Assembly: GCA_964470645.1 (NCBI GenBank)
Contig: CAYYDP010000016.1
Coordinates: forward strand, 1 to 27,323
DNA: 27,323 nt
Reading direction: 5' to 3'
Source of the DNA: an uncultured Gammaproteobacteria bacterium
GTDB taxonomy: Bacteria > Patescibacteriota > Patescibacteriia > CAYYDP01
Part shown: positions 1 through 27,323 of the stretch, in pieces
Layout of the letters: every line of letters begins with the position of its first letter
Position numbering within the stretch: position 1 is the first letter of the stretch
Position numbers and translations under genes: made by a program
The notes under the pieces: model-generated
Database searches by the model: none
Told to the model about the DNA's origin: nothing
Seen by the model: the letters and a program-made list of their open reading frames with translations, nothing else

Positions 1-1
1 G

Positions 2-595
2 AATATTGTATACGTCGGAATAAGTCTTATTTGTCTTGTCTATTTCGGTTACGGTCTTCATCAAAAGCTCTCTCTTTGGCGGCAGTACCAAAATTCAAAT
101 TATCAAATTCTCAATCAATTATATGAGATCAATGACGGGAGGAAAATCATTATGGTTGGACTCCCTGATTCGTATCAAGGCGTCCAGGGGTTTCGAAATG
201 GAATTGAAGAAGCATACCGTCTTTACTATGGAGAGGAAATTGATATTGTCAGAATTCCCGTGTATACGATTGACGGCGGAGAAGTTGGTTATGTGTTTCA
301 GACTACCCACTACCCACTGCCCGCTACCCACTACTCTGCGGCTGATGGTTTTGATGAGACGGTTCCGAATCAAGTCTTTTTAAAGACTAAAGATAAATCG
401 CTTCGATTGACGGGGGAGAAAGAGTATTCCGATGCGTATATTGATGTACGTTTTTTCCGTTGGCATTATGATATTGGTCGTTCTGACGGCGCCACAATTA
501 TCCTCAAGGGCGATGCTGCACAGGATATTATGAGGGGAACGTCCAGGCTGCTGATCTATGATGGTGGGCACGTCGCTGATCTGGCTGTGCTGTGA
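2..595 (+). CDS. hypothetical membrane-anchored protein, 5' end upstream of the window
   Basis: Same frame as track ORF 152..595, but I read the frame as open from nt 2 with no stop. The added residues NIVYVGISLICLVYFGYGL look like an N-terminal membrane anchor. Stop TGA 593-595. No family recognised. Confidence 0.5.
   Translation, partial: NIVYVGISLICLVYFGYGLHQKLSLWRQYQNSNYQILNQLYEINDGRKIIMVGLPDSYQGVQGFRNGIEEAYRLYYGEEIDIVRIPVYTIDGGEVGYVFQTTHYPLPATHYSAADGFDETVPNQVFLKTKDKSLRLTGEKEYSDAYIDVRFFRWHYDIGRSDGATIILKGDAAQDIMRGTSRLLIYDGGHVADLAVL
302..336. repeat. degenerate heptanucleotide tandem array (actaccc actaccc actgccc gctaccc actactc) inside the CDS
   Basis: Five head-to-tail 7-nt units read directly. 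They encode THYPLPATHYS. The unit resembles the complement (TATACCC) of the GGGTATA arrays at 10020 and 11497. Confidence 0.7.
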
Positions 596-642
596 TGCTG
601 ACTTGAAAAGTGATATACTGTGGATAATTAATCTTCTGCCGC

Positions 643-1026
643 ATGGATAACGAAATTAAGCCAAAAATTCTCATTGTTGAAGATGATGAGTTTCTTTCAG
701 GGATGTATATCACCAAGTTCACCATGGAAGGATTTCATGTGGTGTTTGCGGAGGATGGGGAGTTGGGTGTTGTGAAAGCCAAGGAAGAACTACCTCGGTT
801 GATTCTTCTTGACATTTTGCTACCAAAGAAAAATGGTTTTGAGGTACTTCAGGCTCTCAAATCCGATGAGCCGACAAAGCAAATTCCTGTCATTTTGTTG
901 ACCAATCTCTCTCAAGAGGATGATATAAAACGTGGATACGAGCTTGGTGCTGTTGATTATTTGGTGAAAGCTTACAACATTCCATCGGAAGTTGTGAAGA
1001 AGGTGAAAGAACGTCTTAATATGTAA
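643..1026 (+). CDS. single-domain response regulator (REC/CheY-like, no output domain)
   Basis: 127 aa with an acidic pocket (EDDE), phospho-acceptor context LILLDILLP, a conserved T (LLTNL) and K (DYLVKA). ATG start, TAA stop. Confidence 0.9.
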   Translation: MDNEIKPKILIVEDDEFLSGMYITKFTMEGFHVVFAEDGELGVVKAKEELPRLILLDILLPKKNGFEVLQALKSDEPTKQIPVILLTNLSQEDDIKRGYELGAVDYLVKAYNIPSEVVKKVKERLNM

Positions 1027-1089
1027 CAGCGCGAATCATTGCGATCTCAGACGCGACCATACGCGACGAAGTGCCTCTATTCCAAGTGT

Positions 1090-1494
1090 ATGTCAGAATC
1101 AACACCCCAGCAGTCAGCGACAAAAAAGCCGAGAATTCTTATCATCGAAGACGACCCATCCATCGCGAGTATTTACGGCGATAAGTTCGCGCGCGAGGGG
1201 TTTGAGGTTTCCATCGGAACAACGGGTGAAGAGGGGTTGGGGCTCGCGTTTACTCAACGGCCTGATATCATCCTTCTTGATATATTGCTTCCCAAGATGG
1301 ATGGGTTTGATGTGTTGCGGGAACTCAAGACTCACGACACAACCATGATGACACCGGTGATCATGTGGACAAATCTTTCCGAGCATGTTGATCGCGCGCA
1401 TTCGATGGGCGCCGTAGATTATTTAGTTAAAGTAAACACGATGCCATCGGATGTTGTGAAACGAGTGAAGCAGAGGTTGGGGTTATCGGTATAA
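1090..1494 (+). CDS. single-domain response regulator (REC/CheY-like), paralogous to the upstream gene
   Basis: Motifs IIEDD, IILLDILLPKMDG, MWTNL and DYLVKV. The track ORF begins at TTG 1039. The first ATG (1090, MSESTPQQ...) gives a normal REC length. Confidence 0.87.
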   Translation: MSESTPQQSATKKPRILIIEDDPSIASIYGDKFAREGFEVSIGTTGEEGLGLAFTQRPDIILLDILLPKMDGFDVLRELKTHDTTMMTPVIMWTNLSEHVDRAHSMGAVDYLVKVNTMPSDVVKRVKQRLGLSV

Positions 1495-1523
1495 TAAGGA
1501 TTATTAAGTTTTTAACAAGAACA

Positions 1524-3287
1524 ATGGAATTTTTATTCTATCTTCTCGTCGTTATTTTACTGGTTGCGTTTGTAAGCATGCGGAGTCGTATTGACCGTCT
1601 TGAGCGGTTGGTGCAGAGACTCCTTGAGTCTCATCAACCGAGTCGCGATGTTGTCCATCCGAATAAACCCATAGTCCCAGTCCCGGTTACCTCTTCGCAG
1701 GAGGGAGGTCAGACAGATACCCAGCGGACTGATCAATCAAAATTCCCGCAAGAACGAGGAATGGCATGGATTGAAGCTTTTGTTGCCTGGATTAAAGAAG
1801 ATTGGTTGCTGAAACTCGGGGGCCTATTGTTATTGATTGGTTTTGGATGGCTTGTGAGTTACGCGTTTATTAATAACTGGATCGGGCCCATGGGAAGGAT
1901 CGCGTTAGGCTTGGTCGCTGGGGCCCTGTTTTTGGTGTTTGGGTTTTGGAGAATACAAAAATTTGTCCACCAGGGGAGTGTATTTTTGGTTCTCGGGTCG
2001 ACCATAATTTTGATCACTATTTTTGCTGCCCGTGAGATTTATGGTTTTTTTACTCCACTGATCGGGCTTGGGGTTATGGCGTTGAGTGTCGCATTTGTTG
2101 CGTATGCAAGTGTTCGCTATCGCATTGCATCATTATCATTTGCTAGCCTTGTTCTTGCTGGTGTAGCTCCTCTGCTCACGAATTCGCCGGGACCTGATTT
2201 CGTAGGACTCTTTTGGTATCTGTTGGTTGTTGTTTTGGCAACGCTCTGGATTGTGTTGATCACGGGTAAACGAGAGCTGGTATTAGCTGCGCTTGTGCTC
2301 GTAGTGTTGTATCAGTTTCCTCATTTGATTGGAATCACATCTGCGGATACAAGTGTTTTGTTGTTGTTTGCCTATGGGTTTGCGGGCATCTTTTTTGTTG
2401 TGAGTACGTTAGGGATTATTGTCACGCGAAGCATACGTTCTTCGGCGGACACCATTGTTGCTACAGGGAATGGAATGTTGTTACTCGCCTGGATTCTCCG
2501 CGCTGCGCCTTCCCATTGGCAAAGCTTAATCATAGTTTCATGGGTTCTTGTGTTTCTTGTTGGTGCATTTTTAGTGTTTCGTTCCACAAATGAGCGCATG
2601 CCTTTTTATCTTTATTCTGGGGTGGGTGTTGCGATGTTGGTGGCTGCAACAGCGGTTGAACTCCGGGGCGCCGCGCTCACAATTGCATACACCATCGAAA
2701 GTGGGTTGATTGTTGTTGCGACCTATGCGTTTACAAAAGACATTCGTGCTGCGCGAAGGTCAAGCTTAATGATTGCAGGACCTTTAGTAATGTCATTGTC
2801 GAGTATGGCGTCCCCACTGTGGAACCGTGGTGTATTTCATAAAGATTTTTTCGTAATTTTGATATTAGGTTGTGTTCTGTTTGGGTTGGGCGCGTTTTTT
2901 CGATCACGTTCCCATATTGTAGAGCAAAACGATGAGTCGAAAGGATTAGCAGTTGGGATGATTGTTGGTGGATCCGTTTTATTGTATGTTCTTATTTGGC
3001 TTTCCTTGAACGCTGCGCTTGAAAATCACGATTATGCTGTTATGATTGCTCTAATCGTGTATACACTTGTTGGTTTGGTGGCGTACTTCATGGGAAACGC
3101 GAGCGGACAGAGGGTGCTGAAGCTCTATGGAGCGTCACTGCTGGGATTCGTCGTATTACGTCTCCTTCTTGTTGATGTGTGGGGAATGGCGCTTGCGGGT
3201 AGGATCGTAACGTTTTTTATTGTAGGCGCTCTGTTGATGTCCACAGCTTTCTTAGGGAGAAAGCATCGGCTTGAACAACAATCATAA
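1524..3287 (+). CDS. polytopic membrane protein, DUF2339-like
   Basis: 587 aa. One N-terminal TM helix is followed by a short charged helix (RIDRLERLVQRLLE), a linker and then more than 12 hydrophobic helices to the C-terminus. This layout matches my recollection of DUF2339. The family call is not HMM-verified. Confidence 0.75.
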   Translation: MEFLFYLLVVILLVAFVSMRSRIDRLERLVQRLLESHQPSRDVVHPNKPIVPVPVTSSQEGGQTDTQRTDQSKFPQERGMAWIEAFVAWIKEDWLLKLGGLLLLIGFGWLVSYAFINNWIGPMGRIALGLVAGALFLVFGFWRIQKFVHQGSVFLVLGSTIILITIFAAREIYGFFTPLIGLGVMALSVAFVAYASVRYRIASLSFASLVLAGVAPLLTNSPGPDFVGLFWYLLVVVLATLWIVLITGKRELVLAALVLVVLYQFPHLIGITSADTSVLLLFAYGFAGIFFVVSTLGIIVTRSIRSSADTIVATGNGMLLLAWILRAAPSHWQSLIIVSWVLVFLVGAFLVFRSTNERMPFYLYSGVGVAMLVAATAVELRGAALTIAYTIESGLIVVATYAFTKDIRAARRSSLMIAGPLVMSLSSMASPLWNRGVFHKDFFVILILGCVLFGLGAFFRSRSHIVEQNDESKGLAVGMIVGGSVLLYVLIWLSLNAALENHDYAVMIALIVYTLVGLVAYFMGNASGQRVLKLYGASLLGFVVLRLLLVDVWGMALAGRIVTFFIVGALLMSTAFLGRKHRLEQQS

Positions 3288-3291
3288 TCAT

Positions 3292-4506
3292 ATGCTATCG
3301 CTTCGAAGAATATTGGTAATTGGGATGATGGCGTTTGCAGGCGTTTCGTTTGGATTGGTCTGCATTCATACTGCACTTGCGCAATACAAGCTCTCGCCAG
3401 GTGATTTGATGGTAAGTACAGAGGCGTTTCGTTCCTATATGGATATCCAGGATGTCCCGATCGCTGTTCCTACCGTTATTGAGGTTCCGTTACCCCAAGA
3501 GATTCTTGAGCGTCCAGAGGCGATGGTACGCGATCTTTCGGTATTGTCGGTTGAACCGAGTTATATAAAACGGAGGACTTCCATAAGTCAGCCTTTGATG
3601 AATATAGAAACCATTCCAGCGGTAGCTAGTTCAAGAATGTTAATTGATGGAGACACTCGTACGTATGCGCAGTTTGAGGTGCCCGAACGTGAACTAGGAA
3701 GTGTGCAACTTATCATGAATACCTCATCTCCCATCACCACTGATGCGTTTACACTACTTTTGGATCAGTACGTCGCACTCCCCACGTCAATAGAGATACG
3801 AGCTTTGACATCTCAAGGTAATTTTTTGGTTGTTGCAAGGAGATTGATGGATCAGCAAACAGTGCGTTTTCCTCGTACCACGGCCTCACGGTGGACTATC
3901 ACATTGACCTACGGTCAGCCTCTGCGAATTAGTGAAGCGCGTTTGGTGGAGAGCGGGATCGTTGGGGAACAATCGTTTGGCGTTCGGTTTCTAGCCCAAC
4001 CCGGTCACACATACCGGGTTTATGTGGATCCTGATCGAAATCCGCAGATTCCCTATATCCGCGAATCACCAAATTTATCATCTGACCAGGACATACTTTC
4101 AATTTCTTCAACACCCCTGCGTCAAAACCCTGAATATATAATTGCCGACGCTGATCGGGACGGTCATCCCGATATTCGAGATAACTGCGTTACGGTTTCA
4201 AATTCAGACCAACGGGACGTTAATTTCAATGGTAGGGGTGATGCATGTGATGATTTTGATCGAGACGGGGTGATTAATTCGTTGGATAATTGCATGAATG
4301 ATCCAAACAGTGCACAGTCTGATGAGGATGGTGATAGGATTGGTGACGCGTGTGACCAAGAAGAAAGTCGAATAACCGAGCGACATGCATGGATCCCATG
4401 GGCGGGAATTGGGTTTGCCGCTCTCGTTTTGGTTGTACTTGTTATTTTATCCATGAAGAACCCACAGAAGGTTGAACGAGATCGGGACGCGACAACTGAA
4501 AAATAA
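3292..4506 (+). CDS. secreted, C-terminally anchored protein with thrombospondin type-3 (Ca-binding) repeats; the N-terminal part may be DUF3999/discoidin-like
   Basis: Signal or anchor sequence LRRILVIGMMAFAGVSFGLVCIHTALA. TSP3 motifs DADRDGHPDIRDNC, DQRDVNFNGRGDACD, DFDRDGVINSLDNC and SDEDGDRIGDACD. C-terminal TM helix WAGIGFAALVLVVLVILS. ATG 3292 lies 5 nt after the upstream stop. The track start at 3271 is a TTG that overlaps the upstream gene. Confidence 0.8.
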   Translation: MLSLRRILVIGMMAFAGVSFGLVCIHTALAQYKLSPGDLMVSTEAFRSYMDIQDVPIAVPTVIEVPLPQEILERPEAMVRDLSVLSVEPSYIKRRTSISQPLMNIETIPAVASSRMLIDGDTRTYAQFEVPERELGSVQLIMNTSSPITTDAFTLLLDQYVALPTSIEIRALTSQGNFLVVARRLMDQQTVRFPRTTASRWTITLTYGQPLRISEARLVESGIVGEQSFGVRFLAQPGHTYRVYVDPDRNPQIPYIRESPNLSSDQDILSISSTPLRQNPEYIIADADRDGHPDIRDNCVTVSNSDQRDVNFNGRGDACDDFDRDGVINSLDNCMNDPNSAQSDEDGDRIGDACDQEESRITERHAWIPWAGIGFAALVLVVLVILSMKNPQKVERDRDATTEK

Positions 4507-4527
4507 CGAAAAAGATAAAATGTATTT

Positions 4528-4569
4528 GAGAACGGCTCATTTGATGTACTATGGCCGTTCTTTTATTTT
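4528..4569 (+). terminator. candidate rho-independent terminator
   Basis: Stem gagaacggc (4528-4536) pairs with gccgttctt (4554-4562). The loop is about 17 nt and the T-rich tail is ttttatttt. It lies between convergent genes. Confidence 0.55.
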
Positions 4570-4662
4570 ATGAGAGCGAAGATGTTTCCTTGCCTCTGCA
4601 GTTCTACGAAGACGAAGTAACTCGAAGCTCTGGACATTCGACGTACGTGGGCTGTTATTTGG

Positions 4663-5673
4663 TTATAGTGCGCTGGTATCGGGTGTTTTTAAGACATTCA
4701 TTTGGTGAGAAACGCGCTCGATGTGTTCTGGGGCAAAAAGGCTGAGGATATACTCGGCTCCGCGCGTGCCAAGCTCGATGAGTTGTTTCGGATCATTACC
4801 TAGTCTTCCCACCTCATTTGTTTCCGGTGCGACAACCCCAATGTTGATGAATCCAGCGTCGGAGAGTTGTTGGAGATAGGCGAGATTGAGTTTGACCGCG
4901 CGGTCACGCGAAAGGAACACCCGTTTGACGTGACTTGAAAGTTGCATGTTCATGAGCCAGCCAATGAACCCATCGAAAGGGGTATTTTTCGGCTGTTGGA
5001 ATTCTTCCAGCGGGTAGTTGAGAACCATGAGGATATCCGTCGGGCGGAACGCTTCAACAACGTCCTTCAGGGGAACGGAGAATCCGTCAACGTAAGGCTC
5101 GTTGTTGATCGTCGGCGGTTTTCCGGCGAGGATCGGCATGTGGATGGTTGCGCGCAGGATGTCGAACATGTGGGGGACTTTGAGATTTAACAGTTTTTGC
5201 GTTCCGGTCTTAACATGCGTTGCGACCGCGTAGAGTTCTGGGCGGAAATTATGAACAAGTTCGTGGAGCAGACGCTTCGGTCCTTGTTGGAAGATATTCA
5301 TGAGATAGTCGGTATCCATAATCTTCCAAAATCGCGACAATTTTATAAATCGCTCATCGGTAAGGTTCTCGGGATAAATGGAATATCCAAGAATGGATTG
5401 TTTCGAAGCGCCATAGAGAATCGGCGGAGCACCTGCCGAGGATCCAACGATCACGTCGGCGGTCTCAAAGAGTGAATAAGTGTTCGGAGCTGGCAGGGTG
5501 GACTCGGATAAGCCTATGCCGACACCAGCACCAAAAACACCGGACATGGAGCCACCTTCAAAAATATACAGAAGCCTAATCGAAGAATGTTCGGGGTTTT
5601 GCTCGCCCAAGAGTTTTTGTTTGGTTTTGATTCGGTTGAGCAGGAGATCGTGATGGGCGAGCGGGATAATCAT
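4663..5673 (-). CDS. patatin-like phospholipase
   Basis: Glycine-rich oxyanion motif FEGGSMSGVFGAG, nucleophile elbow GSSAG (GxSxG) and catalytic Asp context YVDGF. The track ORF extends to 5835 but overlaps the upstream gene. ATG at 5673 (MIIPLAHH...) lies 11 nt after that gene's stop. Confidence 0.85.
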   Translation of the reverse strand: MIIPLAHHDLLLNRIKTKQKLLGEQNPEHSSIRLLYIFEGGSMSGVFGAGVGIGLSESTLPAPNTYSLFETADVIVGSSAGAPPILYGASKQSILGYSIYPENLTDERFIKLSRFWKIMDTDYLMNIFQQGPKRLLHELVHNFRPELYAVATHVKTGTQKLLNLKVPHMFDILRATIHMPILAGKPPTINNEPYVDGFSVPLKDVVEAFRPTDILMVLNYPLEEFQQPKNTPFDGFIGWLMNMQLSSHVKRVFLSRDRAVKLNLAYLQQLSDAGFINIGVVAPETNEVGRLGNDPKQLIELGTRGAEYILSLFAPEHIERVSHQMNVLKTPDTSAL

Positions 5674-5684
5674 AGCGACGGTCG

Positions 5685-6761
5685 TTATTCCGCTCTGGCC
5701 ACGAGAAAGAGATGGTGAATGCGCCAGGGTTCGATATGGAATTTTAGCGTTATGGAATTTTCCACTCCGGCTTTTGCGGCAGATTCGCGGATGAGTCGCT
5801 CGAGGTGTTCGGGTGTTCGGTAGATGATGGTCCAATTGAAGATTTTTTCAAGTATGTGCGACGATGAGTTTTTTTGCATTCCGGAAATAATGGCGGTACC
5901 GCCGGGTTCGAGTTTTGAGAACGCCCACGCCAGGGTATCCACAACGGTTCGATCGTCCTGATATTCAAAAATTCCGCACGCTTCGATGTTTGCAAAAGTT
6001 TGATTGTGGAATGTTGACGCGAGGTCTTCGAGACCGACCAGGCGTGTTTCAATACTCGATGTAAGTCCTGCGCGTTGAATGATTTGTCGCGCGCGCTCAA
6101 GCGCGGCATCGTTTTTATCCGTGAGGATAGCCCTGTGACCCTGTGTCCCCTGTTCGGCTATTTGTTTGAAAGCAAAAATCATGGGTTGACCCGACCCACA
6201 CGCAATGGAAAGCGTGGTTCCCGGCTTGGAGTTTTGGATAAACAATGCCTGGACGATTCTGCACCGATTGCGAACCGCCTGGGCGTGTTCTCGTGAAAAA
6301 TAAAAGCGCCCGATAATGTCTGGGGCGCCCTCAAGGCGAGCTGACCAAAGCGGTTTGTTGTCAAGGGAAAAATGCCCAAGGGCGTTGTAGGCGTCGTCCA
6401 TAGCAGGGGCATTTCCGATGTTCTCGTAAAAATGTGAGACGAGTTTGGAGTGGCGGTTCCCAAGCAGAAGTGTTTTGATTTGATAGATTGAGATAAAGCG
6501 GTTATCCCCAAAGTTTTTTCGAGCTTCATCAAGAATTGTTCTTTGGAACAGGGGGTCGGCGTCCCATTGGCGCTGTTCTTCGTGAGGAAGGAGTTTTCGG
6601 ATATGTCGTTTGGTTTTCCACTCGACGTAGAAGCTTAAGGGCGTGTCGAGGAGGATATTTGAGAGCTTCCAAAACAAAGGAAGACGGTGTTCAAGCGACA
6701 ACCCAAGTTTTTGGGTGTTGGAATGTCCCTGCTGGATAATTGGGTTGCCTGAGATAGACAT
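5685..6761 (-). CDS. class I SAM-dependent methyltransferase with a ~190-aa N-terminal extension
   Basis: Motif I-like LSIACGSGQP, acidic end of beta-2 (ILTDKND) and post-I motifs EACGIFEY and LEPGGTAIIS. ATG at 6761 is preceded by AGGAGG (complement of 6769-6774) with 7-nt spacing. This is the only strong SD I saw in the window. Confidence 0.8.
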   Translation of the reverse strand: MSISGNPIIQQGHSNTQKLGLSLEHRLPLFWKLSNILLDTPLSFYVEWKTKRHIRKLLPHEEQRQWDADPLFQRTILDEARKNFGDNRFISIYQIKTLLLGNRHSKLVSHFYENIGNAPAMDDAYNALGHFSLDNKPLWSARLEGAPDIIGRFYFSREHAQAVRNRCRIVQALFIQNSKPGTTLSIACGSGQPMIFAFKQIAEQGTQGHRAILTDKNDAALERARQIIQRAGLTSSIETRLVGLEDLASTFHNQTFANIEACGIFEYQDDRTVVDTLAWAFSKLEPGGTAIISGMQKNSSSHILEKIFNWTIIYRTPEHLERLIRESAAKAGVENSITLKFHIEPWRIHHLFLVARAE

Positions 6762-6900
6762 AGAAATCCCTCCTATGACCTCCGAGCATGATCGTACTAT
6801 ATCATTCAAATATTGGTGTGTCCAGAGGTGGGCTGGGAATTCCCATGGAGCGTTCGAGAATCATATGGTATGATTGTTGGAGTTTGAACATGTCGCACGT

Positions 6901-9156
6901 ATGGGTTACTACGCGTTTTCAGCTTTATTTAATTTTTTGTTAAGTGTGTTTTTGGGTTGGTTCGTGTTCCGGACTAATCAACGTTCTTCACTGCATAAAA
7001 ATCTTTTTATTCTCTGCCTGAGCGCTGGGTGGTGGTCGTTTTTTTATTTTCTTTGGCAGATGTCTGTAACAGAAGTGTGGGCACTGTGGTGGACCAGACT
7101 CTTGATGCTGGGCGCGATCTGGGTCGCATATTCTTACGTGAAGGTTGTAGCATTGTTTTTGGAACGCGAAAAAGAACTTCGAAACGCTTTGCGGCTTGCG
7201 TTTGGATTGGGGGTCGTGCTGAGCGTACTCGTATACACTCCCTATATGGTTTCCAACGTGGAGCCGCTCGCGGGATTTCTATTTTGGCCGAAGCCGGGTC
7301 CGGCGTATCACGCGTTTTTGTTCTGGTTCGTTTCGTTCATGGTGTACGGGTGCTACTTGTCGTATCAAGGATTAAAACGCGCGACGCCGCTCATGCGGAG
7401 CAGGCTTCAGATTATGCTCGCGGGCATGGCGTTGAGTATCGTCGCGGGATCAACCAATTATTTTCTTTGGTATGATATTCCCATAAAACCCTACGGAAAT
7501 ATTTTGGCTTCGGTGTACGTCGCTTGCGTGGTATACGCGATTGTGCGCCACCACGTTCTTGACATCCGGGTGGTACTGAGAAATTCATACGTGTATCTTT
7601 CATCGCTCGCGAGCCTGCTCGTAGTCGCGGTTCTGGTTGAGCGCGGTCTGTCCCTGTCATTTTCGAGCGCACCAGAGTTTCTTCGCGAATTTTTTTCGTT
7701 TGCCGTCGCGATTGTGTTGTTTCCGACCATCAAAGATTGGTTTTCACAAACGGCAACAAAATATTTTTTTTCCTCGCTGTACGATACGAGCAAGGTTATC
7801 GGGAGGCTGGGTCAGTCGCTTCGTTCCATCCTCGACACCAAAAAGCTTTTTGAAGTTCTCGATTCAACGTTTACCTCGGTGTTTCATCCAAAAGGTTTTT
7901 GTGTGTTGGCGTATGACGGGAAGCACAAAGCGCTTGTCGTTTCTTATAATCGGGACGTTGATCTCAGGGGACTGAGTGAGTACTCTGTGTCAAAGCGTCT
8001 TGAACAGAATATTCTTCGACAAAACACGGTTTTGGCGGTGGAAACAATGAGCGAGGAAGAAGAATATCTGAAATTGTACAAAAAAGAGTTCGCGTTGCTG
8101 AGCTCTATGGGTGTTGATATGGTCGTTCCGCTTGTTGCGAAAGAACGTTTAATTGGTTTGATTTTGCTTGGAAGGAAAGAAAACGGGGACGCGTACTCGA
8201 CTCAAGACATTGGCGCGCTGGACATTATTCGTTCACAGGTCGCGATCGCGTTTGAAAATGCGCAGTTATACCAGGAATCATTGGCGTTTGGTGAAAAGTT
8301 AAAGATTGAAGTTGAAAACGCGACTCGTGAGCTTCGTATTGCTAATGACAAGCTCAAACAACTCGATCAGGCAAAGACGGAGTTTTTGTCTATCACGTCG
8401 CATCAGCTCCGGACGCCGCTTACTGGAATTAAAGGGTATTTGTCCATGATGATCGAGGGAGATTTTGGGAAGTTTTCTGATCAACAGGAAGAGACCGTAA
8501 AACGGGTTTCGGCGGAAGTCGACCGGCTCGCCCGCATGGTACAGGTATTTTTAAATGTTTCGCGAATTGAATCGGGACGATTGATGGTCGCTCGGTTGAA
8601 TTTTAATGTCGCCGAACTTATTGGAACGGTCATCAAGGAGCTCAAACCCATAGCAGAAAAAAAACAGCTTGAATTGTCGTATGTTGGTTCGGAGCATCTT
8701 CCGTTTGTTGGCGATTCGGATAAATTGAAGGACGTTGTGATGAATTTGGTTGATAACGCGATTAAATACACACCATCCGGAAAAGTATGGGTTGAAGCAG
8801 GTATGCAGAAAAATGGAGATATTTGGATTAACGTGAAGGACACGGGCGTGGGAATAGATCCTGCTGAGACCGGGAAGTTGTTTGAGAAATTTTCTCGCGC
8901 CAAAGGAATTGCCGAAGTTTCAGCTGAAGGATCGGGTCTCGGGCTCTTTATCGTTAAGAAGATCGTGGAAGCCCACGGTGGGACTGTGTCTGTGGCGAGC
9001 GAGGGTCACGCAAGGGGTGCAACATTTACGTGCGTCCTGCCGAAGTATGAGGAGAAACAATTCAGTGAAGCGGCTGATCAGAGTACTCCAAAGCTTTTAA
9101 GTTCAAAGAAAAACAAGATGGTAAACATGAAGGTCATGAAGGTATTGAAGAGATAG
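6901..9156 (+). CDS. sensor histidine kinase (N-terminal multi-TM sensor, GAF-like, HisKA, HATPase_c)
   Basis: About 290 aa of hydrophobic helices come first, followed by a GAF-like middle region. H-box SITSHQLRTPLTGIKGY, N-box VDNAIKYT, G1 DTGVGI, G2 GSGLGL. The track start is TTG 6874, and the first in-frame ATG (6901) is used here. Confidence 0.9.
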   Translation: MGYYAFSALFNFLLSVFLGWFVFRTNQRSSLHKNLFILCLSAGWWSFFYFLWQMSVTEVWALWWTRLLMLGAIWVAYSYVKVVALFLEREKELRNALRLAFGLGVVLSVLVYTPYMVSNVEPLAGFLFWPKPGPAYHAFLFWFVSFMVYGCYLSYQGLKRATPLMRSRLQIMLAGMALSIVAGSTNYFLWYDIPIKPYGNILASVYVACVVYAIVRHHVLDIRVVLRNSYVYLSSLASLLVVAVLVERGLSLSFSSAPEFLREFFSFAVAIVLFPTIKDWFSQTATKYFFSSLYDTSKVIGRLGQSLRSILDTKKLFEVLDSTFTSVFHPKGFCVLAYDGKHKALVVSYNRDVDLRGLSEYSVSKRLEQNILRQNTVLAVETMSEEEEYLKLYKKEFALLSSMGVDMVVPLVAKERLIGLILLGRKENGDAYSTQDIGALDIIRSQVAIAFENAQLYQESLAFGEKLKIEVENATRELRIANDKLKQLDQAKTEFLSITSHQLRTPLTGIKGYLSMMIEGDFGKFSDQQEETVKRVSAEVDRLARMVQVFLNVSRIESGRLMVARLNFNVAELIGTVIKELKPIAEKKQLELSYVGSEHLPFVGDSDKLKDVVMNLVDNAIKYTPSGKVWVEAGMQKNGDIWINVKDTGVGIDPAETGKLFEKFSRAKGIAEVSAEGSGLGLFIVKKIVEAHGGTVSVASEGHARGATFTCVLPKYEEKQFSEAADQSTPKLLSSKKNKMVNMKVMKVLKR

Positions 9157-9203
9157 CTTAAGGTAAGTTTTTCGCGGTTGGATTGGAAATGTCCGATTCA
9201 AGA

Positions 9204-11777
9204 TCACTTTTTTTCAAATATGAAAACACTATTTGATCCAATTTGTTTCACGTCTGCCAGATCAGCAAGCGTTATTTTTGATTGGGGAGAGATTTTCCAG
9301 TAATCATTTAGCACAAGATAGAGTTCATTGATCTCGTAGGTCTCGAAAATTTCATCAATGAGTTTTTGTGATGGCTCTTTGGTCATTTGTAAGTAATACC
9401 TATGCGCTTGAGACGAGATGGGAATGGAGTAGAAAAATTGAGGGTTTAGTGTTGAGGGCTTTGAGTATAGATTAGTTGAGGAGTCATATCTGCGTTGATC
9501 CGCGTTTTTATCCGCGCCTGCCCCGTAGTGTTCCCATACTTGGGATCTACTACCGGGGTTGATCCGCGTTTTGACGTATTGTGAAAATCCAAACTGATCG
9601 AGAGCTGCTGCGCCGACTGATTGGTTGGCAAGGACGAGATATGGCTTTGAAGCCCGTTCTTCGATTTGTTGGACAGTAGCGAGATCGTCTTGTGAAGTGA
9701 GGTATCCTTTAAAATTCACGAACCGGTCAGAGTGGGGGAATTGAAGGTAAATGTTTGAGACAATAAGAACTGAAAGGAAGATGAAAAAAGAAAGATGGAA
9801 AGTTTTTTTTGATCCATGATCCCCGCCTCGACTCGCTCGCTCGTCGGGCGAGGCGGGCATGATCCATGATCCATGATTGAGGAATAACGGCCATAGAAAT
9901 ACAAGCGAGATTGAGAAGAGGCGCGTGAAGAGTTGGATGTGTTCGCCCGCGGTGACATTTGGTTGGAGATAGAATAGCACGATGAGGGATGATGCAAAGA
10001 TTGAGAGGAAGGAAAGAAGATAGGGTATAGGGTATAGGGTATAGGGTATAGTGAAACTTTCACCATTCCCATGTTCTTCTTCGTCATTCCCGCCCCGACG
10101 CTTTGGTCGGGATAAACTCCAGCGGGAATCCAGAAAAGAAAAGATTGAAGTCTTTTTGTTTTGGTTGTTTACTCCGACGCTTCGGCACCGACGTTCCGAC
10201 CCGAAGACGGCGTCGGAATCGGAGTCCCGACCCGAAGACGGCGTCGGGGTTTCTGGATCCTCGATCAAAGCCGAGGATGACGGGTCTGTTGGTTTTTGTG
10301 TTTTTTTAATTTTTTGAACAGTCGCAAACAAGATAACAATGAAAAACAATAGATAGTAGTTCTTACCAAAAAAATGAATAAATGAAAGTGGGTCGGTATA
10401 GCGGATCCAACTTGGGGCAACGATAGATTTGATTGCGCTGTACGCTTCGGGGTTGAGGTTGATCGAAGTTATTGCAAATTGAGAGTCGAGATTATTATTG
10501 AGGATGAGTGCGCCGGGAATTGCAATTGTGGATGCAATGAAAGCAATGATTACAAGGAATAGGAGCATTGCCTGAACAATGAGTCTTCCAAGCGCTACGT
10601 ATTCGTCGCTTTGAAGTTTCGTGATCGTGGTTTGTGAAATTGAATACATGATGTTCCAACCCAAGAAAACGAATGCGGCAATTCCGGGGAAGGGATGGCA
10701 GAGAAAGGAGGCGAGGGCAAGGAGAGAATAACGTATAAAGGTGTAACGAGACCAATTTCCCACTCGGAAACTCGGCTCGCCAAAAGCGACCAGTTTCGTC
10801 TGCTCTGCCTCAGCGATCACTTGATCACTCGCAGGCGAAACCTGCCTCAAACAGTCCTCGTGGGGAAATTGTCTCACTCCTCCTTTCTCTTGCCAAACGA
10901 GCAGAAGCAAAAGGAGGAGGAAAAAGATTCCTAACGATTGTGGTACAGTCGTCGTAAGAATGGAGAACGGGAGAAGAAAGAAGAAGGCGAGAGATTTATT
11001 TCCAAATGTTTTTTTGAGTAGCCACGGGATAGCGAGGATGACGAGAATGGGTAGGAGGAAAAAATTGATCTGTTTCACTCGAAGTTGTGTTAACGTTGAA
11101 ATGACAGACACAAGTCCGTACTCACCCGAGTAAAGTATGGTTTTTGGTTGGATGTGACCCTCTGTGACAATCGTTTGCTCTGCTGCTCGGTGAACGAAAG
11201 GATCGTAGTCGGTTCCGATGGGGAAGAGGACAGGGAGGATGAGAAAGATTAAAGGGAAGATGATACAAGATAGAAGATACAAGACGCTGTTTGATTGTAA
11301 TTTGGTAATCAGGTAATTAGGTAATTGAGTGATTTGGAATCTTTTATCGAGTTTCACTGATGATGGTAGGTACGTAATGAACACAAGAATCAGTACGGCT
11401 GGTAAGAACCAATTGGGAAGAATGGACCAGACCAGGGGGCTGGATGATGTTGTTTGGAAGTGAGAATAGAAAAAGGCGATGATCAGAACTGCAAGAGGGT
11501 ATAGGGTATAGGGTATAGGGTATAGGTATTTTCTGAACTTCCTCCGTGTCATTGCGAGAAGGCTTTGCGACGAAGCAATCTCATTCTGCCGATGACCGGC
11601 ATTTGAGGTCGTCACACTCATTGCTACTTCGCTCGCGATGACAGTTTTTTTAGCTATCAGTGTTAGTATGATTGAAAGTCCAAGTACTAGCCAGGAAGTG
11701 AGCGTGGTTACTTCAAAAAAAACCACAAGAACACTCGAGAGAATCGTCAGTAAGGAAAGAAAACTGATGTATAGCAT
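9204..11777 (-). CDS. large polytopic membrane protein with a C-terminal soluble domain, interrupted in frame by repeat elements
   Basis: A single 857-aa ORF with many hydrophobic helices. Low-complexity, non-membrane-like stretches coincide exactly with the palindromic elements and heptamer arrays listed separately. No family recognised; a GT-C-like or other membrane enzyme is only a guess. Confidence 0.6.
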   Translation of the reverse strand: MLYISFLSLLTILSSVLVVFFEVTTLTSWLVLGLSIILTLIAKKTVIASEVAMSVTTSNAGHRQNEIASSQSLLAMTRRKFRKYLYPIPYTLYPLAVLIIAFFYSHFQTTSSSPLVWSILPNWFLPAVLILVFITYLPSSVKLDKRFQITQLPNYLITKLQSNSVLYLLSCIIFPLIFLILPVLFPIGTDYDPFVHRAAEQTIVTEGHIQPKTILYSGEYGLVSVISTLTQLRVKQINFFLLPILVILAIPWLLKKTFGNKSLAFFFLLPFSILTTTVPQSLGIFFLLLLLLLVWQEKGGVRQFPHEDCLRQVSPASDQVIAEAEQTKLVAFGEPSFRVGNWSRYTFIRYSLLALASFLCHPFPGIAAFVFLGWNIMYSISQTTITKLQSDEYVALGRLIVQAMLLFLVIIAFIASTIAIPGALILNNNLDSQFAITSINLNPEAYSAIKSIVAPSWIRYTDPLSFIHFFGKNYYLLFFIVILFATVQKIKKTQKPTDPSSSALIEDPETPTPSSGRDSDSDAVFGSERRCRSVGVNNQNKKTSIFSFLDSRWSLSRPKRRGGNDEEEHGNGESFTIPYTLYPIPYLLSFLSIFASSLIVLFYLQPNVTAGEHIQLFTRLFSISLVFLWPLFLNHGSWIMPASPDERASRGGDHGSKKTFHLSFFIFLSVLIVSNIYLQFPHSDRFVNFKGYLTSQDDLATVQQIEERASKPYLVLANQSVGAAALDQFGFSQYVKTRINPGSRSQVWEHYGAGADKNADQRRYDSSTNLYSKPSTLNPQFFYSIPISSQAHRYYLQMTKEPSQKLIDEIFETYEINELYLVLNDYWKISPQSKITLADLADVKQIGSNSVFIFEKK
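9811..9877. repeat. GC-rich hairpin flanked by GATCCAT heptamer repeats, inside the CDS
   Basis: A 9-bp stem, cccgcctcg (9822-9830) pairing with cgaggcggg (9849-9857). gatccat units lie at 9811, 9861 and 9868. It encodes SWIMPASPDERASRGGDHGS between two TM segments. Confidence 0.75.
10020..10052. repeat. (GGGTATA)x4 heptanucleotide tandem array inside the CDS
   Basis: Perfect units at 10023, 10030, 10037 and 10044. They encode IPYTLYPIPY on the minus strand. Confidence 0.9.
10083..10281. repeat. composite ~200-bp GTCAT...ATGAC palindromic element inside the CDS, homologous to the intergenic element downstream of clpB
   Basis: 10083-10131 (gtcattcccgc...gcgggaatcc) matches 26676-24. The A-rich/T-rich core resembles 26786-26835. 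10255-10281 (ggatcctcgatcaaagccgaggatgac) matches 26836-62. It also carries a duplicated hairpin, ccgacccgaagacggcgtcgg x2. Confidence 0.8.
11497..11529. repeat. (GGGTATA)x4 heptanucleotide tandem array inside the CDS, second copy
   Basis: Perfect units at 11497, 11504, 11511 and 11518. They encode YLYPIPYTLYP. Confidence 0.9.
11547..11643. repeat. 97-bp TGTCAT...ATGACA palindromic element inside the CDS
   Basis: tgtcattgcgag...cgaagcaat on the left versus attgctacttcgctcgcgatgaca on the right. It encodes TVIASEVAMSVTTSNAGHRQNEIASSQSLLAMT after the first two TM helices. Confidence 0.75.
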
Positions 11778-11827
11778 ATTCTTATTCTTATACTATCACC
11801 AACCCGGAGAAAGCAGAATATGGGGAA

Positions 11828-11854
11828 TTGGCACTCTTGACATGAGAGTGCCAA
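11828..11854. promoter_or_regulatory. CIRCE operator (HrcA binding site)
   Basis: TTGGCACTC-N9-GAGTGCCAA is a perfect 9-bp inverted repeat with a 9-nt spacer. It differs from the TTAGCACTC-N9-GAGTGCTAA consensus by one position per arm and lies 17 nt upstream of the hrcA ATG. Confidence 0.85.
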
Positions 11855-11865
11855 TTTTTTATTAT
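11837..11865 (+). promoter_or_regulatory. candidate sigma-70-type promoter overlapping CIRCE
   Basis: TTGACA (11837-11842, inside the CIRCE spacer), a 17-nt spacer, then TATTAT (11860-11865). The -10 element ends 6 nt before the hrcA ATG, implying a leaderless or near-leaderless mRNA. Confidence 0.5.
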
Positions 11866-11871
11866 TGACTC

Positions 11872-12573
11872 ATGACCAAGGCACAGAACAATTTAAACGA
11901 ACGAAAATCTGCTCTGTTAAGCCAAATTATTGAAGAGTTTGTTGCCTGTGCCGAACCGGTAGGATCACGTTTGATTGTGGATAAGTACGAATGGGATGTG
12001 TCCCCAGCAACGGTGCGTGCTGAAATGTCGGAGCTCGAAGAAGGGGGATATACAACACACCCCCATACGTCTGCGGGAAGAATGCCGACTGAAAAAGGGT
12101 ATCAGTGGTATGTTTCTTCGCTGGATATTCCTTCCATTCGCGTTTCCTCGAGGTTGAACCAGCGATTGGAAGAGTCGGCATCGAGCGCGGAGGGACAAGA
12201 AAAGATTAAAAAGCTTGCGCGTGAGATTGCCGAAATTGCTACAAACGCCGTCGTGGTTGGTTTTGGTAAACGTGATAGCTACTACACTGGTCTTTCGTAT
12301 CTGTTCAGTCATCCCGAATTTAAGGATATCAATCTTGTGAGATCGTTTTCCGAGATTCTTGATCAGCTTGATGAGGCGTTGAATGGACTTGTTGAATCTT
12401 CCGACGAAACCGCATCCGTGGCGATTGGGAAGAATAATCCGTTTGGTTCCGAATGTTCGTTTGTTTCGAGCAAACTCAAGGGGGAGGAGTGTGTGTTCGG
12501 AATTCTGGGACCGCTGCGAATGGATTACAGACGAAATATTGGATTAATAAATTGGATGAGAGAAAATGTATAA
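11872..12573 (+). CDS. hrcA: heat-inducible transcription repressor HrcA (short form, 233 aa)
   Basis: N-terminal wHTH LNERKSALLSQIIEEFVACAEPVGSRLI...SPATVRAEMSELEEGGY, C-terminal motif GILGPLRMDYRRNIGLI, a CIRCE site immediately upstream and grpE downstream. Confidence 0.85.
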   Translation: MTKAQNNLNERKSALLSQIIEEFVACAEPVGSRLIVDKYEWDVSPATVRAEMSELEEGGYTTHPHTSAGRMPTEKGYQWYVSSLDIPSIRVSSRLNQRLEESASSAEGQEKIKKLAREIAEIATNAVVVGFGKRDSYYTGLSYLFSHPEFKDINLVRSFSEILDQLDEALNGLVESSDETASVAIGKNNPFGSECSFVSSKLKGEECVFGILGPLRMDYRRNIGLINWMRENV

Positions 12574-12584
12574 CAAAGGGTACA

Positions 12585-12669
12585 GCGTTTAGTGTTTAGG
12601 GTGTTAGGGAAGACTCTTTCAACGTACACCATGGTTTTGACTAAACGCTAAGCGCTTTACGCTAAACGT
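12585..12669. repeat. imperfect palindrome with heptad-periodic arms (CGTTTAG-type units), fills the hrcA-grpE spacer
   Basis: Left arm cgtttag tgtttag ggtgttag. Right arm ctaaacg ctaagcg ctttacg ctaaacg. The outermost 7 bp pair perfectly (12586-92 with 12662-68). Confidence 0.7.
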
Positions 12670-12676
12670 ATATTTT

Positions 12677-13276
12677 ATGCTTGATCAAAACATCGAAGAA
12701 AAAAACACAAACCAACAGGAAGCCAACAGTGGTCCCACCCAGTCACAGCAACAGTCACATGATGGTTCACAAGCAGAAATTGAACTCTTAAAGACGCAAG
12801 TTGCGGAGTTAACGAACAATTGGAAACGGGCAGCCGCTGATTTGGCAAATTACAAGAAGCAGATTGAAGAGGAAAAGAAGTCGTGGGCGTTGTTTTCACT
12901 GGTGGGATCGGTTTCACAGTTTTTGCCGATTTTGGATAATATGAATTCAGCACTCGCGGCACAACCAAACCCTGATTCCGTAGATGGTCCGTTTAAACAG
13001 TTTTTGATAGGACTGGGTCACATTCAAAAACAGTTCAGTGACGTGCTTACCCAAATGGGGGTTGTCGAGATCTCTGCCGCGGGAGCAGTGTTCGATCCTT
13101 CCATTCACGAATCCGTGAGTACGGATGGGGAGGTGACGGGGAAGGGCTCACTCGTGGTTGCGTCCGTATTGACAAAGGGATATCAGTTTCAGGGACAGTT
13201 GATTCGTCCAGCGAGAGTCGTGGTGAAAGAGGTGATTGAAAATGTGCCAATGACCGATACGCCAATGAACCAATAA
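12677..13276 (+). CDS. grpE: nucleotide exchange factor GrpE
   Basis: Coiled-coil N-terminal half (LKTQVAELTNNWKRAAADLANYKKQIEEEKK), a GrpE-like C-terminal beta domain (FDPSIHESV...GYQFQGQLIRPARVVV) and position between hrcA and dnaK. Confidence 0.9.
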   Translation: MLDQNIEEKNTNQQEANSGPTQSQQQSHDGSQAEIELLKTQVAELTNNWKRAAADLANYKKQIEEEKKSWALFSLVGSVSQFLPILDNMNSALAAQPNPDSVDGPFKQFLIGLGHIQKQFSDVLTQMGVVEISAAGAVFDPSIHESVSTDGEVTGKGSLVVASVLTKGYQFQGQLIRPARVVVKEVIENVPMTDTPMNQ

Positions 13277-13412
13277 ATTCCAAATAACAAATCACAAATT
13301 CCAAACAAATTCCAATGACCAAATACCAAAATCCAAAATAAAAAAGATCGAATGTTTGGAATTATGAATTTGAGATTTATTTGTGATTTGGTGCTTGGGA
13401 TTTGGGTTTTAA
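13275..13412. repeat. ~138-bp imperfect palindrome, CCAAA-rich 5' arm and TTTGG-rich 3' arm with ~7-nt periodicity
   Basis: 5' arm aaattcc aaataac aaatcac aaattcc ... aaatacc aaaatcc. 3' arm gtttgga attatga atttgag atttatt tgtgatt tggtgct tgggatt tgggttt. It starts on the grpE stop codon. Confidence 0.65.
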
Positions 13413-13473
13413 AGGAAAGTGAGAATAATAAAGGTCGAACTTTTGGTAGAAATATATTGTACATATTAGTACT

Positions 13474-13896
13474 ATGGCACTTATTCGATGGCAACCATTC
13501 AGAGAAATTGAAGAATTTGACGACATGTTTTCCGGTTTTCCGAGCTTAATGCGCGGTGTCTCTTCGTGGGTACCGGCGGTTGACGTCTATCAGGACAAGG
13601 ACAACGTGTACGTCGAATTGGAGGCACCGGGCATTGACGCGGACAAATTGAGTTTGACTGTTGAAAACGACGTGTTGATGGTAGAATACAAGGAAGAGCG
13701 AAAAACAGAAGTCGATGAGAAAAATTACTACCGCAAAGAGATGCGCTCCCGCTCATTTCACCGCTCGATCCCCTTGCCGGCATCTGTCGCGGGGGATAAC
13801 GCTACGGCAACCTACACCAACGGTATTTTATTAGTGACCGTCCCCAAGCGGGAGGAAGTGAAGCCGAAGACTGTTAAAGTGCAGGTGAAGAAATAA
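13474..13896 (+). CDS. small heat-shock protein, Hsp20/alpha-crystallin family
   Basis: 140 aa with an alpha-crystallin core PAVDVYQDKDNVYVELEAPGIDADKLSLTVENDVLMV...FHRSIPLPASV...ATYTNGILLVTVPK. Confidence 0.92.
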   Translation: MALIRWQPFREIEEFDDMFSGFPSLMRGVSSWVPAVDVYQDKDNVYVELEAPGIDADKLSLTVENDVLMVEYKEERKTEVDEKNYYRKEMRSRSFHRSIPLPASVAGDNATATYTNGILLVTVPKREEVKPKTVKVQVKK

Positions 13897-13912
13897 TTCC
13901 ACTGATACGCTG

Positions 13913-13938
13913 TTCCTCTCTCCATGGTGAGAGGGGAA
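13913..13938 (+). other. stem-loop downstream of hsp20 (terminator-like hairpin without a U tract)
   Basis: ttcctctctc pairs with gagaggggaa as a 10-bp stem including one G-U. The loop is about 6-7 nt and no T run follows. Confidence 0.5.
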
Positions 13939-13961
13939 TAGAAATGAGGGGGATGTGATTT

Positions 13962-14135
13962 AAACCCGAAGCACGAAGTACGAAATACGAAAAAAGAATG
14001 CAAAAATCAAATCTCAAAAGTCAAAATGTAAATGCAAAGTGCAAAATTCTCCATTTTGAATTATCATTTTGATATTTGATGTTTGAATTTTGATATTGAG
14101 TTTGTTTCGAGTTTCGATATTCGAATTTCGGATTT
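13962..14135. repeat. 174-bp heptad-periodic palindrome, copy A (paralog at 17491-17657)
   Basis: Nearly identical to copy B. 5' arm cccgaag cacgaag tacgaaa tacgaaa ... tcaaaag tcaaaat. 3' arm attttga ... gtttgaa ttttgat ... gagtttc gatattc gaatttc. It ends 9 nt before ATG 14145. Confidence 0.9.
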
Positions 14136-14144
14136 TTATCTCTT

Positions 14145-14474
14145 ATGTCCAATGATATTCTTAAGTTGAGCGTTGAATTGATCAAGAAGTGTCCCATGTG
14201 CGGTCAGGCGTGCACCCCGGGCGAGGGTGAAGTGTTGGAGACCTCGGACCAGCATTCTGTCACGTTTTTTCGATGTGACGCTTGTCAGAGCTCGTTTTTG
14301 ATGAATCTGATCCACTACCCATTCGGAGTTATTGGCTCGTTATTATTCACGGACCTGAATTCAAAGGAAATCAGGAAATTTCAGCATTCACCCCTTGTGG
14401 ACGAGGATGATGTACTCGAGATACACACAACTATACATAATCAACAAGTCGAAAGATTATTCATGAAACATTGA
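14145..14474 (+). CDS. hypothetical small zinc-ribbon protein (CPMC...CDAC)
   Basis: 109-aa ORF co-directional in the heat-shock cluster with two CxxC pairs. Its ATG sits at the same offset from the palindrome as the dnaJ ATG does from copy B. No family recognised. Confidence 0.5.
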   Translation: MSNDILKLSVELIKKCPMCGQACTPGEGEVLETSDQHSVTFFRCDACQSSFLMNLIHYPFGVIGSLLFTDLNSKEIRKFQHSPLVDEDDVLEIHTTIHNQQVERLFMKH

Positions 14475-14485
14475 TAAATAAAGGT

Positions 14486-14548
14486 TGTCATGGTGAGCCT
14501 GTCGAACCATTACGTTAATGTAGCCCTTCGACTTAGCTCAGGGTGACA
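14486..14548. repeat. REPIN-like inverted doublet of GTCAY-headed stem-loops directly upstream of dnaK
   Basis: tgtcATGGTgagcctgtcgaACCAT ... CCCTtcgacttagctcAGGGtgaca. Two units sit in inverted orientation with a conserved loop GAGCNTGTCGA and different but self-complementary stems. Confidence 0.8.
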
Positions 14549-14556
14549 GAAGAACT

Positions 14557-16470
14557 ATGTCAAAGATTATTGGAATTGATTTAGGAACCACCAATTCTGC
14601 CATGGCGGCGGTGTTGGGTGGGGAACCCAAGGTCATTGAAAACATTGAAGGTGCACGAACCACACCGTCGGTGGTTGCGTTTACCAAAGCCTCGGAATGG
14701 GTTGTTGGTATTGCCGCAAAGCGGCAAGCGGTCACGAATCCAACCAACACGGTATATTCGGTGAAACGGTTGATCGGACGAAGATTTGATGATCCGGAAG
14801 TTCAGCGGGCAATGAAAACCTTGCCGTATAAGATTGTCCAAAAGGGCGAGGGGGTTGCGGTTGTTCTCGAGGGCAAGGAATATACGCCCCAGGAAATTTC
14901 CGCGAAAGTTTTGCAGAAACTCAAAGCCGACGCGGAAAAGAAACTCGGTGATACCGTAACGGAGGTAGTGATCACGGTTCCAGCGTATTTTGACGACGCG
15001 CAACGAAAAGCAACGAAGGAAGCGGGTGAGATTGCTGGGTTGACGGTAAAGCGCATTTTGAATGAGCCGACGGCTGCCGCCCTCGCGTACGGGTTTGACA
15101 AAAAGAAAGATCAAAAGATAGCCGTGTATGATCTCGGGGGAGGCACCTATGATATTTCCGTACTCGAAGTTTCATCCGATACGGTTGAAGTCCGCGCGAC
15201 AAACGGGGACACGCATCTCGGGGGAGATGATTTTGACCAGCGTGTCATTGACTGGATTTTGGAAGAGTTCAAAAAAGATCAGGGAATCGATCTTTCCAAA
15301 GATCCGTTAGCCCTGCAACGCATCAAAGAGGCCGCGGAAAAAGCGAAGATCGAACTCTCAACGCAGACCGAAGTTGAAATTAACCAGCCCTTTATCTCTT
15401 CTGGCGCGGAAGGTCCAAAGCACTTACTCATGAAGCTGTCCCGGGCAAAACTCGAATCACTCGTTGGCGATTTGGTTGAAAAAACATTGGAGCCCATGAA
15501 GAAGGCGCTTGCTGACGCAAAAATGTCCGTGTCTGACATCCAAGAAGTGGTGATGGTTGGAGGAATGACGAGGATGCCGAAAGTTGTTGAAACCGTTGAG
15601 AAGTTCTTTGGAAAGAAGCCGAATATGTCCGTGAATCCGGACGAGGTTGTCGCGGTGGGAGCCGCGGTTCAAGCGGGTATCTTGCAGGGTGATGTGAAAG
15701 ATGTGTTGCTCCTTGATGTTACTCCGTTAACACTTGGAATTGAAACACTGGGTGGTGTTTCAACGCCCATTATTAACCGCAACACAACAGTTCCAACGGC
15801 AAAGTCTCAAGTCTTCTCAACCGCGGCAGACAACCAGCCTTCGGTTGAAATTCATGTTCTGCAGGGAGAGCGTCCCATGGCAGCAGACAATAAGACGCTT
15901 GGACGGTTTATCTTGGATGGCATTCCACCAGCGCCACGCGGTGTTCCTCAGGTTGAAGTTACGTTTGATATTGATGCAAATGGGATTTTGTCCGTCACGG
16001 CGAAAGACAAAGCAACAAACAAATCCCAAAAGATTACCATTACCGCTTCAACGGGCCTTTCAAAAGACGAGATCGAGCGGATGAAAAAAGAGGCAGAGGC
16101 GCACGCGGAAGATGACAAGAAAAAACGAGAAATGATTGATTTGCGCAATAACGCAGATGCAATGGTATACTCAACAGAGAAAACGTTGAAAGAGGCTGGA
16201 GATAAAGTCCCTGCGGACGTTAAAAAAGATGTTGAGGAAAAGCTGGAGGCAGTGAAGAAGGTGAAAGACGGCGAAGACGCCGCGGGTTTGAAAACGGCGC
16301 TTGACGCGTTGTCGCAAACGATTCAGAAGATTGGATCAGCGATGTATGGGAAGCCCGGGGAACATGGGAGCAAGGGGGAAGGTGAGCAAGGAAATCCAAG
16401 TAACCAGCCGTCTGAGGAAAAAAAAGAAGAAGGAAAGACTGTTGAGGGGGAGTATGAGAAGAAGTCGTAA
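14557..16470 (+). CDS. dnaK: molecular chaperone DnaK (Hsp70)
   Basis: 637 aa with [31 protein letters not shown], a substrate-binding domain and a charged C-terminal tail. Confidence 0.98.
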
Positions 16471-16486
16471 AGCGAGCGAAGCGGAG

Positions 16487-16521
16487 CCCCGCACTTCCGC
16501 CTGAGGCGGATAGTGCTGGGG
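16487..16521 (+). other. strong GC-rich stem-loop after dnaK (terminator-like, no U tract)
   Basis: ccccgcacttccgcc / ggcggatagtgctgggg gives about 15 bp with two single-nt bulges and a tga loop. Confidence 0.6.
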
Positions 16522-16524
16522 TCC

Positions 16525-16554
16525 TAAAGTCGAAAGTCTATAAAGTCGGAAAGC
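16525..16554. repeat. degenerate (N)AAAGTC heptamer array
   Basis: taaagtc gaaagtc ta taaagtc ggaaagc. The same motif forms the 17-bp tandem repeat at the clpB stop. Confidence 0.6.
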
Positions 16555-16569
16555 GAATTACTAATTGTT

Positions 16570-16863
16570 ATGGATCCAAAGAAAGTTTACAAACCCAAGA
16601 AACCCGAGGAGGTATATCCACGTTTAGATCCAAAAAAGATCTATAGGAGACTTGATCCGAAAGAAGTTTATGGTGGTGGGAAGCGTGATACGGTGCCAGA
16701 GACTGGCTTTGTTTCTATTGACGAGATTGTAAGCTTAGGTCAAGAAGATAAAGCGAATATTAAAAGAATATTGGAAGGGTTATCTCGCGCGGAGCAGCAA
16801 ATAATACTCGTCGCCATGAAAAAGCTAGATGATACAATTTTAGCTTGCCGAAAAGTGAAGTAA
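16570..16863 (+). CDS. hypothetical small protein with N-terminal (L)DPK(K/E)(V/I)Y repeats
   Basis: 97-aa ORF with three copies of a 9-aa motif (DNA repeats at 16573, 16627 and 16654) and a helical-looking C-terminal half. No family recognised. Confidence 0.45.
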   Translation: MDPKKVYKPKKPEEVYPRLDPKKIYRRLDPKEVYGGGKRDTVPETGFVSIDEIVSLGQEDKANIKRILEGLSRAEQQIILVAMKKLDDTILACRKVK

Positions 16864-16932
16864 AAATTTTACTAAGTCTAATCGGGTGCGTATTGCGGCG
16901 CGGTACGCCCTTCGTTAGTAATAAAAGCAAAT

Positions 16933-17035
16933 TGTCATTGCGAGCGAGTCCTGGAACAGAGTGATAGGATAGGGTCCAGTAATTGTGTGTTGAACTTTGG
17001 ATCCTATCGCTCCCATTGGTTGCTCCAGGATGACA
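16933..17035. repeat. 103-bp TGTCAT...ATGACA palindromic element
   Basis: tgtcattgcgagcgagtcctggaacagagtgataggat ... atcctatcgctcccattggttgctccaggatgaca. Intergenic. Confidence 0.8.
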
Positions 17036-17050
17036 CGAACTAATCTAGAG

Positions 17051-17155
17051 TGTCATGTTGGAACGGAGCGTAGCGGAGTGATAGCATCCAATTTTGTCTC
17101 GTGAGATGTGGATTCCATCCGCTATCGTACTACGTACTCCAGCGTCCAGAATGAC
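17051..17155. repeat. 105-bp TGTCAT...ATGAC palindromic element, diverged tandem neighbour
   Basis: tgtcatgttggaacggagcgtagcggagtgatagcatcca ... tggattccatccgctatcgtactacgtactccagcgtccagaatgac. Confidence 0.75.
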
Positions 17156-17189
17156 TACTTTTAAATTTAGGATGACAGCCAATATTATT

Positions 17190-17492
17190 ATGTCCAACAA
17201 CAATCAACAACAAATTCAAATCCAGGCAAAGCCGGAAGAACTTCAAGGTCATTATTCGAATTTTTTTCAGGTGACGCATTTGAGCCGCGAAGAATTCTTG
17301 CTTGATTTTTTGTTTTTAGACGGTCCGCGCGGTGTGGGAGCGTTATCGAGCAGAGTCATTGTAAGCCCCCAGCAGGCGAAGCGAGTGCTTGCCGCGCTGC
17401 AGGAGAATGTAAAGAATTATGAAGAAAAATTCGGCGCGATTGAAATGGGTCAGAAGCAGGAGGAGAAGGAAGTAGGGTTCAAAATACAATAA
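17190..17492 (+). CDS. DUF3467 family protein
   Basis: MSNNNQQQIQIQAKPEELQGHYSNFFQVTHLSREEFLLDFLF...SRVIVSPQQAKRVLAALQENVKNYEEKFG matches my recollection of the DUF3467 pattern. The track start at 17094 runs into the palindromic element, so ATG 17190 is used. Confidence 0.75.
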   Translation: MSNNNQQQIQIQAKPEELQGHYSNFFQVTHLSREEFLLDFLFLDGPRGVGALSSRVIVSPQQAKRVLAALQENVKNYEEKFGAIEMGQKQEEKEVGFKIQ

Positions 17493-17657
17493 ATCCGAAG
17501 CACGAAGTACGAAATACGAAAAAGAATGCAAATCTCAAATCTCAAAAGTCAAAATGTAAATGCAAAGTGCAAAATTCTCCATTTTGAATTATCATTTTGA
17601 TATTTGATGTTTGAATTTTGATATTGTTTCGAGTTTCGATATTCGAATTTCGGATTT
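17491..17657. repeat. 167-bp heptad-periodic palindrome, copy B (paralog of 13962-14135)
   Basis: It differs from copy A by about 3 substitutions, a 1-nt A-run indel and a 6-nt indel in the 3' arm. It starts on the DUF3467 stop codon and ends 7 nt before the dnaJ ATG. Confidence 0.9.
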
Positions 17658-17664
17658 TATAGTT

Positions 17665-18807
17665 ATGGCAAAGGATTACTATTCCATCCTGGGTGTTTCA
17701 AAAAGCGCGTCGCAAGACGAGATCAAGAAAGCGTTTCGAGCTCTCGCGCACAAGTATCATCCGGACAAAGGAACGGGTGATGAGGCGAAGTTCAAAGAGG
17801 TGAATGAGGCGTATCAGGTTCTTTCGGACGAAACGAAACGGCAACAGTATGACCAATACGGTCAGACGTTTGAAGATGCGCAGAGAAACGGAGGGGCTGG
17901 GTTTGGTGGGTTTGGCGGAGGACAAGGATTCCGGTGGGAAGACGTCGCTTCTCAATTCGGTGGACAGGGCGGGTTTCGTCAGGGGAATGTTGAGTTTGAT
18001 TTTGGAAATCTCAATGACGTGTTTGGGGATTTTTTTGGATTTGGCGGAGGTCGTTCCAGCACGGGGCAGCGAAGTGCTTCAAAACACGGGAGGGATTTGG
18101 AGATGTCGGTTGAACTCACGCTGGAGGAAGCATTTTTTGGTTTGAAAAAAGAATTATCGTTTGAGTCGTTTGAATTGTGTCATGAGTGCGATGGCAGCGG
18201 TGCGGATCGTACTGCGGGAACCAAAGCCTGTCACGCATGCAAAGGCTCGGGTGAAGTAGCCCATACTCAGCGCAGTGTGTTCGGAGTGTTTCAGACCCGT
18301 GGAATTTGTTCAACATGCGAAGGAGCTGGCGTGATTGTGGAGAAAGCGTGCACTGCGTGTAAGGGCAAAGGAAGAGTGCTTAAGAATCGGACATTGACTG
18401 TGAAGATTCCTGAAGGTGTTGAGGACGGAGTTTCCATCAGATTGCGCAACGAGGGTGAAGCGGGAGAGAAAGGCGCGGATGCGGGTGATTTGTATGTGAA
18501 AGTTCGAGTGAAGAATACGACCGAGTTTAAGCGATTGGGAGCTGATTTGGAATATCGGTTACCACTCCACATCACCGATGCTGCGCTCGGTACCAAAATA
18601 GATGTGAAATTATTTGACGAAGAAATTCGTGTGAAAGTGCCGGAGGGAACGCAGAGCGGAACTATCATTAAAATTAAAGGGAAAGGTATGCCCCATATGC
18701 AGTCGCGCGGACGGGGGGATTTGTTGGTGCGAGTCGATGTTGAGACACCGAAACATCTTTCAAAGAAGCAGAAAGAGTTGCTTGAGGAACTCAAGAGAGA
18801 ATCATGA
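17665..18807 (+). CDS. dnaJ: molecular chaperone DnaJ (type I Hsp40)
   Basis: J domain DYYSILGV...YHPDK, a G/F-rich linker, four CxxCxGxG zinc-finger motifs ([32 protein letters not shown]) and a C-terminal domain. The track start at 17611 lies inside the palindrome, so ATG 17665 (MAKDYY) is used. Confidence 0.95.
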
Positions 18808-18904
18808 AGCAAGAATCATGAATCATGGATATGGCAAGCGGAGCTTGCCTTTGGAAACACCGTCGTGTTTCCACGCATAATTCGTAATTCTTAATACTTG
18901 ATTC
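18799..18904. repeat. ~106-bp palindrome: GAATNNN heptad arms enclosing two perfect GC hairpins
   Basis: Left arm gaatcat gaagcaa gaatcat gaatcat. Hairpins ggcaagc-gga-gcttgcc (18833-49) and ggaaacac-cgtc-gtgtttcc (18853-72). Right arm cataatt cgtaatt cttaata cttgatt c. It overlaps the dnaJ stop. Confidence 0.75.
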
Positions 18905-18917
18905 AAGATCGTGTGAA

Positions 18918-19769
18918 ATGATACGAATCTTGGACAATTGGGTTACATCCGGATACGCGAATATGATTGGTAAAAAATATCTGAAGGTCTTCACTAACGC
19001 CATTCAAGAAACCCTTCAGTACCGGGTGAATTTTTTATTTGGGCGAATTACTAATTTAGTGGTACTTGTGTCAATGTATTTTCTTTGGATGAATGTGTTC
19101 GTGGATCCCGGCACGCAGTTTTTCGGATTTTCCAAGCCGGATATTATCACATACGTTCTTGGGGCTAGTGTTGTGTATGCGATTGTGTTTGTCCAATCCA
19201 TGAACCCAATCGCGTTTGAGATCGCCGATGGGGACTTGTCCAATTATCTCGTGAAACCGATAAGCTATTTCAAATATTGGTTTTCTCGAAACAACGCGGA
19301 GCGCGTTCTGCTCCTGGTCATGTCGTTTGTTGAAATTGGAATTATTTCATTGTTCATAGATCGTTCTATGATTGTGATTCAATCGGACGTTAGTGTCTTA
19401 TGTGTTTTTGTGGTTTCGGTGGTTTTGTCTGTTGTTACCTATCAGCTGATCGATTTTTTACTTGGGACAACCGCGTTTTGGTTCTATAAATCATTTGGTC
19501 CTCGATTCGCTATCCAAACCACGGTGATGCTTGCGTCTGGGTATTTGTTTCCGATGAGCGTTTTACCGACGTGGCTACGGACCCCACTTGAATTGACCCC
19601 GTTTCCTTACTTAGTAAATTTTCCGGTGCAGTTGTATTTGGGGAAACTGTCAGCGGAACAAATCGTGACAGGGTTTACCATTTTGGCGTGTTGGATTGTT
19701 GGACTGTTTGTCGTGTATCGTGTCACCTGGATGAAAGGGCTGAGGATGTTTGAAGGGGCGGGGAGGTAA
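18918..19769 (+). CDS. ABC-2 family transporter permease (COG4587/COG3694-type, DUF990-like)
   Basis: N-terminus KKYLKVFTNAIQETLQYRVNFLFG followed by about 6 TM helices. It is paired with a second permease and a COG4586-like ATPase nearby. An alternative ATG lies at 18963. Confidence 0.8.
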   Translation: MIRILDNWVTSGYANMIGKKYLKVFTNAIQETLQYRVNFLFGRITNLVVLVSMYFLWMNVFVDPGTQFFGFSKPDIITYVLGASVVYAIVFVQSMNPIAFEIADGDLSNYLVKPISYFKYWFSRNNAERVLLLVMSFVEIGIISLFIDRSMIVIQSDVSVLCVFVVSVVLSVVTYQLIDFLLGTTAFWFYKSFGPRFAIQTTVMLASGYLFPMSVLPTWLRTPLELTPFPYLVNFPVQLYLGKLSAEQIVTGFTILACWIVGLFVVYRVTWMKGLRMFEGAGR

Positions 19770-19850
19770 CCTCCCCTAACCCCTCCTTCATAAGGAGGGG
19801 ACAGTATAAAATGTTCTCCCCTTACGAAGGGGAGAATGTAAGAGGGGTTA
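19767..19850. repeat. 84-bp structured element, copy 1 (two stem-loops closed by an outer stem)
   Basis: It starts on the TAA stop. SL1 cccctcctt-cat-aaggagggg, SL2 ttctcccctt-acg-aaggggagaa, outer pairing aacccct/aggggtt. It ends 7 nt before ATG 19858. Confidence 0.85.
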
Positions 19851-19857
19851 TGGATTT

Positions 19858-20643
19858 ATGAAACGTTATTTGAGCCTATTTCTGCAACTTGCGAACATGG
19901 CGTTTGGGAGCGCAACGTCTTCGCAACTTGATTTTTGGTCATTTATCATCGGCAAGCTCATTCGGATGGCGATCTGGCTCACGTTGATTTATTCACTCTT
20001 CAATTTTACTGATTCTGTTGCCGGATTTTCCAAAGGACAGATGGTCATGATGTACGCGACCATGAACTTGATTGATGTGGTGGTTCAGGTGTTGTTTTAT
20101 CGAGGGTTTCAGGCACTGCAACACGAGGTGCGAAAAGGGAATTTTGATTTTGTACTCACGAAGCCGGTAAATCCCATCGCGCTTGTTGCCTTTCGATACG
20201 TGGATCTTATGGATATTGTAACCCTACCATTTTCCATTGCAGTGTTGGTCTATGGAATTTCTTTGGTTGGGAGCGTTTCGTTGATGAATGTTGTCTTATA
20301 TGCGCTTCTTGTTATGAATGGGCTTGTTATTATTTTAGGGTTGTGTTTGATTTTCGGAGGTTTGACGTTTTACACCACGCAGATGGAAAATATTTGGTGG
20401 TTCTACCGCTACGGAATGCAGGTAGCTAGGTTTCCGGTTGATATTTATTCTGGGTTTTTTAGATTTTTCTTTACCTATGTCCTACCCATGGCGTTTATCG
20501 TAACCTTTCCTGCGAAAGCGTATTTTGGTGTTCTTTCATTGCCGTTTTATGTGTATTCATTTATTCTTTCAGTGGGTTTGGTGTTGTTCGGAGTTTGGTT
20601 TTGGAACCACGCGGTCGCCAGGTACCAAAGCGCAAGCTCCTAA
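19858..20643 (+). CDS. ABC-2 family transporter permease, second subunit
   Basis: 261 aa with about 6 TM helices and the same architecture as the preceding gene. Confidence 0.8.
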   Translation: MKRYLSLFLQLANMAFGSATSSQLDFWSFIIGKLIRMAIWLTLIYSLFNFTDSVAGFSKGQMVMMYATMNLIDVVVQVLFYRGFQALQHEVRKGNFDFVLTKPVNPIALVAFRYVDLMDIVTLPFSIAVLVYGISLVGSVSLMNVVLYALLVMNGLVIILGLCLIFGGLTFYTTQMENIWWFYRYGMQVARFPVDIYSGFFRFFFTYVLPMAFIVTFPAKAYFGVLSLPFYVYSFILSVGLVLFGVWFWNHAVARYQSASS

Positions 20644-20727
20644 CCTCCCCTAACCCCTCCTTCGTAAGGAGGGGACAGTAGGAAAGAGTGTCTCCCCCTT
20701 ACGAAGGGGGAGATGCAAGAGGGGGTT
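20641..20727. repeat. 87-bp structured element, copy 2
   Basis: taacctcccctaacccctccttcgtaaggagggg...tctcccccttacgaagggggaga...agagggggtt. It again starts exactly on the TAA stop of the permease. Confidence 0.85.
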
Positions 20728-20740
20728 TGTGTTTCGAGTT

Positions 20741-21517
20741 ATGACCAATATTTTCATCATCAACGGTTACGGAGTCCCAAAGGACATCTTCAAAGATGAT
20801 AATTATCATTTTTATTTGAACATGGTATTTAATCAGATTTGGTGGTTCGACAGGGCTCACCATGACAAAAAAGAGAATGTCACCCTGAGCTTGTCGAAGG
20901 GAGGCAATAATGTACTTATCATTTTTAGTGGTGGAAAGACGGATTGTTTTCCTCCATACCGTCGAACGGAAGCGGGGGAGATGAAGAAACTATTTTTGCA
21001 TATCATGAATCGGGATTCAGTGAAAGAAACTACGAAACATTGGACAATCGTTACGCAAACAAAGTCATTGACGACGGTTGAGAATTTGGTGTATGGGAGA
21101 GAACTAATATATTCCCTGAGCGGAGGTTCTGCGAAGTCGAAAGGTCTCCATTATGGAAGCTCTGCGACAAGCTCAGAGAGTATTAATGTTTCTTACTTCT
21201 GCGAGTCTACCCGTTTTGAGCGATCGCACATTTTGAGTAGAAAAGTTTTTCTCAAAGCGTGGAACCCAACCGTGATTCCTATTGATTTTGACGTCTCCCC
21301 ACAACGATATCTGAATGAAGCATTATTGAATGCCCGTGAGAAAAAGGCGCTGGAGTATGAGTTGTGGGCGTTAAAGAGTTCAAAGAATCTGAAAGCGTGG
21401 AGAGAGGTGTATCAGGAACGCATCAAATTCTTACGAAATGCAGGACAAAAGGCGAATCACGAAGCCGTCAAAGAGTGGTTGGAGAAGAGGTTGGTGAGTT
21501 TGCCAATTCCGAAATAA
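20741..21517 (+). CDS. DUF218/YdcF-like protein carrying an in-frame repeat insertion
   Basis: IIFSGGKT...RRTEAGEMKK...TKSLTTVENLVYG resembles the DUF218 motifs (SGG, EA..M, S.nT.eN). The track start at 20729 is GTG, and ATG 20741 is used. Confidence 0.65.
   Translation: MTNIFIINGYGVPKDIFKDDNYHFYLNMVFNQIWWFDRAHHDKKENVTLSLSKGGNNVLIIFSGGKTDCFPPYRRTEAGEMKKLFLHIMNRDSVKETTKHWTIVTQTKSLTTVENLVYGRELIYSLSGGSAKSKGLHYGSSATSSESINVSYFCESTRFERSHILSRKVFLKAWNPTVIPIDFDVSPQRYLNEALLNAREKKALEYELWALKSSKNLKAWREVYQERIKFLRNAGQKANHEAVKEWLEKRLVSLPIPK
20844..20901. repeat. head-to-head pair of GTCAY stem-loop units inside the DUF218 CDS
   Basis: ggttcgacagggctcaccatgaca aaaaagagaa tgtcaccctgagcttgtcgaaggg. These are the same two unit types as upstream of dnaK but with heads facing inward. 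They encode WFDRAHHDKKENVTLSLSKG. Confidence 0.8.
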
Positions 21518-22489
21518 TTATTTTTTCAAAAAAATTTGTTTCACGACTTCTTCAATCGGTACATCTTCAATGGAAAGATCGGCTACGGGAAGGGAGGAGA
21601 GAATGAGGGACGTTGATTCGTTGATCTTGTTTTTTTGGATTTCAAATGCGATCGATGTTTCTGAATGAGTAATGACGGTTCCGATCTCTTTTGGAGTATT
21701 TGTTATGGGTTTTGAAAGTTGGACGTTGACACGTTTAAAATTTGCATAGGTATTCACAAGATCGGCAAGAAGTCCGTCGTAGACGATACTTCCTTCGTTG
21801 ATAACGATGATCCGTTTGCAAAGTGCTTCCACATCCTTCATGTAATGGCTTGTAAGAATAATGGTGGTTTTCGTTTCTTCGTTGTGTTTGCGGATGAATT
21901 TGCGGATTTCATCTTGCGAGATGATATCAAGTCCGATTGTTGGTTCATCGAGGAATAGTACCTTTGGTCCATGAAGCAGCGCGCCTATGAGCTCCATTTT
22001 CATGCGTTCACCAAGCGAGAGTTTGCGGATGGGGATGTTGAGAAGTTTCTGAACAGCAAGGAGTGTTACAAGTTCGTTTTTTCTTCGTTCAAAGTCTCCT
22101 GTTGGAATTTCATAAATTTCTTTATTGAGCTCAAACGAATCAGAAGCTGGCAAATCCCACCAGAGCTGGTTCTTTTGTCCCATGACGAGTGAGAACTGCT
22201 TTTGAAACGCTGGTTCTCGTTTCGCGGGATTGTGACCCAAGACCGACATTTCCCCTGAAGTTGGCGTCAAGATTCCAGAAAGCATCTTGAGCGTTGTGGT
22301 CTTGCCGGCACCATTTGGTCCCAAAAAACCAACAAGCTCACCTTCACTGATTGAAAAAGAAATGCTTTTCACTGCCTGAACTTGGATTTCCTCACGGTGA
22401 AACAGGCTTTTTAAGGATGCAGCAAATCCGGGAGCTTTTTTATAGGAAACGTAGGTTTTTGAGAGATTGAAAGCCTCGATTGCGTTCAT
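21518..22489 (-). CDS. ABC transporter ATP-binding protein (COG4586-like)
   Basis: Walker A GPNGAGKTT, signature LSLGERMK, Walker B VLFLDEPT, H-loop TSH. Convergent with the DUF218 gene, with the two stop codons abutting. Confidence 0.93.
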   Translation of the reverse strand: MNAIEAFNLSKTYVSYKKAPGFAASLKSLFHREEIQVQAVKSISFSISEGELVGFLGPNGAGKTTTLKMLSGILTPTSGEMSVLGHNPAKREPAFQKQFSLVMGQKNQLWWDLPASDSFELNKEIYEIPTGDFERRKNELVTLLAVQKLLNIPIRKLSLGERMKMELIGALLHGPKVLFLDEPTIGLDIISQDEIRKFIRKHNEETKTTIILTSHYMKDVEALCKRIIVINEGSIVYDGLLADLVNTYANFKRVNVQLSKPITNTPKEIGTVITHSETSIAFEIQKNKINESTSLILSSLPVADLSIEDVPIEEVVKQIFLKK

Positions 22490-22535
22490 AGTGTTTTCAT
22501 CATAGAATACATCTATGTCTTAGACAAGTAAAAAT

Positions 22536-23951
22536 ATGGTTATGGAACAGAAACATTTTCACTTTATTGGTATTTGTGGGAAAGGGATTGGGCCAGTTGC
22601 AAACATGCTGAAAGGCATGGGGCACCGGGTGACGGGATCAGATAAGGGCGCGTATGATCCAATGCGTGCGTATTTGAAACAGACAGGAATCGAATTTTGG
22701 GTTGGGTGGGATGCTGATCGGATGGGGAAGCCTGATGTTGTTGTGCTGACGTATGCCGCTCCGTTGAGTTCGCCGGAGGTGATTCGTGCAAAGGAACTTG
22801 GAATTCCCATGGTTTCTTGGGCAGAAGTTTTGAGGGATTATTTGATTAAACCAGAATCCGTTGTTGTTGTTGGGAATGCTGGAAAAACAACAACGTCCGC
22901 GTTACTCACATGGATGTTTGAGGTTGCGGGAAGGAACCCAAGTTTCATGATCGGCGGATGGTCAAAAGATTTTCCTGACCCTACGCGCAATACCGATTCA
23001 GTGTGGTCAATTGCAGAAGGGGACGAGTTCCCGGCCGGAAAAGAAGGCGAAGCGCGAAAGTCCAAAATCTTTTTTTACAAACCAAAGTACCTGTTGCTCT
23101 CAGGAATTCAGTGGGATCATTTTGACGTCTTTCCAACAGAACAAGGCTTCTATGAAAATTTTTTGAATGTGTTGAAACTCGTGCCCCGCGATGGAACTAT
23201 TGTTGTGAACGAACGCGGGGAGGGGATCGACCGATTGCTTAAGGACTACACCAATGGAAACAACACTCAGGCGCGGATTGTTCAATATGCTGTTGAGTCC
23301 GACAGTGTGGTTAATTATTCAACGAGAAGTTTTCAGGCTACCCCCGCTGGAATTTCGTTTGAAATAGTGAAACAAGGAAATTCGCTCGGTGTATTGTCTG
23401 CTCCGTTGTTTGGAAAATTCAGTATGGAAAACATGCTTGCTGCCTCTGCGGTCGCGCTCGAGTGTGGAATCACATTTGCAGATATTCAAAAAGCAGCTAC
23501 ATCTTTTAAGGGTGTTGTTGGTCGAATGGATATTCGCTATCAAGATGATAAACGGATCCTCATCGATGATTATGCTCACAATGAGGTGAAGTTTAAAGCA
23601 GCAGTTGAAGCGCTTCGATTACATTTTCCTGATCGAAAGCTTGTTGTGGTCGCAGAACCGAACACTGGAAATCGCGTTGAGCACGCGTTATCGGTTTTTA
23701 AAAACGTCTTCACACAAGCGGATCTCGTGGTGTTTCCCGAGTTCAGCATGACCACGCTACCCGGCGCGGTTGATTCTAAGCATTTCATGGAAGCAATTCG
23801 CGGAAACGAGAATATGGTCGTGATTGACGATGATGAGAGATTAGTTGGGCGAGTGGTTGATGAAGTGAAAGACGGAGGAGTCATTTGTTTCATGGGTCCG
23901 CATGGATTCCGGGGGATGATTGAGATGGTGGTAAAACAGTTACAGCAATAG
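22536..23951 (+). CDS. Mur ligase family protein, Mpl-like (UDP-MurNAc:tripeptide ligase) or MurC-like
   Basis: HFIGICGKGIGPVANMLKGMGHRVTGSDKGAYDPMRAYLKQTGIEF (the Y-PM...GIE pattern is Mpl-like), P-loop GNAGKTTTS, and middle and C-terminal Mur ligase domains. Confidence 0.85.
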   Translation: MVMEQKHFHFIGICGKGIGPVANMLKGMGHRVTGSDKGAYDPMRAYLKQTGIEFWVGWDADRMGKPDVVVLTYAAPLSSPEVIRAKELGIPMVSWAEVLRDYLIKPESVVVVGNAGKTTTSALLTWMFEVAGRNPSFMIGGWSKDFPDPTRNTDSVWSIAEGDEFPAGKEGEARKSKIFFYKPKYLLLSGIQWDHFDVFPTEQGFYENFLNVLKLVPRDGTIVVNERGEGIDRLLKDYTNGNNTQARIVQYAVESDSVVNYSTRSFQATPAGISFEIVKQGNSLGVLSAPLFGKFSMENMLAASAVALECGITFADIQKAATSFKGVVGRMDIRYQDDKRILIDDYAHNEVKFKAAVEALRLHFPDRKLVVVAEPNTGNRVEHALSVFKNVFTQADLVVFPEFSMTTLPGAVDSKHFMEAIRGNENMVVIDDDERLVGRVVDEVKDGGVICFMGPHGFRGMIEMVVKQLQQ

Positions 23952-23953
23952 TT

Positions 23954-23980
23954 AAAACCTCTTGAAAAAGAGGTTTTTTT
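23954..23980 (+). terminator. rho-independent terminator
   Basis: aaaacctctt-gaaa-aagaggtttt followed by a T run, 3 nt after the TAG stop. Confidence 0.85.
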
Positions 23981-24064
23981 ATGCTAAAATAAGGACAATA
24001 ATCTCGCAACCTGTAAAATGTAACTTGAAACCGAAGGTAAATGGACATTAAGGTATTTTAAAAA

Positions 24065-24093
24065 GTTACAAGCTAAAGGTTACAGGCTATAAG
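24065..24093 (+). promoter_or_regulatory. candidate clpB promoter
   Basis: TTACAA (24066-71), a 16-nt spacer, then TATAAG (24088-93). The -10 element ends 6 nt before the ATG, the same geometry as at hrcA. The -35 and the spacer carry a direct repeat GTTACAaGCTA / GTTACAgGCTA. Confidence 0.35.
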
Positions 24094-24099
24094 TTTTGT

Positions 24100-26664
24100 A
24101 TGGATCCGAATAAATTAACTCAAAAATCGGCAGAAGGCTTGAATGCCGCGGTTCAGGAGGCGGCACGATTGTCGCATCAAGCGGTTGCACCGCTTCATTT
24201 GTTAACGGCGTTATTGGAACAGCAGGATGGACTAGTGCCTGTATTGATTCAAAAACTTGGGAAAAACCCAAGCACAGTTTTTCAAGTTGTCCAGGATGAA
24301 TTAAACAAACTACCCAAAGTCTCTGGAACTTCCGGTCAGCACATGACGCAAGAACTCGCGAAGGTATTGGACGAAGCAGAACGTGAGATGAAAAACATGC
24401 AAGACGAGTATGTGAGCACGGAGCATCTCTTGTTGGGATTATTGCATGATAAAGATGTAAAAAAGATTCTCGACGTTTCAAAAGACAAAGTGTTGGAAGC
24501 TTTGAAGAGTGTGAGAGGGAACCAGCGGGTCACGAGTCAGAATCCAGAAGGGACATTTCGAGCGCTCGAAAAATACACCATTGATTTCACGAAACTAGCG
24601 AGTGAGGGGAAGATTGATCCTGTTGTTGGACGAGATGAAGAAATTCGTCGAGTTGTCCAGATTTTGTCACGCAGAACAAAAAACAATCCTGTGTTGGTCG
24701 GAGATCCTGGAGTGGGGAAGACCGCGATTGTGGAAGGGCTCGCGAAAAAAATTGTTGACGGTGATGTGCCCGACAGTGTGAAGAACAAAAAATTATTATC
24801 GCTTGATTTGGGAGGACTCCTTGCCGGAGCAAAGTACAGGGGTGAGTTTGAAGAACGATTGAAAGCGGTGATTAAAGAGGTTGAGGAATCGGCCGGGAAT
24901 ATTATTCTCTTCATCGACGAGCTTCATACGATCGTAAGAGCCGGGGGAGCAGAGGGAGCGGTTGATGCTGGAAATTTGTTGAAACCAGCGTTGGCGCGCG
25001 GAAAGATGCGAACCGTCGGAGCGACAACGCTCAAAGAATATCGTCAGCATATTGAAAAAGATGCTGCGTTTGAACGCAGGTTCCAACCAGTTGAAGTTGG
25101 TGAGCCGTCAGTGAAAGACACCATTTCCATTTTGCGGGGGATCAAGGAAAAATATGAAGTGCATCATGGCGTGAAGATTCTTGATAGCGCGATTGTTGCC
25201 GCGGTTAACCTATCTTCTCGATACATTGCTGATCGATTTCTCCCTGATAAGGCAATTGACGTTTTGGATGAAGCTGCGTCGACGCTCAGAATTGAAATTG
25301 ATTCCAAACCAACAGAAATTGACAGGCTTCATCGTCAGATCCGCCAGCTTGAAATTGAAAAAGAAGCATTGAAGAAAGAGAGCGAAGAACCCTCCAAAAA
25401 GCGCCTCCAGGAACTTGACCGTGAGCTTGCTCAGCTCAAAGAAGAAAATACACAGCTAGAACTCCATTGGCAAAATGAGAAAAAACACATTGATGAGATT
25501 AAGAAACTGAGTAAAGAAATTGAGCGATTGCGAGAAGATGCTGTACAGGCCGAGCGCAGGGGAGAGCTTCAGAAGGTTGCGGAAATCTCTTATGGTACGA
25601 TCCCTGAACGAGAAAAGAAGATTGAAAACGCAAAAGCAGAATTAGCTGTTGTACAAAAAGATCGCAAAATGCTCAAAGAAGAAGTCGGAGAGGAAGATAT
25701 TGCTAAGGTTGTTTCACGGTGGACCGGAATTCCCGTCTCCAAGATGGTTTCGGAGGAGTCCGCAAAGCTTGCGATGATGGAAGAGGCGCTACATGCTCGC
25801 GTTGTCGGGCAAGACGTCGCGGTTAAGGCGGTTGCGGCTGCTGTGAGGAGAAGTCGCGCTGGGATTCAAGAGGAGAATCGTCCGATTGGCTCGTTCATTT
25901 TCCTTGGACCAACCGGAGTTGGAAAAACGGAATTAGCCAAGGCTCTTGCGCATTTCTTGTTTAACAATGAAAAAATGTTAGTCAGAATTGACATGAGCGA
26001 GTACGGCGAGAAACATTCTGTCGCTCGATTAGTTGGCGCGCCTCCGGGGTATGTGGGGTATGAAGAAGGAGGGCAGTTAACAGAGTCTGTCAGGCGACAT
26101 CCATATTCCGTCGTTCTTCTCGATGAAATTGAAAAAGCACATCCTGATGTGTTTAATGTGTTGTTGCAGGTTTTGGATGATGGGCGTTTGACCGATGGAA
26201 AGGGCAGAACCGTTGATTTTAAAAACACGGTCATCATCATGACATCCAATTTGGCATCGCAAGAAATTGCTGAACACGCAGGGGATGCTAAAAAGCAAGA
26301 ACAGGCTGTACAACTCGTGTTGAAAAAAGCGTTCAAGCCAGAATTTTTGAATCGTGTGGATGATATTATTATTTTCCAACCACTTGATAAGGCGATGATG
26401 AAGAAGATTGTGGAGATTCAGCTTGAAGCAGTTGCCGAGCGGTTGAAGCAAAAAGAAATCACCGTTGAATTTAGCGACGAAGCAAAAGACTATTTGTCTG
26501 AACAAGGATTTGACGAAGTCTTCGGCGCGCGCCCCTTGAAGCGGTTGATTCAAAAAGAAATTTTGGATGAATTATCGTTGCAGATTATTGAAGGGAACAT
26601 ATCAGAAGGGAGTAAGCTAAAAATTGATGCTGGAAAGGGGAGTCTAAAAGTCCATAAAGTCTAA
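24100..26664 (+). CDS. clpB: ATP-dependent chaperone/disaggregase ClpB
   Basis: 854 aa with a Clp N domain, NBD1 GDPGVGKT, a long middle coiled coil, NBD2 GPTGVGKT and the sensor motif GARPLKR. Confidence 0.97.
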
Positions 26665-26675
26665 AAGTCCATAAA
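26642..26675. repeat. perfect 17-bp tandem duplication (gtctaaaagtccataaa x2) spanning the clpB stop codon
   Basis: Copies at 26642-58 and 26659-75. The clpB TAA (26662-64) lies in copy 2, and the last residues LKVHKV are encoded by the repeat. Confidence 0.9.
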
Positions 26676-26724
26676 GTCATTCCCGCCCCGTATGAAACTA
26701 CGGGGTAAACTGCAACGGGAATCC
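26676..26724. repeat. nested stem-loop unit gtcattcccgc...gcgggaatcc (paralog of 10083-10131)
   Basis: Outer stem attcccg/cgggaat. Inner stem ccccgta/tacgggg, where the paralog has cccgac/gtcggg, which is also self-complementary. Confidence 0.8.
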
Positions 26725-26756
26725 AAACAACATAAATCAAAAAACAAAAAGATATA

Positions 26757-26863
26757 TGTCATCCTGAAGTTTCATTCAGGATCCAGAACAAAAAAAGAAA
26801 AGACTGAATTCTTTTTGTTTTTGTTTTTTATTTCTGGATCCCGTGTCAAAGCACGGGATGACA
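26757..26863. repeat. 107-bp TGTCAT...ATGACA palindromic element
   Basis: gtcatcctgaa-gtttca-ttcaggatcc, an A-rich then T-rich core, then ggatcccgtg-tcaaag-cacgggatgac. The two terminal stem-loops are in inverted orientation. Confidence 0.85.
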
Positions 26864-26884
26864 AATGAAGCATGAAGTATGAAT
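26864..26884. repeat. heptamer array aatgaag catgaag tatgaat
   Basis: Three NATGAAG-type units abut the palindrome end. They are similar in form to the NACGAAG units of 13962/17491. Confidence 0.55.
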
Positions 26885-26945
26885 AATTTTATCTTTAAGA
26901 ACGACAGATATAAAAAGAATAGGGGGGTATTCGCGGCTTCTCCTG

Positions 26946-27212
26946 TTGAGTTGCGAAAAATGTGAGAATAACCTCCTTCTCTATCAGAAAGATGGTCCTG
27001 GAATATTAAAGCGTTTGTATCTCGATAGGATTTTATATCCAGAAAAATTGACAAATTTAAAAACAAACCTACTTTGTGAGAAGTGCAAAACAGTTCTGGG
27101 GATACCTATCGTTTATGAGAAAGAACAGCGTCCCGCGTTTCGTCTTTTTGCTGGATCAGTCGAGAAGAAGATAGTAAAAAGTGACAAAAATATAAAGTTT
27201 TCATTTCGGTAG
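26946..27212 (+). CDS. hypothetical small zinc-ribbon protein (CEKC...CEKC)
   Basis: 88-aa ORF with two CxxC pairs and a TTG start. The start is uncertain and no family was recognised. Confidence 0.4.
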   Translation: MSCEKCENNLLLYQKDGPGILKRLYLDRILYPEKLTNLKTNLLCEKCKTVLGIPIVYEKEQRPAFRLFAGSVEKKIVKSDKNIKFSFR

Positions 27213-27235
27213 TCCTTCGACATGCTCAGGATGAC
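27213..27235. repeat. single GTCAT-headed stem-loop unit (minus orientation) between convergent stops
   Basis: The reverse complement is gtcaTCCTgagcatgtcgaAGGA. The loop is the same GAGCNTGTCGA as the units at 14487, 14524, 20844 and 20879, and the stem is different but self-complementary. Confidence 0.75.
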
Positions 27236-27239
27236 GGCG

Positions 27240-27323
27240 TTATTTCTCTTCTGGCACAGGTCTCGTTTTGCCCGTTCCTTTTTCATCCACAGAAATAATC
27301 GTCAATGTTGTTCCGCAGGTGGG
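27240..27323 (-). CDS. 3' end of a gene running off the window, possibly a 4HBT/YbgC-like thioesterase
   Basis: My own translation of the minus strand is ...PTCGTTLTIISVDEKGTGKTRPVPEEK, followed by a stop (TAA = complement of 27240-42). It is not in the track because it is under 60 aa. The family guess rests only on a C-terminal pattern. Confidence 0.3.
   Translation of the reverse strand, partial: PTCGTTLTIISVDEKGTGKTRPVPEEK

Follow-up and report, generated by a model that had tools for sequence, protein, structure and literature searches.

The window (the whole 27,323-nt stretch analyzed, a MAG contig from a metagenome assembly) carries on its minus strand a single, unbroken open frame of 857 aa that encodes a polytopic membrane protein. 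Gene order at the locus is histidine kinase, this gene, and hrcA-grpE-hsp20-dnaK, and is syntenic with that of an ortholog. Searches of Pfam, NCBIfam, and PDB with the protein returned no match. A distant homolog lies within a glycosyltransferase/CDP-alcohol phosphatidyltransferase cluster. The closest named relatives of the DnaK are Uhrbacteria, Kerfeldbacteria, Kuenenbacteria, and Parcubacteria (74–78% identity), which places the host in Patescibacteria, not Rickettsiales.

Repeat and hairpin DNA makes up ~610 nt, or 24%, of the ORF and is richer in GC than the remainder (54% vs. 42%). A previous sequence-only reading had described in-frame palindromes and heptamer arrays in this gene. We recovered all of its listed repeat features, with coordinates within 1–3 nt, and confirmed that the frame is kept through them, every segment being stop-free in the coding frame. 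Table 1 also holds features that it had not listed: the insertion at 9494-9572, the short arrays at 11262-11326, and the intergenic module copies at 26676-26862.

Table 1. Position and anatomy of the host gene, its in-frame segments, and the intergenic module copies
Feature	Position	Strand	Description
Host gene	9204..11777	-	857-aa polytopic membrane protein, uncharacterized Patescibacteria family
Direct-repeat-flanked insertion	9494..9572	.	49-nt hairpin segment inside
GC-rich hairpin	9821-9857		37 nt, within (CATGATC/GATCCAT)n heptamer array 9811-9877
(GGGTATA)4.6 array	10020..10051	.	100% perfect; IPYTLYPIPY, directly ahead of TM helix
Composite palindromic element	10083..10281	.	199 nt, ~68 extra aa
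Composite, left module	10083-10135		GTCATTCCCGC[nested hairpin 10094-10111]TAAACTCCAGCGGGAATCCAGAA
Composite, spacer	10136-10170		A-rich/T-rich
Composite, nested block	10171-10249		GC-rich hairpin, 31-nt tandem duplication (10179-10240)
Composite, right module	10250-10281		TTTCTGGATCC-hairpin-GGATGAC
Loop insertion with weak inverted repeat	10776..10880	.	lineage-specific, 19-22 aa, aa ~300-335
Short arrays	11262..11326	.	GATACAA x3.3, GTAATTAG x3.8; loop aa 151-172
(GGGTATA)4.4 array	11496..11526	.	100% perfect; YPIPYTLYP, directly ahead of TM helix
95-nt palindromic element	11548..11642	.	inverted pair of GTCAT modules, GTCAT...ATGAC
Palindrome, left module	11548-11582		GTCATTGCGAG..GCAATCTC
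Palindrome, central hairpin	11587-11601		
Palindrome, right module	11614-11642	opposite strand	GTCATCGCGAGCGAAGTAGCAATGAG
Intergenic module copies	26676..26862	.	A, B, C
Copy A	26676-26724		nested variant, 39/54 identical to 10083-10134
Copy B	26758-26788		
Copy C	26832-26862		

Anatomy of the in-frame segments

The two large elements, the palindrome and the composite, are inverted pairs of "GTCAT-stem-loop-stem-ATCCAG(AA)" hairpins. DNA folding gives −21.9 kcal/mol for the palindrome (z = −3.4), z = −3.0 and −3.1 for the two halves of the composite, and z = −2.8 for the hairpin at 9821-9857. The hairpins of the ORF are imperfect. Perfect stems of ≥7 bp inside it are not enriched (3 observed vs. 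1.6 expected). The palindrome encodes aa 45-77, VIASEVAMSVTTSNAGHRQNEIASSQSLLAMT, and the coding frame is the only one of its six that is open; the paired modules here yield the peptide FLDSRW..GGND, and 9811-9877 encodes ..GSWIMPASPDERASRGGDHGS...

Among the hairpin inserts, direct repeats border only the 9494-9572 insertion (15 nt; GTTGATCCGCGTTTT at 9494-9508 and 9558-9572), which contains a hairpin CCCCGTAGT..ACTACCGGGG at 9521-9558. Hairpins of its CCCCGTAG..CTACGGGG type are also present at 26686-26705 of the window and in the P0003 ortholog (first loop), with no further copy across the 0.93 Mb of loci compared. Direct reading of the sequence found no target-site duplications around the GTCAT pairs. 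The inverted repeat proposed at about 10800-10860 does not fold significantly (z = −0.9), but a real lineage-specific insertion occupies the site, possibly a decayed element.

The inserts had been placed between hydrophobic helix clusters, in presumed loops, and both the hydropathy profile and the AlphaFold model agree with that placement. The model has pLDDT < 50 at aa 43-71, 81-90, 300-342, 494-581 (the composite region), 638-659, and 735-779, and these predicted low-confidence segments coincide with inserts. The encoded peptides are as atypically hydrophilic as had been claimed: on the Kyte–Doolittle (KD) scale, the composite insert averages −1.25 and the loop with the 9821-9857 hairpin −1.26.

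The sequence-only reading further held that so much palindromic DNA would be unlikely to stay stop-free by chance. The naive odds are indeed low, at ~2e-5 for all 216 insert codons on base composition only and ~1e-3 for the five segments it had named (0.951^140, from the per-codon stop probability). They overstate the surprise, however, because most frames of a single module are free of stops: among the matches of the genome-collection scan listed below, 79–95% of 98 copies are open in five of six frames.

Lineage-specific modules and orthologous arrays

We compared the protein with P0002, its syntenic ortholog of 748 aa, and with seven homologs that are more distant and 587-714 aa long; the contig of a relative with 95% DnaK identity ends short of the host gene. 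In the multiple alignment, identity to the nearest ortholog is just 58%, while BLASTP aligns 58% of the query at 44% identity; conservation is strongest in the TM and C-terminal blocks. The odd segments are missing from P0002 and the seven further homologs, the composite from all eight, and conserved blocks flank every insert. The segments, which lie in loops, are therefore lineage-specific, and native sequence common to all homologs is not what they represent. The 9494-9572 insertion forms part of a ~31-aa excess over the ortholog. A separate copy of this type of element, with the peptide FLDSRFHGND, sits at another loop position of the ortholog. In the first loop, the site of the palindrome, it has a different, small module, GTCATTCCGG-loop-CCGGAAT, and a module begins at the same codon in both orthologs, so some of these "insertions" may be ancient and remodeled, not recent.

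A decaying pseudogene, with the insertions as a sign of lost selection, would account for a load of foreign sequence that is unusually high at 24% of the ORF. We nevertheless regard decay as very unlikely: 857 codons run without stop or frameshift, every insert preserves the frame, the conserved motifs are intact, and in two samples the ortholog, which has an insertion of its own, is likewise intact. The gene is one conserved ORF in a syntenic context, not several. The two samples, assembled independently, also bear on mis-joining of repeats into the gene by metagenome assembly. This explanation has in its favor that the source is a MAG contig and that repeats are known to give rise to chimeras, yet it is highly improbable given that the sequence on either side of every insert runs collinear with the ortholog and in its frame, that both ortholog assemblies display the same phenomenon, and that isolate genomes (Rickettsia tamurae) have in-frame modules too.

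The (GGGTATA) arrays, which have 30 identical nucleotides in common, had been counted among the insertions, and here the alignment overturns the earlier claim. In the ortholog, degenerate heptamers occupy the two sites: at 11496-11526 its tract aligns gap-free and is equal in length, and at 10020-10051 it has ~3 degenerate units and is 5 aa shorter. By this alignment, the heptamer arrays are orthologous tracts and did not enter the gene as recent insertions. At 9811-9877 the claim held in part: the hairpin is present, but the variable loop is only a few residues longer than that of the ortholog, which has a different heptamer array there (GCTCTGC). The loop with the short arrays (aa 151-172) is the one that bears the ortholog's own palindromic element.

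A module family with precedents inside genes

Intergenic copies B and C on the same contig form a clean inverted pair of 105 nt. Compared with the composite, this pair is 34/45 identical in the A/T-rich spacer and 29/34 in the right module, with compensatory stem changes. A 2025 paper (PMC11893778) describes NTS/dRS3/Ssn-related-motif (SRM) hairpins as sites on which GIY-YIG ssDNA nucleases act, including SsnA of Neisseria. The termini of the modules agree with the published NTS consensus CGTCATTCCCGCGMAVGCGGGAATCYRG (PMC11893778), and the modules have the oriented hairpin with 5' GTCAT and 3' ATCYRG flanks and a stem kept by compensatory change. Strict matches to the published SRM pattern, HGTCWYN(0-2)YYVSBRHN(0-5)WNVSBRGN(0-2)RNCYNB, occur at 26834-26863 of the window and at 10499-10526 of the ortholog locus (L001), within its insert (0.06 expected). 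The in-ORF modules keep the GTCAT..ATCCAG termini but fail the strict pattern because their loops are long or nested. In loci that bear SRMs, GTCATTGCGAG modules are overrepresented (13 observed vs. 0.4 expected).

A genome-collection scan with the pattern TTCTGGATCC-N12-16-GGATGAC returned at least 127 matches in at least 120 stretches. The matches listed span many phyla, including Rickettsia, Wolbachia, Coxiellaceae, and ~15 Patescibacteria loci; among them, 95 have at least three further complementary pairs, an inverted partner module lies within 170 nt in 46 of 98 copies, and most copies lie between genes (the open frame that spans a copy has a median of 109 codons vs. 398 at random positions).

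This dispersal bears on whether the hairpins are simply native variable loops, made locally by slippage or duplication with no dispersed family behind them. Local duplication is indeed suggested by the heptamer arrays, by the tandemly duplicated 31 nt at 10179-10240, and by the direct-repeat unit of 63 nt (9494-9572), and the inverted repeat at 10800 is not significant. Against a local origin, which we consider highly improbable as well, stand the module matches in an intergenic copy, in the ortholog's other loop, and in more than 90 copies in other phyla, together with the CCCCGTAG hairpin common to the P0003 locus.

On these sequence features we assign the modules to the pan-bacterial NTS/dRS3/SRM class. 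They resemble it in termini and hairpin geometry and in being multi-copy, oriented, and often paired; they differ in their long or nested in-ORF loops and in the absence of an ssn/GIY-YIG gene from the 27-kb window and from the ortholog loci. The motif typically flanks ssn genes (cd10448), and in three other loci, including one of Paceibacterota (L020), GIY-YIG (PF01541) mini-ORFs adjoin modules.

Rickettsia palindromic elements (RPEs; Ogata et al. 2000, 2002), as summarized in PMC10969869 and PMC1779305, are interspersed palindromic repeats of 100–150 bp, intergenic as well as in frame within protein-coding genes, where they add surface or loop peptides. Protein-coding palindromic repeats are reported from Wolbachia (Ogata et al. 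2005, cited in PMC1779305), and occasional in-frame host-ORF fusions from intragenic bacterial MITEs such as ERIC/IRU (Delihas 2007, cited in PMC10969869). The elements at hand, of 95, 105, and 199 nt, likewise occur both in frame (857-aa ORF) and intergenically (26676-26862), with module sets at 10083-10281, at 26676-26862, and in the ortholog. Like MITEs, they are small, non-autonomous, non-coding by themselves, and mosaic or nested, with terminal inverted repeats; unlike them, they lack target-site duplication at the GTCAT pairs, and no transposase, nor any related IS, was seen in the 27-kb window. Neisseria intergenic mosaic elements are small non-autonomous mosaic repeats akin to MITEs.

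The closest precedent is dnaE of R. tamurae, which carries paired modules in frame inside the HHH_6 domain, with the peptide ...MDSRFRGND...; its pair, GTCATTCCCGC..GGAATCCA / TTCTGGATCC..GGATGAC, is the one found here. A Pseudomonadota mnmE has a single module in frame, as does a Wzy_C (Wzy-like) membrane gene (L068), which bears a module pair in addition to the single one and also two heptamer arrays. Module identity and peptide type (..DSRFRGND..), beyond the general features, support the earlier comparison with RPEs, though they bear on sequence similarity to the curated RPE-1..10 families only indirectly, and the difference lies in the stacking of several distinct elements and nested hairpins in one Patescibacteria gene. 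That such behavior was undescribed does not hold for the element, which belongs with the published NTS/dRS3/SRM repeats (PMC11893778); only the host phylum appears to be new, the same kind of element being newly seen in Patescibacteria. PMC11893778 treats the repeats as gene-flanking, does not discuss in-frame copies, and mentions Patescibacteria nowhere.

Excision of the segments from the transcript or the protein, as with introns or inteins, has nothing for it beyond their structured nature. An Rfam search of 9000-12000 (E ≤ 1) gave only one chance microRNA match far under the gathering score, the elements (35–200 nt) fall below the size of group I/II introns and of inteins, and RPE-type precedents are read through; we take excision to be exceedingly improbable.

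Probable retention of modules and arrays in loops

The reading that probably holds is a functional polytopic membrane-protein gene whose unconstrained loops gathered small non-autonomous hairpin repeats of the NTS/dRS3/SRM class. The two large inserts are MITE-like inverted module pairs with small GC hairpins nested within them. Hairpins of this class are, as ssDNA, recognized and cut by small GIY-YIG Ssn nucleases; for this genome, a role for such a nuclease and the mechanism of mobility are putative. Insertions in coding DNA would normally be lost, and those seen here would be the survivors, retained because they lie in loops, preserve the frame in net length, and have GC-rich stems that are nearly stop-free in most frames. 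They would therefore presumably pass through transcription and translation and appear in the protein as disordered, hydrophilic peptides of the loops, as with RPEs. The heptamer arrays would reflect a second, lineage-wide process, in which slippage-type period-7 microsatellites arise in the same permissive loops.

Coding tandem repeats with a unit not divisible by 3, a trait of contingency loci, lie at 9858-9877, 10020-10051, 11262-11284, and 11496-11526, all with period 7, and period-7 arrays recur in the host gene across three lineages. Heptanucleotide STRR repeats are known from heterocystous cyanobacteria, and simple-sequence contingency loci are also known. The arrays share with these their tandem 7-nt units inside a surface-related gene; phylum and units are different, and the tracts here are short (3-4.6 units).

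The modules and frame-shifting arrays might accordingly be maintained as an adaptive, hypervariable contingency locus in envelope-protein loops, serving phase or antigenic variation or, through an Ssn-type nuclease, modulating recombination of incoming DNA, rather than tolerated as junk. Several observations speak for such maintenance. Across three related loci, 7 is the only enriched tandem period of ≥5 nt, and the host gene holds half of the arrays within 12.6% of the sequence; orthologs have arrays at the same loops with different units; both (GGGTATA) arrays are perfect and identical, with a 7-nt unit that shifts the frame; and a second envelope gene, the Wzy-like one, combines modules and arrays. 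In Neisseria, moreover, NTS repeats cluster near surface-protein genes, and SsnA modulates transformation (PMC11893778). On the other side, the tracts are short (about 4.5 units or fewer), several arrays are distant from the 5' end, and arrays seldom lie by modules (3/32 within 40 nt vs. 3.5% expected). Degenerate period-7 arrays (69–88% matches) are also frequent in the intergenic DNA of the window, so that the gene's share may merely reflect its amount of unconstrained sequence. We judge adaptive maintenance unlikely and favor passive retention of the repeats in permissive loops.

A wider proposal, to which we grant a small though appreciable chance, is that in-frame palindromes are one face of a pan-bacterial Ssn GIY-YIG/GTCAT-motif system, retained in envelope-protein loops of small-genome, host-dependent bacteria, where they diversify or switch. 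If so, Ssn-type nucleases and GTCAT hairpins would seed short insertions, and protein-coding palindromes would be no peculiarity of Rickettsia. Retention would be preferential in Rickettsiales and Patescibacteria and, with heptamer arrays, could lead to surface-loop diversification or on/off switching. Our literature search found no paper linking palindromic elements, Rickettsia, and GIY-YIG.

At the level of sequence, the locus provides evidence that the building blocks of in-frame palindromes are the hairpin modules that have lately been connected with Ssn ssDNA nucleases. That period-7 arrays recur in one gene across three lineages is a minor but concrete peculiarity that lends itself to testing. 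For annotation of genomes of the Candidate Phyla Radiation (CPR), the modules explain odd hydrophilic, low-confidence segments (...LLAMT, ...RGND...) within proteins that are conserved elsewhere along their length and warn against calling such genes pseudogenes. A 25-year-old Rickettsia phenomenon, selfish DNA within proteins, is thereby extended to the CPR.

Anatomy and reading frame of the inserts

The minus-strand membrane gene (9204..11777) is one 857-codon frame with an ATG start, and every feature that the sequence-only reading had listed there was found (see table). Once two segments missing from that list are counted in, odd DNA makes up 24% of the ORF (610 nt), at 54% GC vs. 42% in the remainder. 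All odd segments are stop-free in the coding frame and encode hydrophilic peptide positioned between Kyte-Doolittle hydrophobic clusters, in agreement with the unbroken frame and the interhelical placement proposed earlier. The suspected inverted repeat near 10800-10860 held up in part: The surrounding loop segment is longer than its ortholog counterparts, but the fold of the repeat is not significant (z = -0.9).

Repeat features inside the membrane gene, with fold statistics or comparison where available
Feature	Position	Observation
GTCAT...ATGAC palindrome (95 nt)	11548-11642	DNA fold -21.9 kcal/mol, z = -3.4
Perfect (GGGTATA)n arrays	11496-11526 and 10020-10051	10022-10051 and 11496-11525 100% identical over 30 nt, 1.47 kb apart
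Composite	10083-10281 (199 nt)	Fold of halves z = -3.0 and -3.1
GC hairpin within (GATCCAT)n array	9821-9857	
C-terminal insert	15-nt direct repeats 9494-9508 and 9558-9572 around hairpin	Part of ~31-aa excess
Loop segment	10776-10880	19-22-aa excess by ortholog comparison

The basic unit is a GTCAT-stem-loop-stem-ATCCAG hairpin, here called a module. The 95-nt palindrome consists of two inverted modules (GTCATTGCGAG..GCAATCTC and GTCATCGCGAGCGAAGTAGCAATGAG), whereas the composite runs, in order, through GTCATTCCCGC-small hairpin-TAAACTCCAGCGGGAATCCAGAA, one A-rich and one T-rich arm, a GC-hairpin block of 79 nt that includes a 31-nt tandem duplication, and TTTCTGGATCC-hairpin-GGATGAC. Its parts recur intergenically at window 26676-26862, including a clean 105-nt inverted pair (26758-26862); termini are conserved between the copies, and stems carry compensatory changes such as CCTCG..CGAGG vs. 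CCCGTG..CACGGG. The hairpin of the C-terminal insert (CCCCGTAG..CTACGGGG) represents a separate small family, found elsewhere in 0.93 Mb of compared loci only at the P0003 ortholog locus and at window 26686-26705. Rfam returned no relevant match for window 9000-12000. Perfect-stem hairpins in the membrane gene were not enriched (3 vs. 1.6 expected), a count that is uninformative because the elements themselves are imperfect. At window 26641-26678, a 17-nt unit (AGTCTAAAAGTCCATAA, x2.2) spans the stop codon of an 854-aa ORF (24100..26664) and adjoins the module designated A.

The open frame had been considered improbable, and on base composition alone the chance of all 216 insert codons being open is ~2e-5. 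That estimate is tempered by the modules themselves: Five of the six frames of a single module contain no stop in 79-95% of 98 copies among the matches listed, and the only frame that is usually closed takes a TGA from ..ATGAC. Pairing with an A/T spacer narrows the choice: One of six frames is open in the intergenic 105-nt copy, three of six in the composite, and, in the 95-nt palindrome, none but the frame used. Survivorship under purifying selection for the right frame, a frame-keeping net length, and a loop position is sufficient to explain the open frames.

Orthologs, host protein, and genomic setting

A search among 5.8 billion proteins yielded only eight relatives of the membrane-gene protein. 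The ortholog P0002 (748 aa; 58% identity in the multiple alignment) is encoded within the window's own gene order—histidine kinase, membrane gene, hrcA, grpE, hsp20, dnaK—in two metagenomes, next to which an assembly artefact as the source of the inserts appears extremely improbable. A second ortholog, P0003, has 712 aa, and the remaining six relatives 587-714 aa; the sequence of a closer relative by DnaK (95% identity; L126) does not include the membrane gene. Protein- and codon-level comparison identified the composite as a ~68-aa insertion missing in all homologs and located the ~31-aa excess, holding the direct repeats and hairpin, near the C-terminus. The 95-nt palindrome adds 17 aa relative to P0002, which has its own small module (GTCATTCCGG-loop-CCGGAAT) beginning at the identical codon (K-T-V-I...); P0003 carries a different hairpin in this loop (CCCCGTAGT..ACTACGGGG). 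Another loop of P0002 contains its own ~105-nt palindromic element (end ...CTGGATTCCCGTTTTCACGGGAATGAC, peptide ...FLDSRFHGND). Such loops might mark an adaptive hypervariable locus, an unlikely reading but one compatible with insertion.

The AlphaFold2 model of the protein is weak (mean pLDDT 56.9), and its stretches below 50 (aa 43-71, 81-90, 137-161, 300-342, 494-581, 638-659, and 735-779) match the insert segments and the loop bearing P0002's own element. Ortholog comparison found neither several ORFs, nor frameshifts, nor inserts conserved in all homologs; with the model, it therefore leaves the proposal of in-frame insertion standing. That the gene, with its single uninterrupted frame, is a pseudogene is very improbable, and removal of the inserts after transcription is the least probable explanation we considered.

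Profile searches gave no Pfam, NCBIfam, or PDB-sequence match for the protein, and Foldseek with the model gave solely non-significant GT-C-type matches (DPY19, STT3; E = 0.2 or worse), so that no fold is assigned. A distant homolog sits in a glycosyltransferase/CDP-alcohol phosphatidyltransferase cluster; a role in envelope glycoconjugates is plausible but unproven.

On sequence evidence, the contig is placed in Patescibacteria because its DnaK shares 74-78% identity with named Uhrbacteria, Kerfeldbacteria, Kuenenbacteria, and Parcubacteria proteins. The spacer that divides the membrane gene from hrcA contains a perfect inverted repeat (TTGGCACTC-N9-GAGTGCCAA, window 11828-11854), which resembles a CIRCE site, the operator of HrcA. 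Strong hairpins of the same two types, CCCCTCCTTC(A/G)TAAGGAGGGG and TCTCCCC(C)TTACGAAGGGG(G)AGA, are paired in two successive intergenic spacers that follow ABC-2 permease genes (window 19760-19836 and 20641-20713); they are either paired terminators or a further small repeat family. Every 1-kb stretch of window 1-27323 has positive GC skew (0.08-0.32), whatever the gene orientation (+ strand: G 26.6%, C 18.6%). A similar one-sided disparity has been reported for some Microgenomatia (PMC7143001); a Microgenomatia origin was rejected, as the DnaK relatives point to Parcubacteria/ABY1-type Patescibacteria.

Heptamer arrays

Period 7 is the sole enriched tandem period among 5-12 nt in the window, the P0002 locus (L001), and a third related locus (L003), with diverse unit sequences; the pattern recalls the STRR heptamers of cyanobacteria. 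Under strict criteria (at least 2.6 copies), these loci hold eight, four, and four arrays, respectively, half of them in the membrane gene, which makes up 12.6% of the sequence. Two distant-homolog loci have zero period-7 arrays, and 0.83 Mb of unrelated loci have ~twelve-fold fewer per kb. Arrays in the same loops use the units AACATGA, ATTTTCA, GCTCTGC, and ACAGACG in P0002 and CAATTTT and ATTTGTC in P0003.

The arrays had been interpreted as insertions. Two perfect in-frame arrays are present, but they are not fresh: P0002 aligns without gaps at the first (GGGTATA)n site, with degenerate units, and has ~three degenerate units, 5 aa shorter, at the second. Because degenerate units occupy both sites in P0002, the (GGGTATA)n arrays are old tracts, kept or re-homogenised. 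Each has a TM helix just downstream and a large palindromic element 21-31 nt upstream (gene orientation), and their identity could stem from gene conversion or parallel expansion. Window arrays lie 3-30 nt from hairpin elements because they share permissive loops; across 32 arrays in all loci such closeness was not general, and generation of arrays beside hairpin modules was unsupported.

Further heptamer tracts occur in the window. An (ACTACCC)x4.7 array (302-334) is in frame (QTTHYPLPATHYS) in a 147-aa ORF without a Pfam match (152..595, +); its unit is close to the degenerate CACTACC units found where the ortholog has its arrays. A ~176-nt heptamer-rich repeat (13961-14136 and 17490-17658; pieces 90-100% identical) lies upstream of dnaK and dnaJ and may be a shared regulatory region; the dnaJ copy matches L126 2917-3088 at 88.8%.

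SRM-class modules across phyla and in other genes

The Neisseria NTS, CGTCATTCCCGCGMAVGCGGGAATCYRG, contains dRS3, and the study describing it also defines a degenerate Ssn-related motif (SRM), reports that SsnA, small GIY-YIG nucleases, cut NTS/SRM hairpins as ssDNA, and counts Rickettsia and Wolbachia among SRM-rich genomes (PMC11893778). The strict SRM pattern matches window 26834-26863 and the P0002 insert, with 0.06 matches expected. A scan for TTCTGGATCC-N12-16-GGATGAC, one genome per species, gave at least 127 matches in at least 120 stretches. Among those listed, 95 of 127 have at least three extra complementary pairs (four pairs by chance, 1/256); hosts include Proteobacteria, Rickettsia, Wolbachia, Coxiellaceae, Omnitrophota, Zixibacteria, Dehalococcoidia, and ~15 Patescibacteria loci. 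The paired architecture is general, because for 46 of 98 modules among the matches listed a GTCAT partner in inverted orientation lies no more than 170 nt away. Loci of these listed matches are also strongly enriched in GTCATTGCGAG modules (13 observed vs. 0.4 expected) and GTCATTCCCGC modules (33 observed), and include a nested "TAAACTCC" variant. Against this recurrence, purely local loop evolution has as slight a chance as an assembly artefact.

PF01541 GIY-YIG mini-ORFs adjoin modules in three loci among the matches listed, one in Paceibacterota; none was seen in the 27-kb window. In an Omnitrophota MAG (L011 6687-7558), a 97-aa GIY-YIG ORF (7257-7520) is densely surrounded by GTCATTCCCGC/GTCATCCCCGC module pairs, seven or more in number, like the Neisseria NTS-ssn-NTS arrangement. 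An Ssn nuclease may act in the present genome.

Modules in loci of the listed matches are mostly intergenic (median spanning open frame 109 codons vs. 398 at random positions). In-frame copies nonetheless occur: Rickettsia tamurae dnaE contains GTCATTCCCGCGAAAGCGGGAATCCA...TTCTGGATCCCCGCTTTCGCGGGGATGAC, giving ...CHPRESGDPEK...MDSRFRGND... and stretching its HHH_6 match to 148 residues vs. a 90-position model, and a Pseudomonadota mnmE holds one module (peptide SSSRGLTAGSRK). A close parallel to the membrane gene is a second envelope gene, encoding a Wzy_C (O-antigen-ligase-like) membrane protein in the unclassified MAG 'bacterium casp150-mb.315' (L068 2305-3564), with an in-frame module pair (VIPHLMRDPGI...NQVQDDK), a single module (LSSQTRFGIQK), and two heptamer arrays (TTCCCTA, giving FPIPY, and AATTCGT x4.7). 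Because dnaE, mnmE, and Wzy_C genes all carry in-frame modules, in-frame insertion is a property of the SRM-class elements, and the supposed resemblance to Rickettsia palindromic elements (RPEs) is borne out by a Rickettsia precedent built from the same modules.

We regard it as likely that SRM-class hairpin repeats, along with small GC hairpins, entered loops that tolerate added sequence in a membrane-protein gene that is still functional, and that they are translated, like RPEs, into disordered peptide. Both the route by which a hairpin becomes an insertion and the translation of the inserts are inferred. The behavior had been thought undescribed. In-frame RPEs and intragenic MITEs are in fact well known (PMC10969869, PMC1779305), but our literature search found no paper on in-frame palindromic elements in Patescibacteria, on palindromic elements, GIY-YIG, and Rickettsia jointly, or on heptanucleotide repeats in CPR, and MITE with Patescibacteria gave only off-topic matches. 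What the finding contributes is the extension to a further phylum, an explicit connection of RPEs with the SRM class, and the oddity of the heptamers.

Follow-up and report, generated by a model that had tools for sequence, protein, structure and literature searches.

Results

The window analyzed here is positions 1 to 27,323 of contig CAYYDP010000016.1, DNA from an uncultured bacterium of the Patescibacteriota lineage (coordinates are on the + strand unless noted). It contains a co-directional array that runs from hrcA through grpE, hsp20, orf109, dnaK, orf97, a DUF3467 gene, dnaJ, and two ABC-2 permease genes (ABC2a and ABC2b) to a DUF218-like gene; the genes named in a preliminary description of this DNA agree with Pfam assignments. 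A motif search placed a CIRCE-type HrcA operator (TTGGCACTC-N9-GAGTGCCAA, 0 matches in 100 shuffles) at 11828-11854, where it overlaps the best sigma-70-like promoter (TTGACA-17-TATTAT, 11837-11865). Judging from these motifs, transcription of the hrcA unit probably starts at the combined site, 11828..11865. The operator is separate from the repeat elements described below. Because hrcA is preceded by a single strong promoter with its CIRCE and the + strand has no canonical terminator before 23954-23977, the hairpins of the array are probably co-transcribed.

All ten junctions of the array contain an element or hairpin, while four co-directional junctions at 0.6 to 3.3 kb of the window, with spacers of -17 to 47 nt, are empty. 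This uneven occupancy hints at operon-specific tolerance or use. Hairpins had been claimed for seven spacers, and we recovered them at almost exactly the positions given. All seven spacers folded better than 100 dinucleotide shuffles of each (z = -2.3 to -6.2): hrcA-grpE (103 nt, -35.5 kcal/mol, z = -5.4), hsp20-orf109 (248 nt, -77.8 kcal/mol, z = -6.0), orf109-dnaK (82 nt, -23.6 kcal/mol, z = -2.3), DUF3467-dnaJ (172 nt, -51.0 kcal/mol, z = -6.2), dnaJ-ABC2a (110 nt, -34.1 kcal/mol, z = -3.1), ABC2a-ABC2b (88 nt, -40.4 kcal/mol, z = -4.3), and ABC2b-DUF218 (97 nt, -46.0 kcal/mol, z = -3.3). In each, the 5' arm overlaps the upstream stop or begins 0 to 11 nt past it, and the 3' end lies 7 to 15 nt ahead of the next ATG. 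Contrary to the preliminary description, the seven spacers are not consecutive: the three junctions omitted from the series also hold hairpins, and these break the geometry. The hairpins at grpE-hsp20 (13277-13403) and dnaK-orf97 (16483-16525) end 70 and 44 nt short of the ATG, respectively, and the 326-nt orf97-DUF3467 spacer contains three elements.

The elements appear to fall into two classes and a third type. In the first class (A, B, C, and G), a degenerate heptamer array would be followed by an inverted copy of itself. The arms of these elements are degenerate 7-nt tandem repeats (lag-7 autocorrelation of 0.41 versus 0.27 in shuffles, z = 13), and TRF reports period-7 arrays in them. 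Element A (12577..12669), identified by folding, lag-7 analysis, and TRF, is the hrcA-grpE hairpin, with arms of GTTTAGN and CTAAACG heptamers. Folding and TRF also identified element B (13277..13403), a heptamer-array hairpin (AAATTCC, nine copies) that directly follows the grpE stop and had been left out of the preliminary description, and element G (18799..18904; GAATCAT, four copies), which has an inner GGCAAGCGGAGCTTGCC stem and overlaps the dnaJ stop. Family C is present twice, with ends fixed by copy alignment. C1 (13962..14135) is a 174-nt palindrome with the ends AAACCCGAAG...TTTCGGATTT, 9 nt before the orf109 ATG; C2 (17491..17657) lies 7 nt before the dnaJ ATG, and its first bases are the last two of the DUF3467 TAA stop. 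The two copies are 94 to 98% identical. The single-copy elements A and B could instead be heptamer arrays that grew in situ by slippage and then formed palindromes.

The second class (D and F) would comprise GTCAY...RTGAC palindromes, found by repeat search and folding. Element D (14486..14548), 5' of dnaK, is a REPIN-like inverted doublet of GTCAYSSTGAGC..TCGAASS units. F1 (16934..17034), a GTCATTGCGAG...CCAGGATGAC palindrome, and F2 (17052..17155), another GTCAT...ATGAC palindrome, share the orf97-DUF3467 spacer. Family H, the third type, was found by repeat comparison. H1 (19767..19850; TAACCTCCCCTAACCCCTCC...GAGGGGTTA) and H2 (20641..20727) are 93% identical across their first 45 nt and begin with the TAA stops of ABC2a and ABC2b, respectively. 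Element E (16483..16525) is a GC-rich hairpin, detected by folding, 12 nt past the dnaK stop. For C1, C2, H1, and H2, the boundaries given in the preliminary description (13962-14135, 17491-17657, 19767-19850, and 20641-20727) coincide with those from copy-to-copy alignment. Its count of at least four unrelated families at the seven spacers is correct in number, since there are five (A, C twice, D, G, and H twice), but A, C, and G share heptamer-array arms. No Rfam family matched. Because the antisense strands fold as well as the sense strands (similar z; 27 versus 23 G-U pairs), the spacer hairpins are DNA palindromes rather than sense-strand-specific RNA structures.

Related sequences occur outside the operon spacers. 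Repeat search and protein comparison detected a pair of D-type units in frame within the DUF218-like gene (20861..20912), and a second in-frame repeat insertion (21113..21180) gives this gene 17 residues more than its counterparts in two related loci, L206 and L211. On the - strand, orf857 translates a repeat block (10008..10281) made of four GGGTATA repeats and a copy of the post-clpB element. Its N-terminal part translates another array of four GGGTATA repeats with a GTCATTGCGAG...GCGATGAC palindrome (11496..11645, - strand) that is missing from the orthologue in the relative L001. The idea that such elements survive only in spacers does not hold, as related units persist within these two genes. 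A cluster of repeats and small palindromes (26641..26866, z = -5.3) lies 3' of clpB and is not intercistronic. Beyond the window, the exact D unit is present in 13 IMG/VR contigs, and family C is widespread, its copies having sharp ends (AAATYCGAAG...TTCGGATTT) and lying on metagenome contigs of 0.39 to 0.66 GC. A metagenome scan returned ~40 full relatives of C, with conserved ends and no recurring neighbor gene. Where a downstream gene could be called (n = 33), it was on the same strand in 18 cases and on the opposite strand in 15, and same-strand starts were 5 to 657 nt away (median, ~100 nt). By sequence comparison, the hairpins are best described as copies of dispersed palindromic repeats.

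In close relatives (82 to 88% nucleotide identity in dnaK), the orthologous spacers hold unrelated hairpins or none, and protein C termini and stop positions are conserved despite this turnover. Element A has no counterpart in L001 and L002, and its place in L205 is taken by a family G element; in the window and L207, family G is found in the dnaJ-ABC2a spacer. C1 is present in L205 and L207 and absent from L001 and L002. L207 has an orthologous copy of C2 that is 92% identical to that of the window, above the neutral expectation given flanking genes at ~86 to 90%; concerted evolution or mosaic recombination may explain this. Element D is absent from the 37-nt orf110-dnaK spacer of L001, and L002 and L207 have other hairpins in its place. 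The H1 site has a different 67-nt hairpin in L207 and L210 and is a 3-nt spacer in L208, while the H2 site has a heptamer hairpin in L206 and L207 and a GTCATT..AATGAC element in L210 and L211. A fourth family is present in two copies in L210. No compensatory changes were found in 57 pairs of element C. A stem-loop just 3' of hsp20 (13910..13941), which lacks a U tract, is the sole spacer structure kept in all four close relatives.

The position of hairpins in front of grpE, dnaK, dnaJ, and orf109 might suggest RNA thermometers or attenuators ahead of each heat shock gene, as might the enrichment of folded spacers in heat shock operons reported below. We consider this exceedingly improbable. 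The stems include neither the start codons nor the 7 to 15 nt preceding them, a physiological temperature shift would not open stems of -35 to -78 kcal/mol, and U tracts are absent. Furthermore, the ABC-2 permease and DUF218-like genes are preceded by the same kind of element, and the structures are not kept in relatives.

Spacer length and folding were surveyed at 45 Patescibacteria loci with crude gene calls (longest-ORF heuristics). In strongly folded co-directional spacers (n = 88), the combined length of the unstructured flanks has a median of 15 nt (interquartile range, 9 to 26 nt), a value read from minimum free energy structures and hence biased toward small lengths; for unfolded spacers (n = 403), the median length is 14 nt. 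The flanks of a hairpin thus equal an empty spacer in length, and many other Patescibacteria have 1- to 30-nt spacers within the same operon. Since host spacers are only ~15 nt long, the closeness of the hairpins to stop and start codons is mostly a by-product of insertion.

The main inference of the preliminary description was that each fold sets a stop beside the next start, so that a ribosome that terminates there either opens the foot of the stem or crosses it to reinitiate, and translation of the two genes is kept in step. The geometry is real at the seven junctions, but we found no support for this coupling beyond the geometry itself and regard it as improbable. Shine-Dalgarno motifs are missing, as had been said of most of these starts, and reinitiation could be useful in such an organism; this lack is nothing special to the array, as positions -13 to -5 carry an SD-like core in 0 of 23 window genes. 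Ancestral spacers of 1 to 5 nt in other Patescibacteria suggest former coupling by proximity, which a folding insert would disturb least. When a ribosome was modeled by clearing 12 nt past the upstream stop and recomputing the cost of opening -15 to +15, the predicted cost fell by 2.1 to 3.1 kcal/mol at hrcA>grpE, DUF3467>dnaJ, and ABC2a>ABC2b. Relief above 2 kcal/mol was thus predicted at only three of seven junctions, with ~0 at three others and a rise of 3.7 kcal/mol at ABC2b>DUF218. Three of the ten junctions break the geometry, the start codons are outside the stems, and relatives lack or exchange the hairpins with no covariation. Nor is the offset to the start fixed: family C has no orientation bias and a wide range of start distances, and in other Patescibacteria the 3' offset ahead of homology-anchored starts is 1 to 38 nt. 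In published screens, more structure right after the upstream stop goes with weaker coupling, which also declines as spacing grows from +50 to +350 nt (PMC12548453); both trends count against this reading.

A different function would follow if the host had recruited REP/BIME-like intercistronic elements for segmental mRNA stability or RNase processing; a single transcript under CIRCE control would then yield tuned DnaK:DnaJ:GrpE:Hsp20 ratios. The REP, ERIC, and Correia elements either stabilize the mRNA segment upstream of them or serve as targets of RNase III or RNase E, and in Bacillus subtilis the transcript of the dnaK operon undergoes processing between hrcA and grpE. Such precedents favor this explanation, as do the probable co-transcription of the hairpins and the presence of some hairpin in these spacers, of whichever family, in nearly every lineage compared. 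At heat shock operon junctions of the 44 other Patescibacteria loci, folded spacers are enriched 2.4-fold (40/183 versus 42/407, P = 3e-4). However, the same families are also found past terminal genes, within coding sequences, and, in any orientation, on unrelated contigs; L001 copes with weakly structured spacers of 37 to 76 nt at three junctions; and no junction conserves sequence or structure except for the stem-loop after hsp20. We therefore consider it unlikely as the main explanation, while the elements may, by analogy, contribute secondarily to mRNA stability or processing.

Discussion

The hairpins are probably non-autonomous palindromic repeats of the MITE/REP/REPIN kind, belonging to at least five families that have colonized a Patescibacteria genome. 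Selfish elements in spacers had been the third alternative of the preliminary description, and they fit best with a pattern that is multicopy, dispersed, and replaced among relatives. The elements would insert or spread where a compact genome tolerates added DNA, namely, in ~15-nt spacers between co-directional genes, at gene ends, and, in frame, in tolerant protein loops. An insert in a very short spacer would have to begin at or close to the stop and would be kept only if the last 7 to 15 nt ahead of the ATG stayed intact; the recurring geometry would follow from these two constraints. The mode of mobility is inferred; no transposase, RAYT gene, or target-site duplication was found. REP and Correia elements suggest by analogy that the hairpins would be co-transcribed and would block exonucleases or serve as RNase sites, and this effect on mRNA could matter more in the heat shock operon, where folded spacers are enriched.

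Like the REP/BIME/REPIN sequences of Enterobacteria and Pseudomonas, the elements are short imperfect extragenic palindromes, often inverted doublets (element D), with predicted co-transcription and with many copies that lie between cistrons or at 3' ends. Liang, Rudd and Deutscher (2015) reportedly found many REPs within ~15 nt of a stop codon, affecting the upstream gene. Unlike these sequences, the elements have no GTAG-type head and no RAYT gene in the window, reach 174 nt, combine several unrelated families, and include copies translated in frame. They resemble the MITEs Correia/NEMIS of Neisseria and ERIC/IRU of Enterobacteria, which are 100- to 170-nt noncoding sequences with terminal inverted repeats that form long mRNA hairpins, are scattered in intergenic DNA, and differ in presence between strains. 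They differ from these in their degenerate heptamer arms, in the lack of a detectable target-site duplication in about ten C-family copies, and in that no parent insertion sequence was found. Rickettsia palindromic elements likewise occur both in frame in protein genes and in intergenic DNA, but their sequence and host are unrelated, and only D, F, and "FLDSRFHGNDN" types are found inside genes here.

As in coupling by RNA unfolding (rpmI-rplT, MS2 coat-lysis, and f1 gene VII-IX; PMC12548453), a ribosome translating the upstream gene could unfold the structure. In those examples, the ribosome-binding site of the downstream gene is part of the inhibitory helix, which has one strand in the upstream reading frame, whereas here the entire hairpin is past the stop and does not contain the start.

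The cyanobacterial STRR, Beggiatoaceae TAACTGA, and Geobacter metallireducens elements likewise comprise intergenic tandem repeats of 7 nt. The Beggiatoa TAACTGA repeats lie within a few nucleotides upstream of start codons in regions without canonical ribosome-binding sites (PMC4679880), and the five-heptamer arrays of G. metallireducens occur as paired multicopy sites, with two strands drawn looped in alignment figures (PMC2700814). In contrast to these known families, the heptamers described here are degenerate, every array is matched by an inverted one in a 60- to 175-nt hairpin, and the family changes from spacer to spacer.

Operon setting of the hairpin array

With the aid of Pfam, the co-directional array that carries the hairpins was read as hrcA (11872-12573), grpE, hsp20, orf109, dnaK, orf97, a DUF3467 gene (17190-17492), dnaJ, two ABC-2 permease genes (ABC2a and ABC2b), and a DUF218-like gene. 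Among GTDB species representatives, DnaK is matched best by Patescibacteria MAGs, with only 73 to 76% identity, which indicates that the source of the window belongs to a sparsely sampled Patescibacteria lineage. Upstream of hrcA lies a perfect CIRCE operator (TTGGCACTC-N9-GAGTGCCAA, 11828-11854), the only one in the window, overlapped by the only strong promoter-like site (TTGACA-17-TATTAT, 11837-11865). The first clear intrinsic terminator on the + strand is at 23954-23977. Between 11872 and 21517 on that strand, no GC-rich stem with a U tract coincides with any element, so the hairpins were rejected as intrinsic terminators. Given the single strong promoter-like site with its CIRCE operator and the lack of a canonical + strand terminator before 23954, it is plausible but unproven, judging from sequence, that the array is carried on one long transcript. 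A scan of the window for tRNA and tmRNA genes returned none.

One member of the array, orf97 (16570-16863), lacks a Pfam match and has DPKK(V/I)Y repeats within it. The syntenic contigs L001 and L207 do not have this ORF, their dnaK-DUF3467 intervals being 387 and 205 nt, respectively, and it may not be a real gene. Two noncoding features are conserved in the window and in L001, L002, and L205: a stem-loop just after hsp20 (13910-13941) and a AAAGGTCGA motif at about 13425-13435, ∼45 nt ahead of the ATG of hsp20. No other noncoding feature of the array is conserved in this set.

Hairpins at all ten junctions

Every spacer in the window was folded and compared with 100 dinucleotide shuffles. 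The seven spacers for which the preliminary description had claimed hairpins (hrcA-grpE, hsp20-orf109, orf109-dnaK, DUF3467-dnaJ, dnaJ-ABC2a, ABC2a-ABC2b, and ABC2b-DUF218) all fold better than their shuffles (z = −2.3 to −6.2), and the coordinates first assigned agree with the ends of copy alignments for C1 (13962-14135), C2 (17491-17657), H1 (19767-19850), and H2 (20641-20727). At these seven junctions, stems begin 0 to 11 nt past the stop or overlap it and end 7 to 15 nt before the ATG. The spacers are not consecutive as had been stated, since there are ten junctions in the array, and the hairpins of the three left out depart from the pattern. In two of these, 70 nt and 44 nt separate the stem from the ATG, and the third is 326 nt long and contains three elements. 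The absence of Shine-Dalgarno (SD) motifs, noted earlier for most of these starts, is an organism-wide property and not peculiar to hairpin-preceded starts, since an SD-like core at −13 to −5 is absent from all 23 genes of the window. The 15 nt upstream of the starts have an AT content of 0.40 to 0.87 (≥0.60 in 19 of 23 genes), and the host probably initiates translation without SD pairing.

All ten array junctions are occupied, compared to none of the four co-directional junctions at 0.6 to 3.3 kb of the window. The antisense strands fold equally well, and G-U pairs are not overrepresented in the sense orientation (27 versus 23). A hairpin in the clpB leader (24008-24081), which has this geometry although no cistron precedes it, was considered as a counterexample and was dropped because its fold is no better than shuffles (z = 0.15).

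Composition of the elements

In elements A, B, C1, C2, and G, the arms are built from degenerate tandem repeats of 7 nt, and the array then recurs in inverted form. TRF reported period-7 arrays in each arm of these elements, and lag-7 autocorrelation over the ten spacers was 0.41 versus 0.27 in shuffles (z = 13). Because the heptamer arms bear periodic mismatches, an inverted-repeat finder restricted to Watson-Crick pairs missed most elements, and junction folding was used in its place. Two GTCAYSSTGAGC..TCGAASS units in inverted orientation make up the doublet of element D, the F1 and F2 palindromes have the form GTCAT...ATGAC, and H is a third type. C (167 to 174 nt) has the terminal inverted repeats AAATCCGAA / TTCGGATTT and H has TAACCCCTC / GAGGGGTTA, so that both have the form of short noncoding elements with terminal inverted repeats that is typical of MITEs. 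C1 and C2 are 94 to 98% identical; H1 and H2 are 93% identical over the first 45 nt, which include the TAA stop of both permease genes. A search of the window against Rfam 15 gave no matches at the gathering score and only chance-level matches under an E-value threshold.

Turnover of spacers among close relatives

Syntenic contigs of close relatives were retrieved by using GrpE and ABC2b homologs, and their dnaK genes are 82 to 88% identical to that of the window at the nucleotide level. Across these relatives, stop positions and C termini are conserved, whereas spacers are not. The orf110-dnaK spacer is an unstructured 37 nt in L001, contains a 118-nt heptamer hairpin in L002, and holds the D doublet in the window. 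The ABC2a-ABC2b spacer, occupied by H1 in the window, carries a 67-nt hairpin in L207 and L210 and measures 3 nt in L208, and the ABC2b-DUF218 spacer holds three different elements across three lineages. The window shares C1 with L205 and L207, and L001 and L002 lack it. Of the spacer structures, the stem-loop that follows hsp20 is the only one kept in all relatives. Under translational coupling, orthologous spacers would be expected to share a structure maintained by compensatory changes. Instead, relatives carry unrelated hairpins or none, and an alignment of C2 from the window, C2 from L207, and C1 revealed no compensatory double change at any of 57 consensus pairs, three of which had a one-sided wobble change and five of which were broken or gapped in one copy.

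Element G is 99% identical to its counterpart in L207. This was rejected as a sign of constraint, since G sits in a larger block of mosaic high identity that includes coding DNA: the block at 18756-18995, with 96 to 98% identity, covers the end of dnaJ, G, and the start of ABC2a. Over 14100-20643, identity to L207 ranges from 45 to 57% at the ABC2a end (19600-19820) to 96 to 98% within dnaJ (18396-18635). The mosaic pattern of identity suggests recombination between lineages.

Repeats inside genes and at gene ends

Similar units are also found within coding sequence. The DUF218-like gene contains in-frame insertions of D-type units (GTCACCCTGAGC..TCGAAGGG) at two sites (20861-20912 and 21113-21180) that are missing from the L206 and L211 orthologs. 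In orf857, a minus-strand gene for a large membrane protein, GGGTATA ×4 arrays and palindromic repeats are translated at 10008-10281 and 11496-11645. The L001 ortholog of orf857 (748 aa) lacks these repeats and has a similar "FLDSRFHGNDN"-type insert at another position. A perfect 17-nt tandem repeat (AGTCTAAAAGTCCATAA ×2.2, 26641-26678) spans the clpB stop codon and is followed by several small palindromes akin to the block inside orf857. Short tandem repeats also run up to a start codon in a phage-like IMG/VR contig (L084, 1080-1180), where four or five 14-nt periodic repeats (CACAAAGTAACCTA) fill the spacer directly before an ATG.

Dispersal of the repeat families

Several dispersed copies at nonhomologous sites, another trait of MITEs, were found for C and H (twice each in the window), for G, and for the relatives of C elsewhere (∼40 copies). 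Family G, including its inner GGCAAGCGRAGCTTGCC stem, occupies the hrcA-grpE spacer in L205 versus the dnaJ-ABC2a spacer in the window and L207, and L210 has two copies of another hairpin in neighboring spacers. A metagenome scan with four C-type heptamers returned at least 120 loci. Among the matches listed (loci L214-L330), ∼40 are full relatives of C with sharp conserved ends (5′-AAATYCGAAGCACGAAATCCGAAA...TTTGTTTCGARTTTCGATATTCGAATTTCGGATTT-3′), lengths of about 110 to 230 nt, and contig GC contents of 0.39 to 0.66. Where a downstream gene could be called for these listed copies, it was on the same strand in 18 cases and on the opposite strand in 15, and same-strand starts were 5 to 657 nt away (median, about 100). 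No protein family recurred among the neighbors at 38 loci.

Evidence of a mobilizing machinery was also sought. None of the 20 largest ORFs in the window has a transposase domain, no Y1_Tnp (RAYT) match was found in the 27 kb, and ∼10 metagenome copies of the C family shared no common flanking duplication; the window copies are flanked by TA, which may belong to the inverted repeat. Heptamer palindromes present in single copy could also have arisen in place by slippage and strand switching.

The exact D unit is present in 13 IMG/VR contigs; IMG/VR scans with short 14-mers gave matches at chance level only. C1 had no BLAST match in PLSDB or INPHARED, where the low-complexity filter may mask repeats, and a literature search with the C-family element sequence found no match. 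The C-type heptamer-built palindrome thus appears to be uncatalogued in Rfam and the searchable literature.

Hairpin geometry in other Patescibacteria

In other Patescibacteria, this operon has many spacers of 1 to 30 nt as well as others that contain strong hairpins. All junctions between heuristic ORF calls, which are crude, were folded for 45 Patescibacteria loci, with flank lengths taken from MFE structures and therefore biased toward small values. In 88 strongly folded co-directional spacers, the structure extends from a median of 4 nt past the stop to a median of 9 nt before the start, and the flanks that remain have a median total length of 15 nt (IQR, 9 to 26). Among the 403 co-directional spacers that are unfolded, the median length is 14 nt (IQR, 2 to 48). 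On the basis of this agreement, a folded spacer resembles a normal short spacer with a self-folding segment inserted into it. The start-side flank exceeds the stop-side flank in the 88 folded spacers (Wilcoxon P = 0.0016), as expected if just the bases right before the ATG are protected. Where starts were anchored by homology, the 3′ offset of strongly folded spacers was 1 to 38 nt. In the Patescibacteria subset of loci L003-L082, spacers were strongly folded at 40 of 183 junctions of the heat shock operon (hrcA-grpE-dnaK-dnaJ) versus 42 of 407 other co-directional junctions in these loci, a 2.4-fold enrichment (P = 3e−4).

Translational coupling and other functional readings

The preliminary description had proposed that each hairpin places the stop of one gene beside the start of the next and so provides structure-mediated translational coupling. 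In an in silico test, a terminating ribosome was mimicked by keeping the 12 nt past the stop single stranded. The modeled cost of opening −15 to +15 around the start was 6.9 to 15 kcal/mol at the seven claimed junctions versus 5.4 to 7.5 kcal/mol at element-free control junctions. With the ribosome mimic in place, the predicted cost dropped by 2.1 to 3.1 kcal/mol at three of the seven, shifted by about 1 kcal/mol or less at three others, and rose by 3.7 kcal/mol at ABC2b-DUF218. In known cases of coupling by RNA unfolding, the downstream ribosome-binding site is sequestered (PMC12548453). Such sequestration of the start or ribosome-binding region is not seen here, as all seven ATGs sit 7 to 15 nt outside the stems. 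Coupling has further been found to weaken gradually between +50 and +350 nt, and a library screen showed a negative correlation between coupling and structure directly past the upstream stop (PMC12548453). RNA thermometers were rejected on anatomy.

It is improbable that palindromes of selfish origin have been filtered or co-opted for hairpin-bridged coupling. In this reading, palindromic inserts would persist in the spacers of this SD-less, streamlined lineage because the fold restores the closeness of stop and start, so that a terminating ribosome could reinitiate across the stem base in a bacterial counterpart of ribosome shunting. Hairpin-bridged coupling, if true, would explain why each lineage keeps some hairpin here despite the turnover of sequence. 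A weaker idea is that folding inserts are tolerated by virtue of the stop-start proximity that they preserve. REP and Correia elements act as intercistronic stabilizers or processing sites, and the data leave room for a similar secondary role of the hairpins by analogy. It is the enrichment at heat shock junctions and the filling of all ten array junctions, in a window where the four co-directional ones at 0.6 to 3.3 kb are empty, that leave room for both the tolerance of inserts that preserve proximity and this secondary role.

Probable colonization by palindromic repeats

The data are read most economically as a colonization of this lineage by several nonautonomous families of palindromic repeats, for which its compact genome would tolerate insertion only in very short spacers, at gene ends, and in permissive protein loops. 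Repeat colonization accounts for hairpins that hug stops yet end short of starts, for the differences from spacer to spacer and the replacement between close relatives, and for the occurrence of the same units inside genes and after clpB. It does not by itself account for the missing transposase and target duplication in these surveys or for the excess of folded spacers at heat shock junctions.

Patescibacteria are viewed as minimal and streamlined, yet a palindromic repeat is found here at each junction of a core heat shock operon, and the repeats turn over among close relatives and are in some cases translated within proteins. This bears on the load of selfish DNA that such genomes tolerate. 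For annotation, the repeats are a source of false ORFs and incorrect start codons and a cause of broken assemblies. The results also call for caution in inferring function from hairpin geometry when the spacers of the host measure only about 15 nt. A proper description of the widespread C-type palindrome is merited.

Comparison with known systems

Two array-forming systems were rejected as matches. TIGR-Tas guide arrays occur in CPR bacteria and have 36-nt units that combine edge repeats, loop repeats, and 9-nt spacers, with a Tas gene encoding a Nop domain alongside (PMC12045711); the period here is 7 nt, and the window encodes no Nop-domain protein. An integron array of mobile cassettes with variable content and attC sites (RYYYAAC/GTTRRRY cores and an integrase) does not fit the order hrcA-grpE-(hsp20)-dnaK-dnaJ, which is conserved in ∼45 Patescibacteria loci; the window contains no integrase, and no core sites were seen on reading the sequence by eye.

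In their behavior, the elements resemble REP/REPIN and MITE families. Like a REPIN, D forms an inverted doublet, although it lacks the GTAG head. Work by Liang et al. from 2015 is reported to place REPs near stop codons. The copies inside genes resemble Rickettsia palindromic elements. Arms built from heptamers are reminiscent of the STRR repeats of cyanobacteria, of heptanucleotide multicopy elements in Geobacter metallireducens (PMC2700814), and of the TAACTGA repeats of Beggiatoaceae, which sit just upstream of start codons (PMC4679880).

Follow-up and report, generated by a model that had tools for sequence, protein, structure and literature searches.

The Correia (CREE) elements of Neisseria are MITEs of about 100-190 bp, non-coding, with inverted ends and TA at their flanks; they lie in intergenic or intercistronic DNA near start codons, are co-transcribed as long hairpins, and are found as near-identical copies within a genome while their occupancy varies between relatives. 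REP/BIME/REPIN elements are palindromic, extragenic and often intercistronic, are transcribed with operons and affect mRNA stability; the REP unit itself, of 20-40 bp, has a conserved tetranucleotide head and is mobilised by RAYT transposases. Known RNA thermometers, of the ROSE, fourU and intercistronic ibpB / lcrF types, are structures of ~20-100 nt that pair the Shine-Dalgarno sequence (SD) and/or the AUG and melt at ~30-42 °C. In eukaryotes, Foldback (FB) transposons have long inverted arms made of short tandem subrepeats, both the arm length and the interior being variable. Lastly, heptameric simple repeats are commoner than expected in the intergenic DNA of bacteria, where some of them form inverted pairs (PMC4692102): STRR of cyanobacteria, GGGAATC of Xanthomonas and GGGGAYT of Nostoc are all heptameric and strongly intergenic, some of them forming stem-loops from inverted pairs, and the length and sequence of such repeats vary between close relatives (PMC4692102).

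The element described here is found twice in a heat-shock operon of the window, a 27,323-nt contig of a Patescibacteria (CPR) bacterium, whose DnaK is nearest to those of Patescibacteria (76-78% identical to Uhrbacteria, Kerfeldbacteria and unclassified Patescibacteria, 74-75% to Kuenenbacteria). The operon runs CIRCE-hrcA-grpE-hsp20-orf14145-dnaK-small ORF-DUF3467-dnaJ. Its CIRCE operator, at 11828-11854 on the plus strand, is perfect (TTGGCACTC-N9-GAGTGCCAA; pattern search, 0 expected by chance), and within it lies the only strong sigma-70-like promoter of the operon found by promoter scan, with a score of 11/12. A Shine-Dalgarno sequence is missing from most genes of the contig.

The first-pass annotation had described two near-identical copies of ~170 bp, one before orf14145 and one before dnaJ, and pairwise alignment upheld both the coordinates and the description. 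Copy A (13962-14136, plus strand) lies in the hsp20-orf14145 spacer, as delimited by alignment to copy B. Downstream of it, orf14145 (14145-14474, plus strand) encodes a conserved 109-aa CxxC...CxxC protein; in three related loci (L001-L003) its homologues, 59-88% identical, are encoded at the same place in the operon. Copy B (17491-17658, plus strand) lies in the DUF3467-dnaJ spacer and is followed by dnaJ (17665-18807, plus strand; Pfam DnaJ, DnaJ_CXXCXGXG and DnaJ_C). Over their full length the copies are told apart by 3 substitutions (C/T at the 5' end, AA/TC in the 5' arm) and 3 indels: 1 nt in an A-run and 6 nt (TGAGTT) in the 3' arm, which together with the substitutions had been reported before, plus 1 nt in a T-run at the 3' end. 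A repeat search returned a 108-nt A/B block of 98% identity. The likeness is cut off sharply at TAAA...TTTTAT, and since the flanks of the two copies are unrelated, the element, at 168-175 bp, is a discrete duplicated unit. Copy B begins within the TAA that stops the DUF3467 gene, and 7 nt separate its end from the ATG at 17665, the true start of dnaJ (MAKDYY; Pfam DnaJ); for copy A the gap to the ATG at 14145 is 9 nt, so that the spacing of 7-9 nt first given stands. The sole ORF across the element merely extends dnaJ upstream to a TTG start, in a frame that locus L019 does not keep; the element is thus non-coding.

The family is defined by its ends. The 5' terminal module of copy A, AAAYCCGAAGCACGAAGTACGAAATACGAAA (13962-13995, plus strand; 17491-17523 in copy B), includes an exact 26-mer, CGAAGCACGAAGTACGAAATACGAAA, that is also found in L005, L006, L013, L014 and L016. 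The 3' terminal module, TTGTTTCGAGTTTCGATATTCGAATTTCGGATTTT (14100-14136, plus strand; 17622-17658 in copy B), includes a 24-mer, TTTCGATATTCGAATTTCGGATTT, that L014 matches exactly and L006 with 2 mismatches. The left end of the family, ~35 bp, reads TAAATCCGAAGCACGAAGTACGAAATACGAAA and the right end, also ~35 bp, TTGTTTCGNNTTTCGATATTCGAATTTCGGATTTA; each is an imperfect inverted repeat of the other, and the interior between them, made of NCAAAAN / NTTTTGN units, is variable. Terminal inverted repeats are thus present: AAATCCGAA / TTCGGATTT match perfectly, the ~35 bp pair imperfectly, and the ends are kept in L014 and L006. In the MFE structures the apical loop is AAUUCUCCAU in copy A (14042-14051, plus strand) and lies at 17570-17579 in copy B. 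TA...TA flanks every family member that is readable through both ends, but TA also prolongs the palindrome, and no clean alignment to an empty site was obtained, so the TA flanks do not prove a target-site duplication.

Both structural features first noted, the arms of 7-nt units and the helix in which cores alternate with mismatches, are borne out by measurement. The lag-7 match fraction per arm is 0.61-0.68, as against 0.33-0.37 in 2000 shuffles (z 5.1-7.4; 0/2000 as high), and TRF finds period-7 arrays whose units are degenerate, with 69-88% matches. Across the window period 7 alone is strongly enriched, covering 484 bases in 10 tracts where the others among periods 3-12 cover 0-128 bases. 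As RNA, the two copies are predicted to fold with energies of -55.2 and -53.2 kcal/mol, giving z = -5.2 and -6.6 relative to dinucleotide shuffles; a further fold of copy A, with 60 pairs, has -49.6 kcal/mol. The folds comprise 60-63 pairs, grouped into 11 helices of 3-10 bp. Successive helices mostly start 6-8 nt from one another, so that the pairing is broken roughly every 7 nt; the stem, with ~80 nt per arm, is AU-rich.

No described class with this periodic helix was found, in line with the first-pass annotation. Rfam yielded nothing at gathering threshold, and a permissive search returned only generic microRNA-like hairpins, at 14-22 bits against cutoffs of 43-211; the best thermometer-type match, Lig_thermometer, scored 17 bits against a cutoff of 51.5 bits, on the minus strand. 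Literature searches found the end sequences, as text, in no paper, and no description of heptad-periodic palindromes with conserved ends, the nearest thing being the remark on heptameric repeats (PMC4692102). If our reading is right, this family of foldback elements is, so far as these searches could tell, undescribed. With the heptameric repeats of the STRR kind the element has its tandem 7-nt intergenic units in common. Those repeats, however, are near-perfect iterations of one unit, whereas the units here are degenerate; and they have no termini conserved across phyla, nor have they been described as discrete duplicated units of ~170 bp.

The nearest known kinds are bacterial MITEs such as Correia elements, heptameric repeats of the STRR kind and REP/BIME elements. 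In its size, non-coding nature and inverted ends the element has features of MITEs, and it is like Correia elements also in its TA flanks, its position near start codons, the near-identity of its copies within a genome and its varying occupancy; co-transcription, too, may be a common property. It differs from them in having no sequence similarity, in arms made of 7-bp units over their whole length, and in an interior that is replaced among members while the ends stay constant; it is also present in several phyla, whereas Correia elements are confined to one genus, and it has no known cognate transposase. The likeness to FB transposons is architectural only, these being eukaryotic, of kilobase scale and built of subrepeats of other sizes. 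RNA thermometers, like this element, are mismatched hairpins directly upstream of heat-shock genes within an operon; the element, unlike them, is ~170 nt long, leaves the AUG free, has no SD to mask and shows no predicted transition.

Several other assignments were tried and rejected. The element, though an intercistronic palindrome like them, is no REP or REPIN, being 170 bp long and heptad-periodic, with no RAYT in any locus examined and no Y1-transposase-like gene detected in the window. An intrinsic terminator scan was empty at both copies, and a stem of such length and AU-richness does not suit one, since terminators have a short GC-rich stem and then a U tract. TIGR arrays consist of two alternating 8-12-nt repeats with 9-nt spacers, in a 36-nt unit, adjoining a Nop-domain Tas gene (PMC12045711); TRF found no period-36 or period-18 array, and the window has no Nop-domain protein. 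Integron attC sites (imperfect palindromes after a cassette ORF, with RYYYAAC ... GTTRRRY core sites at their ends) are ruled out both by the ends of the element, which read TAAATCCGAAG ... TTTCGGATTTTAT, and by its flanks, which are conserved operon genes and not cassettes. CtsR, HAIR and eukaryotic HSE sites, compared by eye, misfit in spacing and orientation.

Further copies, for which the first-pass annotation had proposed a search, do exist. Genome and metagenome collections were scanned with the 5' end as query, and the members found resemble the element well beyond the query stretch: metagenome contigs and a Candidatus Kuenenia MAG (Planctomycetota) have its exact 26-nt 5' end, in some cases with the 24-nt 3' end as well, joined to interiors of other sequence. 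In L014, identical ends (26 nt at the 5' side, 24 nt at the 3' side) enclose a different interior, after a WD40-type gene. L006 has both ends nearly identical, in an element that lies between two same-strand genes for secreted/membrane proteins and ends 8 nt before an ATG. The Ca. Kuenenia member has the 5' end followed by similar CAAAA-type units, and lies antisense to both of its neighbours, a histidine kinase gene on one side and a sigma-54 response regulator gene on the other. The 5' half is found beside nuoK/J-like genes in L016, which at 55% GC is the locus of highest G+C, and a register-shifted version lies between convergent genes in L008 (50% G+C). These outside members are thus at non-stress genes and in either orientation, and each foreign locus has only one or two of them. 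Where the left end departs from the reverse complement of the right, it does so at the same positions in these genomes; fixed differences of this kind are expected if the ends are recognised as sequence. Non-palindromic tandem arrays of ACGAAGT/ACGAAAT occur in L007, L010, L013 and L018 and in a viral contig, so the heptad itself is widespread. Scans of viral contigs found no element, one of them yielding that array; copy B had no BLASTN match in the plasmid and phage collections. No transposase was present in any locus examined, and no full-length parent element was found.

Within the clade, orthologous loci were recovered via homologues of orf14145, DnaK and DnaJ; two of them, L002 and L023, stem from the same sequencing run. 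Copy B is present at the same DUF3467-dnaJ junction in L019 (DnaK 95% identical) and L023 (DnaJ 89% identical), and other palindromes occupy this junction in L001 and L024. At the hsp20-orf junction, three different palindromes are seen: copy A in the window, an unrelated one in the close relative L002 and a third kind in L003; in L001 this junction has no heptad tract. Since the junction of copy A holds other palindromes or none in the relatives, copy A is a recent paralogue of B. Comparison of the sequences accordingly identifies copy B as the older, orthologously conserved copy and copy A as the recent duplicate; copy A keeps an A that has since been lost from copy B, and has a private 6-nt insertion. 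The 27-kb contig has two copies of the element, and L019 has two related ones; a third paralogue, in L019, has the interior in common and lacks the CGAA ends, a mosaic. In L022, a Patescibacteria contig more distantly related, the operon is the same but its spacers measure 3-30 nt and its Shine-Dalgarno sequences are ordinary; it shows the unoccupied state, free of such elements.

Between the window and L023, identity is 93-98% over the element and 78-87% in the flanking coding sequence, and 0.40-0.49 of the 4-fold sites in the flanking genes differ: the rate of change of copy B is roughly 5- to 10-fold below that of 4-fold synonymous sites, and the identity peak over it is the best conserved stretch of the region. 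The constraint rests on this comparison with L023, identity to L019 being mosaic, with tracts of 97-100% inside dnaJ too. Among the four sequences available the variable columns number 13 in the 5' arm and 4 in the 3' arm (p = 0.028). Compensatory double changes, across the same 4 sequences, were found in 0/59 predicted pairs; of the changes that affect a pair, five keep pairing via G·U and six break it, and substitutions are not significantly concentrated in unpaired columns (Fisher p = 0.31). The sense strand gives the favoured fold in 12/18 CPR spacers, by small differences and with no consistent asymmetry. Without compensatory change or consistent strand asymmetry, these data give no positive support for an RNA-structure role; there is evidence of constraint on the element, but not specifically on RNA pairing. 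Copy B is conserved much more strongly than would be expected of a neutral selfish insertion, and selfish DNA alone is therefore an insufficient account of it.

We think it somewhat probable that copies A and B are members of a dispersed, horizontally spread, MITE/foldback-like family, retained in this operon and possibly co-opted as an intercistronic hairpin. Copy B would have entered the DUF3467-dnaJ junction before the lineage of the window split from those of its two relatives and changed slowly since, and copy A would be a recent duplicate that landed immediately upstream of orf14145; the mechanism of mobility that we infer is of the MITE or foldback kind. Not all of the rival explanations are incompatible with a mobile origin. 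One, which we regard as unlikely, is that the elements are heptameric simple-sequence repeats grown on the spot, slippage expanding them and strand switching or gene conversion making palindromes and copies, with neither transposition nor function. Slippage is the cause to which the literature attributes heptameric over-representation (PMC4692102), and several observations agree with it: in each locus examined no period but 7 is enriched, the non-palindromic arrays of L007, L010, L013 and L018 included; the elements are mosaics with either interiors or ends in common; and the identity of the 5'-end heptads drifts between orthologues (L023). It does not, however, predict an exact 26-mer and 24-mer in fixed order (GCA, GTA, ATA ... 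/ ... GAT ATT CGA ATT) in unrelated genomes, nor duplication boundaries as sharp as those of A and B, nor a copy-number difference between them of 6 nt instead of 7; and neutral arrays should diverge at least like 4-fold sites, which copy B does not. Slippage in heptad arrays could all the same be an independent source of similar sequences. Somewhat less probable still, in our view, is a selected cis-element that a protein reads as sequence, in DNA or RNA, whether as CGAA/TTCG sites at 7-nt spacing or as an internal dnaJ promoter or leader in the 3' arm, the palindrome being secondary. The conservation across genomes of end positions that do not pair would suit this, as would the rank of copy B as the best conserved stretch between the window and L023 and the excess of variable columns in the 5' arm, an asymmetry based on four sequences. 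The promoter proposed in the first-pass annotation, TTGATA-17-GATATT, is present in the 3' arm, the better conserved one, of both copies; but it is a weak match (9/12) of a kind common in AT-rich DNA, 18 such matches being found where 9.4 are expected. Against a protein-read element, too, no candidate binding protein is known, and members elsewhere lie in both orientations and at the 3' ends of genes.

The least probable of these explanations, to our mind, is a dedicated intercistronic RNA thermometer, an AT-rich mismatched hairpin that melts on heat shock to free the ribosome-binding region of orf14145 or dnaJ. The setting invites it: in an operon of the HrcA/CIRCE type each copy stops 7-9 nt short of a start codon, the stem at its base covers roughly positions -8 to -18 within the ribosome footprint, and copy B, above all its start-proximal 3' arm, is conserved far beyond synonymous sites. 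A census of junctions in nine clade loci, in which a heptad tract was a period-7 score of >= 0.70 in a 35-nt window, points the same way: tracts of several families were present at 15/36 junctions inside hrcA..dnaJ, at 4/12 on operon borders and at 0/30 between other genes of the same contigs (Fisher p = 4e-5, orthologous junctions being counted repeatedly and all loci having been found through heat-shock genes). The enrichment at stress genes on which the regulatory idea had been made to depend is therefore seen for heptad tracts in the CPR clade; it does not extend to the sequence family of copies A and B, whose members in other organisms lie at non-stress genes and even antisense. The start codon, moreover, is not sequestered, since the element ends at about -8/-10 and the AUG of copy B is predicted to be 72% unpaired at 37 °C, and no Shine-Dalgarno sequence precedes orf14145 or dnaJ to be masked. 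The melting profile that had been called for was computed: the predicted unpaired probability, 0.25-0.27 at 15 °C, climbs gradually and without a transition to 0.35-0.40 at 65 °C. Taken with the lack of covariation and of any Rfam thermometer match, this leaves the suggestion of a temperature-sensitive structure without backing; nothing computed shows temperature sensing by the element. Position upstream of heat-shock genes is by itself insufficient to call a hairpin a thermometer.

Both copies are inside an HrcA/CIRCE-controlled polycistronic unit and so are presumably transcribed. On the mRNA each would fold into an imperfect hairpin of ~60 pairs, extending at its base to about -8 of the next start codon. 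The likeliest effect is that its structure would tune the downstream cistron, whether through access of ribosomes or through the processing or stability of the mRNA, and this is likelier than dedicated temperature sensing. A wider proposal, which we hold as tentatively as that of the protein-read element, is that heptad foldback hairpins make up a functional intercistronic class in SD-poor Patescibacteria, seeded by mobile elements and kept by selection, that sets GrpE : DnaK : DnaJ stoichiometry or its response to temperature. Each hairpin would span the interval from the upstream stop codon to ~8 nt before the next start codon; the terminating upstream ribosome, or heat, would open the basal helices and expose the U-rich 3' arm as a loading site, so that the downstream cistron could be loaded without Shine-Dalgarno sequences, and a conserved factor would read the CGAA-heptad ends.

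Should the mobile origin be correct, a small foldback family has crossed phylum boundaries with its ends almost unchanged, and has repeatedly colonised the junctions of heat-shock operons in ultra-small bacteria whose genomes are otherwise tightly packed. It would serve as a marker with which to follow the horizontal flow of DNA into CPR genomes; copy B would possibly exemplify a mobile hairpin retained under constraint; and the operon would offer a concrete system for studying the translation and balance of cistrons in operons without Shine-Dalgarno sequences.

Other junctions of the operon in the window carry palindromes of other families, all on the plus strand where mapped. The hrcA-grpE spacer has a different heptad palindrome, of the GTTTAGN / CTAAACG family, at 12577-12668, identified from its sequence; the GTTTAGC/CTAAACG family is found again at the hsp20-orf junction of L003. 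A GC-rich palindrome family is present in the orf-dnaK spacer of the window and in the dnaJ-ABC spacer of L023, so that other families, too, change junction between relatives. Between grpE and hsp20, at 13275-13410, lies a palindrome of the AAATTCC / GGAATTT family (sequence; TRF period 7), and elements like it are at the orthologous junction in L020 and L021. Period-7 tracts mark a last heptad palindrome, GAATCAT / ...TGATTC, at 18793-18910 in the spacer between dnaJ and the ABC-transporter gene, a spacer that is 99% identical in L019.

The transcribed-strand heptad palindromes, foldback repeats built of degenerate 7-nt units, have a preferred polarity: across 18 intercistronic spacers, six in the window and the others in the related contigs L001, L002, L003, L019 and L020 and in the metagenome locus L006, about 15 by reading place the A-rich arm first, so that the U-rich arm adjoins the downstream start codon. 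The GTTTAGC family is the clearest exception. Heptads known from cyanobacterial STRR-type repeats are also present in unrelated genomes, as an AACAGTN palindrome upstream of dnaJ in L024, another orthologous locus (106-153), and as a long CCTCAGT / TTGCCGA array in the Kuenenia locus L005 (3491-3588).

When every gene start in the window was checked, most genes were found to have no recognisable Shine-Dalgarno sequence, whereas the same heat-shock operon in the more distant relative L022, where spacers are compact, carries clear AAGGAG sites; between these two loci, loss of Shine-Dalgarno sites coincides with palindrome-filled spacers. At the operon's start, the loop of the CIRCE operator holds the -35 hexamer of a promoter, TTGACA-17-TATTAT (11828-11871), and the hrcA ATG lies only 6 nt past the -10 hexamer, so close that the operon mRNA may have little or no leader.

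Spacer contents also appear to change junction within this clade, to judge from the sequences compared. A GC-rich palindromic element, TTGTCATGGTGAGC..GTCGAACC...CCTTCGAC..GCTCAGGGTGACA, fills the orf14145-dnaK spacer of the window (14480-14550), and the same element fills the dnaJ-ABC spacer of the relative L023 (1636-1712); its presence at different junctions is evidence that such elements move. In the ABC-2 transporter operon, two GC-rich palindromic repeat pairs at consecutive junctions (19767-19857 and 20641-20734; CCTCCCCTAACCCCTCCTTC.TAAGGAGGGGACA and CTCCCCTTACGAAGGGGAG) represent one more repeat family in operon spacers. Directly 3' of hsp20 is a C-rich/G-rich hairpin, TTCCTCTCTCC ATGG TGAGAGGGGAA (13897-13950), which shows one visible difference over ~60 nt between the window and L002 and has counterparts of the same type, also 3' of hsp20, in L001, L020, L021 and L022. 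Lacking a U tract, it is not a canonical terminator; it could be a structure conserved for regulation or processing.

Repeats enter coding sequence as well. The two window copies of a second dispersed family (CGGGATAAACTCCAGCGGGAATCCAG..., TTTCTGGATCCTCGATCAAAGCCGAGGATGAC), with a mutual identity of 78-89%, lie downstream of clpB (26701-26862) and within the coding sequence of a membrane protein (10108-10281). This minus-strand gene (9204-11777), whose product has no Pfam match, encodes 857 aa, against 748 aa in its L001 orthologue, the additional 109 aa being due to in-frame insertions. Among these are two heptad runs of AGGGTAT x4, at 10020-10051 and 11496-11526, that translate to ...PYTLYPIPY..., together with palindromic GC-rich repeats at ~9820-9860 and ~10100-10290. 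The L001 orthologue has heptad runs of its own, with a related repeat-derived peptide, LDSRFHGNDNGETG, at a position different from that in the window gene. This arrangement resembles the in-frame palindromic insertions known in Rickettsia.

Compared with L019, the closest relative, nucleotide identity over 16900-19300 is a mosaic: stretches of 97-100%, such as 18387-18626 within dnaJ and 18747-19016, are interspersed with stretches of 62-85%. This pattern points to strains that often exchange DNA by homologous recombination, or else to chimeric assemblies.

Follow-up and report, generated by a model that had tools for sequence, protein, structure and literature searches.

The dnaK gene of the DNA analyzed here (the window, a complete 27,323-bp contig of Patescibacteria-like, i.e. 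candidate phyla radiation, character) is preceded by a pair of short stem-loops whose relatives recur elsewhere on the same contig. What are these elements, and to which kind of enzyme do they belong? They had been described from the sequence as REP/BIME-like units of the sort that RAYT transposases mobilize. We arrive at a different partner. The units of the window are probably hairpin-forming (N)GTC-tagged repeats, the class that includes the CGTC-tagged REPs, the Neisseria dRS3/NTS elements and the Ssn-related motifs (SRM), and they would be paired with small GIY-YIG nucleases.

The stem-loops upstream of dnaK belong to what we call family A, in which GTCA is followed by a variable self-complementary stem of 4–5 bp that encloses the loop GAGC(N1-3)GTCGA. 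Five such units occur in the window, where none would be expected, and the pattern GTCAYNNNGAGCN{1,5}TCGA gives five matches, versus 0.00 in 100 shuffles. All five had been reported in the first-pass annotation, and all five were found at the positions it gave (Table 1). The common loop that it ascribed to them requires qualification: only the units at 14487, 20879 and 27235(-) carry the exact GAGCNTGTCGA loop, whereas the loops of 14547(-) and 20866(-) are one base longer. The stem of the unit at 20866(-), which had been given as ATGGT/ACC, was misread and is a 4-bp stem (Table 1). Because the stem starts at the A of GTCA, the true unpaired tag is (N)GTC. The two units upstream of dnaK form a doublet with tags outward and a 13-nt spacer, which ends 9 nt before the dnaK ATG (14557); those at 20844–20866 and 20879–20901 form a tags-inward doublet that encodes ...FDRAHHDKKENVTLSLSKG...; and the singlet lies between a small zinc-ribbon-like ORF (26946–27212) and a minus-strand gene running off the contig. 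Family-A copies in the window are either intergenic or in frame inside a protein gene.

Table 1. Tagged hairpin units and cassettes of the window, with positions counted from its first nucleotide
Feature	Position	Strand	Description
Composite cassette	10083..10281	.	family-B 10083-10131(+), linker as in 26758-26862, 31-nt tandem duplication, family-C 10255-10281(-)
Family-A unit	14487..14510	+	tag (t)GTC, stem ATGGT/ACCAT, loop GAGCCTGTCGA
Family-A unit	14524..14547	-	tag (t)GTC, stem CCCT/AGGG, loop GAGCTAAGTCGA
Family-C-like unit	16999..17034	-	GTC-ATCCT...AGGAT-CC
Fourth GTC-tagged hairpin type	19781..19802	-	GTC-CCCTCCTT-ATG-AAGGAGGG; downstream of ABC-2 permease gene
Fourth-type tags-inward doublet	20655..20711	.	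20655-20676(-), 20690-20711(+); downstream of second ABC-2 permease gene
Family-A unit	20844..20866	-	stem TGGT/ACCA, loop GAGCCCTGTCGA; in frame in DUF218-like gene 20729-21517, insertion site 1
Family-A unit	20879..20901	+	stem CCCT/AGGG, loop GAGCTTGTCGA
Decayed family-A unit	21114..21144	+	CCCT GAGC...GTCGA AAGG, expanded loop; in frame, DUF218-like gene, insertion site 2
Decayed family-A unit	21160..21178	-	stem CTCT/AGAG, loop GAGCTTGTCGC, without GTCA head; partner of 21114-21144
Family-B unit	26676..26724	+	GTC-ATTCCCG...CGGGAAT-CCA, nested hairpin in loop
Gene-less cassette	26758..26862	.	family-C hairpins 26758-26784(+), 26836-26862(-), tags outward, A-rich/T-rich linker between
Family-A singlet	27213..27235	-	tag (c)GTC, stem TCCT/AGGA, loop GAGCATGTCGA

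The claim that the stems differ between copies and yet stay self-complementary is borne out beyond chance by pattern counts in IMG/VR viral contigs. Among 127 matches to GTCA-N4-GAGCNTGTCGA-N4, 21 have perfectly complementary N4 segments versus 0.5 expected (binomial P = 9e-28), and these 21 carry 10 different stems. When the head was left free, the stem was extended by at least 2 bp in 74 of the 139 matches to CTGAGCNTGTCGAAG, versus ~9 expected (P = 4e-51). We judged covariation on these unselected counts and not on a formal count of pairs because picking true units by their pairing would be circular. Nearest-neighbor folding as DNA assigns each short family-A hairpin only -1.4 to -2.1 kcal/mol, no better than shuffles, and the evidence for pairing is therefore comparative and not thermodynamic. 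As RNA, the doublet at 14487–14547 can fold into one long REPIN-like hairpin (-23.6 kcal/mol, z = -2.06); the stems of its two units differ, and the variable segments pair within a unit, not between units. Doublets in the viral sample occur in both orientations, seven with tags inward versus five with tags outward.

Two further families had been noticed on the contig, and their coordinates and folds are as described. Family B has the form GTC-ATTCCCGC…GCGGGAAT-CCA (10083–10131 and 26676–26724) and family C the form GTC-ATCC…GGAT-CCAGAA (10255–10281, 26758–26784 and 26836–26862). Several units had been overlooked, namely 16999–17034(-), 19781–19802(-), 20655–20676(-), 20690–20711(+) and the decayed doublet 21114–21144(+)/21160–21178(-). 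The first of these sits in a cluster of decayed GTC-tagged units (~16934–17177) upstream of a DUF3467 gene, and the decayed unit at 21114–21144 is common to the window and a relative, L201. Tags are on the outside in the pairs at 14487–14547, 26758–26862 and 10083–10281, and on the inside at 20844–20901 and 20655–20711. The published SRM search motif, HGTCWYN(0-2)YYVSBRHN(0-5)WNVSBRGN(0-2)RNCYNB (Chenal et al. 2025, Nat Commun 16:2388, PMC11893778), fits one unit of the window, 26834–26863(-), versus 0.15 expected, and matches none of its other family-B or family-C units and none of its family-A units. No unit reached or approached an Rfam threshold; the segment 26739–26881 weakly resembles a Wolbachia repeat-derived sRNA model (25 bits versus a gathering score of 65). 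Hammerhead and other ribozymes, CIRCE, integron attC sites and tRNA-like structures were dropped as identities for the units on grounds of consensus mismatch.

Units of these families have also entered protein genes. There are three insertion sites in two genes of the window, and orthologues show independent insertions. Both sites in the DUF218-like gene are in frame and, in alignment, absent from orthologues. The composite cassette at 10083–10281 is likewise an in-frame insertion, in the gene for an 857-aa membrane protein (9204–11777(-)); it too is absent from aligned orthologues, and 932 homologues span both halves of the protein.

The nature of the partner enzyme is suggested by related genomes. 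L201, which is syntenic with the window over 19858–21517, carries a gene for a GIY-YIG protein where the window keeps gene-less ends only. That gene is followed by a T-rich linker and a family-C hairpin, as at 26806–26862 and 10147–10281, and the linker of the cassette at 26758–26862 matches the 3' flank of the gene. In a second relative (L204), a GTC-ATTGC-GAG...CGAA-GCAAT hairpin comes after the 3' end of a GIY-YIG gene. The window itself, a complete contig, contains no GIY-YIG ORF. The association extends to metagenomes: 77 distinct metagenomic loci encode a GIY-YIG protein 55–68% identical to that of L201, and we counted GTC-tagged hairpins that lie within 200 nt of the gene and whose perfect stem measures 6 bp or more. 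Such a hairpin is present upstream on the plus strand at 55 of 75 loci and downstream on the minus strand at 58 of 76, against a background of 0.056 per 200 nt per strand; at 44 of 74 loci hairpins flank the gene on both sides with tags outward. Sphingopyxis granuli and a Berkelbacteria genome have the same hairpin–GIY-YIG–hairpin cassette. Wherever a gene was bracketed by such hairpins, it encoded a single-domain GIY-YIG nuclease of ~95 aa. NCBIfam has no match for this subfamily or for the one considered below, and our literature search found no paper joining GIY-YIG enzymes with extragenic palindromic repeats.

Enzymes of this type are known from work on Ssn nucleases (PMC11893778). The SRM hairpin forms in single-stranded DNA and is bound, by sequence and structure, by a cognate single-domain GIY-YIG nuclease of ~94 aa, Ssn, which makes its cut a few nucleotides away from the tag on the 5' side; the GTC before the palindrome matters most for cutting, and for SsnA the hairpin loop is dispensable. 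Nuclease activity on single-stranded DNA has been measured for four cd10448 enzymes, for which binding of the hairpin solely in single-stranded form and cutting on its 5' side are published. Two inverted hairpins, their tags pointing away from the gene, enclose ssn in the manner of a very small insertion sequence (NTS-ssnA-NTS), and NTS elements are rarely intragenic (2% in N. meningitidis).

Family A accompanies a second subfamily, which we call the Sphingomonas type. The two subfamilies are homologous (BLASTP E = 1e-13), with 34% identity between the Sphingomonas type and the Ssn-like L201 protein. At all five distinct DNA loci read, the Sphingomonas-type gene has family-A units as its closest neighbors on both sides, on the plus strand upstream and on the minus strand over the gene 3' end, with tags outward. 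Their loops (GAGCCTGTCGA and GAGCTTGTCGA) and stems (TGGT, TCCT and CCCT) are identical to those of the window, and the head is CGTTCG, not GTCA. C-terminal tails encoded by family A (PSTGSGRT, VRPEPVEG and ALRLRSGRT) occur in 44 of the 120 listed Sphingomonas-type homologues, versus none of 120 in a cd10448-like set. In Sphingomonas the gene occupies a conserved position between rnc and era, as in Sphingomonas sp. HMP6 (AP022672), which speaks more for domestication than for active mobility. Canonical family A was absent as a flank of the GIY-YIG homologues from candidate phyla (L201, L204, L042, L033 and L017). In 63 viral contigs with family A the neighbors are phage structural genes and include no nuclease, and a search of viral contigs for the Sphingomonas-type protein gave no match. 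Searching the literature by family-A sequence or peptide strings returned nothing relevant.

From these associations we lean toward the view that family A is the recognition hairpin of a distinct, uncharacterized Ssn-like branch, the Sphingomonas type, in which the conserved loop would bear the specificity and the stem would be free, the reverse of SsnA and NTS. The pair would then span Proteobacteria, Chloroflexi-like genomes, Patescibacteria and phage contigs, with gene-less copies that colonize coding regions in frame. Possibly, the loop GAGC(N1-3)GTCGA is closed by tandem G·A pairs. We also infer cutting of family A by the subfamily that accompanies it, the presence of a cognate GIY-YIG enzyme elsewhere in the source genome and spread of the hairpins by such an enzyme.

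On the model of GIY-YIG partners as a whole, the tags-outward doublets that lack a gene (26758–26862, 10083–10281 and, by analogy, 14487–14547) would be gene-less derivatives of hairpin–nuclease cassettes, and singlets and tags-inward pairs would be further fragments or clusters. Family A would be the equivalent hairpin of the sister GIY-YIG subfamily. Copies in the window would have been tolerated between the cistrons of the hrcA-grpE-dnaK operon, at the 3' ends of genes and, with the frame kept, in variable loops of two proteins.

Other explanations must be weighed against a GIY-YIG partner. The first-pass annotation saw REP/REPIN elements, which would be mobilized in trans by a RAYT (an IS200/IS605-like Y1 transposase) encoded elsewhere in the genome. 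Its architectural part holds, as the units do consist of a short unpaired tag and a variable palindrome and do form inverted doublets. Further, three family-A units out of five have YTAC after them, the reverse complement of which, GTAR, resembles the GTAG tag, and the REPIN-like fold of the dnaK doublet as RNA points the same way. However, all units share (N)GTC as their conserved 5' tag, the possible GTAR lies on the other side, and the 5' palindrome end bears no conserved GT(A/G)G tetranucleotide in the units of the window. The doublet units, moreover, have different stems that pair within the unit only, and each gene found bracketed by such units encodes a GIY-YIG nuclease. No Y1 ORF was found in the window, in agreement with the earlier statement that it encodes no transposase, or beside the units at the loci read. 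CGTC-tagged REPs, as a superfamily, have been reported not to be associated with RAYT genes (Di Nocera, De Gregorio and Rocco 2013, BMC Genomics 14:522, PMC3733652). The link to RAYT is thus unsupported, and we regard mobilization by such an enzyme as very improbable. Another idea is that the dnaK doublet regulates the heat-shock operon in cis as a conserved element (an RNA thermometer, attenuator or protein operator). The doublet ends close to the dnaK start, would be transcribed within the hrcA-grpE-hsp20-dnaK cluster and folds as RNA with the z value given above. But none of the 18 closest relatives examined has it in front of dnaK, and for this reason we reject a conserved dnaK regulator. 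The doublet is also nearly absent from 80 dnaK neighborhoods, units of the same kind turn up at unrelated positions and within coding sequence, the operon has its CIRCE operator, with another sequence, upstream of hrcA (11828–11854), and no Rfam family matches. A regulatory origin is scarcely credible on these grounds; the units are dispersed and lineage-specific.

It is less simple to decide which partner moves the other. Family A could consist of independent REP-like hairpins that are spread by another process, with the GIY-YIG gene homing into existing doublets. GIY-YIG enzymes are classic homing endonucleases, the same hairpins are abundant without the gene that they bracket, doublets of both orientations exist in the viral sample and no mobilizing gene lies beside the family-A copies of phage contigs. 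Against this, the subfamily-specific pairing described above (44 of 120 versus none of 120) argues for a co-evolving pair of enzyme and site, and Ssn enzymes have been shown to bind and cut their cognate hairpins specifically (PMC11893778). Homing into pre-existing hairpins therefore seems unlikely to us, and it differs from the preferred explanation, GTC-tagged hairpins paired with their own small nuclease, only in who moves whom.

If the preferred explanation is right, the likely partner of (N)GTC-tagged hairpin repeats must be corrected from a RAYT transposase to a tiny GIY-YIG nuclease of single-stranded DNA, and the CGTC REPs "without a transposase", a puzzle since 2013, can now be tied to the Ssn discovery of 2025. 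Family A, despite lying outside the published SRM motif, has a tight association with a sister GIY-YIG subfamily. Were this pair functional, it would offer a new specificity, with conserved loop and free stem, for the DNA-cutting tools for single strands proposed in PMC11893778. The window also adds a small Patescibacteria-like genome to Rickettsia as a setting in which such elements lie in frame in proteins, which bears on gene calling and on the tolerance of streamlined genomes for selfish DNA. A functional family-A pair would presumably also explain the spurious peptides PELVEG, SLSKG, PSTSSG and FDKLR that we take to be present in many annotations.

In relation to known systems, the likeness to REP/BIME/REPIN elements and their RAYTs lies in short tagged palindromes that form inverted doublets and clusters, in their recognition as single-stranded hairpins and, as in RAYT REPtrons, in repeats that stand on both sides of the one small nuclease gene to which they belong. 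The differences are that the tag is GTC and not GTAG, that the partner has the GIY-YIG and not the HUH/Y1 fold and that paired units have different stems. The CGTC-tagged REPs, which include Neisseria dRS3 and Rickettsia RPE-4 and RPE-6, have a CGTC, TGTC or CCTC tag, a stem of 8–9 bp that starts with AT, a loop of 4–5 nt and a CCA tail; their dimers mostly have tags outside, their sub-families show compensatory stem changes and some copies are intragenic and in frame (PMC3733652). That survey named no partner enzyme for them. In the window, every family-A, family-B and family-C unit has a matching tag, namely tGTC, cGTC or aGTC. Families B and C are also alike in stems of 7–8 bp from AT and in the CCA tail, but have loops of 6–8 nt or long structured ones, whereas family A has a 4–5-bp stem, a conserved 11–12-nt loop and no CCA tail. 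The Rickettsia RPEs resemble the copies of the window as palindromic repeats tolerated in frame in variable protein regions, in another host lineage and with other unit sequences.

The closest parallel is the Ssn/SRM system. In both, a tag (N)GTC immediately precedes a palindrome that begins with A(T) and has C after it, inverted hairpins with tags outward bracket the gene for a single-domain GIY-YIG protein of ~94 aa, and many copies are gene-less. The main text of Chenal et al. does not mention Patescibacteria, and the Patescibacteria-like window lacks an ssn gene. Families B and C, together with the GIY-YIG gene of L201, nevertheless match the Ssn/SRM system directly, whereas family A, with its variable 4–5-bp stem and conserved loop of 11–12 nt, falls outside the SRM motif and goes with a sister subfamily of the enzyme.

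Exactly five sites in the window match the pattern GTCAYNNNGAGCN{1,5}TCGA, as against 0 in 100 shuffles, and these are the five short-stem hairpins (family A) that the first-pass annotation had placed there. Each unit consists of a tag, (N)GTC, so delimited because pairing begins at the A of GTCA; a stem of 4-5 bp (ATGGT, TGGT, CCCT twice and TCCT); the loop GAGC(N1-3)GTCGA, of 12 nt in two units and 11 nt otherwise; and the complementary stem. By nearest-neighbour rules lone family-A hairpins are weak (-1.4 to -2.1 kcal/mol, no more stable than shuffles), although this model seems to give no credit for the tandem G·A pairs possible in GAG...CGA. Families B and C, the longer GTC-tagged hairpins, match their earlier description and fold stably in single-stranded form (-5.6 to -12.9 kcal/mol; z -1.9 to -3.7). 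The window contains 8 GTC-tagged hairpins whose stems pair perfectly over 7 bp or more, where 2.4 are expected.

Features of the window, with their positions
Feature	Position	Remark
Family-A units, focal doublet	14487-14510 (+), 14524-14547 (-)	ends 9 nt ahead of dnaK start codon
Family-A units, second doublet	20844-20866 (-), 20879-20901 (+)	DUF218-like gene, site 1
Family-A unit	27213-27235 (-)	
Decayed family-A doublet	21114-21178	DUF218-like gene, site 2
Family-B hairpins	10083-10131, 26676-26724	
Family-C hairpins	10255-10281, 26758-26784, 26836-26862	
Composite cassette	10083-10281	in 857-aa ORF
105-bp element	26758-26862	
Fourth GTC-tagged hairpin type	19781-19802, 20655-20676, 20690-20711	
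Extra GTC-tagged unit	16999-17034	in decayed cluster ~16934-17177
857-aa ORF	9204-11777	membrane protein
AGGGTAT arrays	10022-10051, 11496-11525	weaker copies at 9441, 10008, 12577
Palindrome without GTC tag	9817-9875	in 857-aa ORF
CIRCE-like repeat	11828-11854	just 5' of hrcA
hrcA	11872	heat-shock cluster
grpE	12677	heat-shock cluster
hsp20	13474	heat-shock cluster
Small ORF	14145	heat-shock cluster
dnaK	14557	heat-shock cluster
dnaJ	~17665	heat-shock cluster; probable start
AT-rich block, two copies	13961-14136, 17490-17658	5' of small ORF; 5' of dnaJ
DUF218-like gene	20729-21517	
clpB	24100	
Two-component genes		
ABC-2 permeases		
Mur ligase		

The claim that stems differ between copies yet stay self-complementary was borne out, beyond chance, in two IMG/VR scans in which stem positions were unconstrained. 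Among 127 matches to GTCA-N4-GAGCNTGTCGA-N4, the two N4s were perfectly complementary in 21 (0.5 expected; P = 9e-28), with ten different stems. When the head was also left free (CTGAGCNTGTCGAAG), the stem was longer by at least 2 bp in 74 of 139 distinct matches (~9 expected; P = 4e-51), and the head types were few: GTCA, CGTTCG, CCTCAT, CGCTCR and GCCTGYC. Given these counts and head types, the combination of fixed loop and free self-complementary stem is a genuine, widespread sequence family, with GTCA as the head of one sub-family. Plasmids of Moraxella osloensis, Phyllobacterium and Nitratireductor carry TCATGGTGAGCCTGTCGAACCAT exactly, Comamonas plasmids carry it with one mismatch, and Hymenobacter and Microcystis plasmids have weaker partial matches. 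Family-A doublets recur in both orientations, tags inward and tags outward.

A likely enzymatic partner is suggested by the published Ssn nucleases. In N. meningitidis, SsnA, a single-domain GIY-YIG protein of 94 aa (cd10448), binds its hairpin repeat, NTS (CGTCATTCCCGCGMAVGCGGGAATCYRG), as ssDNA only and cuts a few nucleotides upstream; cutting is set by the three bases ahead of the palindrome and binding by the C after it, the loop is dispensable, and RNA and dsDNA are not substrates (Chenal et al. 2025, PMC11893778). Related hairpins (SRM) lie near 71% of homologues and flank both sides in 42%; nuclease activity was measured for four cd10448 enzymes, the Neisseria system limits transformation by NTS-bearing DNA, and domestication of the IS-like NTS-ssnA-NTS layout was hypothesised by analogy to RAYT/REP (Chenal et al. 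2025, PMC11893778).

One plasmid match of the family-A search overlapped an annotated Sphingomonas GIY-YIG nuclease gene with family-A-like units on both sides. The protein belongs to a sister subfamily (34% identity, E = 1e-13, to the GIY-YIG protein of L201, a relative's contig). In 44 of the 120 best Sphingomonas-type homologues the C-terminal tail is a translated family-A unit (PSTGSGRT, VRPEPVEG, ALRLRSGRT, FDRLR or LRQAQ); such tails occur in 0 of 120 proteins of a cd10448-like set and in 2 of 79 DUF218 homologues, both known insertions. We read distinct DNA loci for this type (L319, L420, L423/L428, L429 and L430), one picked for a protein free of the tail signature. In all five, the gene is preceded by a + strand unit, 20-35 nt before its start codon, and a - strand unit adjoins or overlaps its 3' end, tags outward; additional units are frequent beyond this pair. 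Their loops are GAGCCTGTCGA or GAGCTTGTCGA, and their stems are GGCT and three that the window shares, CCCT, TCCT and TGGT. Thus, from the tail counts and the bracketing in five of five loci, family A appears to stand in the same relation to this subfamily as NTS/SRM does to SsnA.

The rnc-era interval holds a Sphingomonas-type gene with family-A hairpins in several species (L420, L423, L428, L402); elsewhere the gene lies between nrdR and a methyltransferase gene (L319) or between a methylmalonyl-CoA mutase gene and meaB (L429). The fixed rnc-era location in several Sphingomonas genomes suggests domestication over ongoing mobility. A related hairpin, CCTC-ATCCT-GAGG-[nested hairpin]-CCTCGA-AGGAG, flanks the GIY-YIG genes of this subfamily in Methylobacterium (L401, L403); like site 2 of L201, it demonstrates that an inner stem-loop fits into the GAG...TCGA loop frame.

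Families B and C lead to the other GIY-YIG genes. Window 19858-21517 has syntenic counterparts in the contigs L201/L202 and L204, with DUF218-like proteins 59-61% identical to the one in the window, and when all fetched loci were searched with the Sphingomonas protein, each of these contigs proved to carry a small GIY-YIG gene. The sequence 3' of the L201 gene is attctttttgttttgattatttgtttttGGATCC-CCGATCAAAGTCGG-GGATGAC; the linker and family-C hairpin there are those of window 26806-26862 and 10147-10281, with compensatory changes in the inner stem and a conserved loop. Because these are common to a GIY-YIG locus, the 105-bp element and the composite look like the two ends of a cassette without its gene. 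The relative's contig was assembled three times independently (L201-L203), and at its left end each assembly breaks off within or just 5' of the GIY-YIG cassette, as would be expected of a left hairpin present in many copies in the relative's genome.

Metagenomes scanned with the L201 protein gave 80 loci, of which 77 were distinct. Within 200 nt of the gene, GTC-tagged hairpins whose stems pair perfectly over 6 bp or more were present on the + strand upstream at 55 of 75 loci, on the - strand downstream at 58 of 76 and on both sides at 44 of 74 (background, 0.056 per 200 nt per strand), in agreement with Chenal et al. 2025, although obtained independently. The typical form is GTC-ATTCCCGC-GAAG-GCGGGAAT-CCAG, and the same cassette is found in Sphingopyxis granuli (accD-folC interval) and one Berkelbacteria genome. 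The ~94-aa proteins of Patescibacteria, Dehalococcoidales, Omnitrophota, Sphingopyxis and Rubricoccaceae share 60-70% identity, unusually high across phyla, which suggests horizontal spread of the cassette. Small GIY-YIG genes of other candidate-phyla genomes (L042 4990-5900, L033 14060-14430, L017 13900-14260) directly adjoin a tRNA gene or lie between a partial tRNA 5'-half duplicate and the complete tRNA gene, and in L042 a tRNA-like sequence is apparently interrupted by hairpins; these loci suggest a tRNA-associated variant of the cassette.

Within the window, repeats have entered protein genes in frame. The DUF218-like gene has an N-terminus conserved among 78 homologues, and at site 1 the family-A doublet 20844-20901 lengthens a variable loop, where L201 has a different palindromic repeat. 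The site 2 insertion is common to the window and L201, whose + strand unit contains a nested hairpin, and is found neither in L204 nor in any more distant homologue compared. The 857-aa ORF is a single gene, both halves being matched by 932 homologues of typically 610-730 aa; in it the composite cassette and an AGGGTAT repeat form an in-frame insertion. A 58-61% identical orthologue lacks this insertion and has its own SRM-encoded insertion, LDSRFHGND, at a different site. The two AGGGTAT arrays, identical and of four tandem copies, both encode IPYTLYPIPY in frame within the 857-aa ORF, where the in-frame palindrome CCCGCCTCG...CGAGGCGGG, with GGATCATG repeats on either side, encodes ...ASPDERASRGGDHG....

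The window is a complete NCBI contig of 27,323 bp; MAGs of Parcubacteria, Moraniibacteria and Magasanikbacteria encode DnaK proteins 73-76% identical to the one encoded here. The sole CIRCE-like repeat in the window (TTGGCACTC-N9-GAGTGCCAA; differing from the consensus at 2 positions, with 0 such matches expected by chance) fits one HrcA-controlled hrcA-grpE-...-dnaK unit; given this operator and the gene layout, the focal doublet therefore lies inside the probable operon transcript. The two copies of the intergenic AT-rich block, each ~170 bp of low-complexity sequence, match over 108 nt at 98% identity, and dnaJ probably starts at MAKDYY because the listed ORF start (17611) falls within this repeat. 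That the doublet regulates dnaK is hardly credible: it is present in 0 of the 18 closest dnaK loci, family-A units are almost absent from 80 dnaK neighbourhoods (1.4 Mb), and Rfam gave no match.

The REP-like architecture proposed in the first-pass annotation stands, but mobilisation by RAYT is very unlikely, as every bracketed gene found is a GIY-YIG nuclease and CGTC REPs have no RAYT association. The main rival reverses causality, a homing GIY-YIG gene targeting hairpin doublets already present, and we consider it rather unlikely. Quite likely, in our judgment, the window units would be hairpin sites in ssDNA for Ssn-type GIY-YIG nucleases, the tags-outward doublets would be cassettes minus the nuclease gene, and the copies here, none of which adjoins a nuclease gene, would be tolerated in transcribed spacers and protein loops. 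The sequences, covariation, gene-hairpin associations and insertions are shown directly; we infer that the sister subfamily acts on family A, that a cognate nuclease gene lies elsewhere in the source genome and that the enzyme plays a part in spreading the hairpins.

As a kind, the system is known from publications of 2013 and 2025, and the hairpin-GIY-YIG association itself is already published (Chenal et al. 2025, PMC11893778). What is new is the link of family A to a sister subfamily of nucleases and its presence, with in-frame insertions, in a Patescibacteria-like genome. A single window unit (26834-26863) matches the degenerate SRM motif, and none of the family-A units does; compared with the NTS/SRM of SsnA, family A has a conserved loop and a free stem. 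REPs have been split into GTAG- and CGTC-tagged superfamilies, the latter with the tag CGTC, TGTC or CCTC, 8-9 bp stems starting AT, short loops, a CCA tail and a predominance of dimers with outside tags; it takes in Neisseria dRS3 and Rickettsia RPE-4/-6, with frequent intragenic copies in Rickettsia, and RAYT genes are not associated (Di Nocera et al. 2013, PMC3733652). Families B and C fit this superfamily closely, whereas family A shares the tag and A(T) start but differs in stem, loop and tail. The in-frame insertions of repeats into proteins of the window parallel those of Rickettsia RPE.
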